DNA from: Blasia pusilla
Taxonomy: Eukaryota
Direction of reading: 5' to 3'
Assembly (NCBI GenBank): GCA_050084515.1
Contig: CM114271.1
Coordinates: 5,394,001-5,458,000 of the forward strand
DNA length: 64,000 nucleotides
Shown here: piece by piece, positions 1-64,000 of the stretch
How positions within the stretch are numbered: position 1 is the first letter of the stretch
Layout: every line of letters begins with the position of its first letter
Position numbers and translations under genes: made by a program
Notes under the pieces: generated by a model
What the model was told of the DNA's origin: nothing
Seen by the model: only the letters and a program-made list of their open reading frames with translations
Databases searched by the model: none

Positions 1-143
1 CCCTAAACTAGCCGTCGCGCCGGCGGCGGCGGTCGCCATCATAGTCACCATCAACGCTCAAGCGTCCGCCATCAACACTCCATCATCGCCGTCCGTCGTC
101 GGCGATTGCCGCCGCCTAGCGCCGCTCAGAGCCGTGTTCAGCC
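1..143 (+). mobile_element. Left part of an older, interrupted copy of the gypsy element's 5' leader
   Basis: 1-55 resembles 1208-1264 (CCTAAAC.AGCCG..CGCCGGCGGCGG..GTCGCCATCATAGTCACC). The same leader sequence resumes at 10381. Confidence 0.65.
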
Positions 144-664
144 TATCACGACTGTTAGGATAGATCGGTGGGATCTAGCAGAGCGTCTTCATAAGTAGTG
201 GAGGACAGGCCCAAGAGGTCGAGAATGATCTGTTGAGGCCCCGGGAAACCTGAGAGAGCAGGTTTCCCCTTTGTTTCGGCTCATTTAGAGCCATATAGAG
301 AAACTTGCTATTTCGCGTAAGTTTCCATGTTGGGGATAGTTGACTTTCTATTTTTGGTAAGTGGCCCTTGACCTCCTACATCAGGTCAAGAGCCAAGGAG
401 GTGACTTGGGAGCATAGGTTACTATGGAGAGAGCTTGGAAGAGGGGAGGGGTATACCTCAAGGAGAGAGAGCTTGAGAACTCATTCTCTCTTTGTTGAAC
501 CTCTTGGCATGAGGTGACAGAGTTATGGTCCCTTGCCTTGTGAGTGTAACCCAAGCCTCTCATTAGGAGAGTGGGTTTGGTTTGACATGAGAGAGAGAGA
601 GAGAGTGCACATCTTTGAGAGCTATGGTGTGAGATGGTGTAGAGAGAGATTGGATCTTACTTTA
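144..664 (+). repeat. Terminal direct repeat A1
   Basis: Aligns to 9749-10253 with roughly 20-25 substitutions by eye plus small indels. Identity ends after GGATCTTACTTTA. Confidence 0.95.
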
Positions 665-1242
665 CAAAGAGAGAATGAGAGAGTGAGAGAGCTTCATGGG
701 GGAGCTCGCTGGTCACTCGCTGTTTTTGCAGGTTGGGGACCGTATTCCTCGTTCAACGGCTCATGGGAGTGCTCACGGGAGCAAGGGCTGCTTCGATTGT
801 TCTTTGCATTTGCCGATTTTTTGTGTGGAAGAGTGGCGCACGGAAGCGCTGCCCAATTTTTGATAGGGATTGAGTATGGGGGCGGGTTGCCCCATGCCGG
901 TGCTCTCGGGAGCACCATGTAGCTTGCTGATTTATATTTTTATAGGTTTTACATTTTTGTTGGGAGAAATCAGCGTGGAAGCGCTGCCAAATTTTATGTA
1001 GGAGAAAGAGACATTGGGATTTACAACAATCCCTGTCAGTTTTTACTGAAATGTTTGATTATAAATATTTTTTGATGCTGTTGTAGATCGTGAAACTAGG
1101 CACGTTGTGCAACAAATAGTGCGCAATTTGGAGTTGCGAGAAAAAAGTTATGGTCAATCTTGCAAAATTGCTATTGCTAGGCGATTTTTAGGGTTAAATT
1201 GTTCAAATCCTAAACCAGCCGCTACGCCGGCGGCGGCCGTCG

Positions 1243-1339
1243 CCATCATAGTCACCGTCAACGATCCATTTTCAACGGTCAACCGTCACCATCATAGTCA
1301 CCGTCAACGATCCATTTTCAACGGTCAACCGTCACCATC
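1243..1339 (+). repeat. 46-bp tandem duplication in the element leader
   Basis: CCATCATAGTCACCGTCAACGATCCATTTTCAACGGTCAACCGTCA occurs at 1243 and 1289. Confidence 0.9.
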
Positions 1340-2208
1340 AATGGTCAACCTTCAGTTGTCCACCGTTTGGTTGCCATTGCCGCCATTACGGAGTGGAGGG
1401 TCTTCCATGACGTTCGTTGATTCTCTAACTTGCGTCGCCAGTACGTACTTTGTTTTGGCCGCCACCGTCATCGCAGTTTCATCATCAACCAGTGATGGCA
1501 GATGACCTTTGGTTATGGTGTTTGAGTTTTGATTTCATGCTGCTATGTTGTGATTGGTAGCCGCTCGACGACGATTGAGTATCGTGCCGTGACGCTCGTA
1601 GCCGCAACGCACCGCCGATTGCCGCGCCGTGCCGCTTGTGGCCGCACCGCACCTTCTCGATCGCAGAGCCGCACCGTCATTGTGGAGCAGAGTGTGGGTT
1701 TATTGTTGATTGAGAAGGGTATGCCGCCGAGTGCCGCATCCCACCATCGAGGGTCGTGCCGTTTGTAGCCGTTCCGTGCTGCCTACAACGCCGCACCGTT
1801 CCGCTGGGACCGCTCTGTCTATCGAGGAGTTTTGAGCAGCGTCACTACGGGAGGAGTATGACTTTCTGATTGGAGGAGTTGTCTCCACGACCGAGTTGGG
1901 GTCGAGATTTGCAATTGCTGAGGAGCGACATCGACATGTGTTCAGGTTACCCATTATGGTCCTTTACCTTGCACGTGTGAGGGAATCTGGGATTTGGGTA
2001 GTTTATTTGGGGATATTGGGTGTGTAGATGCTGAGAGCATCATTTATGTATGTGGTTTAGGGGACATAGACCTGTGTGGGATGTCTGGAATTGAGGGTAG
2101 GTTGTCGATGAGATGATAGCCTGGTCAATTTGCCGCACCACCCCGCGTATTGCCGCACGTTACACGTCTCGGGGAGGGAGAGTGTAGATCGAGTGCCGTA
2201 TGTTTGGG

Positions 2209-3720
2209 ATGAGTGATTGAGGGATTACTCATGAGGTTCAAAGTGATCAGGTGAGAGGGGCACGAGGGTCATCACAGAGTCCGTTCAGGACTTTGAGAGG
2301 CGAGGTGGTGAACCCAAGAGTAGCTCTAGAGGTTTTACGCGGAGTGGTGCGAGGTTCCGAGGGTCTCCACGTGAGGGACCATCTCGAACTCCTTCTGTGT
2401 CATCGTCAGATGAGGGGGAGGGTGTAGAGGAGTTTGTGAGCACATCGCCATACATTGTGAGTGGTCCTACTAGTTGGGCGTAGGAGATGGACGACCGGGG
2501 TAGAGTACCGCGTAGGTTTTCAGATGCAGTAGGCACGATTGAGTTGCACGATTTCATAGTAGAGTTTAGGAGTTGGTGCGACTCCCAGTGGGCCAGGAAC
2601 TCTAGAGAGTTGAACCCGTTTACAACATGGAATGGTATATTCCAGCATTTAGACGGGGCGCCCATTGACGATTACCATGAGTTCTCCCAGAGATATGCAC
2701 GTGAGATCGAGGCGTGGAGGCTCTACTATGACCTACATTATGTGTCATGGACGGAACCGTTCCCAGTTGAGGAGGAGGAGTTAGGAGAGGCTACTTCCTC
2801 TTCCACTAGTGACATTTTAGGAGGGGTCACTTGCACGGGAGCAATTGTACCGTCTAGTCGAGTTCATCCCAGGTTCAACCCTGTGGTTGAGTTCTTTGCT
2901 GAGTTGAGGGCGAGCTACCAGGGGATACGGACGGAGAAGTTGCGGAGCATCCACGACTTCCAGAGGCGCCCGGGTGAGAGTTTGCGTGAGGCTTACAATC
3001 GCTTGCGCCGGTTGATCAACATCACTCAGGGGTGACAGAGGCTCAGGCTATCCAATCATGGTACGCGATGCTGGACCGGACTCTGCGAGACACGGGTGCG
3101 GGAGGGGGTGCTTCTTATGAACACCTCCCCTACGTTGAGAGATGTTTTTAGGACCGCCAAGAACATTGAACCCAACTTGGCGGAGGAGAGCGTAGCCACC
3201 ATGGGTTCTGGGCGAGAGCAGTCACAATTATTTGCACCACCTGTGCAGCAACGTGGACTCCGAGATAGATCGATTGTGGCACCACGAGCTCAGGGAGGAT
3301 ACCAGGAGGCCGTGCCACAGAGACCTGCGCCTTCATGTGTGGCTCAACTGCAGCCGTCTAGTATTACTTGTTGGTCATGTGGTGGAGCCCATCATCAGCG
3401 TGATTGCCCTCGTCAGGGTCATGGACGTGTGCCTTAGCATGGAGGAGGAGATGGTGCTGCACCAGGAGGTTATCAGTGTGACTATTGTGAAAGGTTATGG
3501 TCATACACGCGCTAGGTGTTTCGGTTTACATCCTGAGTTACGTCCGGACCGAGGGCCAGAGAGGGCACCAGAGCGATTAGCCGGTCCGGGTGGGCTAGAG
3601 ATCGTGCACCATGTGGTCCCATTGGGGGACGAGGAGCTGGAGTTGCCCGACAGGGCGGTGGAGCTGCCAGTGGAGGAGGTAGAGTACCACAACCTAGACG
3701 CGGCAGAGACGCGGACGTAA
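2209..3720 (+). pseudogene. gag, frameshifted, with two CCHC-type zinc knuckles
   Basis: Gag-like FQRRPGESLREAYNRLRRLI. Knuckle CWSCGGAHHQRDC at 3369-3407 and frameshifted CDYC..GYGHTRARCFGLHPE at about 3477-3535. The start is approximate. Confidence 0.8.
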
Positions 3721-4419
3721 AGGCCGGGATGGTCGCCGATCTGGCAGCAGCTACAGGAGCAGATTGCCGCTATGGCATTGAGGTTACCCGATGCCGGATC
3801 CGTGGCATCGACATCATATGGAGCAGCCAGAGATCTGGAGGATCCTGGTTGGATGTGCGGGGTTGCCCAAATGGAGGCCGCCGCAGTTGTGACACGTGGA
3901 GCAGCCGCAGAGTTGGATCCACAGCGAGGGGAAGCCAGAAAACAGACTAGGCTTCCTCAGTCTTTCACGTTGTCCGAAGCAATGAGGACCCCATCGATGG
4001 GTCCTCATCAAAGTTCCTGGAGAGTTGGTGATGTTGTTGGTGTGCAGGCACGTAGGGCGTTGGGAGGAGCGAGTGCGACGACTCCTATTGTTGATGCTCA
4101 GGAGGGGCATGTGTCGAGCACGTTGTTGGGGGCGGCCACCGTTGTGTACCACACTCCTTTATTTTCTGCTTCCGATGTTATAAGGTTGGGGGTAGGCTCG
4201 CCGAGCCTTTTCGGCTAGCCGCTTCGCTATGTGAGCGCAGAGTTGGAGTTCCTGCATCACGTTCAGAGGTGATTGCAGAGGAGGTGATGGACGTGCCCTT
4301 GGAGCGGATGCTCGGACCGTCCACGTCAGATTCATGGCAGGCTGCGGCTGCTAGGATGGCAAAGATGTCCGCTAGACCCGCGATAGACCATGCCATGGCT
4401 TCTCCTGGTGTTGTGTTGC

Positions 4420-4800
4420 TGGATAACCGAAGAGAGGTCTTCCAGTTGGTGAGTCTTGGAGGTAGAGCTTTTAGTCCGCAGTGCGTCTTGTTGGATTCGA
4501 GAGCGCAACCCCTGATGTTGGGGAAAGCGTCATTCAGAGGATTGGGCTTGACGAGAGCCGATGTGGAGCCTTGTCCATTCCGGATACATACATCCTTGGG
4601 TGGAGCGAGTACCACATAGTATATCACCCGACAGGAGGTCGTGGTGAGGATTCGCCTTGGACATCCTACAGATGAGTCCGTGGTGCGCGCCAAGGCGATA
4701 GTGATTGATGTAGAGTCCTACGACGTCTTGGTTGGTGGAGCTGTGTTATACCCGATGGGTTTTTCCCTGGATTATTGGGAGGAGTCAGCATCCTACAGAC
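4420..4800 (+). pseudogene. Retroviral-type aspartic protease
   Basis: VLLDSRAQ, a D-S-G motif with G>R (D at 4494), and the downstream YDVLVGG motif. One in-frame TAG at 4617. Confidence 0.8.
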
Positions 4801-5207
4801 CAAGATGGCAGTCAGGTGATGGGCGCCTTAGCTCATTACCCGTTCGATTCACAGGTGCAGTGATCGAGCAACGGCCAGGAAAGATGGCGACCTTAGCAGC
4901 ATTTAGCAGTGCCATCACTTGGCCTAGTGATTTGATTGAGGGACATGTGCATGCAAAGGATACTCCCGTTCCTGACATTTCTATAGAGAGGAGTGTTATG
5001 GTAGCTGCATCATTCCGTGGAGGAGAGGTGCCATTGTGGGGCTCGACTGAGGAGCTTCGACAATTGGCAGATGAGCACGTGCAGACCGCGTGGAGCGAGG
5101 CGTTTGCACCGCAGCGTGACGGGTCTGAGGAACCCAAGGTAGCAAGGAGTGCTACGATGACACCCTTGGATACCACACCCATTATGTGGTGTACCCCGGA
5201 GGAGGAT

Positions 5208-6135
5208 ATTCGAGTGTTAGATCTCTTTGGAGGGATTAGCACCGAGTTAGTTGTTGTTTTGCAGGCATGAGTGCGAGTACAGCAATACCTGTATGTGGAG
5301 AGTGATGATGTTGTGAGGCGCATCTCACTACGATATGTGGTGCAGTTACGCCTACGTTTTCCCGACTTATTGTCTACGTCCGCAGTACAGGGGTACCAGA
5401 ATACCCTACCGAGGGATATTTCGTTGTTGGGGGCGCAGGACTTAGAGCGGGTAGGGACCATTGATTTGGTCATTGCCGGTTGGCCATGTCAGGGCCAATT
5501 GAGTGCTGGACGAGGCAGCGGGTTGGCTGACACTCGGTCCAGGTTATTTTGGGAGATGTTGAGGGTCTTACGGTAGTTACAGGAGCACCAGTCTCGTTCT
5601 CCAGCCTATATTCTGGAGAATGTGCCGATCTTAGGAGACTCCAGGTCACGGGTGGTGACGAGTGCTCATCAGGTGCGTTCTTGGATCAGCCCAGCAGTGT
5701 TCTTGGATGCAGCGAGTATAGGTTCTAGAGCCCATCGCCCGCGTCTATGGTGGACCAACTTGGTGCCCCATGCGGTGTTATGGAGGGTGTATGCGAGAGT
5801 GGAGCGCCCCTCCCATTTTTATTGGATTTCATTCTGGATCCAGGTCGTCGATCACAGGCAGTGAGGCACGATGATCGACCACCGTTGACTGTGGTCAACA
5901 GGGTAGGCAGGCCGCGGGCAGCCTTGCCCACGTTTGTTAGTTTTCCCGCTTCCTATGCATACAAGAAGGCTGGTTTTGGCTTGGTTTGGGATGACCAGGT
6001 TCAGCGGTTGGTGGAGCCCAACGCCGACGAGAGAGAGCGAGCGATGGGATTTACCATAAGAGTGACGGCAATACCATCAATGTCAGAGGCATCACGACGC
6101 CATGTCTTGGGTCAGGGGATGGACATGAACTGCAG
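5208..6135 (+). pseudogene. C5 cytosine DNA methyltransferase domain (DNMT3-like, non-permuted) inside pol
   Basis: Motif I RVLDLFGGI, II YLYVE, III DI, IV IDLVIAGWPCQG (PC at 5484-5489), V SRLFWEMLRVL, VI YILENV (5616-5624), VIII AHRPRLWWTNL, IX ERERAMGF, X RRHVLGQGMD. Stops at 5268 and 5574, frameshift near 5820. Confidence 0.93.
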
Positions 6136-6462
6136 CGTCGTATGAGATCGGGACAGATCACAGTGGTTGTGTTGGTGAGCCCCATGCCAACTGAGACGGT
6201 GGAGGCACTGGCTGGGGGCGAGACCCGAGGAGATCTACGCACCGGGGGAGATCAGGAGAGACACCCTTGGACTTCTTGGGATGTTTTGTAGGTACGCAAG
6301 GAGATGATTGCCACAACATTGAGCGTGGTTTCGGGCACTGCACGTGGAGGAGATCAGAGTTTGCAGTTGGCTGCAGGAGAGCGGCCGAGTGTTTTTGTCC
6401 GAGACAGGGTTGCACCATAGCAACCACCGATACCCGCACCGGAGAGTCCGACCGTAGTCACG

Positions 6463-7880
6463 ATGGAGACTTGGGAGCCAGATATGGGCCCTAAGTTGAC
6501 AGGAGGAGAGCGGCGCCGAATACATCAGTTCCTCAAGAGTTATAGGAGCTGCTTTGCATTTAGCATGGAGGATTTGGGTACGCTGAAGGGATCGGGGATC
6601 CGCATTGAGTTGTCGAGTGATACGCCGATCTTCCAACAACCCTACAAGTATAGTGATATGGAGAGGGCTCTGATTCAGAGTAGGAGCCAGGACTTGGTAG
6701 GAGCTCGACTACTGGAGATGTCGCATGGGGAGTATGCATCTGCCATTGTCATGCTCGCCAAGAAGGATGTGCATGGCAACTGGACGGATAGGCGGATGTG
6801 TGGGGATTACCGACCTATCAATCGGCAGACAAAGTCCGATAGGTATGCCATGCCCACCCCTGAGGAGATATTTGATGCGATTGGTCACGCAAAGATCTTC
6901 AGTTCATTGGATTTGGGAGCCGGATACCATCAGCTGCCTATCAGATTGGAGGACAGGCAAAAGACGGCATTTTGGGGCATCGATCCTCACGGGAAGGATT
7001 GTTTGTACCAGTGGCGGTTCGTACCATTTGGGTTAAAGAACGCCCCAGTTGAGTTTCAGATGGTCATGGATAGGATCTTGGCTGGTCTGGATTTTTCTAG
7101 GTGTTATATTGATGACATTGTAGTCTTTAGCGCCACGGTTGAGGAGCATGAGCGACATCTAGAGGAGGTGTTTCAACGATTGCAATTACATGGGCTGAAG
7201 CTACATCCAAGCAAGTGCAAGTTCTTCTACGACCAGATTGAGTATTTGGATCATACGATATACCCAGGGGGCCTTGGTGTTCAGGAGACGAAGGTAGAGG
7301 CTATCCCACGCATTCCACGCCCTACAGATGTGAGCCGTGTTCGCGCATTCATGGGATTGGAGAACTTGTATCGGCGATACGTCAAGGGATTGAGTTCGAT
7401 TGCAAAGCCTCTGACCTTGCTGACCAAGGTGGATCACGAGTGACACTGGGGGGATGAGCAGGAGCGAGAATTTCAGTTGCTCAAGGACAGGTTGACGTCC
7501 GTGCCCATCTTGAGGAGACCGATCAAGGGGCATCCTTTCCAGATGCACACAGATTGGAGCACGTTGGGGCTTGGAGCGGTGCTCACCCAACATGATGATG
7601 AGGGTAGAGAGTTCATGGTGGCTTACGCTAGCCGCTCGAACAACACTCTAGAGGCAAAGTACATCTCATATGAGGGTGAAGTGCATTTCAGGTGTTACTT
7701 ATTCGGCAACCCTTTTACCATCATCACTGATCATCAACCAATGAAGTGGTTGATGGAGTCCGACAAGCTTACAAGAAAGCTTGCGAGATGGGCTCTGTTG
7801 TTGCAGGAGTATGATTTTCAGGTGGTACATAGACTGGGGACGCTCAACCAGGATGAGATGGGTTGGTCGTAACCCATGCC
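6463..7880 (+). pseudogene. Reverse transcriptase and RNase H
   Basis: RMCGDYRPIN, LDLGAGYHQL, PFGLKNAP, YIDD (7105-7116). RNase H motifs HTDWS, GAVLTQ, VAYASR and TDH. In-frame TGA at 7441. Confidence 0.97.
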
Positions 7881-8229
7881 CAGTCCGAGATGCGATTGGA
7901 GCTCGATGGCATGGAGAGAGTGATGAGGAGTCGGTGCCAGGATGGCATCGCCACCCATTTAGGCATGTTGGCTATGGAGAGCCAGAGTGTGGAGACCGAT
8001 GGCGCAGGTTAGTGAGAGTCCTGGATCTCGAGGCCGGTGAGGACACAACAAGTGGCCGAGATATTCATGATGATGGAGTAGTCTTGGAGTACCTTTTTTG
8101 GGCGTTCCAGCACCTTGTGGATGCTAGAGAGCGGGATCGGATCCTCAAAGGGACAAACGGTTCCGTTGGGAGGGGACACATGTTTTGAGGGTTTGGGAGG
8201 ATGGCATAGTACACGTGAGCGGCATCCTT

Positions 8230-9330
8230 CGAGAGAGCACAGTAGTCATGGAGTTGGGTCACTTTGGGGTGAAGCGGACGATGTGCCTTGCTCAAGATTC
8301 AGATTGGTGGCAAGGTTTGCAGATTGACGTTCAACAGTTTGTTTCCAGGTGCATGGTGTGTGATCGGGTCCGAGCATCATTCAATGCTCCGACTCCACAG
8401 TTGCATCCATTACCGCTCATGGGCTTAGGGTATAGATGGAGTTTGGATTTTGCAGGACCTTTGCCTTTGACGGAGCATCACAGTCGTTATGTGTTGGTGA
8501 TGATCGAGCACTTCTCGAAGTGGATCGAGTTGGTTGCATTGCCTGACAAAGTGAGTGAGGGAGTAGCTTATGCCTTCCTTGACAAAGTGCTGAGTCATAT
8601 GGCGCATTGGCTGAGATGTTGACAGACCAAGGTACCGAGTTTTGTGGTGAGTTCCAAGCCTTGTGTGATTAGGCGCTGATCGACCACCGCACGACTTCGC
8701 GAGATCATCCCGAGGCGGATGGATTAGCGGATAGAGTTGTGCAGACAATGAAGAGGGATTTATGCAAGTATAGCTTGCAGAGAGGTCACCTAGGAGATTG
8801 GGACCTCCAGTTGCCATGGTTGGCGATGGGATACAGATTCAAAAGGCATGCATCCTTAGCGTCTTTTTCACCGTACTTGCTACTTTATGGCCGAGAGCCA
8901 GATTTACCTACGGCCATTCATCGAGATGCTGGTGAGGTGCTGGACCTTGATGACCCAGATAGATGCGAGCATGTTCTCAGAGGGCTGAGTTGTTTCGGAG
9001 AGTGATGCCCATGGCGTTCGAGAACTTGGCGATTGCGCAACATCGAGATACGTTGAGGAATGCGACTATTCGGGATGGTGGTTATCGACCAACTATCTGG
9101 AGGTTTCATCAAGGAGATTATGTCTACTTGCAGCAAACGGCACCAACGACGTTGGATGTAACTGCATGGCGCACTATCCTGAGAGTGCGTGACGTTTTGC
9201 CATCCGGTGTTCTCTTGCTGGAGGGACGCGATGGTATGGTATGGAAGGACCATGTGCGTAATTATGCGCCATATCACCTTCCTAACATTGATGGTACAGT
9301 AGATTCAAGCTTAGCAGTAGTTCCTACGGC
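8230..9330 (+). pseudogene. DDE integrase
   Basis: GHFG...CMVC zinc motif, WSLDFAGPLP, TDQGTEF (frameshifted), HPEADGLADR (third catalytic E appears as D), FSPYLLLYGREP. Confidence 0.93.
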
Positions 9331-9334
9331 CACG

Positions 9335-9439
9335 ATGCTAGTCTGTGATGGATGTTCGAGAGGTTGGCATATGGCATGTTTGACGCCACCTCTCACTAGG
9401 GTTCTTCGGGGACGATGGATGTGTCCCAGATGTACATAG
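9335..9439 (+). pseudogene. PHD finger at the integrase C-terminus (first CxxC missing)
   Basis: MLVCDGCSRGWHMACLTPPLTRVLRGRWMCPRC matches the C-terminal two-thirds of the C4HC3 PHD consensus. Confidence 0.85.
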
Positions 9440-9609
9440 AGGAGATACTAGGTAGGTTTTTCCAAATTTTTCTGTGACATGGATGATAGGAAGAAAACTA
9501 ACGATGGGGCCACATGAACACCCGACCTTTATGCTCTTTCCTAGAGATGTATGTTGTGGTAGGTAGTTATAGATGGCTATCTGGAGTTAAAGGGACCTAA
9601 CCACCAGCT

Positions 9610-9619
9610 AGGGGGGCGA
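9610..9619 (+). other. Polypurine tract (PPT)
   Basis: AGGGGGGCGA immediately before repeat B1. The same motif occurs at 46330. Confidence 0.7.
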
Positions 9620-9746
9620 TTAGAGATATTTTGATACTTCTCGCCTCTGTGTATGGATGCCATGAGTTAGCATGGGATCGTGTGTGTTTGTGTGTGTGTT
9701 CGATAACAACGATGTATATTTTGTAGCGATGTGTATGCGCATGATA
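9620..9746 (+). repeat. Direct repeat B1 (127 bp)
   Basis: Near-identical to 10254-10380 and ends GCGCATGATA. Confidence 0.95.
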
Positions 9747-9748
9747 AC

Positions 9749-10380
9749 TATCACAACTGTTAGGATAGATCGGTGGGATCTAGCAGAGCGTCTTCATAAG
9801 TAGTGGAGGACAGGCCCAAGAGGTCGAGAATGACTTGTTGAGGCCGTGGGAAACCTGAGAGAGCAAGTATCCCCTTCGTTTCGGCTCATTTGGAGCCATA
9901 TAGAGAAACTTACTATTTCACGTAAGTTTCCATGTTAGGGATAGTTGACTTTTTATTTTTGGTAAGTGGCCCTTGACCTCCTACATCAGGTCAAGAGCCA
10001 AGGAGGTGACTTGGGAGCATAGGTTACTATGGAGAGAGCTTGGAAGAGGGGAGGGGTATACCTCAAAGAGAGAGAGCTTGAGAACTCATTCTCTCTTTGT
10101 TGAACCTCTTGGCATGAGGCGACGAAATTATGGTCCCTTGCCTTGTGAGTGTAACCCAAGCCTCTCATTAGGAGAGTGGGTTTGGTTTGATATGAGAGAG
10201 AGAGTGCACACCTTTGAGAGCTATGATGTAGAGAGAGATTGGATCTTACTTTATTAGAGATATTTTGGTACTTCTCGCCTCTGTGTATGGATGCCATGAG
10301 TTAGCTTGGGATCGTGTGTGTTTGTGTGTGTGTTCGATGACAGCGATGTATATTGTGTAGCGATGTGTATGCGCATGACA
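9749..10380 (+). repeat. A2 (9749-10253) plus B2 (10254-10380), the right end of the element
   Basis: A2 matches 144-664 and B2 matches 9620-9746. Ends GCGCATGACA. Confidence 0.95.
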
Positions 10381-10825
10381 AGCTGTTGTTTGCCGTTGGT
10401 TGTCATTGCCGCCATTACGGAGTGGATGGTCTTCTATGACGACCGTTGATTCTCTAACTTGAGCCGCCATCATGTAATTTTTTTTGGTCGCCGCCGTCAT
10501 CGAAGTTTTGTCATCAACTAGTGATAGCACGTGACCTCGGGTTGATGGTGTTTGAGTTTTCATTTCATTCTACTATGTTGTGATTGGTAGCCGCTCGACA
10601 ATGATTGTGTAGCGTGCCGTGATGCTTGTAGCCACAACGTGCCGCCGATTGCCGCATCATGCCGCTTATGGCCGCACCACACCATCTCGATCGCGGAACC
10701 ACTCCTTCACTAAGGTGTAGAGCATGTGTATTGCTGATTGATGAGGAGGGTATGCCGCGGAGTGCCGCATCCCATTATCAAGTGTCGTGCGGTTTTGTAG
10801 CCGTTCCATGCCGCTAGTGCCACAC
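10381..10825 (+). mobile_element. Right part of the interrupted older leader copy of the same gypsy family
   Basis: Colinear, diverged match to about 1355-1795 (GCCGCCATTACGGAGTGGA...GTTGTGATTGGTAGCCGCTCGAC...GTGCCGCATCCCA). Confidence 0.85.
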
Positions 10826-10854
10826 ATCATGCATATATAATGACTACCCTTCAA

Positions 10855-11806
10855 GAACAGGAGTTGAGTTATTTTAAAGAAGCTGCAAGTAAAGTTGAAT
10901 GGATTGAAGCTATGGAGGAAGAGCTTGCTACATTAAGAGATCAATAGACATGTGAGCTGGTTGATGTTCCTTCCGGTAAGGAAGCTATTGGTTGCAAATG
11001 GGTTTATAAAATCAAACGCAATCAAGATGATATAATTAATAGATATAAAGCGATATTGGTGGCTAAGGGCTATGCACAATAATATGGCATCGATTATGAG
11101 GAAACATTTAGCCCTGTTGCAAAGATGGCGACTACGAGATCAATGATTGTAGTTGTAGTAAGTAAGAAGTGGAGATTACATCACATGGACGTCAAGAATG
11201 CCTTCTTGAATGGAGACCTATATGAGGAGGTATATATGACTTAAACACTTGGATACGAGCATCCCAAGTTTCCATTTCGCGTATGCAGATTGAAGAAAGC
11301 TCTATACGGGCTCAAACAAGCTCCAATAGCTTGGTATGGCAAGATTACATACGTCCTACAAGAGTTAGGTTTTAGGATGTGTGATTCTGACTCCTCGTTA
11401 TATGTCTTGAGAGGACAAGATCATACGATTATCATTATGTTGTATGTTGACAATCTCTTGATTACTAGGAGTAATGAAGAAATGGTACAATAAGTCAAGA
11501 TGAAGTTACAAGCAGAATTTGATATGAAGGACTTGGGAGAACTCAAGTACTTCCTTGGTGTTGAATTTATCAAGGTAGTAGCATCAAGCTTGCTAATAAT
11601 CTTGTGTTTCATGCTCGTACAAAGCATGTTGATGTGCACTATCATTTTATCAAAGAGAAAGTGCTTGCCGGAGAAATTGATCTTGTGTATATAGGTACAA
11701 ATTAGCAAATTGTTGATATCTTTACAAAGGCATTGTCTAGAGATAAGTTTGAGATGTTTAGAAATGATTTAGGCGTTAGAGATATCGATATGAGTTTGAG
11801 GGGAAG
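10855..11806 (+). mobile_element. Ty1/copia RT-RNase H remnant with internal deletion, ending in a PPT
   Basis: [70 protein letters not shown], then a jump to HARTKHVDVHYHFIKE and DIFTKAL. PPT GAGGGGAAG at about 11798-11806 is followed by LTR-like TATTGAA. Confidence 0.92.
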
Positions 11807-14800
11807 TATTGAAGATTGAGTTACAATCAAGCTCATGAAATACTTGAACTGCTACATTTGGTACTCACACAAAGTAGGGAAGCTTAATCTTGGTTAGTCA
11901 GTTAAGCGCGATTATCTTAACTAGGGTTAGTTAATCATAATTAGTCTAACTCGAGACTATGGTTAAGGTTAGGATTAGGATTGCTTGTACATACCCTATA
12001 TAATTAAGAAGGGGAACAACCTCACTTATTCTCTCATTGCAAATTTTGTTCTCCATGGTGGTATATGAGTGTGAGAGCCGTTTCCTACCAGCTATGCTTC
12101 TTTAGCAATTTTCCACAACTCATTCTTAAGGTGATAGACTGAACAATCTGGGTCATGGCGTCAAATGTAGAGAAAGAGAAATGCCTAAAAGTTCATTACG
12201 TCCAAGGTGAGTGAGGATTCCTTACGTAGTACGAAGGCAATGAAGGTCGAGTGTCAAACAAACATAGAATGCAACGTGCAATTTTCTAAGTAGAGAAACT
12301 GGTAGGATCTTTCATATTTCATGAATAAATCTCCACAGGGCTTTCTATAAATAATTTCAAGGTTGGAGTGTGGAAAATATCCTAGTTAGATCTTTTAGAT
12401 ATGTATCGAAAACAAATTTTTCATTGAGGCAAGCCACGTACAGAGAGAAGAAGGAAAGGGAAAGGGATGAGGCAGTTGAATGGAAGGAAGTGATTGCAAT
12501 TGCGCAAATTTTGCATTGTATAGAAGAAACTAGCGCCAACTTGGATGTGAGTTTAGCCCGGTGACGATGTTATGCAATCTACCACTAGATAGTCCCGATG
12601 GAATCTCAACTTACCTTTAAGACCATGGTTGTAGCTCAATAGACTTTTACACACCTTCACTTCCAATTGCACCCTTTGCCACCAACTATGAATCTGCTCA
12701 TAGGTCACCACTCCAATTCCCAACCACCGATTGAAGAGGAAAGACCGTAATGAAAAAAGAACGCAAAAAAGTTTGTGAAATTGAATTTGAGCAAGTCTAA
12801 AAGTGTCCACCAAAAAGTCTAACAATATGCAGAAAAGAATGTGAACAAAATTTTTTGCAATTTAGAACACCACGACCCAATTGCAACCAATTGAGAGTAA
12901 GGTAAAGAAACGAATGCTTTCATGAGTTTGCATTTACAAAACGAGTTCGGGTTTACATAATCAGAAAAATGAGCTAGAGGAAATTCAGAAATGACCTATT
13001 CATGAATTCGACATGGAAAGGGAAGCTCAATGGAACACGTAAGTCCCAACAAATGAGCTCCAAATCTCAGCCAAATCTCAAAAACATGATCATCAGTCTT
13101 GAGCAAGTTTCAAATAAAAATCAGCATGCACCAAACTTAGGTAACATGAGTGTGATAGCATTCATACAAGAGAATTTTGAAGTGGATATTTAGTTCCATC
13201 ACTTGCAACATAATCTAGGACCTATGCGCATTATATCACAACATTGTTCTGGTACAAGTTGAGCAGATGCATTTACCATGTCCGTTGACATCCAACGGTT
13301 CACCATCGACCACATAGGCTCTGAAGGACACCTAGATAGGGTCTTCAACTAGAGAATATAAGAAGGGATGTAGCTACCAAAAAGAATAGAAACAAAAGGA
13401 TAAAAAAATAGAGGCACGAGATCAAAGAGATTAAACTGAAGGCCACTTGTATGCGCCAAAAATATCACTTTATACATTGTTATTGCACATTGGGCTCCCA
13501 TAAGAAAATGTTTACATCAACATTGGTGCTACATTACATGGTTTCTATGATTAGGAAGAATTAAATTTCACTTCGGACATTGTGGCATTGGATTGTACGA
13601 TGAGCTCTCATGAAACAAGGTCAACATGGAAACTTTGAAAAGAAATCTTCATGCAACACATATTCTCATCTTGTGCAAGACAAGAATGCAACTACACAAT
13701 GTCACCCTTTACTTTGCTACCAGTATTGAGTAGCCCTAATACGTGATACCAATTTTTTTCCTTTTTACTACAATGGATGGCCATCTACTTGCGAGGAAAA
13801 AAAAGGTTGGATGAATCACTCATGAGACAATGAATTCTGTATGTTAAAGCCCGTCCCCATGGAGTCACGGCGGGAGTCCCTCTCCGACGGTCCTACCAGT
13901 TGCCAGGTAGGATCACAAACGGTTTCGATGTTTGATTATAAAAGAATTTAAAAGACAACCGGCTACCGTTCTTTGATTTTCCAAGGATCGTCCCTAGTAT
14001 TTCTTCGCCGTAAATTTCACGGCGCGGAAGGACAAGCGACCCGCCTATGGTCCGTGGATTGATAGTCGTCGATTAAGCATCGGAAGGATCCTACGACCAT
14101 GGAATTGCTCCATGGGGACCTACTCTTAGTGTTGAAGACGAAGCAGTTCTCTTTCGCCAATTTTGTTGTTAGTGTGTACCCTAGCTTTGGCTCTTTTGAG
14201 CTCACTTGAAAGCTTTTTTTTATCTTATTCTAGATTGCAGATAAATTTTGTGGTACAAGTTTGATTGCTAAGTCAAAAGAAGTGACGATAACATAGTCAT
14301 AAGGGCCATAAAGAGACATATCGCAAGTCGAGAGATTATTGTTGTAGCATACATACTCAAAAACCTACTTGGTTTGCATCCCTACTAGTACTAAATTTCC
14401 TGCGTGATTCATTGGGCTACATTTGCAAATGCAGCCCTTTTAATAAGTGCGAACTTCCGTGCACCTACCTAAGGACTCCATTCCACACAATGGCAAAATG
14501 TCAAAGAAGAGGATTTGGTTTCTTTCCGACAGTAGAGACTTAAAGGTTCAAATAGAGGATTTGGTTTCTTTTCTTTAGTGGAGATACAAATAGTATTTTT
14601 GGAATGGATAATCCTAGTAGTTGGTATGGATAGCTTCAGTCGTAGGAGCATGATAAACAAAATTTGAGAAAATCTACTCCAACCGTCAAATTCTGTATAA
14701 ATATAATGGTACAAATTTTCTTTGAAAAGAACTTGTGGGGCGACAATGCAAGCATTTATGCCCATGTTAACGCACTTAAGTGAATGTAGATAGGATCCCA

Positions 14801-15331
14801 TGCTCATTCAACATGAAGATTTACATTTTCAGATATTAACTATGGTAACTCAAATTGATAAGACTCAAATTCACGTGTATTATTTTGACTTCTTGGGCTC
14901 GTTTGTTACCATATCACTTATGCTTACTTCATAATTTGAAGTTAACCCTTGGAACTTCAAAATTTTAAGATCCACATATTTCATCTATGGTTTTTAGTGA
15001 AGCCATACAAAATAAAATCATGACGTGGTACTTTCTCAATTAAAATGTTCACATTTTGGAAAAACTTATCTTATAACTCAACTTGCCCACCATTCATTGT
15101 GACACTGACACATTGCTACAAATATAAGAGTCTAGTAACTAAACTTTGTGTTTGGCCAAATGAATAAACTGATTTATGTGAAGGCCATGGGACTTGAAAT
15201 TAAAACACTAGACACCTAGCAGAAAAGGGGCGTCCAAAGAAGCTAAATGTCATAAACACTCTACTTTAGCAAGCACTTACCATTGTAGAATTCTACATGT
15301 TTCTACCATACTATCAGCGCCCTCAGAAGGG

Positions 15332-16012
15332 TTCGAGAAAGTCACTTGCAGCTTTCTTGAAGATAGCAGCTTGCCTCATTGTTAAGTTCATTTGAACTAC
15401 AATATGTACATTGCCAGCTTCTTGGGTGTCAAAAGTTTCCTGGTTCTGACTCCTAACTCTGATGAGCAACATGACTAGTTGACATTGGGGCAATGAGGCA
15501 ACAAGCTTTTCAGTCGATCCTCCATTCAGTTGGTGAAAGCATACTTGCTTGCTCAATTTGGAGTAAAAGTTTCATTCAGATTGCTTAGCTTTCACAATGC
15601 TTAATGAAAGGTAATGCTTATCGACACCACGACAAGAAACTAATACCCATGTCCTCATTGAGGTATCTTCGAGAAAGTCTTCGAGAAAGTCACTTGCAGC
15701 TTTCTTGAAGATAGCAGCTTGCCTCATTGTTAAGTTCATTTGAACTACAATATGTACATTGCCAGCTTCTTGGGTGTCAAAACTTTCCTGGTTCTGACTC
15801 CTAACTCTGATGAGCAACATGACTAGTTGACATTGAGGCAATGAGGCAACAAGCTTTTCAGTCGATCCTCCATTCAGTTGGTGAAAGCATACTTGCTTGC
15901 TCAATTTGGAGTAAAAGTTTCATTCAGATTGCTTAGCTTTCACAATGCTTAATGAAAGGTAATGCTTATCGACACCACGACAAGAAACTAATACCCATGT
16001 CCTCATTGAGGT
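15332..16012. repeat. 333-bp near-perfect tandem duplication
   Basis: 15332-15664 matches 15680-16012 with about 2 substitutions. A 15-bp filler lies between the copies. Confidence 0.95.
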
Positions 16013-16144
16013 CCAGGTCTTCCGTGTGAGCAGGATCTCAGAAGTGGCGGTGATGAAATAACATGGCAGAGGTCAAGATCATGGCTGACAACCATCCTAT
16101 CTCTCTAGTTATTGTTAACAGCCCATGGAGTGGTACCAAGCAAG

Positions 16145-19100
16145 TCACTTCTTCCTGCAAAGGGCCATACCATCACCAATTGCAACCTGCAATTGGTTTG
16201 TGACTGTCAGGGTCTTGAAAGAACAACCTGAAGGTGCAATCAGAGGCCTATGCTGAAAGAAGAGAGTGACGCCTGATGAAAAAGAAAGTATACATGAAAG
16301 CTCACCAAAGTGTAATCTATTCGGTTGTCCACCATGAGAAAGTTGTTGAAATCCCGAATACTTTCAGTTTTCTTGTCAACAATCTGGAAAGCTAATTGTT
16401 AGCTGCTGAAAGGTTGTGCAAAGGAAACAACTGGCAAGAAAAGCTGATTTACACTTCGTGTATGTGTGTGTGTGTGTGTGAGTATCTCTATTACTTACCA
16501 GAGGATCAGCGACGGCTCCATGCCAAAGCACATTATCAACCACCACAAGTCCTCCGGGTCTCACCTGCACCACATCATTTATAAAATCAGGAAATCATCA
16601 GTAGTAAAAATGCTTCATCCTTGGAGGCATTTCGTGAGTGCAACAGATATAGCCTCGCCATCCTAAATCCATACCAGTTCACTCTTTGTCTGGCAAGGCA
16701 GACAAAGAGTGACACAAATGAACTAAGTCTGACACGATACCGGCAGGAAACACACCAGTTCTAGCAGCAGCTCGTAATACTGTGCGTACATTCTCTTGTC
16801 CGCATCTATAAATGCAAAGTCATACCTGGGTCAAAAAAGGTAATTCATTCCAAATGTCAGTCTATCACGGACAGATGTGGATTGTTTCATAACTACTACA
16901 ACAAAGTAAATGATGCCCTATTATTTGCTTTGTTGGACTAGTTATGAAACAAACCTGTTGTAGCATCAGTATGCACACTAGTATTGGTCAAGGCTTACAA
17001 ACCTATTTTTTTAACCTGTGCCTCAGTCCTGTTACTCTAGAAAGCAATGCACAATCAGCAACAACGATTCTTGTCTCCCATCTTAAACGACTTCAGGCAA
17101 GTCATGTGGAGCCAGGTTCCAGCATTTTTGGCAGAACGAAAATCGAATTGGAGATTCACCTTCCTGCACCTCCCTGCAGAATTAAGCAGTTAAGGGTGTC
17201 GACTGCCATTCCAAGTCTTACATCTACCTGTTCACATGCAGAAACTTCAAAAATAACTCATAATCAAAAGTTGGCAGTTTCTGACTCAATATGAGTCCCC
17301 ATTAGACGCTTCTACACACTACTGTCAAACGTGTCCCATTGGATGATACATCTATGAAAAGTGCTTTCCACTGCTCTAGTAGATCATCTGTTCTGCCGAA
17401 TTCCTTCCGAATGATATTCCAAAACAAGTGTCTACAGATCCTCAAAATTTGTGGAAAATTAAAATTCGTCAAAACTCAGGTTTTGCTAAGATTTCCCAGA
17501 CCTTGTCAGAAACTCCTGCTCGAATGAAGTACTTTTGTGCTACAGCAAGAGATTTCTCACACCTATCACATGCGACAAGACGCCCCAAATCTGGCAGCAC
17601 CAACGCAACAGCCAATGATGAATATCCCTGCAACATATATCATGTCACACTACATTCAATCATGTCTTTAGAATTTGAGGGGGGAAGAGGAGGGCGGGGG
17701 TGGTGGGGGGTGGAAGGAAAAGAAGAAAGCACCCTAGCAAGATCCAAATACAGATTGATGCAGGTAATAGAGGCTATTTCGGTCTGATAGACATTCTTAA
17801 GTCTATCATTAGAGTTATTTTGCTCCTTTAAGTGGAGTGGCTTACAGTAAAGACCCCAACTTCGATGCAGTGCTTTGCTCCCATCAGCTGCACTAACATT
17901 GCCAGAAGTTGCCCTTGATCGGGTGTGACCTGGAACAAACAAATTAAAATTTCTACAGTTAAATCCTTGAAATCCATAGCAAATCCAATCACGTCTGACC
18001 ACGTTGCATGATTCTGTACAGCAATTTCGTAGTGCAAGAAGAGTTCACCAATTCTTCTTGAAAGTTTGGCGTGAGGCTCGTCAAAATCGACTGCAGCATA
18101 GTCTTACAAATTTCTTAAAGACACTAGTAGGTTCAAAACTTTCCAAAAAATTCTCCACTTGGGGATGTGTTGACTGAAACAAAGTCAAGGGCTGCTGACA
18201 CTTGGAGGAGTTGAAGGAGAGCAAGGATCAAACCAGCACTAAAAGAAGAGCTTGGAAGCCATGGAAGTAAACCACTACAACTGTTACAGCATCCAAAGTC
18301 CTCACAAAGAAGACCAGTGCAGCTCCAAATTATTTCCACAGAAATTTCACCTGCATCTGAGCCCCATTCATTTGAAGTGTTTCCTCTCGTAATTCTCGCA
18401 AAATCTGTGTCCAGTTTGCATTGTCAGTAATGCAGAATCCTATTGTTGTGGGTACAAATCATGATGCAAACTAGTCATATTCTCCACACATTGACTGAAC
18501 TCCAACTGCCATGTAGAGGAACAACAAACAAAACAAAACACCCAGTTGGACTGACTTGAGATCCTCTCAAAGATGTCAACATACAATTCCTCTCACAGAG
18601 GCCACCCGTTCAATTCCCATCATGGACAGTTGGGGGCGGTCTGAACCCTAGGGCAGTGGTGTTCCCTACCTAGGGCATGGATGACCTGTGTTCTAGAGAG
18701 AGAAAGCTTTGAGTGCCTTACATGCGTGTGTGACTTGACTATGCTACCGGGTCAAGAATTTAGAAAAAATCCACGCCTTCACTGAGAAAACAAATCTCCT
18801 CCCTGGGAACCCCAGACCGAAACCTAGATGTGAATGTGCCTAATCTGATGCAATGTCACTAAAACACATATGGAAGGGGTTCACTAGGCCTCTAGGCTTC
18901 CCGTGAACCAGAAACCTAACTCAACTCCATTCCCTATTCGGGCTCTCCTCTGGTTCTCAAAGCCACACAATCACCATGTCTCCAAAAAAAGCTTTGACAA
19001 ACCTTGAAACTCCACAACTTCCACAATGCCTATAAAGCTGACAGAGGAAGTAACGCAGACTATATTAAGACAGCACCTGAAACTTACCCATGCATGCATT

Positions 19101-19638
19101 GAGATCTCCACTACTTCTCAAAGTTCCAACCATACAATCCTCTTATCTCCAAAAAAAGCTGAGAGAAACAGCAAATCATACTATCTAACACAACACCCTC
19201 AACTAACTTGTGCTCCTTCCAGTTTCGGATCTCCTCCAGTTTTCACAATCCAACCTAAACAATCACCATCCTTCTATCCAATTCTGAAGCTCCCAGCGGA
19301 TTAATTTCTGCAATTCAGGACGTGGTCATATTCTAGATCACGCGCAGGACTACTCAAAACAGCAGAAAGATTTGTACCTCAGGTTCACGAACGTGCGCTT
19401 GGACATACTTAAAGATTCGATCATCAAATTCCACCTTCGCCTTTGATGCGGACACAGTTTTCACTGCATTGATTTTCAAGTTCTCTGCATTTTGCTGCTG
19501 AGCATATACTACAAATCCCTTACACGCCTGTTGTCTGCATTTGGCTGCTTTCTGCAACTTCACCACTCTGCCTGAACAATCCCACCTGGGCCACACTACT
19601 CCACTTCGCCATAGTCCTAAACCTGCAATCCCGGCCAT
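16145..19638 (-). CDS. SAM-dependent O-methyltransferase, CCoAOMT-like (Methyltransf_3), with a transit-peptide-like N-terminus, about 282 aa
   Basis: Nine GT-AG exons: 19638-19378, 18404-18351, 17929-17846, 17627-17502, 17227-17160, 16825-16756, 16564-16499, 16383-16306, 16186-16145. Motifs IEVGVFTGYS, YDFAFIDADK, GGLVVVDNVLWHG, IGDG. A possible extra upstream exon ends at 21590. Confidence 0.92.
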
Positions 19639-20699
19639 CGCTATCACCTGGGAGCAGTTGTGCTTCCCCACTTTTAATTGCACTCTAAGCCCTACAAGAT
19701 CAAAGAAAAAGGTTGACACTAACGAGATTGACATCAACAGTTGAGAGCATTCTACTTGGTGCTTAAGCATCGTTGTGAGTTCGTACATTGGCTGCACTTC
19801 CCCTGGAGGTTCGGTTAACGCGATCCAGTTAATGTTTCTGCTCTATTTCAATTTCCCCTTGACCAGCTCATGATTTCGGTAGTCTAGATGGAGCCCCTTA
19901 TGGACAGGCTAGCTGAATTAATATTGGCATCAAAACACTTGGACTCTGACAGATCTTCCATCGATGTGCAAAGATTACCATCTGTTACCGATCCAGGGAC
20001 CTCCAGTGCGCCAAATATGTAGGTGCCATCTCAAACATCACTCACAGATAGACCCTGCCCTAGCATATCGTGTAGACAGAGATGGCTAGAGTTGGAGAAC
20101 CTAAGTTCGTTTAATGCAGAATTTGTGAAAGCAGGAAACCCCTCCACATGCTCAAACCCTGACAAGTCATTCTGGGATATCTCACCAATAATGGCAGAAA
20201 AGGAAAATAATATCACCAAGCTCCTGGCATTCAGTTAAAATTCAGCTACTAAAGTGAGAAGGGCTCAAGAATTTTTAAATTTTTTTTTTAAAATACATAC
20301 CAATGAGTTATCAGCTCAACACCTCTAAGGACTCTTTCAAATTCTGCATAAGTGCGAACTTCTGGGACACATTCTGCTGGGCACCTGATTTCCGCGTCTG
20401 CCACTCGAGCTTCCTCTGCCTGACTAGACAACAACCCAATCGAAAGTAAATAAAACTATTTGAGAAAACACAATCTAATCGACTTCCTGCAACTCACTCA
20501 GGAAACTCTCAAACTTGGGGGGAACACCAAAACCAACCCAGCTATCAGCAAAGGCGCTATTTAGAAATAGCTAGCATTCCAAAAATGCACTTATTCCTCC
20601 AGTATGGGAGGCGAATCACGTGCAATCGGAACTCGTACATCACATCACAGTGGAAAGAGCAGAGACCCATTTGGCAGACTTGCTTCAAAAGTAACTCAA

Positions 20700-21435
20700 T
20701 CCAGAATGAAAGCGGCAGAGGAAACTGAATTCATCGCAGCCAATTTGGCACTTCAGATCACAACAAGAGTAGAGATGGACCCAGTGTGACATCTGCTTCC
20801 AGGGCGTCTCAATTCAAGATAGGAGCTGCAGAGGAAACTGAATTCACTGCAGCTAACTTGGCACATCAGATCACAAGAACACGACTAGAGTTGGAAGTAA
20901 TTTGACACGGCTGCGTCCGGCGTGGATCGATTGAGAATTGAACCTGAGCCTTTCCAGAGCGAACGGAATCCAAAACAGCGAAAAAAGCAGAGGGAACTGA
21001 ATTCACTGCAGCCAAAAATTCCGCACATCAAGCAGAGCAGATAGTGGGACAATTGAGAATGGAAGCTGCAAAGGAGACTGAGTTCACTGCAGCCGAATAT
21101 TCCGCACATCAAGGAGAGCGGATCAGAGCATAGCAGAGAGTGGGATAACTGAAAATGCAAGCTGCAAAGGAGACTGGATTCACTGCAGCCAAAAATTCCG
21201 CACATCAAGCAGAGCAGAGACTGGTACAATTCAGAATGGAAGCTGCAGAGTAAACTGAAATCGCTGTAGCCAGAAATTCGGCACATGGAGCAGAGCAGAG
21301 AGTGGGACAATTAAGAATGGAAACTGCAGAGGAAACTGAAACCGCTGCAGACAAAATTCGGCACATGGAGCAGAGTAGAATAGATCGGACAGGGGCTCCA
21401 TTGAGAATGGAAGCTGCACAAGAAACTGAACTAGC
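20700..21435. repeat. Degenerate minisatellite, about 81-96 bp units
   Basis: Repeated GAATGGAAGCTGCAGAGGAAACTGAATTCACTGCAGCCAAAAATTCCGCACATCAAGCAGAGCAG core, with anchors near 21063, 21159, 21240, 21321 and 21411. Confidence 0.88.
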
Positions 21436-22166
21436 TGAATGCCCAGAACAACAGCCACCGGTCCATCCACGACGGCAACTTCATAGACCCCCGACACAAT
21501 GGGACTCAAGGCCACGAAAATCACCTCCCTACAGTATCTTGGCGTCGCAGACTCTCATTCGAATGCAGCATCCGGTCGATTCCGCTCACCTCCATCCTCC
21601 TGAAAACCCTCTCCCCCCCTTCCATCCCTGAGCTCCACCAGTACACCGGCGACGAGGAATCCATCCACAGCTCCGGAGACGCCGGCGATCCAGTACTCCA
21701 CCAGAGAGTGATCTTCGTATGACCGGAAGCGCGCCAATGGGGCGTCTCAAATTGATGTCCATAGTCCCGGACGTCTTTTCCCATATATTTTTTATGGTTT
21801 TACGGGCAGGTTAGGTGCTCGGTGTGGAAAGGAAAGAGGTAGAAGCTAGCCTCTTATGACCGGACATAGAGACATACATCCTATTTCTATTGTAGGCAGC
21901 GGGTCTCCACAGCTTTGCAATCAATGGACTTAAGCAACGGGCTCATGATATAGGAGATGTGAGCGCTAGTAGCCCACTTGGTGGTAGTGACGTCTCTCTG
22001 GGTGTTGTTGGCATTGTTTATGCAGTGGGTGAGTTTGGTTGATAGGAGGGGTGCCCCCTTTTCTGTTTCCGGGCCGATTGTGGCCTTCGAGTATTTGACT
22101 CTTTGAGTCCCCCCCTTTTTTGTATTTCGGATGGGTTTTCCATCACCTTCTTTTATTGCCAAGTAA

Positions 22167-22363
22167 TTTTATACTATGATGCGTGATAGCCCTCTCATCA
22201 ATATTGTAACGATCGAGAGCCCTCGGGTTTGACAATTTTATTTTGGGTTAGCTTCCTATTGTGCACATGTCACATCTAATTAGTTAATCTCATTTAGCTA
22301 ATTTTCAAAAAGGGGCACATGGGCACTCATCATTAACTTGTGTATCGCACAGGCACCAACTAG
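22167..22363 (+). mobile_element. Non-autonomous mini-Helitron
   Basis: 3' end TGTGTATCGCACAGGCACCAACTAG|T (hairpin plus CTAG). The 5' end TTTATACTATGATGCG resembles the other two copies. Confidence 0.6.
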
Positions 22364-23379
22364 TAAAATATTTTCTTGTTGCCTATAGTATGAATTTTTT
22401 CTTCTTGCTGCACTAGTACCATGTGGCAATAAAGAAGTGTTTGAAAATCAAAAAGGGGTTCCCTATAGTAACATAGGTTGGTGCATGTAAATCCAGAGCT
22501 ATGCACATGCCCATAAAGATATTACACAATGGAAGTCATTACATCCCATCCCTCTTATTAATACCCTCGCTTTTCATGTAGACTTTTACTACCATTTATT
22601 CAGGTTCTTGTTTCCCTCTTTGACTTCCCACATCTTTAGTTTTTCCACTATGCCATTTTTTTGTTTTTGTTAGAGGGAGGGATTTTAGAATTTCTAAGTT
22701 GAGAGGGTAGTTGAGAGAAAATTTTGGGTGAACCATTATTGTGAGCGGGAAGAGAGTCAAGCATCATGACTACAAAGTTTGAAGGAAGAGATATATGAAA
22801 TTTTTATAGGGGGTTATCCCCCAAGGTTGATGGAGGGGTGTCATGTCCCCTTTTTGATGAGGTGTATATATGCCTCGGCTCACATAGGTCGTCCCTTGTT
22901 TGGGGCCTCATGGATTGTCTAGTTGGGATTTTTAGCCACTTAGTGGTTCCAAATTCTTGAGGGAGTGAAATTCTCATTGTGGATCATCCGGTTGGGATAC
23001 TATATTCCCTTCTTTTTTTTCAATTCTTCATTCCCTCGGGAATTTTGAACCACTTAGTAGCTAAAAATTCCAGCTTCGATAGATTTGGATGGGTGATCCC
23101 TCTAGTTGACCAAAGATGCTTTCCGGTGCTTCTCACAACATCAACTCCTCTTGAGTCATGGGAGTGGTTGAAATCTCACCTTTTCATCATTAAGGGTATC
23201 TTAAAGGCCTCTTTTCACTGCTTGAGGTTATTCCATATGTAGGATCCCCGTGCTATTTGAGATAATCTCCACCATGCCTTCCTTCTCCCCTTAGCTAGGA
23301 TTGCACATCACCCTATAGACGAGCTCTCATAGTATCTAATACTTCTGCTTCTATGTTGGTGTCCCCACTATCTTCACAC

Positions 23380-24250
23380 AATTGCTTGCTTGGACTAGTC
23401 CCTCTTTGGATGGGCACTTAGACTTTCTCCAATGTTTACTTTTGGATGCTTTTTTGGTATGGTGTAGGAACATTTTTTGGATTTCTTTCCTCCAGATGAC
23501 TATGGTAGTGGCTTTTTCAAGTTGCTCCAAGTTGCTTCTCACTTAGCTAAGGGGAGAGCTCCTATAGAAATGACCCAAGTATTGGGGGCGAGGTGACTTT
23601 TGACGTTATCTAAGGAGGATGGAGGGATTTGTCTAATTTCTGTAAGTAAGGTGTTCTTGAAGTTGGTGAGTCTCACTAGTGCTATATAATATGACGTTTT
23701 CTTGTCACAATTGAGTCCATATGAATTTGGAGTTGCCATGCATCCCATTCAATTGTGAGACAATCATACTAGATTCAAGGGCTTACACATGTAGAGTGGA
23801 TGAATGTGCTAGTAGATGTGGAGAACCCCTTTAACTCAATGTCTCATGCTTCTACCTTCTCAGAGTTGAGGGATAAAGGTGGCCCCATTGCAAGCCTCAT
23901 TCCCTTTGTGTGAGCTTTCTACATGGCTCCTTTGGTCCTCTATTTCAACCAGGGTGAGCTAGAGGATGCAGTTAGAGTTCTAGAATCTTCCACCATAACT
24001 ACTCGTCAAGGTAATCTCCTAGATAGTGTTGTTTTCGCTTTGGCTCATCACTAGGTTGTTCTCTCCACAGTAGAGGCCTTTTTGGGTTTGCAGATGATAC
24101 TCATACCGTTGGCCTTGGAGATCTCATTTTTGCTACATTCCAACACTTTATTGCCTAATTGGTATGTATCGTCCTAGTAGTCAAGGTGGTAAAGTGCAAG
24201 GCATGGTCTCCATTGGGCCTATCCCATGATGTTCACCTACTCGACGAATT
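23380..24250 (+). mobile_element. Decayed non-LTR retrotransposon RT, CRE-like
   Basis: Fragments GGICLISVSKVFLKLVS (cf. GGIRPIAVGE), LSPYEFGVA, LVDVENPFNSMS (cf. DxxNAFNS), LIPFV.AFY, TRQGNLL...FALAH and FADD, in correct order. Confidence 0.65.
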
Positions 24251-26785
24251 CATGGTAGTTGTTGGATCTTCTAGCAAAACAAGAGAAGAGAATGTTGAAA
24301 GAAACTCAAGGGTCATCAATCCTTGTGAGGTCATTGACATGGAGTAGATCCTTAGTAAGTGTCACCGCAACAAAAATTCAAGATAAAGTCATAGCTTCCG
24401 AGTGGAACTCCAAAGACGCTCTGAAGCCTTGGTTATCTAATTAGAATTGTGTCAATATGTAGCAACCTATGTACCCTCATTAGATCGCATGATAGAAGGA
24501 TCCTACAAGTGTTCGGTGATCATTTAGGACCCATCTCCTTTGAATACCTCATGGAAGAGCTAACTTGTAGACAATCTTCTTGAATGATTGTCTTATGTCG
24601 GGTTGGTCTTCTCCTAACTGAGTTAGTGCCCCCCACCCAGCCACCCCCCTTTGCTTTTTTAGGGTATTGGGACCTTAAAGCACCCATTTCTTTGCTCCAA
24701 TTTCTTTGTAAGGAATAGATCCATGTTATCAAAATACATATCACATGTGGATGATAGCTCATCCTCCCTACGATCTTCCTTTAGAGCATGTAGGGATTCC
24801 CTTCTAAATGAGGCTGGAACAGTTCTCCCAACTTTCTCCTCAATTATCTCCAATCAATATTGTCTCTATGGAAGCCCACTTTGAGGAAATTTTTGGAGGC
24901 ACTCTGTTCAATGGGGATATTCCCTTGGAAGTTCAACGCATATTCATTCTTGCACCAAGAAGGGGGAAAGCTCATGGGTGGGGGCTCGCCCTCTCATTTT
25001 AGATTTTCATATTACACCATCGGTTTTCACCATAGCAATGCGATTATGGTTGGGCCTCTCGTAACTTTTCATGGTTGGTTCGACATATTGTGAGTGTCTT
25101 CAAAGCATGAATTCTCTTGGTGTGCATTTGGCACGTTGTCTCGTTGGGGATGAGATATTGTCACTCATCATGTTGCTCATGTTATCATGCTTTGTAATGC
25201 TTGCAAGAGCGGCTTCCACATGTAGAGAGCTAGAGTGGCACTATGCCATGCGGAATTCCCTTATTTGTGTTGATCTTTGTATGACTTGATAGCACAAAGG
25301 AAATTGTTACAAGAAATGGCGATGAAAAGACCGAAGTAAACTGAAATTTATAGTTCTCTTTAAGAAGGGCATTTATTTGTCCGACTAGCGTGGAGATGTA
25401 TGGGGCTATGGGGGAGAGGTTTAACTCATTCCTCATCAATTGCGCTTATCACCTCCACTCGAGAAATGAGTTTTCTTTAACTACCATGGTCCTTATTGCA
25501 GAAAATGAATATCCATAGCTTTATAGCATGCCAAGGCAATGGGCTTCTAAGGTAAGATGATGCCATGAGGGATGCCACTTCTAGAGGCCCTTTTCATGAT
25601 AGTCATATCTTTAATTAAGTGTAGTCAATATTATTTCTATTTTTTATGAGTTTAGCTCGTACGGGGCTCCTCCTCTTCCTTTGCACCATGACATATATAA
25701 CCATGGTGTTCTTGACTATTTGAATCACCATATTTTTGTATTTCTAATGGATACCCCTATCTCTTTTTATCCAGGTCTTGTTTTTCTCTATCTATACCAT
25801 TTTGTCTTACTTACTATAAATAGTAAATCAAAATAGTGAGACGATGAGACAAAATAATAACAATGGTATTATTTTATTACTTGATTCATAATTGATGTCT
25901 TTAGAGAGAGAAAATGAGTTCATCATTTGGGAGAGGGGAAGTGATTTAACTAATGAAGAATGGATGTTATTGTTATGAAGAAATCAAAGATGAATTAAAT
26001 TTTAATAGAGGAATGATACATTATTTCAAACTTTATGAAAGAGTGAAATATTGCTCCAACCTTTACTGAAACCATATTCCACTTTTATTTTTCAAAGTGT
26101 GTAGTTTAAGGGAGAGAGATATTATTATTCTTTAAGAAAATAGAAAAATGAAAATATTTGAAAATAAAATAAAATATTGAGGAAATATTTCTAGATTGTT
26201 TTAAATTATTCCTATAAAAATTAAGTAGCACGACTAAACCTAGCACTCAATGAAGTTTGTAGCTAAAGGTGAGCGTTGGCATGACAACAACGAAGCGAAC
26301 GGACTAAAGGGCAAAGTGTTTGTTTCCTCGTCACTGATCAATCATCCGAACGAGATAGACTCATTCCCGGCACCTTATCCACTGCCGCCGCCGAATACCG
26401 GCAAAGCGCCGGATTTCTAGCGCTGCCAGAGAGAATCTCCGGTGGAAAGCCGGACGCATCCCTTCTCAGATCCCCCAGTACGCCACGTGGAATGCCCGGG
26501 GTGGCTATCCTGGATATGAGGGGTTTATGGTGCCGGTACCTCGTCCACGAGGGTTTCGCTGGAATCAGAGGAATTCGCTTCCGCCATAGCCAACAGGAGA
26601 AACGGGGACGAGGAGAGCGACAGCAGTGGAGAGGTTTTTTCAGCTTTTCTGTGTCTCCGCTCACGCGTCGCTGCGATTCGGGGTGCAGAATCGGAAGCGG
26701 GATCTCGTGCAGTGGGAGAGAGTGCCGAAATCGCGAGCGAAGGTGAAGATTTGGTGAAGAAAGAAACGAGGAGGAATCCGCAGAG

Positions 26786-27352
26786 ATGGCCGCAGTAGCG
26801 CAGGCGTCGTTCAGTGTGTGCGCTCCGAGAGCGATTGTTTGCGCACCAGCGGCGTCGAGCGTGGGCGAGAAGGTGCACATGGGAGTCGCTGTGAAGGCGA
26901 GGCAGTGTGCGAGCTTGAGCGTGTCCAGTAGGCGGTCCGTTGCTGCGAGGGCAACAACGACAGACTTGGCGGAACTCAACTCTTTGGTGGAGATAATCAA
27001 GAAATTGTCGTTGGCTCAAGCTAGGTCTCTCACCGATAGATTGCAGGATGAGCTAGGAGTGTCCCCCGCAGCATTCGCACCATCGACCGGCGGTGCCGTT
27101 GCGGCTCCCACGGAGGCAGCCCCCGCCGCGGAGGAGAAGACAGAGTTCGATATTCAGTTGGACGAGGTTCCAGCCGCAGGTCGGATTGCTGTGATCAAGG
27201 TGATCCGCGCCTTGACGGGTCTAGGATTGAAGGAGTCCAAGGATCTCATCGAGGGGCTGCCGAAGAAGGTGAAGGAAGGGAGCACCAAGGAAGAAGCGGA
27301 AGATGCGAAGAAGCAGCTGGAGGAAGCGGGAGCCAAGTGCTCTATCATATGA
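26786..27352 (+). CDS. RPL12: Plastid 50S ribosomal protein L12 (bL12) with transit peptide
   Basis: Ser/Ala-rich N-terminus, then EEKTEFD...[28 protein letters not shown]...[17 protein letters not shown]. Single exon. Confidence 0.97.
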
Positions 27353-28762
27353 GCGGTTGGCTGAGAGGATGCCCTACACTTCCTTCCTTGTGAACTTCGG
27401 GTGCGGAGACGAAGATTTCGGAGCATGTTGGACGGATACTGTGGAGAGTCCAATTCGACACCATTGATTGTAGAAGAGTACCTGCGATTTGCTGACGTTC
27501 AAGTTGATGAACTGCCGCTGGTTGGAGACAGTATCCGCGTGAAAAGAAGCGCTGCGGTGTGTGCTTATCTCCTGTCTAATATTGTAGAGGAATTTTGAAT
27601 ACAAGTTCAGTGCAGTGCACTGATTGTTTGCGCGCACATATTTGACGAACGGACTTCATACCTGGATTTTCTGTGGATTGTCAGTGGCTATCATGTTCTC
27701 TACATTTGTGGCCGTGAGTGTTTCGTCTGTCGCGGCTTTCAGTGGAAACCGGGCGTAAATTGTGTTGGACAAAGAACGAAATGAGAAATGTCCTCTTTTC
27801 CCCGTTTGCTGACATTTATGTGCACCTGACACACTGCTTTACAAATTGACTGACGTTCCAATCCATAGAACCGTTAATTAGATGCTGTCATGCATTCGAG
27901 ACTCTAGAACGGCCCGACCAGTAGTGACATGACCTAGGTTTAGTTACGAGTTTCGCGGAAGAGATCTTTCATCGGGATTACTTCACTGGAGTATAGGTTT
28001 CGAGGTTTAAGACTTGCATCTGATCTTCCTACAGGCTCCTGCAAAACTGTCACGATGCTGAACTCTTCGCGTGCAGAACCTAACCCCTCCTGGGACCTGT
28101 CGCTCTTTTCTCGTCACGAGAAAAAGAGCGAGCACCTCCTTTTCTGGATTGTCATAGCAGCAATCTTCGGCTGCAGCAATTAACCTCTTCTTGAACCATT
28201 GGCCCTTCTTTGCCCGTCTATTGCGTACTTAACCATATCTTTCTTGAAATACAGAAATTTATCTCCTCGCTCTCGCCGTTGAATGATCTCACGGCATGCA
28301 TGACAGCTATCTTAGCGCGCAGAACCTACCATCTTCGTAAGCGGGCTGGTCTTCAATCCCCTAGACCGCGTGAGACAATTTTTCAGATTTCTTCTTCTCC
28401 AGTCGCAGACGGGATCCAGCGTCCACACGTTCAGCCTTTGGCGTTCTCTGTTCAGATTCATGCGAATGTCGTGGCGATGTTTTTTAAGCATCGCGGAAGA
28501 ATACGAGGGCTCTGTCTGTATGAGTGTATGAGGTAAGTGTGTGACAGGCACAATAGGCATCTCAATCAATGCAAGCATTGATTAATAGGAGGGTCAAAAG
28601 AAACCAGTGTGGAGGGAGAAAATAAATAATACGCAAGCGGGATGGACCCTGGATAGCCCAAATGAGGAGGGCAAAAAACGAGTATATGGTAGATGATAGA
28701 GTATATGGAAGGACCCCAAAGAGTATATGTGAGACGAGTATATGGAAGGACCACGAGGATCA

Positions 28763-29210
28763 TCTACACTATTATGGGAGAGGACCTCTTTGCTTTATAA
28801 CCTCCCCTTCTCTCAGCATTTTCAACCAATATTCGAACGTTTTCTTGACTTATGAGATCGCTCAAAAAACAAACAGAATTTTAAAAATTAATTAGTATTT
28901 TAGGAGTTGATTTAAATTCGGACTTACACTATCTTGACACATATCTCATCATTTTCAACTAATATTAGATTGATTTCTTGATTTATGAGATCGCTCAAAA
29001 TTTGTTTGAAAGATAATAAAAATTTTAAGAGTTAATTAGTATTTTGGGAGTTGATTTAAATCCGGGCTTACACTATCTTGATACATATCTTTAAGATCAT
29101 ATGATATTTAAGACAAAAAATTATTCGAATTTAATTGTACATTATGAATGGTAAATCAGAATTATACTTTACTTTCAATATGTGCATAGCATAGCATGGG
29201 CACCAACTAG
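28763..29210 (+). mobile_element. Non-autonomous Helitron with an internal duplication
   Basis: A|TCTACACTATTATGGG ... GCATGGGCACCAACTAG|T, an A/T insertion site without TSD. It interrupts a GAGTATATG/GGACC repeat that continues on both sides. Confidence 0.75.
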
Positions 29211-30559
29211 TATGTAAAGGCTGGATAGCTTAAATGATGAGAAAAAAAAAAGTTTATTTAAGGACCATAACAAGACGAGTGCATGTAAAGACCGCAACAA
29301 GTATATGTAAGGGTCGGACAGAGAGCCTAGATGATGAGAAAAAGAAAAGAGTATATTTAAGAACCATAATAAGATGAGAAAAAAATTATATATATATATA
29401 AATAAAAGGACCGTAAGGAGTATATGTAAGGGCCCTGAATAATTCTATAGAACTGAAACCGGAATTAATTTACACATTTAAATGCATGTAACTGTCACAA
29501 GTTCAAATAAGATAGAAGTCGGATGTTCTTTATGCATGTATACTCATGAACAAGAGCATGTTGTAATACTAACGTAATTAATAGCAGGTTATGGCCTTCA
29601 CAAACTCCCCCTTTTCTAAGCATTCGATAGGTTTTCCATCACCCCCTCGTTACTAATTGGAGCTTAATCCTATAATGTAATTAATTGGTTCCATCTAGTA
29701 ATTTTGAGGAAAGGGAGCACTCATTACTCATTAGTTTAATGACAGCTCAAGTCATAAAAGCTTGTGAATGCTTGTTGTTCACAAGGAGAGAAGAAAATCG
29801 TAATTTAGTAAATCTAATTAATTTTTTATTAAAATCTAACGCAATACTATTAAGGGAGAGAGTATCTCAATTTGCAAACATCTCTAAGGTTGACGCATGG
29901 CAGTAAGAAATGGCTAAGAATTTATCTCATTAGTAGAGATGGGATTCTCATCAACAAACATCTTTGAAAATAACACTTGTCGTTTGGGGTGGCCTCTTAT
30001 CATCACCCATGTCACCTCTAATTAGTTGTTCATGTCTTACTTAGTTAGAAGTACCAAGGAAATATAGTTTCTCAATTCGCAAACACTCCTTTAATTGACA
30101 CATGAAAATAAGAAAATGTCTTGGTAGCACTCGCAACAAGGAAATTTCATTAAGTGATTTTTTTGGTTGCATGATTATTGGGTGGCACACTAGTCGTATT
30201 GGTGAGTAGGGCCACTTCACTTTTAGGAGCAAGCATTTCTCTCAAGACCAGTTTTTTTACACGAAAGGTTAAGGGTTCATTACTAGTGGATGATATTACT
30301 CACGGGGTATGAACTTCTCATTTATGTCATTTCCTTCTTACATGCAATTGCACTTCTTCGTTATGTCATCATAGCCTTGGTTAAAAAATTTCAGTTGCAA
30401 TGTTTGAAAGTTCTTGTGTTATTTAGGTTAGTTTCCCTAGTTTCCTAATTCCTTAACTTTAAAATTTGTCTTTCTTTTGATATTTTTTTCTACTACCAAC
30501 CATAAGTGAATTTCCCACGAGTCAAAAGTCAAACTTTTTTTTTCTCATTTCCTTGCACC

Positions 30560-32820
30560 GTAGCAATGGCATCTTCAACATTAACTGAAGAAACAATAGC
30601 ACATGGTTTTTTCCATGAGATATATTAAAATTATTCAAAAAAACTCTTCAAATATGTTGAGGAAAATCCAAGAGATTAAGTGACGCTAAAAGTCTTAAAG
30701 GTGAGAGAGATGGGATGACGAAGATATAAAAGTGAGAACAAAGTTCATCTTAAATATAAATAAGTTTTATGATCCGTATTCGTTGATGAGGAGAGAAATT
30801 GTACAAAGAAGAGCAACACTTTAATGTTTGCTTTGCCAATGAAATCGACGAGAAAACTTCCTAATTGGAAGGAAAATTCCAAGTTGTACCAAGAGTAGGG
30901 TAAGTCATAGGGAAGCATCAATACGTCCAATAGAAGTTATCGAGCATGAAGAATCTAAGAAACAAAGCACATACGAGTACTTGAAAGCTTAAAAATTGTT
31001 GGCAACAAAAAGAAATGGTAAGCATGCAAGAAACATTAACAACCTTTCTTTGAGACGAATAAGCATACAAAAGGGATTCTAGAAGTGGTTACAAATCTAA
31101 GATACTTTGACATGCCTAGCTTTTGATGAGCCATGTGGATGGTTTTTTGGACATATGAGCGTTCAAGATTCCTTGGTTTAACTTTCCTTAAGACAAAGGA
31201 TCCAACTTATGAAGCATACATAGTCTAAGAGAGAGAAACGGAGAGAACGACTTAGTGGGATATCAATTTTTTCTTCATTGACCAAGGAACGAAGTTCTAG
31301 AACCAAAAGCTCATTTCATACTTGAAAGCAAAAAAAAAATGGTAACAACTTCATATATGCGTGATTTGTTTGGATGCAAATAATGCCTATTATCTTGCAC
31401 ACGCAAAGTTAGATTATTCTTATTGGGCTTATGTAGCAAGTTTTTTATTTGGACTCTAATCCATGCACTACTTGGTGATTAGATACCCTATCAAGCCTTG
31501 TGTAATGAAACACCCTCAATTTGCTTATGCACATCTGTTTGGTTGTTCTTCTTGATTTCACATATCAAAGGAAAGGCTAAAGAAGCTTGATGAATAAATA
31601 AGAAGATAGATGTTTTTTCTGGCTATGTAGAAATTTTGAAAGTGTATACGATTTCTGTACTTGAGAGTAAGGAGATCATTCTTAGAATGATGTTATCTTT
31701 GATGCAAAGGAGGTACCTATTATAGCATGTGACATATCCCCCTCAAGATGTCAATCTCCATATCGTGGAGTTTGGGTTGTTTGGCTCTTCCAATCCATAT
31801 ATATGTCTCTACACAATAAAGATGAATCAATGATCTTATTGTTTACATAAACAATGAGTTAATTGGAGGAAATAATTTGAGATTATTATAACTCAAAAAG
31901 AAGAGTTATAGAGGCGCCATAAGATGAGGAATTTTGGTGATTTGAAACATGTCATGGCATTAAATTACGTAGAAGTAAAGTAGGTAGTACCATTAGATTA
32001 AGATTAACTAAGTACATCTCTCAAAAGTGTGAAGATTTCAATGTGAAGGAAGTAAAAGAAGTTGCAATATCAAAGAAGTTAGAGCACTTGGCCATTCATG
32101 GGAATGATATGTTGCTTGACTCAAATGGAATCAAGTTGTATCAATAAGCATTGGGATCTTTGTTGTATTTGGAAAATGCAACTGAGTATCGTATTTCTTT
32201 TGCTTCTCATCAGTTTGCACACTATATGTCTTGACCTTTCACATCGTATTCACAAGAAGTAAAAGGGGTATTTTGATATTTGAAACGAACAAAGAATTTT
32301 GAGTTGATGGACGTTGTCAAACATGCAAGTTTGCAAGTACAAGGATATAATGATGCAGATTAGGGTTGTAAGGAGATACGATGTTCAATTGGAGGCTTTG
32401 CTTTCACACAAGGCGAAGGATTTTTTGCTTAGTCGAGAAATGAATTTTTTTCTTACATGAACAGGGGGAGAGTATGGAACTATTAATATTGCGCCAAAGA
32501 AGCCTCTATTAATTGAAAAGGCAATAAGAGATTATGATGTGGAGAAACTAGCCAGAATCCTCATTCATAAGGATAATCAATCATGTATCGCAATTGCAAG
32601 AATCATACTTATCACGATCGTGTCGTACACTTTGACATTCCACATTATTTTTGTATGGAAATATGAGAAGAAGGGAGATTAGAACTCGATTATTGTCCAA
32701 TTGGAGTAAATGGCGGCTGACATCTTCACAAAACTCTAGCTAAAGCAAACCTCGTCGAGATATTTTAGGGCTTGTAGGGTTCTCATGAGATGAATTTCCT
32801 TCTCACAAAAGAGGAGTTTG
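30560..32820 (+). mobile_element. Highly decayed Ty1/copia remnant
   Basis: FGC...KLDE...GY (integrase C-terminal region, about 31530-31650), ALGSLLYL, GYNDAD, DNQSCIAIA, ADIFTK and a PPT-like AAAAGAGGAG at about 32807. The left boundary is uncertain. Confidence 0.75.
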
Positions 32821-35019
32821 AAAACCTAGGTCACTATTATATATAAACCCATAACTATAGCATCATAGTAAGGGCTACTTCACTTTTATAAGCATATAGT
32901 TCCTTTCACTCATGAGTCGTTCAAGGTTACATGTTATTAGTAGATAGCATTATCAATAAGGTGAGAACTTCTTATTTATGTGCTCTCCTTCTTATATGTA
33001 GTATATCGATATCAAATATCTTAGCCAATAAATGACCAAGAGCATTTTTGGGAGATATACTAGGTCTCTAAACAAAGGTGGAGAGTGGAGGCCTCTTTGA
33101 AGTTAGAGACATGTGAATTCATTCAGTAGCAAGAGTTTGGAAAGGATTAAAACTTCAAAGAGTCACATTGTGGGTTATCAAAGAGTCACATTGTGGACAA
33201 TATGTGCAAGGTGTACTTAGAGAAAATGGGCGTCGACCCCGTAGGCTGAGAGTAACCTACTAGGGAGAAGGTCAACTTATGTGAACGTAACATGCAAGAT
33301 GATTTTCCTCTCTTTTGGAACCATAGTTACTCTTAGTTAGAATCACCTAGTTACTCTTCTAGGGAAAGTCTTCTTAATTTGGAATTTTAGTGATCTTTCT
33401 CAATATGGGAAGGTTGCTTTAGACTTTTCATAGGAGGTGTGGACAAGGTTGATGCGATATATCATATATGCAAAGGTGGGCAAGGCCAAGGGGAGGCCTT
33501 GAGAATATTGGAGCGAAAGCATTTCCAATATGTTGTTGGCCATGTTCCCTATAGAAAACACTTTAGTGTATAGGGAGTAGAATGCTTGATCTTGTATGTT
33601 TTTTCGGAGCTTTATTGTTGTTAAGAACAAATGTGTGCATAAACACTCCTGATTTTTTGGCAAGATTATGCCATGTATAGAACAAATATTAGCGAAACTA
33701 GACGAGAGTTCTTATCTTGTTGTAAAATGTGTAATGGAGGAGAGCATGAATCAAAGAACACAAGGGGGGAAACATGCAAGACGTGTACACACGGATCAAA
33801 CAATGAAAGAAAATGCAATGATGATCTTAATCATTGCCAACCTTATCCATATAGTGTGACATGGTGGTGGAGAGGTGCACAATGGGAGAGTCTTGGATTG
33901 GCAACCATTCAATGACACAACAATGGACAAGTTTTGAAGGATCGTATCCCAAAGGAGAAATACTCCAAATATTTTTCATCATATCATGTATCCACAATCA
34001 CAACATGCAGAAGACGAAGTCCGTTTGACTATGCAAGAATCATGCCAGACGAGATTCCTAAAGAAGTTTACATTTCTAAAAGATGTCTTGGCTTTCATTT
34101 CAATCTGATATCTAGATTTAGATTTAGAGAGGAGTGGCCCTAATACTCGGAAGGAAATGAAAATTGATGTGTAAAAATTGTAACAAAAGCCCTTTCATGT
34201 GGAATAATGAAGGAAAGAAAATATTACAACTCTATTTTGGATGTAAGGTTGTAGTTTCATGATGGGTAGCATCTTCCACAAAATGCTACGACCTCAAAAT
34301 TCTCTGATATTTTGATATCTTCCATCCCTGTTTTCTTCTCTCACGATGAAAAAACTCCTCATCATGACCACCATGCTTCCATTTTAAGTGAAGGATTTTC
34401 ATCAGATGATAATACAGCAATACACCTAACCTCGTTGCAAAAGTGAATGAAACAAACATTGGCTTTCAATGCTATATACATCCCATTTTCTATTTAGGAC
34501 CCTCACACCGCCTTTCTCACCTTTCTTTCTTGAAGATTTTCCATCCTGTGTTTTTTAGAGAAGTCTCTTTCTTCAGACATGAGGTTTGTAATATGGGAAA
34601 AAGAGTTGAAATATTGGAGGCCAAGTTGATTCCAAATCAACCCTAACTTGCCAGCTTCCTAAGAATCATCCCCATGCGGCAAAAATGTGCACATGCATGA
34701 TTGTAATCATGTGAAGCATACATAGTCACATTCCACATGCCATGATCTTGCAGCTTTACATAAGACATTCATCCATGCAAAGGACCAGACTGGGACTTGT
34801 AGATTTCGGCCTCTTCGATTTGCATGCAAATGCCAATTTCCATATGACATTCTGTCTCTGTAGTCTAAAAGAAACTTCACCAGAGCAGGATGTTGGATCT
34901 CACGCGCCGCACACAACTTTGCTAGTAATACACTCATTTAGGAAAAAAAACTTTGATTTGAGAATGAGACATGGATCATTGTAGAAATAATGAGAAAATG
35001 TACAATTTTGTAGAACAGA

Positions 35020-38000
35020 TCAAATTATAACCTCAAACCCGCATTGTGTCCTCCTCAACCATTCCAGAACGGAGGCACAGGCTGCTGGGTCCGTGAATAT
35101 TCTGCATAAATGACATACAACACTCAGGCATTATATTTGCAAGAGGATATGGCAGGTACTTGCTTGCAGTTCTGCTGGATACTCAGAGACCTCAGCTGAC
35201 ACTGGTCTCTATCAGAGTTTGGAGTACTTTGCATTCAAACAAAGGTACTCCATGCAGGGATGGCACAAGAAGAGAACATCAATAAAGTGAGGATGATGAC
35301 GGAATTAAGATTTACCTGTTTTGAGGTGTATAAGTTTTGAGAGCTTTGAGTTCTCTTTCATTCCCTGTCGTTCGCTCATCTATTTTTGTCGACAAAGGGG
35401 GCGGTGCTAGAAAGCCAGACTGCCTTTTGAACTCATTCTCCAGTAGACACACAACTGAGGTCTGCAAATTACAATGAACTCGGGTAAAGAGACCAAACTT
35501 TCTTTTAAATAGAAAATGTCAAGCGCAACAAAAAGACAGCAAGGGGACTCATGAAATACAGCAACAGTAAAACCACATCCAACCACAGTAGAGAACAGAG
35601 AGACCCCATTACAAACAAGAGGTCATATACCTCTGAAATCTTATCACCTTGATCTTGGAAAAGCTAATCTAACCACAAGTAGCCAGTTAAGGATAGCATC
35701 TCCTTTGCCTAGAAGCTAAGCTATCCACCAATGAACCCCTAAACATAGGATTCCCACGGACCCCCCTACCACATCAAAAGTCCATTAGGTTGGCTGTGCA
35801 ACCAAAAATCCATTATGTCTTGTGTAAACCAAAAAAAATCTATAATGAGTTAAATTAATCATAAACTGGAAACCCTCTCAATTCAACTCCTACTCATGTG
35901 GAGGTGACTTTCATTTAGGTGGAAAAAGGCTGGATGCCTAGACATTGTTTTGCATTGGAAACTGTCGGGGCAGTACTTGGTAGATGACATGTGTCAACCT
36001 ATTTTTATTCTACTCGTACCTTTTTTATAAGGACATCCCTTGCTATGCATAGCTGGTGGTTTCTATTTTATTCTGCTAACACCCCTTCCTACTATATAGG
36101 TTTGTTCACTTCGTCATTGCTTGCCATCATGTGGCCTCTTTTCTCTATTTGGATCCTCTATCTCTCCTTCTTTGGAATCCCAATCACACTGATACTTTCC
36201 ACAATCGGCACATTCACATGCGAAGGTGGGACCAAAGCTAATTTTTTGGCTGTGAGATTCCCACTTCCTTTCTTGACTTACTTTCAGCACTTGTACCTTT
36301 TCATCTTGGGAATCTCCTAATCCCCTTTACCTATGCTAATTTGACTCTTGCAGTTCCTCTCACCTCGTTGATGGATGTCCTTTTTTTCCTCGGCCTATCC
36401 CTATTTTTCCTTGGACTATCCAAATCCCCCTTGCCTATTTTAACTTGGCTGTTCACACTCCCCATCTCTTTCTTCTATTGTTTTCTGCAACACCTACATT
36501 TTATTGTTTCGATGGTTCCAATCCCACACCCCTCTTCTACTTTCCCTCCCTCTTTCTTGATTCTATTTCTAACCCTCTACTTTTCTCTTGTTTGGACTCT
36601 AATTATTCCCCTTACCTATTCTACTTTGGATCTTCTAGTTCCCCTTGTCTTTAAGGGCTTACTTTTTTCAACCTTATTTATTTTCTTATTTGTCTTTCCC
36701 CCCTCCCTCCCACCATTCTATTCTAATTCGACTGTTCCAGTTTTAGTTGTCTTTTCTTGATAATTTTCAACCTTATTTGTTTTCTTATTTGTCTTTCCCC
36801 CCTCCCTCCCTCCCTCCCACCATTCTATTCTAGTTCGACTGTTCCAGTTTAGTTGTCTTTTCTTGATAATTTTCAACCTGTCACTTTTTCCTTTTTGGAC
36901 TATCCTAATCCTAAACCTCCCTTTTACCTATTTTGACTTTACTCTTCTCGTTTCACTTGTCCTTTCTTGGTCGATTTTCAAATCCTCCAACTTCTCTTCA
37001 TTTGACTTCACTAAACCCCCTTTGCTCTCTTCATCCTCAAATTCAAGTTGACTCTTCTACTTCCCTTTGTGTTTTCTGGAGGATTATTTTGGCTCATCTA
37101 CACTAGAAGAATCCTCTAAAATCCTTTCTCGGTTTACTCTCTTTCATCCCTTTCCATCCCTAAATAACAAGGTGACAGCATTGGATTTCTATTGGATTCT
37201 CTCATAGTCTCTCATTTTGCGATGAGAAATAGTGCAAACACCACTCATTTTGTTTAGTATAGTATAATACTGAACCTAGGCTTCCAAGCGTTTGACAATC
37301 TTATACACCACCTCTCTTAAGAAGATATCTCACAAAGTTTGAGAACCCTATACTCATTTGGAGTATAGTACATGTCTTGCTAAACCATGTTATTGTGTAG
37401 TTAGTGGAATCCTAATCTACAGGTAATTTACTTGTGGATTTCTACTCCCATCTTGTTTTTGAGAGCACCCCTCATCTTTACCTACCTTTCCTTCTGCTCT
37501 CAAGGTTACCATATGACGTATATTATGCATGAGTGGAATGTAAAATGATGCAACACTCTGCTTGCAAGAACTGAAAAGCAAAATGTTGAAACAAGACTTG
37601 GAAGAAGCTATCCTCAGCTCTTCACAAAGATGGTGATTTGAGCTTTACTTTTCACGAGTGAAGAGATCCTGGGACTGTGGATATGGGAGCATTCCAAGAT
37701 CCAGAATTGGTTCGGAAACCCCCATTTGAACCATCCAGCTGACTCTCAAACTAACGAGTCCAAGAGCAGATAAATCTATTTGGACTTGAGATGGGCGGGC
37801 CCGTGCGTCATTTCGTTAGCCTCGTTCAAGAAAGATATCGAACACAACAGGACTAGGAATTGACAACCTCAAGGAGACAGCTGACCACAACAAACAAAAC
37901 ATTCCAGTGAAGGCGATAATGGAAGGACGTGCCGAAGCGTACCGTTGAAGCTGAGGCATCAATCCAACGGAACTTGTCATCAGACCGAAACCAGGTCAGC

Positions 38001-40948
38001 TGCCGTTTGGCATAATTTCTGGTCAAACTCAGATGCAGAACGTGTCAGTATTTTCATAAGTAAACTTTCAGATACTTTATAATATGACAGCACTGCACTT
38101 GTAAAGCAGTGCTGTTCATAACAGAACTACAACCATCAACTCACACAGATGCAACAGACTCTGAAGATTTTAGTAAAGCCAGGTTCAGACACTCAGCAAG
38201 GATTCTATACTACTGGATTCCTGGCCATAAGATCCAGATCCTGGTTGGAAGGTATGAGAAAGAGCTAGATTTCCCACAAGACTTCAGATTACGAGCAACC
38301 AACCTTGAAGCTTTCTGGAACCCGTGCAAAAATGACAAAAACTCCGCGGGTGAACTGTAACCTCCTGCCATCCTGCATGCTCTCAAATATTCCATGGCCT
38401 ACACAAACCAGGGACGAAGAAAGATTCAGCACCCTCACCCATGATGTTGGAACCATTCTCTTCAACACGGAATCTTCTCCCGATGGGAACGGCGGAGGCA
38501 CTTTGTTCAGTTCGGACGGAGAAGAGGATGTCCGAGGGGCAGAGGTCTTACATGTCGATAACCAATCGCCCGAGATGGTGGACTGGTGTTGGGAAGAACC
38601 CCTTGGTCGAGTAAGTAAGAAGATTCTCCCAAAAGTCCCTCCGGATCTGGAGAGAAGAAGTCGCAGCGAGGTGTGACAATCCGCAGGCCTTAAGAATGCG
38701 ACAGACTTTAGAAAACAGTTGAAACTTCTGACCACCAAACATCTCATAGAGTGATGCCCAAAGCCTGTGGAAATTACCGATCAACATTTCCTCACATCGT
38801 TGGTCAATGCGCCTGTAGAGCTCCATTCTCTTTGAGAAGAGAAAGTAGCACTGGAAATCATAATCCTGCTCCCCACCGTCTGGGTGGTGGCTCCCGAGAT
38901 CTGTAGATTCCACAAGAGGAGCATCCCTGGCAGTCATCCAAGGAAGGGGGAAGGAGGACTGAGGCCGCCCGCTTATCTGCCACATGGAAGTGCCCACAGA
39001 CTGAGCTTTTCTGCGGCGTCGTGTGCTCCCTGCGTAACCCGCTCATTACCAAGCCCTCGGGCGAGCATACTGTCTGTCATACATGAAGGACGATCATCCA
39101 AGCGGTGGGTCTAAGGAGAACACAGCTGACCTTCAAAATTTCCAGCGATCGCCGGAGACGGTACCAATCATTTCGGGCAAGCTTGTGGGCAGTCTCAGGG
39201 TCACCTGCTTCAGCTAGGTATTGTACACCAGCGTCCCAACCCCCACCAGCTCGCTGTAATTCCGAGATCTCTGCCTCCACAGCAGCGGACTGCTCTTCTG
39301 TCGGCTTGGGGGTATCCGGCTTCCCACTCATAAACCTGGGACATCCTCGAGTTGGGTTAGCTGCGATTCTCGTCTCCACTTTGGCTTGTTTGCGCGCATT
39401 GAACATGCCTGAAAGAGCCCGAAGAAATAAGCAAAGTGGTCCACAAAGAGAAGAGTATACCATCGAAGATACAGCCCGGTGCCTCCCACGACTATAGGAA
39501 CACGGCCCCTTGCCAGCACGCTCTCTGTGGCTGCCCTGGCGTCCGTGAAAAAGTCCCCCACGCTGTACTCTGTCACGAAGGTAAACGATTCGGACAGTCA
39601 GTGAGCAACCCTCTGCAGATTAGACAATCCCAGAAAGCGGTTTTTTGCAGTTGTCGATCGTCTGCAGTGATAAAGCACCCAGCAGGGAATGGGAATATAC
39701 CTTGGGTCGGCTCGACTATATCAATGAGATGATGTGGAATACCCTGTGGCATAGTCGACATGGAGTGGTGAGTTGGTAAGGATCTGCAAACGTATCGGCA
39801 CGAAGAATCTTCCTTGTACAAACTGTCCAGCGAAGCCAAGCAACTGCAAGAAACTTGTGGCAAATGGAGAGCAAATTGTGAGCAGCTACGCTAAGGACTG
39901 ATGAGAGCGAGAACCTGTCTGTCCTTCAAAGGCGTCTTCGCACTACCCACGTCCAGGCCCTTATAAACCTGCAATTCGCGTTCCTTTGCATCAGTCTTGA
40001 CGAGCGTGATCCAGCTAAAATTCTCTCGTTTATTTGCGCGATTGCTGTTCCTCTCAAACAATGACATCCGCTAAACACTGCAAGCCACATAATCCCGAGA
40101 GTAGACCATGTGCTACATCTCGCGACAGGAAACTGCTGGAACAGCAATTCGCACAGACTACACGCAGCACAAATTAGATTCGACAGGCGGAACAAAACTA
40201 AGATTGTCTGAGACACTGGCGAGATCATCTACCCTGTCGACGCAGAATTCGATTTTCCAGACGGCAAAACATTCCAAGATTCGTTGGTTCGGTTTCATGA
40301 AGGTAATGACAATTGGGTAATGAGGACTATGAAATGTGATAAAATTGTCAGGGCCCACACAAACCATTCGAAAGAAACAAAGGATCCCACAAGAAGGAGC
40401 TTGCTTACTTGCACAGAATCGGCACTTATTATCTCCCCATTCAAACGCTTCGCCAATGAAATGGCTACGGAGCTCTTGCCTACTCCTGTGGGACCCGTAA
40501 TCACAATTACGCGGCCTTTTTCACATGAGGCCCCCGTGCCCTTCATTGCATACTGTCCGCGCAGAAGAAACATGATCACAAGTCTTCTTCGTCAGCTGCC
40601 TTTCCCTGCTCGCTTGCCGTCGATGACTGAGCCAAGCGTTGTCGAGAAAACCCAGAAAAGGAAAGCAGTGACTAAACATAGGAAGATCTCAATCCGTCTG
40701 ATTTTGTATACCTGATAGACAGCACGCGCTGCCGACACCCTCGCACTCGTCAGTGTTTCAGATTGTCTCCATGCACCGCACTCGGTATTGCACAATGCAG
40801 ATCCTTCCACGAGTGGTGGGGAGGCGTGATGTCTTGTCCCCTGCGGACAGATTTTTACATGCTGAACAGCGATTACAGTAGATTCTTCCGACCCACTTGG
40901 ATAGGAGCCCAGCAAGCAATCACCAATACGTCCTTGGAGATGCAGCAT
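35020..40948 (-). CDS. IPT9: tRNA dimethylallyltransferase, MiaA-like (IPT9 type)
   Basis: Twelve GT-AG exons: 40948-40712, 40552-40409, 39968-39915, 39743-39701, 39569-39461, 39335-39131, 38976-38778, 38646-38552, 38398-38304, 38018-37943, 35461-35316, 35101-35020. Motifs [66 protein letters not shown]. The start codon is tentative. Confidence 0.93.
35650..37400 (-). mobile_element. Possible LINE remnant (Lys/Glu-rich ORF1 and start of the APE endonuclease) inside the long IPT9 intron
   Basis: The minus strand is purine-rich and K/E-rich with stops. [12 protein letters not shown] at 35936-35901 resembles the APE motif (PDIxxLQETH). Contains a 99/106-bp tandem duplication at 36665-36878. Confidence 0.4.
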
Positions 40949-43859
40949 AAAAATGTCGCTCGGATTAAGTCCAGGAAAGGATGCCCGCTCCAAATAAATG
41001 GAAAGTTCCTGCTCAGCGTAAAGACGTCGTGCGTGATGCAGCGGCTTCAACCGGTGGTGCTTTGAGCTCTGCAGATGCACCCGCTTCCAAAGAAATAACA
41101 GACGCTGCGCTCTGAATCGCCCGTTCACTTTCCCTTATCCCGATTCCTGTTTACGCAGTGGAAGTGACAGACTCGGAGATGCAACAAGCACAATCAATGG
41201 TCCGTTTTCCTATCCGTGTTTCGAAAGTGGACAACAGACGAAAAGCGGGCAGGGTTCGTAGATTTAAATCTGCGTCACTGTGAGATCACTTCGGCAAGCA
41301 CATGACAGAACTGAGGAATGCGCCTTGGTGTGAGTCGAGAGACGAGGCTAGCTCCTTCCACCAAGGTCCATCCAGAGAGTAACTGCAGTTAAAAGGAAAT
41401 AAATGGTGACTTTCTCTGACTGCAGAGTAAAGGTCGTGAAATAAGTTGGAGCAGGCACAGAAAGGTCCTCATTCTCGTCCCATATACCGTGCAGCATCAG
41501 CTCCCCGCGTTTCCCTCCCAAGTTGGGGGCAGAAAGTTCGGACTTTAAGCAAGTACTTCCGCGGCTCCGCCCTCTCCTGTCGGACTACGCATGAAACAGT
41601 TCCGAGCGAAGTTTGAACTTGAAGCTACGAGTGTTCCTCTAACCACCAGTTGAACAGTCCGGTTCAGTTGAGCGAGCTCGTAGGCTCATAGGGGCGGGAA
41701 GAGGGCTTTATTTAAAGCTGGTCTTGTCTCCTACCACACCTCGTGACACCGGCCAGCCGCAAAGGGAGACAATCGACGCGCAACACCTGATGTGCCTGCC
41801 TAAAGTGTCCTGCTTTCTTCGTCCACGGCAGGCATATGGAAGCGAATGACACGCTTAGTAAGTAGGTTAGGTACGGCCATGACGCGCCACTGTTGTTCGA
41901 ATCACGTCAGAAGGTCAAGTGGATTCGAGCGCATTCACAAGTGGTTCTTAGAGATAAGGGCCAAGTTGCAATACTAGTTTATCTCAGTCTCTCTTAGTTA
42001 GGCCTTCTTGATCCGTAAGAATGTGGTTAAGGACCACACGCGCTCACACACCGCGTAATAAACGTATGCAACAAAACGTTGATCAGCTCCGTCGAAGATC
42101 GAATATGGGGGGGGGGGCACCTGCTCCTGTAGCGAAGATATGAGGTTTTCTCCCTCTGCCTTTCAACCAACAGGGCCCGCCCTTTCAAGAAGCACTCAAA
42201 ATCCTGAAAGTGGTCCGGCAAGTTCTGGCAACAATTCATCGCTACCGTGAACACTCCAGAATTCACCCACTGATCGGGAATCTGATTCTCATCTTGTTGT
42301 ATGAGATGGGGGATAATCGCACACTGCAGTGTCACTCGGAACTTTCTAATCATGCTGAGAATCAGACGAAACGTCATACATGCAGTCCAGGTGTACGACC
42401 TCAATGTGCCAGGTTGTTAAAAAAAAATTAGCTTTGCGCCTTTCTCACACAAGATAAATGCAATTCCTCAATATCCCTAAACCTTATTGTTGTCAGAAGT
42501 TTCTGTCACAGACCAGGTGCTGCAGACAGACGTTATTCCTCTAGACACCCTGGGCTCTCTCCTTACGCTAAACTAAACCAATTAAAAGCTGCTCACTGTG
42601 GGATGAAAAATCCACGTCGGGAGGTCGTTTGCCAATCCTTAATATGCTCTTGTTGTTCGTTCATCAGCACTTGTTTGCAAATTCTTAATATACTTTTCGT
42701 GTTTGTTCATCAGTATTACTTCTAGTGAGGAATCCGCACATAACTCCTGAATGAGAATTTGGTCCTCATACTACGCCCAGAGCCGGTTCACAAATCAGGA
42801 CCAAGTGTGACTCAGTCCCCTCCCACCAGCCTTCCAAAAACTCTACAAACCGAATCTGTTGGAAAATACACACTCGGCCCAGTTATGTAAGCCCTTGATG
42901 CGCCATGTCGTCCTGACAACTCTACCCCAGGTTTGTTCCTCATCCACACCCACGCGCAAACAGGTGATCGACAGCTCAATTCATAGCACCCCTTCGGCAT
43001 CAATGTATCAAACCCTAATCAAGCAACCTTCGGAAGATCGCAACTTCCGTGATTTCTTAAGTGGGATGGTACACCCTTTGTCATTACTCTCCGAACAAAC
43101 AGACTAAATGCTCGATCTCAACGTGCCCCAAACGAGCTTTCATTCATCTCAGCATCTTCAACTAGCAAGCAGCAATGAGTTGTCTAGAGTCTAGAAGTTC
43201 GGAGCAACCCACGTCACAGTAACCAAAACCAACAGGAAGTTCCAATTTCACAAAAGAATCGTGGCTGTACTACCAATCTGAAAATGACACCACATTATCT
43301 TGATGGATGAAAAAAATCATTCGGCATTCATTGTGTGTGGACTACGACTAAATCGAAAAAATAATACAACTTTTCCTACCTACCATAAAGAGATTGGATT
43401 CTTCCTTACCTGTACAGGGGACCCATAAATTGACATGGGACCCATTAAGATCTGCTCCTAGCCGCGGGTGCTATGCCGGAATGAGCTGTTCTGTCTGTAA
43501 AGTCCAGAATTTGTGGACATGGAACTTCTTCATCAGAGAAATGGAATCGACTCGAATACACAATGCGTTCGGTTTAGATGAGTGACTTGAAGCAGTTGAA
43601 CCCTGGGGAACTCTGAGCTCAGCCGAAGTACTTTCTTCGCTCCAAGCCCGGCCATGCCTCAGCTCCCCAGCTTCTGCTGTTTGTATGCAAGAGTTTGAGG
43701 CAGAGATGAGAGTCTGGGCCTTTGTGCAAGGGTCATATACTCCCATTGCTCCAATTGGTCTTCGTGAACTTGATTTTCTTCGTCAGTCCGTGTTGTGGAG
43801 CAGACGGTGTTGCTTGGCACCAACGATTGGTTCCTTCCGGTGGTTAGAATAACAAAGAA

Positions 43860-45125
43860 TCAAGACAAATGGAACAGGGGAGAATGTATGTCTGCTAAGG
43901 AGCATGGACAGATTGGATGCACTAGTGCAAGAAACTCATCCTCATGCAAAGGTACGGGGCTATTCTCATCAAGATATTCCGGAAAAGGCGCTTCAGGATC
44001 CACGTTGCTTCTCTTTGCGAAGTGAAAGTTTGCGAATTCCATCCCCGATTTGTAGTTTGAAATGCGTTCTTTGAGTTGCCACAACAGAAATCGATCATTT
44101 GGCACACGCATGGTAAAAGGTTCACCGAAATAGGATAGGAACTTTCCAGTTCTATCAGGTAACATATGCGAAAGTCGCAGAGTCCGTACAGCACTCCTAA
44201 CCTTCTGTGCAGGAATCTCTTCCGCCTTCAAATCCTCGGTCACATCTCTAAGCTTATCTTTGGAACTATAGATTTTTATGATTCTATGGTCTACTACCCC
44301 GGCAATTTGAAGCCATCGTGACGGAGGGAGACGCATACGCGATTTAAGTTCCACGATCACATCGGCGACAGTGCAATCCCCGGACATCCTCAAATTGTAG
44401 TTCCTAGCCCGCACAGAGCTAAAACTGCGGAACGAAATTCTCAAATCCTTAATTTTCCCATCCAGGGTTGTACTTCTTACGAGATCTACAAGAAGCGTTG
44501 GCTTTCTGATAGCCAACTCCTCAAAACCGGGAGCGTTCACAATTTGCTTGAGATTACAACCAATAAACTCCTTGCACCTTTCAAACAGAGAAGCATCATA
44601 AAGCACAGCATGCTCCAGGATATTGAGCGAATTTTCAACCGTAAGCATGTCCCCTAGAACAGGGCTGCAAATTCTGGCCAATTGTGGTACCTCATACTTG
44701 TGGCAGGCAGCGAGCACCTCCAATCCAAACTTCTCTATGTCCTCACGGCTCAAACTTCCCGTATACAGCAGCCTCAAGAAAGCTCTGAATGCTCCCGTCG
44801 TCATGTCCTCCACCTTCACCACAGACGTAGTCTGCTCCAGCATCTTGTTCTGGAACATAGCCCTAAACACAGGCGAGACGCTCGCCAATATGCACCTGTG
44901 CGCCGGCGTCCTATCGAGCTCCGACTCGAACGTTATGTCCGAATGCAGGCCGTCCTCTAACATCTGCTCCACGGTCGATCGAAAATGCTCTCTATCCAGC
45001 TGCTCCACAGCCAGATCCGCCTGCTTCCGTTTCAATCCTCTCTCCATTTTCCCCTCTTGTTGCTGCCAGCCTCCTTGCGGCCTCTCCTCCTCCCTCCTCC
45101 ACTCCCAATTACTCCACGACTTCAT
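43860..45125 (-). CDS. BTB/POZ-BACK-like protein fused to a USP7/UBP12-type C-terminal ubiquitin-like region, 421 aa, intronless
   Basis: BTB motifs SDITF...PAHRCILASVSPVFRAMF...FRAFLRLLYTG...ACHKYEV. C-terminal TVADVIVELK, HRIIKIY, LKAEEIP, FGEPF, PEYL resemble the UBP12/13 C-terminus as I recall it. Confidence 0.88.
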   Translation of the reverse strand: MKSWSNWEWRREEERPQGGWQQQEGKMERGLKRKQADLAVEQLDREHFRSTVEQMLEDGLHSDITFESELDRTPAHRCILASVSPVFRAMFQNKMLEQTTSVVKVEDMTTGAFRAFLRLLYTGSLSREDIEKFGLEVLAACHKYEVPQLARICSPVLGDMLTVENSLNILEHAVLYDASLFERCKEFIGCNLKQIVNAPGFEELAIRKPTLLVDLVRSTTLDGKIKDLRISFRSFSSVRARNYNLRMSGDCTVADVIVELKSRMRLPPSRWLQIAGVVDHRIIKIYSSKDKLRDVTEDLKAEEIPAQKVRSAVRTLRLSHMLPDRTGKFLSYFGEPFTMRVPNDRFLLWQLKERISNYKSGMEFANFHFAKRSNVDPEAPFPEYLDENSPVPLHEDEFLALVHPICPCSLADIHSPLFHLS

Positions 45126-46329
45126 AAAATTCCGCTTCTCCTCCCCCTTCTAACCTCCTCAATTCCCTCCCCCTCTCAACCACCTTCCTTCCTTCCCTCC
45201 CCTACCAATTCTCCTCCTCCTCCTCCTCCTTCTCTCCGTTCCTTAAAGAATTGAACGCGCACCACCTCTCTTCGCTGTTCCTCCACACGAATTCCACTGT
45301 CATTTCAGAGCCGCTGCGATCGAAGAAACCAAAAGATCGAGAAAGCGTGAATACTACGAGAGCCTCTCCTCTTGCTTCCTTTCGTCTCCTCTCTTCGGCC
45401 CTTTCTGTTGGCCCCGGCCCGGCCGGGCCCGGCCCGGCCCGACTCTTGTGTCTGTCCGTCTGTCGATTCCCACCATCCAGCCTCATCTAAAGATCTTAAA
45501 AGGTCCAGAATTAGCGTCTCTTGGGACGGGGACCCGTGCCTCGGCGCGGGCCCAGATCCGACGGCCCACGGCGCTCGATGCAGCATCGGATGCAGGTTGG
45601 TGGGGTCGGTCGGCACTGAGACCTGGTATGGTAGGTCGAAAGTTGACCCGCCACGGGTTGTCCTCGAAGAAACGCACGCAGGCTCAGGATTTACACTCGC
45701 CCGAAACCGGCTGACTGGCCGGTAATTTCTCACGATGAAAGTTCCCGGGGACCGATCTGTTGGTGTCGTCGTAAGTACGCTGCCCCACCGAGCATCCCCA
45801 CCTTGTTGTTGCCTTTATCGACGGACGATCTCCCTCTCCGTCCGACGGAGGTCCGTTTATTGAGGAAGATCGTCCCTCTCCGTCGACTCCTGTGTCATTT
45901 ACATCATACGTATCCGCGCTCCCCGCGTACATACGACAAAAATATCAGTGGACTCCGTCCACCCCTTGCCGGACGCTGTTCGTGTGATATATGGACGGGT
46001 ACTAGGATTCCTACCGGATCGTCTCACACTTTAGGACCGAGTTCTCACGGAGGAGAAAGCATTGTTCGACAAAGATTTTACTCTAACGATGCCCGGATGA
46101 AAATTCCCCCGTAAGGAACTGCCCCACGACGAAATCTTGCTCGTTGACGTCATCACGACTGCCCGGTGGCAGGGTGAAAGTTTACGGGATGTTTTCCATG
46201 TAGGAGGGCGACTCAAAGGCCTCAATTGATTTGCAAGGAGGGTTTAGGGATTCTTGATTTGAATGCTACCTAAAATATTCGCCACATGCGAATCACGAAT
46301 CCAATCATCATACACGTGGCTAACTAGTT

Positions 46330-48083
46330 AGGGGGGCGAGTTGTGGTACACTTGTGTTTGTGGATGTTCTCGTCTATGTTATGTATGTATGTGAGTATGG
46401 TATGTAAGCGATGTATGTTATATGACGATGTGGATTCGTACGACATCTATCATGACCATACGGATTAGGTCGTAGAGTATAATGTGCTAGTAGAGGCCAT
46501 ACCTTATGTAGGGCCGTAGTGTCTAGCTAAAGATGCGGTTTCATACATAGGGTTGGGGGTTACTCCCTTGAGGATGACTTTTCCAGTAGGGCCCGCTCTT
46601 AGGTTGGAGGATATAGTGTGGAGTGCACTCAAAGAACAGTTAGTTCTTTGAATTGAGCCTGTTGCGTTGGGAGTTAGCCTTGGTAGTGAATAGAGTTCTT
46701 GGCTATGGTGGTTCCCGCAAGCTTCAACCTGGATTCTCGACCCTCATGTCGCGACCCTCATGACCAAACGAGTGTCAAGCGGAACATCAGAACATTAGCG
46801 GGCTCACGCTAAGATGGTTTGCGCGTTGGAGTAATCTCGAAGAAGAGACAAGAGACGAGACGCAAGCGAGGCTTCGCGTTTCAGATGTTATGGTCGCGAA
46901 TGAGAAACCTGGACCAAACGCGGAACAAGACTTGAAAGGAGTTGAGTCTAGGAAGTGGGTTGCCAAAGGAAGAATCCGGATTTGGAACGCCACTAGCATT
47001 TGAGAGTTTCCGACTGTATTTATAACCATAAATTTTAGCGTTGAGATGCGTTTGGATTAAACAAGGATGCATTGGAAGGCTTATGGAAAGCCGGTTCAAA
47101 CGCACTAAAGATCTCTGCAAACGCATAAGCAGTGGCTGAGAAACAACCCACAAACGACTGTAAGTAGAGTCGGGTTGAGGGCCACAATGAAGGGCCCGAC
47201 CCTCCTTTTCCAAAGGGGGGAGTTTATTGGAGAATCCTAGAAGTACTAGTAAGGGGGAATGTCTCCGAGAGTGCTTGGAACTCGAACCCCACTTTGGGCG
47301 CCATGGGGCGGCTCAAAGGCATGGAACGGATCCAGAGTTTGGGGTTGGGTTGGAAAACCTGAACCAAGTCTACGGAGGCGATTTTAGACATCCCTCTTGG
47401 ATTCCACCCCGTGACTCAATTACTTGGGTCTCGGTTTGGAACTCACACGAGGTCCGTTGAACAGTTGGGATCGCTAGGCACGCAAGTGCCGTTTTAGGTT
47501 CATGGACTAATCAGGAAGTCTATTCCAAGTCTTGAAGGACTTGCCATGTTTTGGAAACGAGGAATTAATGAAAGTTGAGCTTGATGAGATGCCGAGTTGA
47601 GAACTTGGTGGGTTGGAACGCTGATTGGCCCGGACCCGACTAACGAGAGTGCGTGTTTGGTGCAGATTGGTGATGAGATCGTGTCCTACTGAATGTACGT
47701 TTCGCAACACTAAATATTGACGTTCAAGGAGAGTAGGGGCGCGACAAGTAAGGCCCGCTCTTAGGTTGGAGGATATAGTGTGGAGTGCACTCAAAGAATA
47801 GTTAGTTCTTTGAGTTGAGCTTGTTGCGTTGGGAGTTAGCCTTGGTAGTGAGTAGAGCTTTTGGCTATGGTGGTTCCCGCAAGCTTCGACCTGGATTCTC
47901 CCATCGTGGAGTGGGTTTGGCTCGATTGTATGTGATTCTATACGTGTTTTATGATAGTAGGTCTTTCACGGATTTCAATTGTGGTGCACTTGTGTTTGTG
48001 GATGCTCTCGTCTATGTTATGTATGTATGTGAGTATGGTATGTCTTCGATGTATGTTGTATGACGATGTGGATTCGCACGACA
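46330..48083 (+). mobile_element. 3' end of a second split-repeat retroelement: PPT-B1'-A'-B2'
   Basis: AGGGGGGCGAG (46330-46340). A 105-bp B1' at 46341-46445 matches B2' at 47979-48083. A' starts TATCATGAC at 46448 after a 2-nt spacer. Confidence 0.8.
46747..47746. mobile_element. Solo-LTR-like 1.0-kb insertion
   Basis: Termini TGTCGCG...CGCGACA form a 7-bp inverted repeat. There is a TATTTATAA box near 47018. Its last 52 bp recur at 48084-48135. Confidence 0.7.
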
Positions 48084-48588
48084 GTACGCTTCGCAATACT
48101 AAAAATTGACATTCAAGAGGAGTAGGCACACAACATTCTCTCTCCATAGTCATTGCTTATTTTCGACAATGCATCTCGATGATCTTACAACGCGCACAAA
48201 CTTTGGCCATTATACATCAAGCTAAAGTAGTTGGGACCTCTCATTTTGTTGTCCATTCATGTTTCACTAACCATTATTATTATTGTTAGATTTGTTTCAA
48301 ACCATTAATGGTGTAGCTCATTGAATTGTTTTTCATGTCGACTTATTTCCATTTTACTTTTGCATCTCATTTCGTTTTTATTGACTCATTCCTTTCTTGA
48401 AATATTACTACCTTTTTATTTTTAAAATAAATAGAGATCTATACGTAAATTTATAATAAGTACGGACTTGCCCACCTAAGCTTTCTTTGGGTGTAGGTAG
48501 CGAATGGCTCGACGACAACTGTCCGAGGGCGTCGAGAAACCCGGCCGGGCGGGCTACTTAGAGCGGGTCGTTGCACTCACAAACCGGG

Positions 48589-48616
48589 TAGGGTTTCTCA
48601 TTAGTTAGGGTTAGGG
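48589..48616. promoter_or_regulatory. Telo-box upstream of NOB1
   Basis: TAGGGTTT at 48589-48596, plus TTAGGGTTAGGG. Telo-boxes are typical of plant ribosome-biogenesis gene promoters. Confidence 0.55.
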
Positions 48617-48812
48617 CTCTGTCTCCAACTCTTCGTCGTTTGCTTCCTGCAATCTCTGTGTTTGCGCAGAAGTTGTTTTTTCTGAGCAGAGCAGCGAATG
48701 AAAGCGGACTGAAATGATCGATGGGAATTCGGAATTGGATTGCTTCGGCTGAGGAGAATTGAGACGCAGGCGTGGGAGAGGAGTGGGGACGTAGAATGGC
48801 GGTCACTGCGGT

Positions 48813-51800
48813 ATGAAGGAGGGCGGAGGGACAGGATGGGCAGCTATAGCTCGGAAGGAAGCGGCTGTGAGTCCTGCGTTGGACATTCCGGCTTTGCTAT
48901 CCAGTGCAGGGCTGAGAACGGTGGTGGTGGATGCGAATGCCATAATCGGAGGTGGTGTGAGGCTGCCAGGCCTTGCGGACCAATTCTTCACGATCAAGGA
49001 AGTTCTGCAGGAAGTGAGGGATCCCGCGTCCCGATTTCACCTGGCGACTCTGCCCGTTTCCATTAGGTGTTTGGAGCCTTCCGAAGAGGCCCTCGCGAAA
49101 GGTGAGCTTCTGGACTCCAGATTTTCGAGACAGCGGAGAATGCCTTTGGGTAACCAATTGGACTTGTCGCGAACGATTTGATTTTGACACGCGTTTGATT
49201 CGAACTATTTAAGCTATTGAATGGACCTGCAATTCCTGAAAGACGCCCACAGAGAGACTGTACTCATTAAGTAGTGCCTGTCGTAGCCTTGCGACCATAG
49301 ACCCCTTCGCCCTGGTTGGACGGTGCTTGAGACTGGGATGGGTGTAGAGAGAGGAACAAGTGAAGAAGGTACCATATGAGAGGAGGGAGACACTCTCATA
49401 TGGTGTGAGTGCTGACCAAACAACGTGTTGGTGCGGAGCTTCGAAGTGTCAACCAAGATGCTCTTCACCCAACCATCTACTTTACCTGATTGGGATCCCC
49501 AATAGACATTACTTACCAGTGCAGCAGCTTTGGGCAATGAATCGAGGCTACTGAATGTGTTGAACAATTCTGGTGGTACCAGCTTAGCAATATCAGCATA
49601 TGCTCTTGCTCTGTGTGTTGTGAATTTTGCGCAGGAGACCAAGTAATGACTAGAGTTTTCATCTACGCTTTACATAGAACACCCCATGCCGGCTTATTTT
49701 ATTGTTGTCCGGAGACTCACTAGTACCAACGTGGCGCACAACAAGGCCATCGTCACACAAGGCGCAAGAGTTTAGTTGTGTTCCCATCCTGCTTTTCTTA
49801 TGGTTCAAGGGGATTGCCCCCGTCCTGAACTTGAACATGAGCCGTGTTCCCAAGCAAGGGGTTCCCCGCAAATTTTCTTCAGTTCTGCCTTCTGAGGATA
49901 TACCGTCAAAAGAGAGAGGTCAGACATTTTCATGGCTTCCTCCGTGCTGTTCTGCTGTGAGCGTTTGCCCACTGCTTTGGTTACGGTATCCACGAATGCT
50001 TTCTCATCTTGCTCCCACAGTTCAGGCCCTACTGGGAGCTTGGATGATTGCACAATCTCTTGAACCTTTTTCGTCCAAGATTTGGCCTGCTTTACGGGAC
50101 TTCTTTGGGTCCAAGTTTTCCCCATCACTTCTTTAGGATAGCGATGGGAGTCCATTGTCTCCAGCTGCCTCCGCCATTTCAGAGAGAGAGAGAGAGGATT
50201 TGCTAACATGTTGTGTAAATGGCAGTGGTTCAGTTTTCGCGGGCTACAGGAGACTTGCAGTCTCTTTCAGAAGTGGATCTCAAGCTGATTGCACTTACGT
50301 ACACTTTGGAAGCGCAAGTGCACGGTACGGATCATCTCCGTGCACGACCCCCTCCTCTGTTAGTTACACCCACCAGCATTCAGCGTGCCAAGGATCCTCC
50401 GGGCTGGGGAACTGTGGCCAATCCGGAAGAATGGGAAGGAATCGAGGAAGAAGCTGATGGAGCGAAATCAGAGTCACACATATTGGGCTTAAAAAGTTTG
50501 ACTTTAGATGCAGTGGAATCGAATGGGAGTGGAGAAATTGTGGTGGACTCTGAAAGTGGAGCGACTGGTGGTAACGAAGAATTAAGGCCCACTGGATTCT
50601 CAGAGATTTCCGCGGATGCCTCTAATTCAGAGGAAACTGGCCCTATCGGAGCTGAACATGCTGCTTCCACCGTCAATGGAAGCTCAGCTGAACTTTCCAC
50701 CGATGTCGGCGGTGAGGTTGCCAAAATCCAAGCTGCGCAAGAGAACGGTCATGTGTGGAAGAAGGATGGTTCTAGATTGTACGCTGGGCCAAGGAAGCAG
50801 AATAAGGCAAAACCTGCCCCGAATCTTGAGGGCAAGAACGTAGCTGCAGGTTTGGACGCATCGAAAGGGGAGCTAGATGATGGTGGTGATGATTGGGAAA
50901 GAGCTCTCAGCAGAAGTACCAAGCGCAATTATTTGAAGAGGTCATTGAGACGTGCTGCAAGGAAAGCTGCAGAACCCGAACATTTAGATGAAGCAGGCCA
51001 GGAAGTGAAGGAGGAACAGAAAGCAGTCGAATCTATAGTGACTCCGCCAAGTCATATGACAACTAAAGGAACTGAATTTTTCAGACCGGACTTAAACTCA
51101 GGTGCAGAGACAGACACGGTAGAAGAACCAGTGGCTGATGGTGGCTGCTGCAGTGGCCATGATGATGAATTGATGGAGTTAAGGGATTTGGATCAAGGAG
51201 AGGAGTCATCAAGGGCCACGTGTGGGGAAGATGGTGTCGAAAAATTGGAGGTTCACAGCAATTTTGATGACACTGAAAGCAATGGAGATGTTGCATCATC
51301 CTCGCACTTTGGTGGGGTTGAGAGCGAGCAAAGCTGGGCAGTTGGTCCTCTTTGGACTTCTACTATTGCTTGCATGACAGGCGATTTTGCTATGCAAAAT
51401 GTACTCCTCCAAATGGGTCTGCGACTTCTCTCAACATCTGGCATGCACATACGTGAACTCAATAAGTAAGTTGGTCTGTAGCCTTTGAATTCGTCTTTTG
51501 CTTCAGAACACGATTTCTTGCCTCTCTTGCTGTCAGTTAGCGAAACCTTCTTCACCAGTTCTCCTCTCACTTCTAGTCGCTGGTATTTTCCCATACTCCA
51601 GATGACTATACTGCTTATGTAGTCCTTATTACTGACAGGGCAGGTTCATGAGCTCCATTACTTAGTTCTAGCTGTACTGGTGGAAGAGGAGTGTAGGAAC
51701 TAAACACCTTTGGTTACTTGCATACTTGACAATGCTTTTGTCAGCCTCGCTGAAACATGGTTTAGATGTTTGATTGGGAGGCAATAAGCAAGGAAGAGAA

Positions 51801-53386
51801 GATTGTCTAGTTTATGGAGGGCTGAGCTCACGACATAGTCTCCAGTTTAACAAATAGGAGCTCGTAGTCAAGGTTTTGACCAAGATTTCCTTTTTGATCA
51901 TTGCTGTAGGTCCATTTTCTATGTCATACTAGGGCTAGAGCACATTTGACTGAGCTAAACGTCACTAAATACATGCATGGGCAGTCTGTCCCATCAATAA
52001 AAGGAAGAAAGTGATGATTGTGACGGATACTGCTATCACATGTTCATAATCTTATTACCGGAGGTAATACCAAATCCACTGTCATGGTAGTGGCCTCTCT
52101 CTCGTGGCATGTGATTCAGTTGTGTGCCAAGTGAGAAAATCTAGTCTCATTAATCTGCCTAGAAATCTGCAATGGTTTAATTATTCACTGCTGTCTGGAC
52201 TTTATCTGTATCCTTGGAGTGACCCATGAGTACAAACTTTGTATTCTCATCATAGGTCTCCAGCTCAATTGACTCTAGATACAGACAAGAAACAGCCTTG
52301 CAGAGGTGAGCCTTGTTAACACTGAAACAAGAAATCTTGTCAGCTAAGACAAGAGATAGAGGTGAACATGGACTTCCATCATAAGGTGATTTGGTATTCC
52401 ACAATTTACGAACAATTCCATTACTCTTGATTGCAGGTGGATCCTCAAATGTCAGGCCTGTGGCCAGACCACTTCGGAGATTGGGCGCATATTTTGTCCC
52501 AAGTGTGGAAATGGTGGGACACTGTTCAAGGTGTCAGTCACTATTGGACCGAATGGGAGTGTGCACGCAGGACGAAACCGCCGCCAAAATCTTCGTGGCA
52601 CAAGAGTATGTGACTGTTTTCTATGTGGTCAACTTATTTTTTCTTACAGCACTGGACCTGTGCAGGGGTTTTCAATCAAGATTATTAAGAATATATGCCA
52701 GTTTTCATTCTTATGCAAATTTTGCTGTGTAGAAATATCTCTATTTCTTCCTCTTTATTGTAGGAATCATGTGTCTAATGACTTCCTGAATTGCATTCTT
52801 TGGCAAGTTTGAATGTAGGTTAAGTAGGCGAGTCCAGACCAGCATTTGTCATTCTATCTTGCAATACTGGTTAATCTAGATGTTGTGGTGTGGACGTACA
52901 GTATTCATTGCCTCTACCAAAAGGAGGAAGAGATGGTGCAGTTCAAAACCCAATATTGCGGGAGGACCAATTACCCAACAAACCCAAAGCAAAAAAGCCA
53001 GTAGTAAGATTTCTTTCTTATCTTTTATTCGATGGTTGCATTTTTTATATTCTGTGAATTCCTGCTGTCATCAATGTTATGCTCTTGCCTCTAGATTTGT
53101 TAAGGAGAGGTGCATATGCAATTAATTAGATGAAAGTGGAGTGCAGTCTTTGGAGTTTGGTTCATTGCACAATGATTAGTTATTCTGACATTGGGTCTGC
53201 TCTGATGTATTTCTTGGACTTTCTTGTTGGTATGGCCTTCAGGAAATGGAGGCTTTGAGTTCTGCTGATGTTGTGTTTACGGTAGCCCATGGCCATAAGG
53301 GTCATAAAGGGGTTGGTGTGAAAACAGCGGCAGCCATTTATGGTGGGAGAAGGAATCCTAATGAGCGGCGAAAAATTGCAAAATAA
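48813..53386 (+). CDS. NOB1: 20S-pre-rRNA D-site endonuclease NOB1 (PIN domain plus Zn ribbon)
   Basis: Exons 48813-49101, 50226-51465, 52437-52605, 52902-53003 (or 53000), 53243-53386. Motifs VVDANAII, EVLQEVRD, TGDLQSLSEVDLKLIAL, TGDFAMQNVLLQMGL, CQAC...FCPKCGNGGTL, YSLPLPKGG, ILREDQ, GRRNPN. Confidence 0.95.
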
Positions 53387-55244
53387 TGACCCTGTAATAT
53401 GCTTCTAAAGTGCCATTGTCAAGCTGACATGAGTGTATATTACAGTAGTTGACGGTTTCAGTTATTCACATGGTCAGTTTCGTTTTTCCATCAACATCTG
53501 CTCCAAAGAGGGGCATATGATGGTCGGGATTCATGGTTTGAATCTCCAGCCTCTACGAGTGAGTTGGGTTGCTTTTTATTGGGGTTCTCAAAATGGTAGA
53601 CATCCTGCCCCTACAACTTTCCGACCTGGCTTGAGATTCAATCATCTCCTGGACAGAGGCTCTTATAACAGTGCATTGTAGACCTTTAATTTGTGGTGCA
53701 GAGCGTCCAGAACTGAAAGGAATGAGGTCATGGTCTATGGGTACTGTTGTACTGCAGGAATGGCAAACGCGGGGCTGAAAATTCTGTAGTCCAGGAGTGG
53801 TATTTGAATTGTTCTGATGCCGCTGATTGGCAAGGTGGACCCGTGGAACAGGTCTGGTGGTGAACAGTATACAATAGACGAGTACCTCATGAGCAGAGAA
53901 AGTTCCCACCCTAGATTATAGCTCTCTTCCAGATGAGGTGCACAATTTACAGCATTTGCCGTCCAAGAAATAGATCTCCCATCTGGTGTCTTCACAAAGA
54001 AAGGCTTCTTAGTTAAGTTGCCTGCTGGTTGCATATATTATGTTTTATGTGATGATTCGAGACTCTATCTGGTGATGGGAGAGCTGGTAAATTGTAATAT
54101 CTCAGAATACTACCGAGAGTGTATGTCTGCCTCTGTGATATGAGCTGGTTCTAAAGCGTGTCTGGTAAAGTCGTTTAAGTTCCAAACCTACTTGACCCCT
54201 ATCTTGTTAAAAGCCAATATCTCCAACTCATTCTGCCTCCTGGGTATCAACAGCCAGTGCAAGGAGATGAGCGAGTGGTATCGACTTTTGCGACGATTGC
54301 CATGTAATTAAGAATTGTGAACAGGTCCACACAGGTTTCTTCACACCATCGATTCATGAGATCATGTAGACATGGAATTGCAACTTATAGTTTAGTAACT
54401 GGTGTACTTGGGTTTCTTTACTCCATCTAACCACTGCTTTGAATCTCGTAAATGAGATACCTACCATCCATTAGAGTATGACATGTGAAGATATGCTACA
54501 TCCTCACTACATTTAAACGCAAGTGATGCTCGAAGGAGGGTTGGATCCAATAGTTTCATGTCGTCTAGGTCCAATGTGCACTGATTTGAATTGCGGTTGC
54601 GAGGAGTAAACATTCCAGTGGGACAAAAAGTATTCTATTGAAATCATTTTATAGAGAAATTTAGAAGATGGAACGGGGAGTGTATTCAAAGAACGTTGGA
54701 TCCATTCGTCTCCAATGATTTGAAGACCAATCTACACTAGTAGAACATGCCAAAGAACGAAACTACCATATGTAACCTGGAAAAAGTACATCGAAAAGCT
54801 TGTACAAGCTTTCGAAGAAGCAATAAAGTGGATACAATAGATGATTAAAATTATTGCAGAATGTGTCAAATCTTCACATGCTACTGTTTACTTGCATGAG
54901 TTGCCCTTTGGAACTGGTGCTTACATGTTAATAAGCACCGACCCCAAGGGTAGAACTATTTTCATAGTATAAAAATATAAGTGGCCTACATATAGTGTAA
55001 CATATGCAATGTAATATATGAAAGGTTTTTGGTGTTTACTTGACTAGTGTTGCATGTTAGTTTCTTATTTGCTTGTAACTTCAACCCATACTATCCACCC
55101 ATTAAACTAGTCACCATGCCCATCTAAAGGGTTGTTTATAAAAGATTTCTTTTAGTTTTTTTTTTATTTTTAATTTCAAACTCGTAATAAACACTCCAAT
55201 TTGTGATCCGAAATATTTCATGGCCTTTGCAACAATCTGTATTA

Positions 55245-55394
55245 GCAACCTCCTTAATAAACACCCCACTCTTTAAATAAAAAGAATCCCACTCCTCCAA
55301 GAAAACTACTCCATTTATTGGCAACCTCCTTAATAAACACCCCACTCTTTAAAATAAAAAGAATCCCCACTCCTCCAAGAAAACTCCTCCATTT
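55245..55394. repeat. 76-bp tandem duplication
   Basis: GCAACCTCCTTAATAAACACCCCACTCTTTAAA...CCAAGAAAACT.CTCCATTT occurs at 55245 and 55321. Confidence 0.85.
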
Positions 55395-57382
55395 CTTGGA
55401 GGAGTACCAAATGAATCTTCCCCTCTCCCCAAAGGTTTAAACGTGACATATTTCTCTCCCTCAAATTTGATACCCACCTAAATGTGACACTTCAAAATGG
55501 AAAGTGTGTTATTATTTTGTTGTATCAATTTTCTTGTCTTCTTATTATACAAATCATGTTAGACAATAATAGTGTAGAAGATCTTATTCTTAAAAGTAGT
55601 ATCTACTATCTAAATTACCTCTAAAGTTAAGTTGTAGAGGTGCTATCTAGGATACTTTAACAACTCTCGAAATCTCGAAAGTAAGAACTAGAATACAAGT
55701 ACCTCGTAAATGTAGACCTATGTGTTGAAAAAAGGACATTGGTGACCCAACATACAAGAATATTTCTTTTGGATGATTGGAACATCATGCTTCCAATCAA
55801 CCAAAATGAGATTGCTTTAATGCAAATAAGTCTTAAATAAGTTTCTGTTTCGTCGGTTTATCGCAAGATGATTTCGCAATTTGTTGAAGGTCTTGCTTAC
55901 AATGCAAATTTATTGCGAAACACCTAAAAGACCCCGGGGAAACATTTGTTGTCCCAAGGGCCGGCTTGGACAAGAAGGTAATAGTTAATATTTACATAAG
56001 TAAATACAAAAACCGCTAGCACAACAAAGAGATCAATGTTAGGCTAGACCAAAAAGTCACCTTAATCCCATGTTAGGATCCGATTTCATAGATTATAAAG
56101 TCAAGATGACTTCCTATAAAATCAAGGCCCTATATTTCTTTAATCTAATGATTCAAGACGTGCCACAAAAATGGGACTCCCAAAATGATTTGTACCCCAT
56201 AAAAGCCCGGCACAAATCCTTTCAACCTTGATTACCGACATGACAAGTAATCTAGTAACAAAGGAAAATTGAAGGTCTAACGGAGGTTCTTGTCCCTCCC
56301 CAAACAAGATCCATTTATTGCACTAGAGTAATCCCATGTCATGCACAAGTTTATATTACCTTCCAAACTTAACTCACTATTATCAAATGCATCTCAAACA
56401 ATCCTCTCAATTCAAAAATGAAAGCGAACAATCAAATAAAAAGAAGACAAATGAGGAGGCACTCTCGGAATAATAATATCTCCAAATAATTATATATAAT
56501 AAGATAGATCCACGAGTAACATCCTTTGCATGCCACTCCTTGCCAACGAGGCACATGTCATGCCATGAAGCCGCAACTATCAACTATGCATGCGAATGGC
56601 ACCTTGCCCAAGAGGCACATGTCATGCCATGAAGCCGCTACTAACATCTACTCACGCCACTGCCTCCTTACCAAAGGGGCTCAGGTCGTGAAGTGCGAGT
56701 TTGAATTTGACCCAAGACCCAATTTTGAATTTTCACGCCTCTGGTTTGGTTTTGAGGTGAGTTGTGTGTTAGGACTGACACATAGGTAGTGAGTGGAGTG
56801 CGGAATTTGAATTTTCACGCTTCTAGTTTTGAGGTGATCTTGTTGTGCAGTGACCTTTTATCCTTGCAGAGCCAGACACTCCCAATTCTACTCCCGCGCT
56901 TGGTCCTCATGTTAACTGTGTTCTTGTGTGATTTTGGCGCTTCGTGCGGGAGTTTCGAGCTTTACCTGAGGAACGTGCGCGAACATTCATGAACAGAACA
57001 TCATGTTGTTGAGACAACTCTCTCCAGTTTCATCACATCACATTGTGGTGTGGGGGAAGTGGAGAGAGTTAATATGGAGGCGAACAATGGGCAGTTGTGT
57101 GTCATGAAGAGGAGTGTGTTGTGAGGACGGGGAGAGATTGAGTGGAAAAGATGTCCGACATCCTCTAGCGTTCGGAACAATTCTCATTCGAAAAGAATTT
57201 ACATTTCGTGATTGTTATTTACAAGGAAGCAGGCTCGGATGCGAAGGCCGCACTCGATCCGAATCCCATTCCGTTATTTGGTGAGTAGCTGCATGAACAA
57301 AAATTGAGTATTACAAACTACGCTCGCAGTGCTGATGATGTATCGGCGGCCCTAAAGTGCGAGAATCGCTCGGCTTAGAATC

Positions 57383-60300
57383 TCAATCCTGCATCATCTC
57401 CTCGTCGTCTTCATCCATGAGCTGCTCCTCGATTCTCATCTTCTTGGCGATCTTTACGGGAGGGAGGTCCGGTCTCACGTTGGGAACGCTGATGAGGATG
57501 TCGGATTTGGCGCCGGTCTCGCTGTTCACGAGGCCTCCGTCTTTCTTCACCGCGTACGTCAACTCTCTGCCTCCGGGCTTCACATCGATGTAAACGGTGG
57601 AGTTCTCGTCGATCTCGTCGTTGATGAGCATGCGCGACAGTTGCGTTACGACTTTCTTCTCCAACCAGCGCCGTAGCGGGCGAGCTCCGTACAGAGGATT
57701 GTAAGCTTCCGAGAGGACAAGATCCAGAGCGGAGTCGGTGACAGCAAGCGCGATTCCCCGATCTGCCAGCCGCATGGCCACATCTTTCATTTGGATCCGC
57801 GCCACCTTCCGCAGTTGGTCATGAGAGAGGGGGCTGAAGACGATGATTTCGTCCAGCCGGTTGATCAATTCGGGCCTGAAGTTCATGCGGACCTGCACAG
57901 ACGATGCGCATGGAAATGAGAAACAGGGACAGGAGACGGCGTCGGAGACAGATACTGGGAGCGGATGGGAGATAGCTTTGTGAATTGAAGCGGGGGAGGA
58001 ATTGAGCAGAGACGGGGAAGGGTTTATGAGCCGGTTTAGCGCTCGGACGACACATACCTCTTGCATGACTTTCTCTTTCGCCGCGTCCATCGATTGTTCA
58101 CCGACCAATCCTGCAAGTAAGTGCTCGGCTCCGAGATTGGAGGTGAGAATTATCACTGTGTTGTTGAAGTTGACTGTCACACCTTGACCATCTGTGAGAC
58201 GTCCATCATCCAGAAGTTGCAATAGAGTATTGAATACTGCCGGATGAGCCTTTTCTACTTCATCGAACAATACCACGCTGTAAGGCCGCCGTCGGACGGC
58301 TTCAGTAAGCTGGCCCCCTTCTTCGTGGCCAACATAACCTGGAGGAGAGCCGATAAGCCGTGACACAGAATGCTGTTCCATATACTCCGACATATCGATG
58401 CGCACGAGCTGATTTTCATCGTCAAACAACTGCTCCGCAAGGGCCTTGGCGAGCTCTGTTTTCCCAACACCTGTGGGGCCTAAGAAAAGGAACGATCCTG
58501 CCGGTTGCGTGGGTCTTCCGAGGCCTGCCCTGGATCGGAGGATGGCCTCCGAAACTGATTGCACAGCTTCGTCTTGCCCGACCACGCGTTGGTGTAATCT
58601 GTCTGCGAGGCCTATCAACCTCACCTTGTCATTTTGACCCAGCCTCGTGACGGGAATGCCGGTCCAGCGGCTCACGACCTCGGCAATCTGATCGGGGCCT
58701 ACGATTTCAGTGAGCATGTTGTTGTCGCTGATTTCTGCGTCCAAATTGACGATCCTTTCTTCGATTTCTTGGAGAGCACCGTATCGCAGATCGGCGACTC
58801 TAGCGAGATCCATCCTTCTCTCTGCGTCTTGGATGTTTCGAAGGATTTCCTCACGTTTCTGCTTGAATCTGCGACTTTCATCTACTCTGCCCTTCTCTCG
58901 CAAATACTTCATTTTCAAAGGCTGGAGCTTGTCCCTGAGATCATCCAGCTCTTGTTTCACTTCAACCAGCCGCGCTTTGCTTGATTTGTCTTTCTCCTTC
59001 TCCAGGGCGTGCTGCTCTACCTCCAGCTGAATTCTCCGTCTCTCCAGAGAATCCACTTCCTCCGGTTGGCTATCCAGCTGCACACGAATGTTGGCACAGG
59101 CCTCGTCTACCAAGTCTATGGCCTTGTCAGGCAGGTGACGTCCTGTAATGTAGCGACTAGATAGCTGAGCTGCGATCACGAGAGACTTGTCCAGTATGCG
59201 AACACCGTGATGTCCCTCATACGTCTCCTTCAAACCTCGAAGTATGCTAATTGTATCTGGGACGCTGGGCTCCGCAACGAACACCTGACAGATGACGAAG
59301 GTGAGTGACAACTCGACTGAAATTTTCAGAAACAGTCGGTCACCTATGCAGTAGTGCAAAATGCAGGACTAGACGACACGATCACTACAAATTGTGGTTA
59401 CAGAGCTGTATTGCAACAGAAACGATGGCGACTTCGACGGAAGAGACTCAACTGGAATTCTCGGAGCTTCTACTCTGAATGAACACTCTGCATCAGGAAT
59501 CCATGCAATATGCAGTGCCCTGGGAGGTTTTAGACTAGAGAATGCACACGGCGTACTTTCTAAGCGTAAAAGCGACGGTGATCAGGAAGGGGAACACTCA
59601 CTTGCTGGAAACGACGCTCGAATGCAGCATCTTTCTCCACGTACTTCCGATACTCGGCCAGAGTCGTGGCGCCGATGCATCGTAGTTGGCCACGGGCAAG
59701 CATTGGCTTGAGAAGATTAGCTGCATCCATTGATCCTTCGGTTTTCCCGGCGCCGAGCACCATATGTATCTCGTCGATGAACAGGATGACCTTTCCCGCG
59801 GCATCCTCGACCTCTTTAAGCACAGCCTTCAATCTCTCTTCAAATTCTCCTCGATACTTGGCACCGGCGATCAAAGCTCCCATATCCAGAGCAATCAAAC
59901 GCACTTCCAGCAAATTGCTGCAAGGAGAACGTGAGATGAGTCAACCCTACAATACTACGCGCGCGCTGTGCTAACACCGAGTCACTAGCGAGGGGGGTCT
60001 TCTGTCACTCACAAACTATCAGCAAACAAACTCTAGAATTACTGCTGAGTTTAGGAGGAGTTGCACGCATACCTTGGAACATCTCCAGCTACGATGCGCT
60101 GGGCGAGGCCCTCCACCACAGCGGTCTTGCCTACACCGGGCTCTCCAATCAACACAGGATTGTTCTTCGTGCGCCTCGACAGAACACGCACAATCCTTCT
60201 AATTTCGTCATCCCGACCAATCACTGGATCCAGCTTACTGGCCTCCTCCACGAGATCCCTTCCATACTTCTTCAATGCCTGGAAGTTGGTGTCTCCCGTC

Positions 60301-60761
60301 GCGTTCTCTACTTTCTTCCCCTCTCCACGCGCATTTTCTAGTTCTGTTTTTACCCGAGCGACGCTTATTCCGCACTCCTTCATGCAATCTCCGATTTGAG
60401 TGTCTTCAAGAAGAGCTAGAATCAATTGATCAACGGAAAGATGCGTGTCACCTCTCTTCTTCTGAAACGCTTGCGCCTTCCTGATGCACTTAATCAGGGA
60501 GGAATTCGCGGGTACTTCATCCGGAGCGGGAGTCTGCGACGGGATTTTCTTCAGTGCCTGATTGAAGGCCCTTTCCAGAGAACTCACAGCTCCATCTCCT
60601 CTCGCAGCAGTGACGGATTGACTGAACAATCCATCCGGATCCTGGAGCAAGGCGAGTGCAAGATGCACAGGCGTGTACTGAGCATGTCCGCCGCTGATCG
60701 CGATTTCTTGACCCGCAGCAAGCGCTTCGTTGGTCTTATGCGTAAATCGCTCGGGATTCAT
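57383..60761 (-). CDS. HSP101: Cytosolic ClpB/HSP101 disaggregase, about 913 aa
   Basis: Exons 60761-60073, 59917-59602, 59284-58058, 57892-57383. [14 protein letters not shown] start, two Walker A motifs ([16 protein letters not shown]), a coiled-coil middle domain, YGARPL and an acidic tail. Confidence 0.98.
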
Positions 60762-61103
60762 ATCTTCTCTCGAAACAAACTGCCTTCAAAATCGCCTACG
60801 ATCACTATCCGATTACAAACTCTCAATCAACGCAACACTACTACTTCAACTCCCGAATCGGCTCTCCTCTGGAACGATAGAATTCCGCAGCAATGTCGAT
60901 TGTACAATGGTCCACTTCCTCCGTCTTCCGCGTCGACGCTTAGTAATCCCTTGCGTGTAATCTGCGATCGGAATCAAATGAGTTGAATGAATGACAGGAG
61001 TGGCAGCGATTGCCGCTATAAGAAGAAGAGACCAGCGCTCGACCCTCAAAGGCAGAGAAGAGTTTGAGAAGAGTCGCGACTGCACTCGCAAATTCTGTAC
61101 AAG

Positions 61104-61166
61104 CTTCCGGAGAGTTCTCCATTCCTTCCACAATCGATTTTTTATCATGTCCTTCTGGAAGATTTC
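61104..61166. promoter_or_regulatory. Heat-shock elements upstream of HSP101
   Basis: TTCcgGAGagTTC (61105-61117) and TTCtgGAAgaTTT (61153-61165), which are alternating nGAAn units. Confidence 0.7.
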
Positions 61167-61850
61167 AAGGTGGACTGGAGGACTCTTCTCTGTCCGACGC
61201 CATCTTCAGGGTTAGTGAGAGATACGAAGGATATATCTACTACACTCCGGCACAATCCAGACTAGAGGGTGGATTCTAGAGTTTATGAACGGTCGGTAGC
61301 TTTATCTAGAGGTCGGAGAGATAGCGGCTTTCCAAAGAGACCGGTGTCTCTGAATACGAGGACACTGAAGAATAAAGGACGACGGCTTCAGCTGTCGTAC
61401 TTGTATTCGACGCCGAACGAAATCGTATTTACATGCGTTCGTCGATTCATAAGATCTTACGGATCTTACCATCCATATTAATTGCCTAATCGGCGGCACA
61501 AAGAAATTTTGATTAGTGATTAAGGAACGAGGGGATCCGGGGTTACGACTAGTCCCGGCCCGCCGTCTTCTAAATTTCCGCCCTATGAGATCCCGGTGGA
61601 CGTGAGAAGGTTTCCGCAACCCGACGTGAGCGGGAGTACCTTCCCGGCTTTGTCCCGGTTACCGCCCGAGTCTGATCGGGAAATGGCCTTGGGCCGGGAA
61701 CTATGCCAGTCTTCAGCTGTATCGCAATGAAGAGTGGCCGGGAAGTTTTCGGAAAACCGGAAGGCTACCAGAGGAGTCATGTTGTCGGGACTCGGGATAA
61801 CGAATAGATCGGGCAGGGTAAAATAATGCATTTGGGCCTTCGGTCTAAAA

Positions 61851-62046
61851 TTTATATTATTATGGGAGAATGATTTTTTTTTTCAAATATATTTTTGTTT
61901 CTCACGTGATAATTGGATTGGAAGAAAATGTTTCACATGAAATGTACGGTAAGAAAATAATTGTGTGCAATATCATTCATCTCTTTCGTTCACGGTCTAT
62001 ACATTAGCTTTTTTATTTCTGGTGTATGGCACAGGCACCTTACTAG
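61851..62046 (+). mobile_element. Non-autonomous mini-Helitron (196 bp)
   Basis: A|TTTATATTATTATGGGAGA ... GTGTATGGCACAGGCACCTTACTAG|T. The 5' end matches the one at 28763. Confidence 0.68.
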
Positions 62047-63299
62047 TACCCTAAACATGTGTTGGGGTCTTGGTGGCAGATTGCTTATCTTGCTTGTAGC
62101 GTTACTCGACTTGTTGCTCTTGCTCTACTGCAAAAGTATGATTCACTCTCGTCATGCTGCATGAATCGCTCTTGCCATGTTTAGTGCTCACATTTTCATC
62201 GACGTTTTTTGCTTTGTTCTTTCGCCTTCCCGTTCTGGTTCAACTCTCGATTGTCTTTTGGAAACTCCAAAAGCTGCTTGATAATCCCTTGATGATTTTC
62301 ATGTTGCTATTTAGGCCCCATTGCTCCAAGAGTCCCAAGGCAATACTATCCATTATTACAGTTCGCCATGGTTGCATAGAAACATACACGTCCGTCCCTA
62401 GGACGAACAAGTCTGAATAAGTCCACAGACATGGATTGCAAGAGGTGGGGCCCATCCTTATAATTCATGATGGAAGATAGGGAAAAGGCGAGTGGGGCAA
62501 CAAGGGGGAAGGAAGTGGGGTTAGAGGGAAGAAGAAATCGGAAAGTATGGAACATATGGGCAAATGGGGGGAAATGAGAAAGATGGGGAAGGTGGGGCCC
62601 ACATGAATAAGTCCTTCCATAGGACGGACGTAAGTCCATGGAAATGGATATGTCTGCGGACACAGACTTTGTCCACACGCAACCTTGCATCTTACGATTT
62701 CTTACCCTCGATCTTTTGACTGTCTTACAGCTTTGTCCCTACGTTGCTACGGCTGCACACAAGGCCTAGCTCTCTTTATTGGAATCAATCTTGACGAGAT
62801 CGTTGTTAGAAGTTAACATTGCAGTTGTTCTCATGTCACAGCCCTTTGGAACTTTGACTCCCGATTAGTGTGCTAGTGTCATTTCGCTATTCTTTGAACC
62901 TGACACTTCCTGCAACGTCGTGAAGCAACTCACCCACACTTTCGCTTGTTGTTGAGCTCTTAACCCATGATTCATGTTCTTGCTCTCGAGGGCTTCACAT
63001 TGGTAGTGCCTATAGGGTTTTTCTTATGCTATTGCTTTATGTGCAATTCCATTTTTTCCCTTTCATTTGGTTCTCAGTTGTGTAGAACACTTGAGTGCTT
63101 GAGCTTGGATTTGTGTACTTAGCTTTATACCTTGCAATAGCTTTGCACATATTGGAGGAGGAGCATATGTGCTTCAGAGCCACTTGCTGGAAATTATCCA
63201 GAAAACTCCCATATCTCCTTTGAAACCACCTACTATCCACTTTTTATCTTTTATAGTTGTAACACTAGCCAAAAGACAGAGGAATATAAATGAATTGTT

Positions 63300-64000
63300 G
63301 TGCAAGGAAGTTCCCAAGGAACTTCCAAAGATCATAGCTCTATCGAGACCATCAAACAAGAGGGAAGAGAATAGTACGTTGGACAACAATGCATCCTTAT
63401 CTGCAAAAAACCGAGAAGCTTGGAAAGGAAGTTTGGTATAGGATGTAGGATTGGATCACCTTTGATTCTTCCACAAGAGGAATTCATTGTAAGATATGTT
63501 GGGAAGGAAAAGACAAGAGTGCCTTTGGCAAGGATGGTGCCATCAATTGTTAGGTCTCCGCCTTCACAGATCATGCAAAGTCAAACAACCATGTAAAGCT
63601 AGCTTGGGCAGCTAACAAAGGTAAAAAAATCCATGGCCAAGGCCATTGCTATATCCAATCAAACCTATGACGCTATGAGGCTGTGAGGTAGCTCTCCTTA
63701 CTTTATTTTGATGTGCATATTTTCTTGCTAAGGAGGCCATGGCTTTCTCAAAGTTAACAAATATTTGTAAGTTGATGCTTTTCTGAAAATGCACCTATTA
63801 TTGGAGATCTCTACCAAGATCAAAAAAGTTGAAGTGAAATTTGTTGTTGCTTTTGGATCTGACAGAGCCTCCTCAATGGTCGGGAGCCAAAATGGGATGG
63901 CTTCACAATTGAAGCAAAAGGTAAATACGTTCATTCTTTGTGTGCATTTTGCCGATCATAGGAAAAACCTTGTAGCTCTCACAACTGCTAAAGAAACTAA
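63300..64000 (+). mobile_element. Decayed hAT-family (ZNF862-like) transposase, running off the window
   Basis: Zinc-finger-like IHCKIC...DHAKSNNH and VAFGSDRASSMVGSQNG...VHFADHRKNL (cf. SDGAxxMxG...HCxAHRLNL). Confidence 0.7.

Follow-up and report, generated by a model that had tools for sequence, protein, structure and literature searches.

In textbook LTR elements, the ends that are inserted are the ends made by reverse transcription. The retroelement at positions 144-10380 of the window (the whole 64,000-nt stretch of DNA analysed here) raises the question of how its inserted ends arose. The original prediction described it as a DDE-integrase element flanked by split direct repeats, A1 at the left and B1-A2-B2 at the right, with the polypurine tract (PPT) placed against B1. 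Alignment within the window recovered all four repeats: A1 (143-664) and A2 (9748-10253) were 92.9% identical over 522 aligned bases (E 0.0), B1 (9619-9747) and B2 (10253-10381) were 95.3% identical over 129 bases (E 4e-56), and no further copies of A or B were found elsewhere in the 64,000 nt. The left end carried A only, with no B adjoining A1. Base-by-base reading placed the PPT directly before B1 at 9619, not before A2, and the letters quoted for the B1/A2 join, CATGATA-AC-TATCAC, proved correct. The repeats, ends and signals are as follows.

140-143, + strand: left copy of the 4-bp target-site duplication (TSD), AGCC
144-663, + strand: A1, the 3' two-thirds of the LTR defined by reverse transcription (U3 end, R and U5), from alignment and base reading
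451-456, + strand: TATA-like box (GTATAC), ~28 nt before the predicted RNA start
480-495, + strand: predicted RNA 5' terminus and predicted self-primer (CTCATTCTCTCTTTGT)
664-679, + strand: putative self-priming-type primer-binding site (PBS; ACAAAGAGAGAATGAG), directly 3' of A1, from complementarity
9610-9618, + strand: PPT (AGGGGGGCG), adjoining B1
9619-9746, + strand: B1, which in the RT-defined LTR is the 5' portion of U3, with last bases CATGATA
9747-9748, + strand: spacer of 2 nt (AC) separating the arms of the inverted repeat, at the internal CA-NN-TG site
9749-10252, + strand: A2, with first bases TATCAC, from alignment
10253-10380, + strand: B2, with last bases CATGACA forming the right end of the element
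10381-10384, + strand: right copy of the TSD, AGCT

B2 is fused to the final base of A2 without a gap, which forms the joint of a U5 end and a U3 start. The family consensus starts A with TGTCATG (TATCAC in the window), has the spacer GC (AC in the window) and ends in TG...CA with a 7-nt inverted repeat, compared with TA...CA at the window termini.

The element at 144-10380 is a degraded Ty3/gypsy (Metaviridae) copy with the domain order gag, protease, DNMT3-like domain, reverse transcriptase (RT), RNase H, DDE integrase and PHD finger.

2484-3434, + strand: gag remnants with a CCHC knuckle (CWSCGGAHHQRDC), from translation
4197-5183, + strand: protease-containing part of pol (LLDSRAQPLMLG), interrupted by stops and frameshifts, from tblastn and translation
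5184-6133, + strand: broken DNMT3-like C5 cytosine methyltransferase domain within pol (PF00145)
6421-7440, + strand: RT (RVT_1, E 2e-30)
7444-7869, + strand: RNase H (RT_RNaseH, E 3e-25)
8128-8960, + strand: DDE integrase, comprising an H2C2 zinc domain and an rve core, frameshifted
9329-9436, + strand: PHD finger at the integrase C-terminus (PF00628, E 1e-9)

The gag label is a reading of the translation, a Pfam search of 2484-3434 having given no match, and the protease region was defined by tblastn with the Marchantia protein P0007, residues 55-581 of which aligned on 4197-5807. The methyltransferase segment was 64% and 60% identical to the corresponding part of P0007, whose best solved-structure matches were DNMT3A/3B chains, and a DNMT-like segment was found upstream of RT in 47 of 80 related loci. 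The RT showed 72-74% identity to its best liverwort match and to another top match, and the best solved-structure match, searched with the relative P0007, was Ty3. The third catalytic residue of the window integrase is D (LAD, compared with LAE in relatives). The D, D and E columns were invariant in 11 relatives, which encode RT, RNase H, integrase and PHD finger within one reading frame and whose proteins carry rve. The tyrosine recombinase domain PF00589 was absent on both strands when all six frames were read through with X. The proposed structure, a DDE-integrase element with A...B-A-B repeats, holds, and the element belongs to Ty3/gypsy.

The setting of the insertion could be read from three further segments.

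1209-1782, + strand: leader segment resembling both element flanks (paralogous empty site), from similarity comparison
1237-1328, + strand: 46-bp tandem duplication within the leader segment
10385-10814, + strand: right flank, which together with 2-139 resembles the element's own leader

Flank bases 2-76 and 10396-10814 were 80-83% like the contiguous internal stretch 1209-1782, which as a paralogous empty site reads TTCAG-TTGT at the position corresponding to the element. Since both flanks match one contiguous stretch, 144-10380 was inserted as a single unit. The similarity of 2-139 and 10385-10814 to the element leader suggests that the target was the leader of a related copy, and flank depth in DNA contigs equalled the depth inside the element. 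The element is a member of a high-copy streptophyte Ty3/gypsy lineage, sitting nested inside a relative; one host DNA run yielded ~250,000 contigs of the family. All examined copies were degraded, and hence there was no sign of a presently active element. A second partial copy, rearranged, lies at 46337-48083 of the window.

We then considered the layout across the family, sampled as 80 related metagenome loci. The order PPT-B-NN-A-B was found in the window and at 21 of 38 independent metagenome 3' ends, while at the other 17 the PPT and a single B were followed by flank; such B-only copies could partly be collapses from short-read metagenome assembly. The B/A spacer was 2 nt in 25/25 rows. 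The window element and 6 complete relatives combined A only at the left with B-A-B at the right, rather than two full LTRs. The conventional arrangement, which the original prediction had named as its refutation, was not encountered: the PPT adjoined A at 0/38 3' ends, an LTR pair occurred in 0/12 complete copies, and B adjoined A at 0/16 independent 5' ends. TSDs were found at the A start and the B end, agreeing at 3 or 4 of 4 bases in 8 of the 12 complete copies (perfectly in 3/12), compared with 8/132 (6%) for mismatched flanks (P 7e-8) and with matches in just 0-3 of the 12 copies at shifted offsets. In the window, AGCC and AGCT agree at 3/4 bases and the insertion point is supported by the empty site 1209-1782. 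As originally predicted, the base that follows the PPT does not form the left end of the inserted element.

The signals for reverse transcription delimit a different unit. The tract AGGGGGGCG was also present in group-1 relatives, and the PPT adjoined B family-wide. At the other side, no tRNA-iMet-type PBS was found after A1, and 480-495 and 664-679 form a 16-nt perfect complement that was reached by 0/200 shuffles. Perfect complements of 11-17 nt, likewise reached by 0/200 shuffles, were clear in only 8 of 17 rows of the family. The pairing was kept in three differing sequence versions (covariation), each with a TATA box ~25-30 nt upstream; relatives carry GTATAAAAG or GGTATAAAG at a distance equal to that of the TATA-like box in the window. 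It closed both the MFE and the centroid fold in 3/3 copies, the window element among them (z -2.5, -2.7 and -4.1). From complementarity and folding, the predicted PBS would be of the Tf1 self-priming type, with the predicted RNA start inside A. A self-priming PBS after A, with the PPT at B, would make B-NN-A the RT-defined LTR. Family RNA was sense, first mates being ~10-20x commoner on the minus strand (4489 placed reads), and read depth fell to 0.29 past B2; neither the starts nor the ends of the placed reads peaked at 480 or inside A.

Comparison of the two Bs revealed no fixed position-specific difference, the majority base differing in 3/209 and 1/119 columns, and copy-private variants were common to both Bs of the same copy in 15 of 18 copies. 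The nearest neighbour of a B was its own-copy partner in 9/22 and 4/14 cases. B1 and B2 derive from one template. Indels fell exactly at the A/B joint in 5/18 copies, where the additional bases matched either the PBS base that comes next or the final bases of the PPT; the joint varies by 1-2 nt at primer-removal sites. Microhomology was absent from most joints, and the joint of one locus (L046) had a 4-nt overlap, A(G/T)TT.

The reading we favour, to which we assign a probability of roughly 55%, is that the integrated copy is a circular permutation of the cDNA, whose ends would be joined before integrase opens an internal palindrome and inserts the product. The integrated form is A-internal-(B-NN-A)/B, where the brackets enclose one intact LTR and the slash marks the joint of the cDNA U5 end to the U3 start, and the TG...CA ends inserted by integrase fall at the B/A boundary, inside the RT-defined LTR. 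Both cDNA ends would become joined as in a 2-LTR circle, and integrase would nick each strand of the CA-GC-TG palindrome through its ordinary 3' processing, the two nicks lying 2 bp from one another, and would insert the opened molecule. Copies with A-internal-B only may come from one-LTR forms or from recombination between B1 and B2, and would be unable to supply a 3' R. The earlier suggestion of cDNA circularisation or trimming at the CA-nn-TA junction agrees with all of these findings and was strengthened by the PBS and joint analyses, although the route itself we still infer. One expectation counts against end joining: the two palindromes of a 2-LTR circle are identical, and A-B-A-internal-B would then be expected as often as A-internal-B-A-B, yet no such copies were seen among 16 independent 5' ends.

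The missing class is what a linear substrate would predict, and we regard this alternative, in which no covalent circle forms, as possible but rather unlikely. RT would make B-A...B-A, the plus strand would switch from the right end to the left end and add a B, and integrase would then cut at the outermost internal TG and CA, removing the left B and anything beyond the right B. This yields exactly the two classes observed, A-internal-B-A-B and A-internal-B, and forbids A-B-A-internal-B (0/16 5' ends); joint heterogeneity and the overlap in L046 also agree with template switching. Against it, microhomology is missing at most joints, and integrase would have to trim the ends by 115-520 nt, an activity that is not known for LTR-element integrases.

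A route of the DIRS/PAT type, in which a full RNA spanning A1 to B2 is copied along its whole length, the B1/A2 join serves merely as a template for restoring the termini and a DDE integrase replaces the tyrosine recombinase, appears improbable. The A1-internal-B1-A2-B2 layout, with an internal join of right end and left end, is indeed that given for PAT/Ngaro elements in the sections consulted (PMC8969392, PMC4157794). However, the absence of positional differences between B1 and B2, together with their common copy-private variants, indicates that B2 was not copied from the parent's B2. The joint also varies at primer-removal sites, and the PPT and PBS sit precisely at the start of B and the end of A, respectively, delimiting a complete permuted LTR. 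PAT/Ngaro-type DIRS elements are described as using a tyrosine recombinase and lacking TSDs (PMC8969392, in the part consulted), whereas the window family has a DDE integrase, no recombinase that we could find, TG...CA ends and 4-bp TSDs.

We consider it very improbable that the layout in this window is that of a conventional LTR element altered by chance rearrangement, by nested insertion or by misassembly. In favour of this, the copy shows age, breakage and nesting, and the rearranged partial copy is present at 46337-48083, but a one-off event is contradicted by the identical layout, PPT, spacer and joint of 21 independent copies in the metagenome data, belonging to two sequence groups, by the flanks matching a contiguous paralogous site and by the layout reported in a figure legend for a charophyte element (PMC5890265). 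Just as implausible is a true PAT/Ngaro element with a recombinase gene decayed beyond recognition and a passenger integrase, for which the repeat layout is the sole point in favour, against the absence of PF00589 on either strand of the element, the single-frame RT-RNase H-integrase-PHD of relatives with invariant D, D and E, and the TG...CA ends with 4-bp TSDs.

The layout itself is already in print for a streptophyte Gypsy-DNMT3 element, KnitGypsy-Dnmt3 of Klebsormidium nitens, where the Fig. 4c legend notes DIRS-like repeats (de Mendoza et al. 2018, PMC5890265); neither section 9 of that paper nor its Fig. 4 legend gives a PPT, PBS, termini, TSD or mechanism, and the layout is left unexplained there. 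The original prediction had mentioned neither this published layout nor the DNMT3-like domain and PHD finger of pol, nor the self-priming type of the PBS. According to these parts of the paper, the two elements share a Gypsy-type pol enclosing a Dnmt3-type methyltransferase, a streptophyte host and A-coding-B-A-B repeats, whereas the window element is a bryophyte-type relative. The window RT was 43% identical to the one K. nitens RT-RH-IN protein found, and the DNMT search gave no K. nitens match among 8000 scored candidates. With conventional Ty3/gypsy elements the family shares the gag-PR-RT-RH-IN order, a PPT, inverted TG...CA ends and short TSDs; it differs in that the inserted ends do not match the LTR ends defined by PPT and PBS: B, the initial 115-180 nt of the LTR, is missing from the 5' end of an integrated copy, and one extra B is present at the 3' end. 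As described for Tf1/sushi and plant Tcn1 elements in the part of PMC6317226 consulted, the sequence following U5 is complementary to the predicted start of the RNA of the element itself, and a tRNA-type PBS is absent, but here a PHD finger stands in place of the chromodomain and pol includes a DNMT domain. Integrase cutting of a palindromic LTR-LTR joint has precedent in retroviral 2-LTR circles (foamy virus, and HIV-1 in vitro), whose CA...TG joint is cleavable according to the parts of PMC1180852 and PMC1905944 consulted. The retroviral joint arises as a by-product outside the LTR, whereas here CA-NN-TG with its 2-nt spacer belongs permanently to U3, and every integrated copy retains the end-to-end (A/B) joint.

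The PPT and the predicted self-priming PBS form one set of signals, the TG...CA ends and TSDs another, independent set. The two disagree by a circular permutation, and this disagreement has been kept in both sequence groups and, judging from the 2018 legend (PMC5890265), back to a charophyte. A wider proposal, that in a gypsy lineage extending from charophytes to bryophytes cDNA end joining is obligatory and the DDE integrase cuts a CA-GC-TG site built into U3, is tentative, and we put it at somewhat below even odds. For annotation, LTR finders can be expected to mis-call these abundant elements, and A-internal-B copies are undetectable to them because they have no terminal repeats whatever. 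The family offers a natural system in which to test a long-standing question, whether a site that is internal or lies at a circle junction can be the normal substrate of a retroviral-type integrase. If the wider proposal is true, this would be the first retroelement with a circle-junction-type intermediate as its normal integration substrate, and it would link LTR retrotransposons mechanistically with DIRS elements and pararetroviruses.

The split direct repeats that the original prediction had claimed for the degraded Ty3/gypsy copy at 144-10380 were recovered in their predicted places, with A1 (143-664) matching A2 (9748-10253) at 92.9% identity over 522 aligned bases and B1 (9619-9747) matching B2 (10253-10381) at 95.3% identity over 129 bases. 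No further copy of this A or B was found within the window outside these four repeats, and A1 is followed on its 3' side by non-repeat sequence with no B. Read at base level, the 3' end of the element is arranged as follows.

9610-9618: polypurine tract (PPT), AGGGGGGCG, directly adjoining B1
9619-9746: B1, terminating in CATGATA
9747-9748: spacer, AC
9749-10252: A2, beginning with TATCAC
10253-10380: B2, terminating in CATGACA

Both flanks (2-76 and 10396-10814) are 80-83% alike to a single contiguous internal stretch (1209-1782), and 144-10380 therefore went in as a single unit, its target probably being a related copy's leader. The flanks reach a DNA contig depth as high as that of the element interior. 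Taken as 2-142 and 10385-10814, the flanks resemble the element's own 5' leader (1209-1782); the homology of the outer relative ends at 10814, and the remaining parts of the outer copy are absent from the window.

The element carries a broken Ty3/gypsy pol on the plus strand, with the following coding features.

Plus strand: gag-like ORF with a CCHC knuckle
Plus strand: protease
5184-6133, plus strand: DNMT3-like C5 cytosine methyltransferase (PF00145), inside pol between protease and RT
Plus strand: RT (E 2e-30)
Plus strand: RNase H (domain match)
Plus strand: integrase, H2C2 and rve (domain match)
9329-9436, plus strand: PHD finger at the integrase C-terminus, kept in most relatives

The PHD finger occupies the place of the chromodomain in chromoviruses. 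A tyrosine recombinase (PF00589) was absent from a Pfam scan of all six frames with stops read as X. The RT ORF shared 72-74% identity with its two best matches, one of which belongs to the liverwort Calypogeia fissa. Identity was 63-72% with proteins of Marchantia polymorpha combining DNMT and RT, and 43% with a single protein of Klebsormidium nitens; among the 8000 candidates scored in the DNMT search, none was from K. nitens. The Marchantia relative P0007 had its best solved matches in DNMT3A/3B chains for the DNMT part and in Ty3 for the RT, and 47 of the 80 related loci had a DNMT-like segment upstream of RT. Two proteins from metagenome or sequencing-run assemblies (P0138 and P0139, ∼2,015-2,021 aa) join a DNMT-like part to RT-RH-IN-PHD in a single frame and may derive from intact elements.

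To survey the family, 80 metagenome loci were fetched with an alignment of 11 RT-RH-IN-PHD relatives (547 of 600 candidate stretches confirmed), all 80 were subjected to self-comparison and mapping of A and B, and loci with the same flanks were merged (L060=L061=L062, L034=L054, L016~L065, L004=L005, L033=L041, L011=L050 and L023=L058). After removal of duplicates, the PPT was followed by B-NN-A-B, where NN is the 2-nt spacer, at 21 independent 3' ends, and by B and then unrelated flank at 17; it adjoined A at none of the independent 3' ends, and no conventional LTR pair was found among the deduplicated loci. The predicted structure is thus no one-off. Six relatives were complete A...B-A-B copies (L033, L035, L046, L047, L061 and L075) and five were complete A...B copies (L008, L010, L011, L017 and L072), all of them degraded, and B was found beside none of the 16 independent 5' A copies.

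The 17 relatives with PPT, B and flank comprise the five complete A...B copies and 12 further loci, and have no A2-B2. The five complete copies have no terminal repeats whatever, two of them with perfect TACA target-site duplications (TSDs). Such copies may derive from one-LTR forms, from linear cDNA cut internally, from recombination between B1 and B2 or, in part, from assembly collapse.

Across the family, A begins with TGTCATG and B ends with CATGACA, forming a 7-nt inverted repeat. With boundaries set by these motifs, the outer 4 bases were compared in 12 complete copies. All four matched in L033 (AAGG), L010 and L011 (both TACA), three in the window element (AGCC/AGCT), L017, L046, L061 and L075, and two or fewer in L035, L047, L008 and L072. 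At least three of four bases therefore matched in 8 of 12 copies versus 8 of 132 mismatched left/right pairs (P 7e-8), and shifted offsets gave matches in 0-3 of the 12 copies only. TSDs anchored on TG...CA are the signature of a DDE integrase, and they set the family apart from DIRS elements, which are described as lacking TSDs (PMC8969392). L010 and L011 are independent insertions whose right flanks both start with TACAC, and their common TSD may hint at a target preference.

The signals for reverse transcription define a different unit. The PPT adjoins B in every copy, and the bases right after A1 are a perfect complement of a stretch within A that precedes the 3' end of A by 118-185 nt. 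The element RNA is predicted to start at this stretch (480 in the window), and its poly(A) site to fall between that point and the end of A in the 3' copy. This complement spans 16 nt in the window element (480-495 versus 664-679), 17 nt in L033, 15 nt in L047, L017 and L039, 13 nt in L011 and 11 nt in L061; it was clear in 8 of 17 aligned copies, a match attained by 0 of 200 shuffles, and weak or decayed in the other 9. The pairing is kept despite three differing sequences (the window element and the two sequence groups of metagenome relatives), and a TATA-like box lies ∼25-30 nt upstream of this stretch in A. For three copies, the MFE and centroid RNA folds both closed on this helix of putative primer and primer-binding site (PBS), with z of -2.5, -2.7 and -4.1. 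The layout is that reported for self-priming elements of the Tf1/sushi type and for Tcn1 of plants (PMC6317226). A PBS motif of the tRNA-iMet type was absent beside A1 in 17 of 17 copies at up to 3 mismatches; a TGGG(G)GAG motif was rejected as a PBS, being 20-35 nt downstream and too distant from the end of A. Since the PPT abuts B and the predicted self-priming PBS directly follows A, the LTR defined by reverse transcription is B-NN-A, in which U3 is B, the spacer and the first part of A, and R-U5 is the remainder of A. Relative to the reverse-transcription product, the integrated element is circularly permuted.

The two joints behave differently. The B1/A2 joint reads CA-NN-TG, its spacer measuring 2 nt in all 25 rows compared and the spacer consensus GC giving the palindrome CATGACAG/CTGTCATG, and varies by base substitutions without indels, as expected for sequence copied within U3. 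At the A2/B2 joint, the final base of U5 meets the base that directly follows the PPT, and 5 of 18 independent copies have an indel at precisely this point: one additional T, equal to the next PBS base (L073), an extra C (L021), a 1-nt loss (L076), an extra G, a PPT base (L013), and an 18-nt insertion (L022). L047 has a G at this joint, likewise a PPT base, and indels are sparse within ∼40 nt on either side. B1 and B2 showed no fixed position-specific differences, and copy-private variants were common to both. A B had its own copy's partner as nearest neighbour in 9/22 and 4/14 cases, a test weakened by the star-like phylogeny. In all seven complete A...B-A-B copies the B pair was 1.5-9 points closer than the A pair, the identities of both falling in the same range (79-95%). 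Both Bs of a copy thus derive from a single template per cycle, and the A/B joint looks newly made from the two cDNA ends.

We infer that the cDNA ends become joined in the fashion of a 2-LTR circle. Integrase would then cut, as it usually does, on the 3' side of both CA dinucleotides of the palindrome, and the nicks, 2 bp apart, would linearise the molecule with TG...CA ends; integrase cleavage of palindromic LTR-LTR joints has reported precedents in foamy virus and HIV-1 (PMC1180852, PMC1905944). The main problem of the circle is symmetry: because a 2-LTR circle holds two identical palindromes, A-B-A-internal-B copies are predicted, and none occurred among 16 5' ends. The main rival, a linear substrate whose right end is lengthened by template switching and whose outermost internal sites are cut by integrase, escapes this problem. 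The original prediction is confirmed in its observation and supported in its interpretation, and the non-standard route that it proposed, in which the cDNA may be circularised or trimmed, fits the data.

The family is very abundant in the host (255,593 contigs matched from one DNA run). RNA reads (4489 placed from ∼6% of the run) had their first mate mainly on the minus strand, indicating sense transcripts, and depth dropped to 0.29 beyond B2. Most reads were 90-95% alike to the window copy, so the expressed copies are others. Read placement gave no start or end peaks within A or B. Listed read joints, such as those from 9606-9616 to 10253 and from 266 to 9876, arise where mapping jumps between B1 and B2 or between A1 and A2, and are uninformative on other copy types, and loose read ends at 342-345 are due to a divergent stretch of A.

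At 46337-48083 the window contains a second partial copy, rearranged and from another subfamily, with PPT, B, a TC spacer, the start of A, ∼1 kb, and lastly a 3' portion of A together with B. Its last A-B has a 45-55 nt flank-like repeat on either side, its B has ∼80% DNA identity to that of metagenome group 1, and there is no pol upstream. The window also contains two adjacent 333-bp copies, 99.4% identical, at 15332-16012 (15332-15664 and 15680-16012), and tandem arrays at 20695-21437, 28811-29090, 36616-36879 and 55240-55399.

KnitGypsy-Dnmt3 of K. nitens has been described with a DIRS-type repeat structure and Gypsy-type domains, and section 9 of that paper and its legend to Fig. 4c state no mechanism, PPT or PBS, termini or TSD (PMC5890265). 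That 2018 legend was the sole description returned by our literature search for Gypsy elements with split repeats (PMC5890265); a 2026 preprint names 'streptophytes (Gypsy-DNMT3)' and leaves the repeats undiscussed. The window element adds a new member, of bryophyte type, to a kind already noted in print, and its replication route is now sharply testable.

Follow-up and report, generated by a model that had tools for sequence, protein, structure and literature searches.

A DNMT3-like methyltransferase domain in the polyprotein of a gypsy-type retrotransposon lineage of Blasia pusilla and other bryophytes

Retrotransposons with their own cytosine methyltransferase

Cytosine methylation is the main weapon of the host against transposons, and a transposon that carries its own de novo methyltransferase therefore turns the roles round. 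Such elements have been described until now from dinoflagellates and one charophyte alga (PMC5890265). In the alga, Klebsormidium nitens, de Mendoza et al. described KnitGypsy-Dnmt3 in 2018, a gypsy-type element whose polyprotein includes a DNMT3-like domain that is not permuted; its catalytic residues are conserved, and Ka/Ks between copies is < 0.2 (PMC5890265). In yeast the Klebsormidium domain produced no methylation, an outcome that the authors term inconclusive (PMC5890265). SymbioDIRS-Dnmt3 and SymbioLINE-Dnmt of Symbiodinium are likewise retrotransposons that carry a C5 methyltransferase under purifying selection, and two SymbioDIRS-Dnmt3 domains carried out de novo CG methylation in yeast (PMC5890265). 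However, these elements belong to another class (tyrosine recombinase DIRS, or LINE) and to another host kingdom, and according to the authors their methyltransferases were acquired independently (PMC5890265).

An element of the KnitGypsy-Dnmt3 kind, with a DNMT3-like domain that is set in a gypsy-type polyprotein and common to the copies of its family, lies in the window, the whole 64,000-nucleotide stretch of Blasia pusilla contig CM114271.1 that was analysed. The likeness includes the terminal repeats, which are DIRS-like and arranged as A-coding-B-A-B in KnitGypsy-Dnmt3 (Fig. 4c legend, PMC5890265) and follow the same scheme here, and the Ka/Ks values, which in distant pairs of our family are 0.16–0.21. 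In contrast, the named hosts of our family are land plants (liverworts and peat mosses) together with Closterium, and no protein named as Klebsormidium was among the domain-search matches, many of which are nameless. The available text of the KnitGypsy-Dnmt3 paper gives no domain order for the algal element, does not mention a stop following the methyltransferase and has no occurrence of the term "PHD" (PMC5890265), whereas the window element has both features. The kind itself dates in the literature from 2018 (PMC5890265), and public databases already contain many of its bryophyte copies as "hypothetical proteins"; we found no printed account of a bryophyte lineage of methyltransferase-bearing gypsy elements, copies of which may be shown in the supplementary figures of PMC5890265 and PMC12344493.

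The region 4269–6145, where the initial annotation saw a gypsy retrotransposon with its own DNMT3-like enzyme inside Pol, is very probably the protease and methyltransferase part of an old, inactivated copy of a gypsy lineage in which the DNMT3-like methyltransferase is a fixed and selected module.

The element and its methyltransferase domain

The broken gypsy-type element occupies about 143–10381 of the window, with approximate ends and all features on the plus strand. Its parts run in the order gag, protease, linker, methyltransferase, conserved in-frame stop, reverse transcriptase (RT), RNase H, integrase and PHD finger, so that RT, RNase H and integrase follow the protease in the order that marks Ty3/gypsy elements. 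The terminal repeats are of the split A-coding-B-A-B type: the 5′ repeat A1 (143–664) is 93% identical to its 3′ copy A2 (9748–10253), and the short repeat B1 (9619–9747), preceded by the purine run AGGGGGG, is 96% identical to 10253–10378 of B2 (10253–10381), the probable 3′ end of the element. Of 34 loci measuring 9 kb or longer, three (L043, L065 and L071) show the same arrangement. In L047 only A1 and A2 are paired, and in another six loci a B-like pair lies 3′ of the PHD finger. A leader segment (1363–1779) has a second copy, 83% identical, at 10393–10811. The window holds a further repeat pair at 2–76 and 1209–1283, and it gave no match in Rfam.

The gag region (2484–4212) includes a CCHC knuckle (CWSCGGAHHQRDC); two stops (3033 and 3435) interrupt it, and its frame changes near 3440–3499. 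It is followed by the aspartic protease region (4269–4860, stop at 4617), where the active-site motif at 4488–4508 reads LLDSRAQ in the window copy and DSG in relatives. Pfam recognises no gag family and no protease family in the window copy, and the protease family PF13650 is present in the relatives P0293, P0295–P0297 and P0328. The linker between protease and methyltransferase (4861–5183) is the least constrained part, with a dN/dS of 0.83. Downstream of the methyltransferase lie the RT (6421–7443; RVT_1, E 2e-30) with YIDD at 7105–7116, RNase H (7444–7872; PF17917, E 2.9e-25) and the integrase (8128–9005), whose H2C2 zinc domain (PF17921, E 8.8e-10) and core (rve, E 9.4e-5, below its cut-off) are spread over two frames. 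The PHD finger (9329–9433; PF00628, E 1e-9) forms the C-terminal end of the integrase frame and is also carried by relatives; a literature search on PHD-bearing integrases found nothing relevant.

A non-permuted C5 cytosine methyltransferase domain is encoded at 5184–6133, between protease and RT. Motifs I to VIII lie in frame 3n (5184–5807, with stops at 5268 and 5574; 64% identity to the Marchantia protein P0003): motif I (DLFGGIS) at 5220–5240, motif IV with its PC (GWPCQG) at 5478–5495, motif VI with its ENV (ENVP) at 5616–5627 and motif VIII (SRAHRPRLWWTNL) at 5724–5762. After a frame break at 5808–5815, motif IX (NADERERAMGF, 6020–6052) and motif X (LGQGMD, 6107–6124) follow in frame 3n+2 (5816–6133; 63% identity to P0003), and a second break near 6132 leaves the copy about 34 letters short of other family copies. 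The motif numbers are assigned after those of the C5 family. Thus, the motifs are all present in canonical order between protease and RT, just as the initial annotation had them, and its single frame from protease through motif VIII is borne out as well: frame 3n is continuous over 4095–5864, with stops at 4617–4619 (TAG), 5268–5270 (TGA), 5574–5576 (TAG) and 5862–5864 (TGA) and no others. With the stops, the two frame breaks in the domain and further breaks downstream, the window copy is dead, as had been proposed, and it is itself incapable of any of the methylation, read-through or PHD steering considered below. The proposal that the domain sits inside Pol holds insofar as the domain is built into a polyprotein, but its place is in the upstream gag-protease-methyltransferase frame, ahead of the conserved stop that precedes RT.

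The suggested Pfam search recovered the domain, since the window sequence with its stops read through as X scores 37.5 bits on PF00145 (E 2.5e-9; cut-off 22), and a stop-free relative, L023, scores 49 bits. Closeness to DNMT3 was judged among solved structures only, where the family profile reaches E-values of 5.4e-24 with DNMT3A, about 1e-20 with DNMT3B/C, 4e-8 with bacterial M.HaeIII and 2.6e-4 with DNMT2, with no DNMT1 chain at E <= 0.01; in the window read-through itself, query residues 369–556 align with DNMT3A chains at E 2.1e-9. An AlphaFold model of L023 (pLDDT 93.7) gave the same picture in Foldseek: each of the 30 chains listed (ranks 1–47) belongs to DNMT3A/B/C, the lowest E being 6.9e-20 and the TM 0.84 by target length. 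These sequence and model comparisons support the earlier assignment of a DNMT3-like, non-permuted domain, with DNMT3A/B/C as its best solved relatives in both sequence and fold. The animal enzymes (e.g. 6f57, 6u8p and 8tci) share its motif order, and their AHRxR..W.NL motif VIII aligns. However, identity to them is only about 20%, the element domain is longer than their catalytic domain by about 80 residues (367 versus about 285), and it is set in a retroelement polyprotein with no adjoining PWWP or ADD reader domain found, whereas animal and some plant DNMT3s carry such domains N-terminal of the catalytic domain. Pfam recognises no family at 4197–5183 of the window, and in 618–3191 of L023 it has only zf-CCHC. 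Since protist and algal DNMT3s likewise stand without companion domains (PMC12344493), their absence is not strictly defining. Plant DRM2 is also a DNMT3-derived de novo methyltransferase, but it is circularly permuted, whereas the window domain is colinear with DNMT3A; the family profile matches DRM2 at 1e-11 over profile positions 11–137 only, which correspond to DRM2 residues 225–345. A domain query of a protein atlas returned generic C5 methylase clusters only, one of them mostly Streptophyta.

Relatives, transcription and constraint

The window element is colinear with the Marchantia proteins P0003 and P0007, which run gag-protease-methyltransferase(-RT), and its identity to them is 33–40% in gag (the same range as to P0003 gag), 51–54% from protease to methyltransferase, 60–63% in the C-terminal part of the methyltransferase and 63% in RT. 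In 80 metagenome loci, most of them from a few related records that may go back to a recent common founder, the protease or linker lies just upstream of the domain in 71, RT just downstream in 59 and both in 55, and all seven parts stand in order in 20. The domain is thus not a neighbouring host gene, as the initial annotation had argued from the shared frame. A domain search returned 466 representative clusters at E <= 1e-30, and the 150 matches listed are all family members; named hosts are Marchantia polymorpha, M. paleacea, Riccia sorocarpa, Calypogeia fissa, three Sphagnum species and Closterium. Many copies in the host have the module in common with relatives from liverworts, from peat mosses and from a zygnematophyte alga, and retrotransposons of this kind are common in liverworts and peat mosses. 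No search returned a host DNMT3, DRM, CMT or MET1 sequence, and in a tree of the element domains the window domain groups with Marchantia and Calypogeia copies in a set of seven rows with 100% support.

Within the host, 36,734 and 34,878 contigs from two DNA runs aligned to window positions 1–11000. Their summed depth, which is not a copy number, is 6,787–8,030 and 4,864–6,290 in the methyltransferase bins and 6,103–11,918 and 3,546–7,974 in the gag bins. Host RNA reads whose first mate maps to the minus strand reach a depth of 45–59 and 34–52, against 0.4–5.4 on the plus strand, and only 25 of 6,031 and 6 of 6,118 are at least 99% alike; relatives of the window element are thus transcribed in the host, in the sense direction. 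Among the loci examined no fully intact element was seen: only two of the 38 full-length domain copies are free of stops, and L023 has one extra in-frame stop upstream of its domain. Natural stop-free domains include a region of the Marchantia Mp_4g09160 protein and the L023 frame 3195–4508.

The catalytic Cys and ENV are nearly invariant in 54 family sequences, as are the residues of motifs VIII, IX and X. Pairwise dN/dS estimates blend selection with decay after insertion, and for the domain they fall from 0.90 (48 pairs with dS < 0.1) to 0.21 (34 pairs with dS > 0.5) and to 0.16 in 37 pairs with L023, the low values coming from pairs with a dS of 1.9, near saturation. Over all pairs the median is 0.58 for the domain, 0.45 for integrase and 0.39 for RT, and the domain ratio exceeds the RT ratio in 23 of 27 shared pairs. 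By these sequence comparisons the domain is under constraint between lineages, with ratios of about 0.2 in distant pairs only. The neutral ratio that the initial annotation had named as a sign against a selected module is thus not what distant pairs give (about 0.2), nor do other copies lack the domain.

The in-frame stop and the possible role of the enzyme

An in-frame TAG at 6418–6420, followed by CAA CCA in both the window and L023, separates the gag-protease-methyltransferase frame from that of RT and integrase. A stop occupies the same alignment column in 38 of 39 in-frame loci; of 57 loci, 44 have their stop 51 nt upstream of the RT match, and 39 continue with CAACCC after it. In intact relatives of the window copy, the enzyme would probably be made along with Gag and protease, and RT and integrase would be reached by read-through of this leaky-looking stop. 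The enzyme could carry out de novo methylation of the newly made element DNA or of the insertion site, an idea that has been put forward for the algal and dinoflagellate elements (PMC5890265) and that falls slightly short of an even chance here. More tentatively, the PHD finger might read histone tails and thereby steer integration.

One may argue that the stop is not read through and that RT and integrase come from a spliced or separate RNA, or that the stop was inherited from one dead founder, which we consider improbable though far from negligible. The loci derive largely from a few interrelated metagenome records and may descend from one recent founder, 21 of the 57 stops are TAA and two TGA, and two Marchantia gene models (P0007 and P0009) have a splice across the methyltransferase-RT region. 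On the other hand, P0003 and P0006, also Marchantia gene models, terminate some 70 residues past the domain, and the stop is common to the window, L023 and the main locus family, although their methyltransferase domains are only 60–67% identical. Moreover, the frame is kept beyond it, a conserved ETWEP..GPKLT stands 12–14 codons past the stop with no ATG before, and none of the joints listed from host RNA reads is a splice joint at the stop. A literature search on stop read-through in LTR elements found nothing relevant.

The domain itself can also be read differently. The window copy, riddled with stops and frame breaks, cannot show function by itself and could be seen as a one-off, with a fragment of a host DNMT3 captured by, or through assembly placed beside, a single gypsy copy and having no role in the family. 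This reading is very improbable: Marchantia proteins hold the same domain at the same place, it stands between protease/linker and RT in 55 of 80 independent loci, host DNA contigs and RNA reads cover it as they do the rest of the element, and the window domain belongs to the fully supported set with Marchantia and Calypogeia copies. Capture and assembly chimera are hence both rejected. A kept domain that does not methylate DNA is the less remote alternative, albeit still quite improbable; its substrate might be RNA, as with DNMT2 and as has been proposed for the LINE enzyme of dinoflagellates, or it might be a non-catalytic binding module in the manner of DNMT3L that recruits or blocks host methyltransferases. 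The negative yeast result with the Klebsormidium domain (PMC5890265) fits such a role, as does a constraint weaker than that on RT. However, a purely structural module would not need the nearly invariant GWPCQ Cys, ENV and motif VIII, IX and X residues, which speak against it, and DNMT3A/B/C are far closer than DNMT2 in sequence (5.4e-24 versus 2.6e-4) and in fold.

If the reading of a selected DNA methyltransferase is joined with read-through and PHD steering, an old, still transcribed gypsy lineage would be present in bryophytes as well as in the algae nearest to land plants. Its DNMT3-like enzyme would be translated before a leaky stop, together with Gag and protease, and a PHD finger on its integrase would pick chromatin; the element would thus have a self-contained epigenetic toolkit for writing its own mark in land plants. 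Translation before the stop would provide the enzyme in Gag-like amounts and allow its packing into particles, so that new DNA could be methylated before or at integration. That all these parts hold together is rather unlikely. The gypsy form is widespread and diverse, is transcribed in the host of the window and occurs in model bryophytes, Marchantia polymorpha among them, and the use of the enzyme to the element thus becomes testable in a genetically tractable land plant. In addition, counts of "DNMT3" genes in bryophyte genomes may take in element-borne copies.

A second arrangement is seen in type B relatives from metagenomes (e.g. P0016, 2534 aa), which have a homologous methyltransferase (35–40% identity), RT, integrase and a C-terminal PHD finger. 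In these the methyltransferase lies between RNase H and integrase, whereas in the window type it lies between protease and RT. A single branch of the domain tree separates the two placements, and the occurrence of the domain at two places of the polyprotein in two sister groups suggests that it moved or was taken up more than once.

The methyltransferase domain and its element

The element (window ~143-10381) belongs to a gypsy-type lineage with a DNMT3-fold domain whose catalytic motifs are intact. In the window copy this methyltransferase (MT) domain, 5184-6133, lies between protease and reverse transcriptase (RT). The initial annotation had described a single frame broken only by point stops, and frame 3n is indeed open over window 4095-5864 except for its stops at 4617, 5268 and 5574 and a further one at 5862. 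Motifs IX and X follow in frame 3n+2 (5816-6133), the frame break being located between 5807 and 5816, and a second break at ~6132, where other copies have ~34 more letters, explains the premature stop at 6143-6145.

The proposed DNMT3-like identity is borne out by both profile and structure searches. Read through with X at the stops, the domain matches Pfam DNA_methylase at 37.5 bits (E 2.5e-9), above the curated cut-off of 22, and solved DNMT3A chains align to it over 188 residues (E 2.1e-9), taking in DLFGGI/SLFDGI, the PC motif, ENV, and SRAHRPRLWWTNL versus SAAHRARYFWGNL. Against solved structures, a five-row family profile finds DNMT3A best (5.4e-24), followed by DNMT3C/3B (~1e-20), DRM2 (1e-11), M.HaeIII (4e-8) and DNMT2 (2.6e-4), while DNMT1 chains are absent from its matches at E ≤ 0.01. 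The DRM2 match is confined to motifs I-IV, located at the C-terminal end of DRM2, as expected for a permuted enzyme. A model of the stop-free domain of the relative locus L023 (pLDDT 93.7, pTM 0.91; 54-sequence alignment) retrieves in Foldseek only DNMT3A/B/C among the 30 matches listed (E 6.9e-20, TM 0.78-0.84 by target length, ~20% identity). Across 54 family members the catalytic Cys, ENV and residues in motifs VIII-X hardly vary.

In tblastn with relatives, Marchantia polymorpha proteins run colinear with the window over gag (2508-4212, 33-40% identity), protease, linker and MT N-part (4197-5807, 51-54%), MT C-part (5816-6133, 60-63%) and RT-RNase H (6472-7869, 63%); integrase (8149-8972, 42-49%) and the C-terminal region (8981-9433, 41%) match P0016, a metagenome relative of 2534 aa. 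Pfam recognizes RVT_1, RNase H, an integrase zinc domain and a PHD finger (PF00628, E 1e-9, 9329-9433), the last at the C terminus of the integrase frame. Chromoviruses carry a chromodomain at this end of integrase; the PHD finger is common to relatives with either placement of the MT domain. The protease motif is DSR in the window copy and DSG in relatives. With at least six frame changes in its coding part besides the stops, the window copy is dead, as first proposed, and no fully intact copy was seen among the copies examined. Of 722 listed kinds of place where host DNA contigs differ from the window copy (run X1), 370 have A/T in the copy against G/C in the contigs, which is the pattern expected from methylated-cytosine decay. 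The CpG observed/expected ratio is 0.27 in 618-6809 of L023, a nearly intact relative, 0.75 in the window element (2484-9439) and 0.68 in the remaining window; CpG loss differs strongly between the hosts, or between the histories of the elements.

Distribution, placement and selection

The domain is not a one-off in the window copy. At ≥ 85% likeness, two host DNA runs place 36,734 and 34,878 contigs on window 1-11000, covering all 30 bins; summed contig depth in the MT bins (5139-6239) is 6,787-8,030 and 4,864-6,290, inside the range of gag and RT, although such sums are not copy numbers. The domain is also transcribed in the host: 6,031 and 6,118 reads from two RNA runs spread over the whole element and show a strong strand bias, with MT-bin depths of 45-59 and 34-52 for first mates on the minus strand, which is sense RNA in most stranded libraries, and 0.4-5.4 on the plus strand. 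Reads ≥ 99% alike to the window copy number only 25 and 6, respectively, so the transcripts come from relatives and not from this copy.

Conservation extends between lineages. M. polymorpha has 11 "hypothetical proteins" of 1034-1333 aa (49-66% identity), and further protein matches come from the liverworts M. paleacea, Riccia sorocarpa and Calypogeia fissa, from Sphagnum fallax, S. troendelagicum and S. jensenii, and from Closterium NIES-53/54. From metagenomes, 284 candidate stretches yielded 111 confirmed loci, of which 80 were kept, probably most of them from one plant genus; protease/linker lies directly 5' of the domain in 71, RT directly 3' in 59, both in 55 and neither in 5, and all seven parts stand in order in 20. 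The initial annotation had named family copies lacking the domain as one refutation of its reading; other copies do carry it, among them the named proteins and these 55 loci, and the host contigs cover it. Against 1.84 billion representatives, a profile search gives 15,335 matches at E ≤ 1e-3 (2,218 at E ≤ 1e-10, 466 at E ≤ 1e-30), and one protein cluster joins Sphagnum with metagenome proteins.

Two placements exist, type A between protease and RT, and type B between RNase H and integrase. Among the best 150 representatives, the domain follows RT and/or precedes integrase in 93, follows gag or protease and/or precedes RT in 12, and stands alone in 45. In an unrooted tree of 169 domain rows, left after 42 of 211 were dropped for ≥ 80% identity to a retained row, a single branch divides the two types (SH-aLRT 99), with 30 A and 13 unknown rows facing 103 B and 23 unknown rows. 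The window domain sits in a seven-row set with 100% support, alongside L023, Calypogeia and Marchantia; the Closterium domain is type A. Most metagenome representatives (P0017-P0166) have the RNase H-MT-integrase form, not protease-MT-RT.

A neutral dN/dS of the domain was another refutation named by the initial annotation, and it describes close pairs but not distant ones. Median pairwise dN/dS (Nei-Gojobori, natural copies, stops skipped) is 0.39 for RT (77 pairs, 14 loci), 0.45 for integrase (118, 17), 0.56 for gag (75, 14), 0.58 for MT (698, 38), 0.66 for the PHD region (207, 21), 0.67 for protease (320, 26) and 0.83 for the linker (693, 38). By rising dS, the MT ratio runs 0.90 (dS < 0.1, 48 pairs), 0.63, 0.51, 0.67 and 0.21 (dS > 0.5, 34 pairs); for the 37 pairs that include L023 it is 0.16 (dN 0.31, dS 1.88), and for protease in the same comparison 0.31. 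As the ratio drops with distance, close pairs record neutral post-insertion decay, and distant ones record selection on the lineages. Counting against selection, the MT ratio exceeds that of RT in 23 of 27 shared pairs and lies below that of the linker in only 160 of 227, and the largest dS values approach saturation.

The stop between methyltransferase and reverse transcriptase

An in-frame stop separates MT from RT in the identical alignment column in 38 of 39 in-frame loci, and, going upstream from the RT match, the first stop comes at 51 nt in 44 of 57 loci. Over all 57 this stop is TAG in 34, TAA in 21 and TGA in 2, with CAACCC next in 39. L023 (stop 4509-4511) and the window (stop 6418-6420) share TAG CAA CCA, a context resembling UAG-CAR-YYA, the leaky-stop motif of tobamoviruses. 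Downstream, the frame is unchanged and residues are conserved, with no ATG ahead of them; two gene models of Marchantia, P0003 and P0006, terminate ~70 residues past the MT domain. Judged by this context, the stop looks like programmed read-through, which would put MT in the Gag-protease product. The earlier placement "inside Pol" therefore stands as to position, between protease and RT, but not as to product, since the conserved stop and the gene-model ends assign the domain to an upstream gag-protease-methyltransferase product.

MT would then be translated together with Gag and protease, some ribosomes may read through the stop into RT-integrase-PHD, and the enzyme, by its predicted activity, could carry out de novo methylation of the element's newly made DNA or of its surroundings. 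For such elements, already known as "KnitGypsy-Dnmt3", the 2018 authors suggested escape from foreign-DNA recognition or protection from deaminases as the benefit (PMC5890265). A 2026 preprint (10.64898/2026.05.21.726589) cites the kind as streptophyte "Gypsy-DNMT3", and PMC12344493 mentions it in general terms, as "streptophytes". "Marchantia", "Physcomitrella" and "moss" have 0 occurrences in the 2018 text (PMC5890265), and no description of bryophyte elements of this kind was found in the literature listings and passages covered. The window thus holds a dead, new copy of a known kind. For that kind, the spread across bryophytes, the stop, the PHD finger and the two placements seem not to have been described before.

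Terminal repeats and neighbouring sequence

Repeat A (~505-520 nt; window 143-664 and 9748-10253, 93% identical) and repeat B (126-129 nt; 9619-9747 and 10253-10381, 96% identical), the latter on both sides of the 3' A copy, form a split A-coding-B-A-B pattern that is found again in the metagenome loci L043, L065 and L071. KnitGypsy-Dnmt3 repeats are likewise A-coding-B-A-B according to the Fig. 4c legend of de Mendoza et al. 2018 (PMC5890265). Split repeats are as in DIRS elements, yet the window element has a DDE integrase. Two extra direct repeat pairs, 2-76/1209-1283 (80% identical) and 1363-1779/10393-10811 (83% identical), fit neither a plain LTR nor the split-repeat scheme. Junctions 56->1323 and 9615->10253 in some host contigs show that forms without the blocks between these positions exist. 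A Copia-type fragment (~10815-11700, with an RT-like frame at 11245-11493) abuts the end of repeat segment 10393-10811.

Elsewhere in the window, three stretches look like host genes: one for a ClpB/Hsp101-like ATPase, made up of two long exons (57383-60782, minus strand), one for a BTB protein that includes a USP7_C2-like part (43860-45146, minus), and a frame matching PIN_6 (50219-51466, plus). A ~348-nt unit forms a 99% identical tandem pair at 15327-15974.

What the first reader, a model, noticed from the sequence alone, without database searches (positions are those of the whole stretch)
46330..48083. Second, divergent element end with the same PPT-B-nn-A-B layout
Seen: identical PPT AGGGGGGCGA, a 105-bp B repeated on both sides of A, and a junction ...TACGACA-TC-TATCATGAC (first element: ...CATGATA-AC-TATCACAAC). 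B ends are related (CGATGTATGTTGTATGACGATGTGGATTCGCACGACA vs CGATGTATATTGTGTAGCGATGTGTATGCGCATGACA), while the rest of A and B is largely unalignable by eye. Inference: conservation of the architecture, the 2-nt spacer and the TATCA left end across two diverged families argues that the split structure is functional. The coding part and A1 of this element are not in view.
Basis: partly seen in the sequence, partly recalled or inferred. Interest (0 to 1): 0.75.

Follow-up and report, generated by a model that had tools for sequence, protein, structure and literature searches.

The report
Retrotransposon integrating through an internal junction
This is a broken end of an abundant, still-transcribed jumping gene of a moss- or liverwort-type plant whose copies look as if they are cut for insertion in the middle of their terminal repeat rather than at their DNA ends, which suggests a circular copy is the normal route into the genome.

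Summary
The layout is real, but this copy is a remnant. It is cut at the PPT, and its 368-bp A is interrupted by a foreign solo LTR. Full copies read A-PBS-gag/DNMT/RT/RH/DDE-integrase/PHD-PPT-B-GC-A-B, with TG…CA ends, 4-bp target duplications and no tyrosine recombinase found. 'TATCA' is methylation decay of TGTCA. That layout was noted once before, for KnitGypsy-Dnmt3 of Klebsormidium (a figure legend, no mechanism).

New here: a self-priming site follows A and the PPT precedes B, so the reverse-transcribed LTR is B-GC-A, with a palindromic integrase site inside it. B2 copies B1 each cycle (49 copies). RNA crosses that site (310 sense reads) but almost never A|B2 (3). The A|B2 joint carries PPT and PBS leftovers scattered across subfamilies. 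One mirror-image insertion with a target duplication exists.

Best reading: the cDNA ends are joined and integrase opens the molecule at the internal site. Open: whether joining comes before integration (a circle) or after it, and why one of the two sites is used about 500:1.

The parts
46330..46339 (+). Polypurine tract AGGGGGGCGA; the remnant begins about 10 nt upstream
   Evidence: same position in relatives; no family sequence further upstream
46340..46445 (+). B1 (106 nt), first part of the reverse-transcribed LTR, ending in the CA of the integrase site
46446..46447 (+). 2-nt spacer (TC here, mostly GC in the family) at the centre of the palindromic att site CAYGACA-GC-TGTCAYG
46448..46738 (+). 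A2 positions 1-291; TATCA start is decayed TGTCA; TATA-like box and self-primer site at 46642-46652
46739..46746 (+). 8-nt filler GACCCTCA copied from the start of the foreign LTR
   Evidence: sequence shows directly
46747..47746 (+). Solo LTR of an unrelated, ordinary family (TGTCGCGACC...GCGCGACA). Elsewhere it has a 5-bp TSD or is followed by TGGTATCAGAGC (tRNA-Met-type PBS, recalled). Not part of the element.
47747..47977 (+). A2 positions 138-368; first 154 nt duplicate 46585-46738; self-primer site at 47804-47814; ends TTTCA
47978..48083 (+). B2, joined to A at the inferred cDNA-end joint; ends CACGACA, the right end of the element
48084..48135 (+). 3' flank: last ~50 nt of an older copy of the foreign LTR family, into which the element had inserted
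   Evidence: 86% over 43 nt, E 3e-11
144..664 (+). Family-1 element: A1, with self-primer site at 480-494
665..679 (+). Family-1 PBS CAAAGAGAGAATGAG, complementary to 480-494
2484..9439 (+). Family-1 coding region (decayed): weak gag, DNMT (~5274-5990), RT, integrase, PHD
9610..10380 (+). Family-1 PPT (9610-9619), B1 (9620-9746), spacer, A2 (9749-10253), B2 (10254-10380)

Best explanation
A Ty3/Gypsy retrotransposon of the streptophyte Gypsy-DNMT3 lineage whose integrase site lies inside the LTR instead of at the cDNA ends. Steps: (1) RNA starts in A1, crosses the B-GC-A site and ends in A2 (crossing and near-absence of A|B2 shown; exact start and end inferred). (2) The RNA's first 11-16 nt pair with the PBS right after A1 and prime the minus strand, as in Tf1; the PPT primes the plus strand (inferred from complementarity). 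(3) This gives a linear cDNA [B-GC-A]-PBS-internal-PPT-[B-GC-A] (inferred). (4) The two primer-defined ends are joined A|B, by host end-joining or an RT end-to-end jump, to make a two-LTR circle (that the joint is new each cycle is shown; the circle is inferred). (5) The DDE integrase makes a staggered cut around GC at the PBS-side palindrome, giving two CA-3' ends, and inserts with a 4-bp duplication. The result is A-internal-PPT-B-GC-A-B (ends and TSD shown; the cut is inferred). The window copy is a truncated, interrupted 3' end of such an insertion.
For: Outer ends TGTCA/GACA with 4-bp TSD: perfect in 5 of 9, 3 of 4 bases in 3 more; perfect in 5 of 7 more. Integrase with rve and H2C2 hits and D,D,E visible. 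Primer/PBS complementarity of 11-12 nt in 6 of 9 family-2 copies and 15 nt in family 1, against 0 of 3000 random windows reaching 11; 16 nt in L218 with a third, unrelated sequence. Same att palindrome in family 1, L145/L190/L197, L182 and L218. B1 and B2 share inherited variants within a copy: 39 both, 1 B1 only, 3 B2 only at six sites in 49 copies; distance 0.036 within vs 0.052 between, permutation p=1e-4. RNA: 310 sense reads cross B-GC-A and 3 cross A|B. A|B joints hold PPT leftovers (3 with the whole or nearly whole PPT; 28 with +GA) and a PBS leftover CTCA (1 of 100). The +GA copies span all B haplotypes and do not cluster: 5 of 28 nearest neighbours alike, 9.6 expected. A mirror-image copy A-B-GC-A-PBS-internal-PPT-B has TSD aagt (L082/L085). 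Tf1 cDNA keeps PBS and PPT tails (PMC11042837 passages). HIV integrase can cut a 2-LTR palindrome (PMC1905944 abstract).
Against: A circle with two equal sites predicts both permutations, but the matched patterns give 507 standard against 4 B-GC-A-PBS hits, only 1 of them truly mirrored. This bias is unexplained. The single mirrored copy could also come from two recombination steps. Length variation at A|B (8 of 100) is no higher than at the att site (10 of 100) and only about 2-3 times the background in A (mean 3.3% per 9-nt window, 38 of 339 windows at 8% or more); the content of the variants, not their rate, carries the argument. About 92% of A|B joints are precise, cleaner than sloppy end-joining would suggest. 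No extrachromosomal DNA was observed, and the transcript start was not resolved.
Confidence: 0.58

Rival explanations
1. Same priming and same internal site, but no circle. Integrase cuts the left att on the linear cDNA and holds the 106-bp B piece and the long piece together. It inserts both ends, and the host then joins A|B inside the chromosome.
For: Explains the new-each-cycle joint equally well. The left site lies only about 106 bp from a free end, which could explain the 500:1 bias. Aberrant joints such as A2-PBS-160 nt of leader-B (L081) or A2-PBS-101 nt-A-B (L083) look like repair of a break with A1 as template.
Against: Needs a 106-bp fragment to stay in the intasome and a chromosomal break to be repaired precisely in about 92% of cases. 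No precedent was found in the searches.
Confidence: 0.25
2. PAT/Ngaro-like route: the transcript runs into B2, both junctions are RNA-templated, and the split repeats rebuild the ends.
For: Same A..B-A-B drawing as PAT/Ngaro (PMC7192593 passages). Most A|B joints are identical. A rare read-through RNA could be the packaged one (3 sense reads).
Against: A|B is nearly absent from RNA. Joint variants are not inherited. A PBS and a PPT bound B-GC-A exactly. No tyrosine recombinase found; a TSD is present.
Confidence: 0.06
3. Both att sites are cut, giving a long piece (A-internal-PPT-B) and a short piece (A-B) that can insert alone or be rejoined; the standard form is one outcome of this.
For: A-internal-PPT-B copies with perfect TSD in 8 of 14, roughly 9% of PPT-B ends. 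Solo A-B in 5 of 30, 4 with perfect TSD. In 7 of 7 copies with a scarred inner site the outer left end is intact.
Against: Both short forms also follow from ordinary recombination between repeats (B x B, A x A). The bias to the standard form stays unexplained.
Confidence: 0.08
4. An ordinary LTR element (LTR = A-B) whose extra B and missing 5' B come from recombination or assembly error.
For: Solo A-B looks like a normal TG...CA solo LTR with TSD.
Against: 716 A|B and 915 B-nn-A junctions; none of the 10 whole A1 showed a B hit beside it; same layout in family 1 and in other data sets; the att joint is present in raw RNA reads. The one apparent A-B pair (L008/L027) is a duplicated segment with the same 3' flank.
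Confidence: 0.02

Closest known systems
KnitGypsy-Dnmt3 of Klebsormidium nitens (de Mendoza et al. 2018, PMC5890265; seen: passages, section 9, one search of the supplements)
   Same: Gypsy Pol with a C5 DNMT ahead of RT. The Fig. 4c legend says the repeats are arranged as in DIRS (given in the Fig. 1 legend as A-coding-B-A-B) with Gypsy domains. The family-2 DNMT is 40% identical over 255 aa to K. nitens KFL_009030040, which has DNMT-RT-RH-IN.
   Different: What I read gives no PPT, PBS, att site, TSD or mechanism, and covers no land plant. This lineage has high-copy, transcribed land-plant families with PHD. That KFL_009030040 is KnitGypsy-Dnmt3 is my inference from its domains.
Tf1/Sushi and Tcn1 self-priming Ty3/Gypsy elements (PMC6317226 passages; PMC11042837 passages)
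   Same: No tRNA PBS; PBS complementary to the element's own LTR; PBS and PPT leftovers at cDNA ends.
   Different: Those have two whole LTRs whose ends are the integrase sites, and a chromodomain. Here no chromodomain was hit, the RT groups apart from chromodomain-bearing RTs, and the integrase site is internal.
PAT-like and Ngaro tyrosine-recombinase retroelements with split direct repeats (PMC7192593 passages)
   Same: A1...B1-A2-B2 layout and a proposed circular intermediate.
   Different: DDE integrase, TG...CA ends, 4-bp TSD, PPT and PBS; B2 is not RNA-templated. The likeness is convergent.
Retroviral 2-LTR circles cut by integrase (PMC1905944 and PMC4372172, abstracts and section headings only)
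   Same: Palindromic abutted ends cut internally by integrase; circles can feed integration.
   Different: In HIV the palindrome is the end-to-end joint itself and a side route. Here the palindrome is encoded inside the LTR, is separate from the joint, has a 2-nt spacer, and defines the ends of the copies examined.
IS3/IS30-type circle junctions (recalled, from no call)
   Same: DDE enzyme acting on abutted inverted ends a few bases apart in a circle.
   Different: DNA transposons without reverse transcription; their spacer comes from donor flank, here it is element-encoded.

Membership tests
Ty3/Gypsy LTR retrotransposon | Order PR-RT-RH-IN with DDE integrase | tested here: met
   best solved match Ty3 Gag-Pol, E 1e-31; protease hit only in L218, below cut-off
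Ty3/Gypsy LTR retrotransposon | TG...CA ends and short TSD | tested here: met
   4-bp TSD:
Ty3/Gypsy LTR retrotransposon | Two whole, equal LTRs whose ends abut PBS and PPT | tested here: not met
   5' end is A alone; 3' end is B-GC-A-B
Streptophyte Gypsy-DNMT3 (KnitGypsy-Dnmt3 type) | C5 DNMT in the polyprotein upstream of RT | tested here: met
   PF00145 in family 2 and family 1; 40% to the K. nitens protein
Streptophyte Gypsy-DNMT3 (KnitGypsy-Dnmt3 type) | A-coding-B-A-B repeats | tested here: met
Streptophyte Gypsy-DNMT3 (KnitGypsy-Dnmt3 type) | One RT clade with the K. nitens element | tested here: inconclusive
   families 1 and 2 with Marchantia and Calypogeia SH-aLRT 99; the fork joining Closterium and the K. 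nitens DNMT row only 85, with a long-branch warning; quick search, 36 rows, one short row dropped
Streptophyte Gypsy-DNMT3 (KnitGypsy-Dnmt3 type) | DNMT belongs to the DNMT3 clade and is active | not tested
   no DNMT tree or assay; PC and EN(V) motifs are near-invariant among relatives
Streptophyte Gypsy-DNMT3 (KnitGypsy-Dnmt3 type) | K. nitens termini share the att palindrome, PBS and PPT | not testable with these tools
   no K. nitens DNA available; the supplement search gave no sequence
PAT/Ngaro (DIRS order) | Tyrosine recombinase | tested here: not met
   no such Pfam hit in 12 family-2 ORFs, 7 family-1 ORFs or the two long ORFs of L218
PAT/Ngaro (DIRS order) | Split direct repeats | tested here: met
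Tf1/Sushi-Tcn1 chromoviruses | Self-priming PBS | tested here: met
   complementarity only; 5' end of the RNA not mapped
Tf1/Sushi-Tcn1 chromoviruses | Chromodomain after integrase; RT within chromoviruses | tested here: not met
   PHD instead; separate from chromodomain-bearing rows (no named Tcn1 reference was available)

The most novel reading that the evidence does not exclude
An old streptophyte clade of integrase retrotransposons has uncoupled integration from the ends made by reverse transcription. It carries a ready-made circle-junction att site inside U3 and normally integrates from an end-joined two-LTR circle, the route once proposed for retroviruses and then set aside (recalled). 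The possible gain is tolerance of the ragged, primer-tailed ends that self-priming leaves. Its DIRS-like split repeats would then be convergent products of circular integration by a DDE enzyme.
Probability: 0.55. Interest if true: 0.87.

Novelty: new variant of a known kind. Interest (0 to 1): 0.72.

Why it matters
Integrase retroelements are taught to integrate from linear cDNA whose ends are set by the primers. Here thousands of pattern matches across two abundant families point to an internal site and a joint made anew each cycle. That makes the old question of circles as integration precursors testable in a transcribed element, with protein relatives in Marchantia. It also explains an oddity left in a 2018 figure legend. 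Surveys that require a matched LTR pair with a TSD would be expected to miss or misfile these elements; the REXdb set was built with such criteria. That would hide a large source of TE-borne DNA methyltransferases in bryophytes.

Tried and rejected
Rejected:
- TATCA as a conserved end.
- The 1.5-kb 'A'.
- Tyrosine-recombinase class.
- L008/L027 as a normal LTR pair: it is a duplicated segment.
- Indel rate alone as proof of end-joining: the att site and some windows of A vary as much.
- PPT-B ends without A in 8 metagenome contigs: not counted, because short-read assembly could collapse B-A-B.
- The 'many molecules begin' signal at L258:9385: probably clipping at a variant TATA region (loose ends at 9352), so not read as an RNA end.
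- One-LTR and solo A-B forms as proof of circles: recombination gives them too.

Led nowhere:
- The look-up of sequencing runs: no RNA holder listed; raw RNA runs came by species label.
- Earlier-findings look-ups returned nothing.
- Ten paper searches found no description of this mechanism; 'KnitGypsy' occurs in one paper. Subscription journals, Repbase reports and bioRxiv supplements were not searchable and may hold one.

Full report
WHAT IS AT THE COORDINATES. The PPT (46330-46339), B1 (46340-46445), a TC spacer, an A start (46448) and B2 (47978-48083) are there as described. The stretch between the B copies is not a 1.5-kb A. It holds A1-291, an 8-nt filler, a 1000-bp solo LTR of an unrelated high-copy family (46747-47746) and A138-368, so 154 bp of A are duplicated. 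Among 7 other copies of that foreign LTR, 3 are followed by TGGTATCAGAGC and at least 2 have perfect 5-bp duplications. The right flank is the last ~50 nt of an older copy of the same foreign LTR, and nothing upstream of about 46320 matches the family. The window copy is therefore a deleted, interrupted 3' end.

THE FAMILY. The window lies in a 390-Mb plant genome. The query 46330-46584 gave 1905 candidates, of which 40 were scored. I fetched 10 kb upstream of 19 hits. Ten have a whole A1, three a partial one, and six no A1 of their own in that span. In the 9 whose right edge was printed, A1 is followed by CTCAAA..., never by B. Of 9 with both ends, 5 have a perfect 4-bp duplication, 3 match at 3 of 4 bases and 1 does not match. 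Twelve ORFs from these copies give a weak gag hit, DNMT, RT, RNase H, H2C2+rve integrase and PHD, four give no hit, and none gives a tyrosine recombinase. The first element of the window (144-10380) has the same domains and its relatives the same ends. Pattern counts over both strands, lower bounds because of decay: 915 B-nn-A junctions, 716 A|B joints, 724 PPT-B starts. Among 30 A|B joints taken in genome order, 23 are B-nn-A-B, 5 solo A-B (4 with perfect TSD) and 2 truncated. DNMT relatives are named from Marchantia, Calypogeia and Sphagnum, and RT-IN relatives also from Riccia, Closterium and Klebsormidium. Their termini could not be examined.

THE JUNCTION IS AN INTEGRASE SITE. The true ends are TGTCA and GACA. 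Of 38 family-2 junctions 31 read TGTCA and 5 TATCA, and the commonest form is GACA-GC-TGTCA. The variants AC, GT and TATCA are the CHG deamination products of CAGCTG, although GT also occurs in transcribed copies and in two distant families. The site CAYGACA-G(C/T)-TGTCAYG is a near-perfect palindrome of the two outer ends. It recurs in family 1, in metagenome contigs L145, L190 (TSD TCTC) and L197 (TSD AAGG), in a further family in L182, and in L218, whose DNMT is only 47% identical. Only 3 of the 80 metagenome loci showed PPT-B-nn-A downstream of the match in the first screen; most are short or broken. A staggered cut after each CA would give two processed ends with 2-nt overhangs (inference from how DDE integrases work).

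THE REVERSE-TRANSCRIBED LTR IS B-GC-A. The bases right after A1 are complementary to a site inside A that lies about 30 nt behind a TATA-like box. The match is 11-12 nt in 6 of 9 family-2 copies (9, 6 and 6 in the others) and 15 nt in family 1, while 0 of 3000 random windows per family reached 11. L218 has a 16-nt pair of a third sequence; L197 gave 16, L145 9 and L190 0, its A1 having lost the site. This is the Tf1/Tcn1 self-priming arrangement (PMC6317226, passages). With the PBS at the right edge of A and the PPT at the left edge of B, ordinary reverse transcription yields [B-GC-A]-internal-[B-GC-A]. The integrated form is that molecule with its left B moved to the right end.

FOUR TESTS OF THAT READING. 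(1) B2 is a copy of B1. In 49 copies six inherited variants occur in both B 39 times, in B1 alone once and in B2 alone 3 times, while CpG or CHG decay sites are mostly unshared; within-copy distance is 0.036 against 0.052 (p=1e-4). (2) B2 is not in the RNA. Three RNA runs of one study, chosen by species label, 6-12% of each read, were laid on a copy without internal repeats (L258). They gave 4585-5143 reads each, over 90% on one strand (sense under the usual stranded protocol), in all 30 bins. In total 310 such reads cross B-GC-A and 3 cross A|B, which DNA contigs do show; 40 weaker joints were not displayed. (3) The A|B joint is made anew. Eight of the first 100 differ in length: +GA three times, +TA once, +A twice, +CTCA (the PBS start) once, and -1 once. 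Three carry the whole or nearly whole PPT, and L190 has filler plus CGA. The A1|PBS edge shows 0 of 38 length variants (two chance matches dropped). The 28 +GA copies spread over all common B haplotypes as the 52 comparison copies do, and 5 have a +GA nearest neighbour against 9.6 expected. Tf1 cDNA keeps such PBS and PPT tails (PMC11042837, passages). (4) The other permutation exists: L082/L085 is aagt|A-B-GC-A-PBS-internal-PPT-B|aagt.

WHAT DOES NOT FIT NEATLY. The mirror form is 1 against 507 standard matches. The other three hits are irregular joints in which A2 runs on into the PBS and leader. A symmetric circle does not explain this. The inner att site is as often altered in length (10 of 100) as the A|B joint, and the background in A is 3.3% per 9-nt window with peaks above 8%. 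In 10 copies chosen for a scarred inner site, A1 was found in 7; all 7 start with intact TGTCATG and 5 have a perfect TSD. The scars therefore arise after reverse transcription, either by cutting of the unused site or by palindrome fragility. About 9% of PPT-B ends stop at B (55 hits, 20 of the first 30 genuine, corrected for the pattern's 56% catch, over 724). Eight of 14 of these with A1 found have a perfect TSD (19 fetched). Recombination between B copies gives the same form. In families 1 and 2 and in L218 both A and the PPT end in A, so a 1-nt microhomology or an RT jump may make the joint precise.

COMPARISON WITH WHAT IS KNOWN. De Mendoza et al. 2018 (PMC5890265; passages, section 9, and a keyword search of 3 supplements) state in a legend that KnitGypsy-Dnmt3 has DIRS-type repeats with Gypsy domains, and give no mechanism in what I read. 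A 2026 preprint mentions 'streptophytes (Gypsy-DNMT3)' in passing (10.64898/2026.05.21.726589, passages). The family-2 DNMT is 40% identical to a K. nitens DNMT-RT-RH-IN protein. The RT tree joins families 1 and 2 with Marchantia and Calypogeia (99) and, weakly, with Closterium and K. nitens (85). So the layout is a new member of a barely described kind. The internal att site, self-priming and end-joining were not found in ten paper searches. It works like a retroviral 2-LTR circle opened by integrase (PMC1905944 and PMC4372172, abstracts and headings), but with the cut site moved off the joint. It is not a PAT/Ngaro element (PMC7192593, passages). The early circle-precursor model for retroviruses and the IS3/IS30 parallel are recalled, not read here.

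VERDICT. A real, abundant, transcribed element. An internal att site plus a joint made anew each cycle is well supported (about 0.85 over the best reading and the first and third rivals). That the joint forms before integration is more likely than not (0.58). Interest 0.72; new variant of a known kind.

Noticed in passing
window 46585-47900: A foreign solo LTR flanked by a 154-bp duplication instead of 5 bp, with a perfect right end and an 8-nt self-templated filler at the left; looks like a one-ended, repair-completed integration.
   Followed up: partly
window 1-143 and 10381-10830: The family-1 element sits in the leader region of an older copy of its own family (flanks match 1209-1800). L011, a family-2 copy, also lies in a family-1 leader.
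   Followed up: no
L197 and L190 vs L039: Family 2 is 78% identical over ~6.8 kb to elements in metagenome contigs but only ~71% to family 1 in its own genome; old lineage sorting or horizontal transfer.
   Followed up: no
window 46627-46652 and L218:8827-8854: An inverted copy of the self-primer lies just upstream of it, forming a hairpin in the RNA's 3' copy that could hide the second primer sequence.
   Followed up: no
L094, L098, L105, L107, L113-L115, L118, L119: Scarred inner att sites look enriched in one B subfamily, and several share a similar 1-nt-shorter form, though their outer ends are intact.
   Followed up: partly
G000:C1:20088113-20088248 and L182:16400-17070: Further families with PPT, a different B and the same att palindrome.
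   Followed up: no
L258 joints 944-7415, 1026-2035, 330-428: Internally deleted derivatives are transcribed in all three RNA runs.
   Followed up: no
L081, L083, L084: 3' ends in which A2 continues into the PBS and 94-160 nt of leader before B, or before an inverted A.
   Followed up: partly
window 43860-45149 (-): A 429-aa ORF that looks like a BTB/POZ protein (recalled motif, not scanned) starts about 1.2 kb from the remnant.
   Followed up: no
window 10830-12120: Copia-like RT fragment (by eye) after the family-1 element; related sequence flanks L006, L013 and L019.
   Followed up: no
window 20681-21437 and 15327-15974: A degenerate 81-96-nt repeat array, and a 300-nt direct repeat at 99%.
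   Followed up: no
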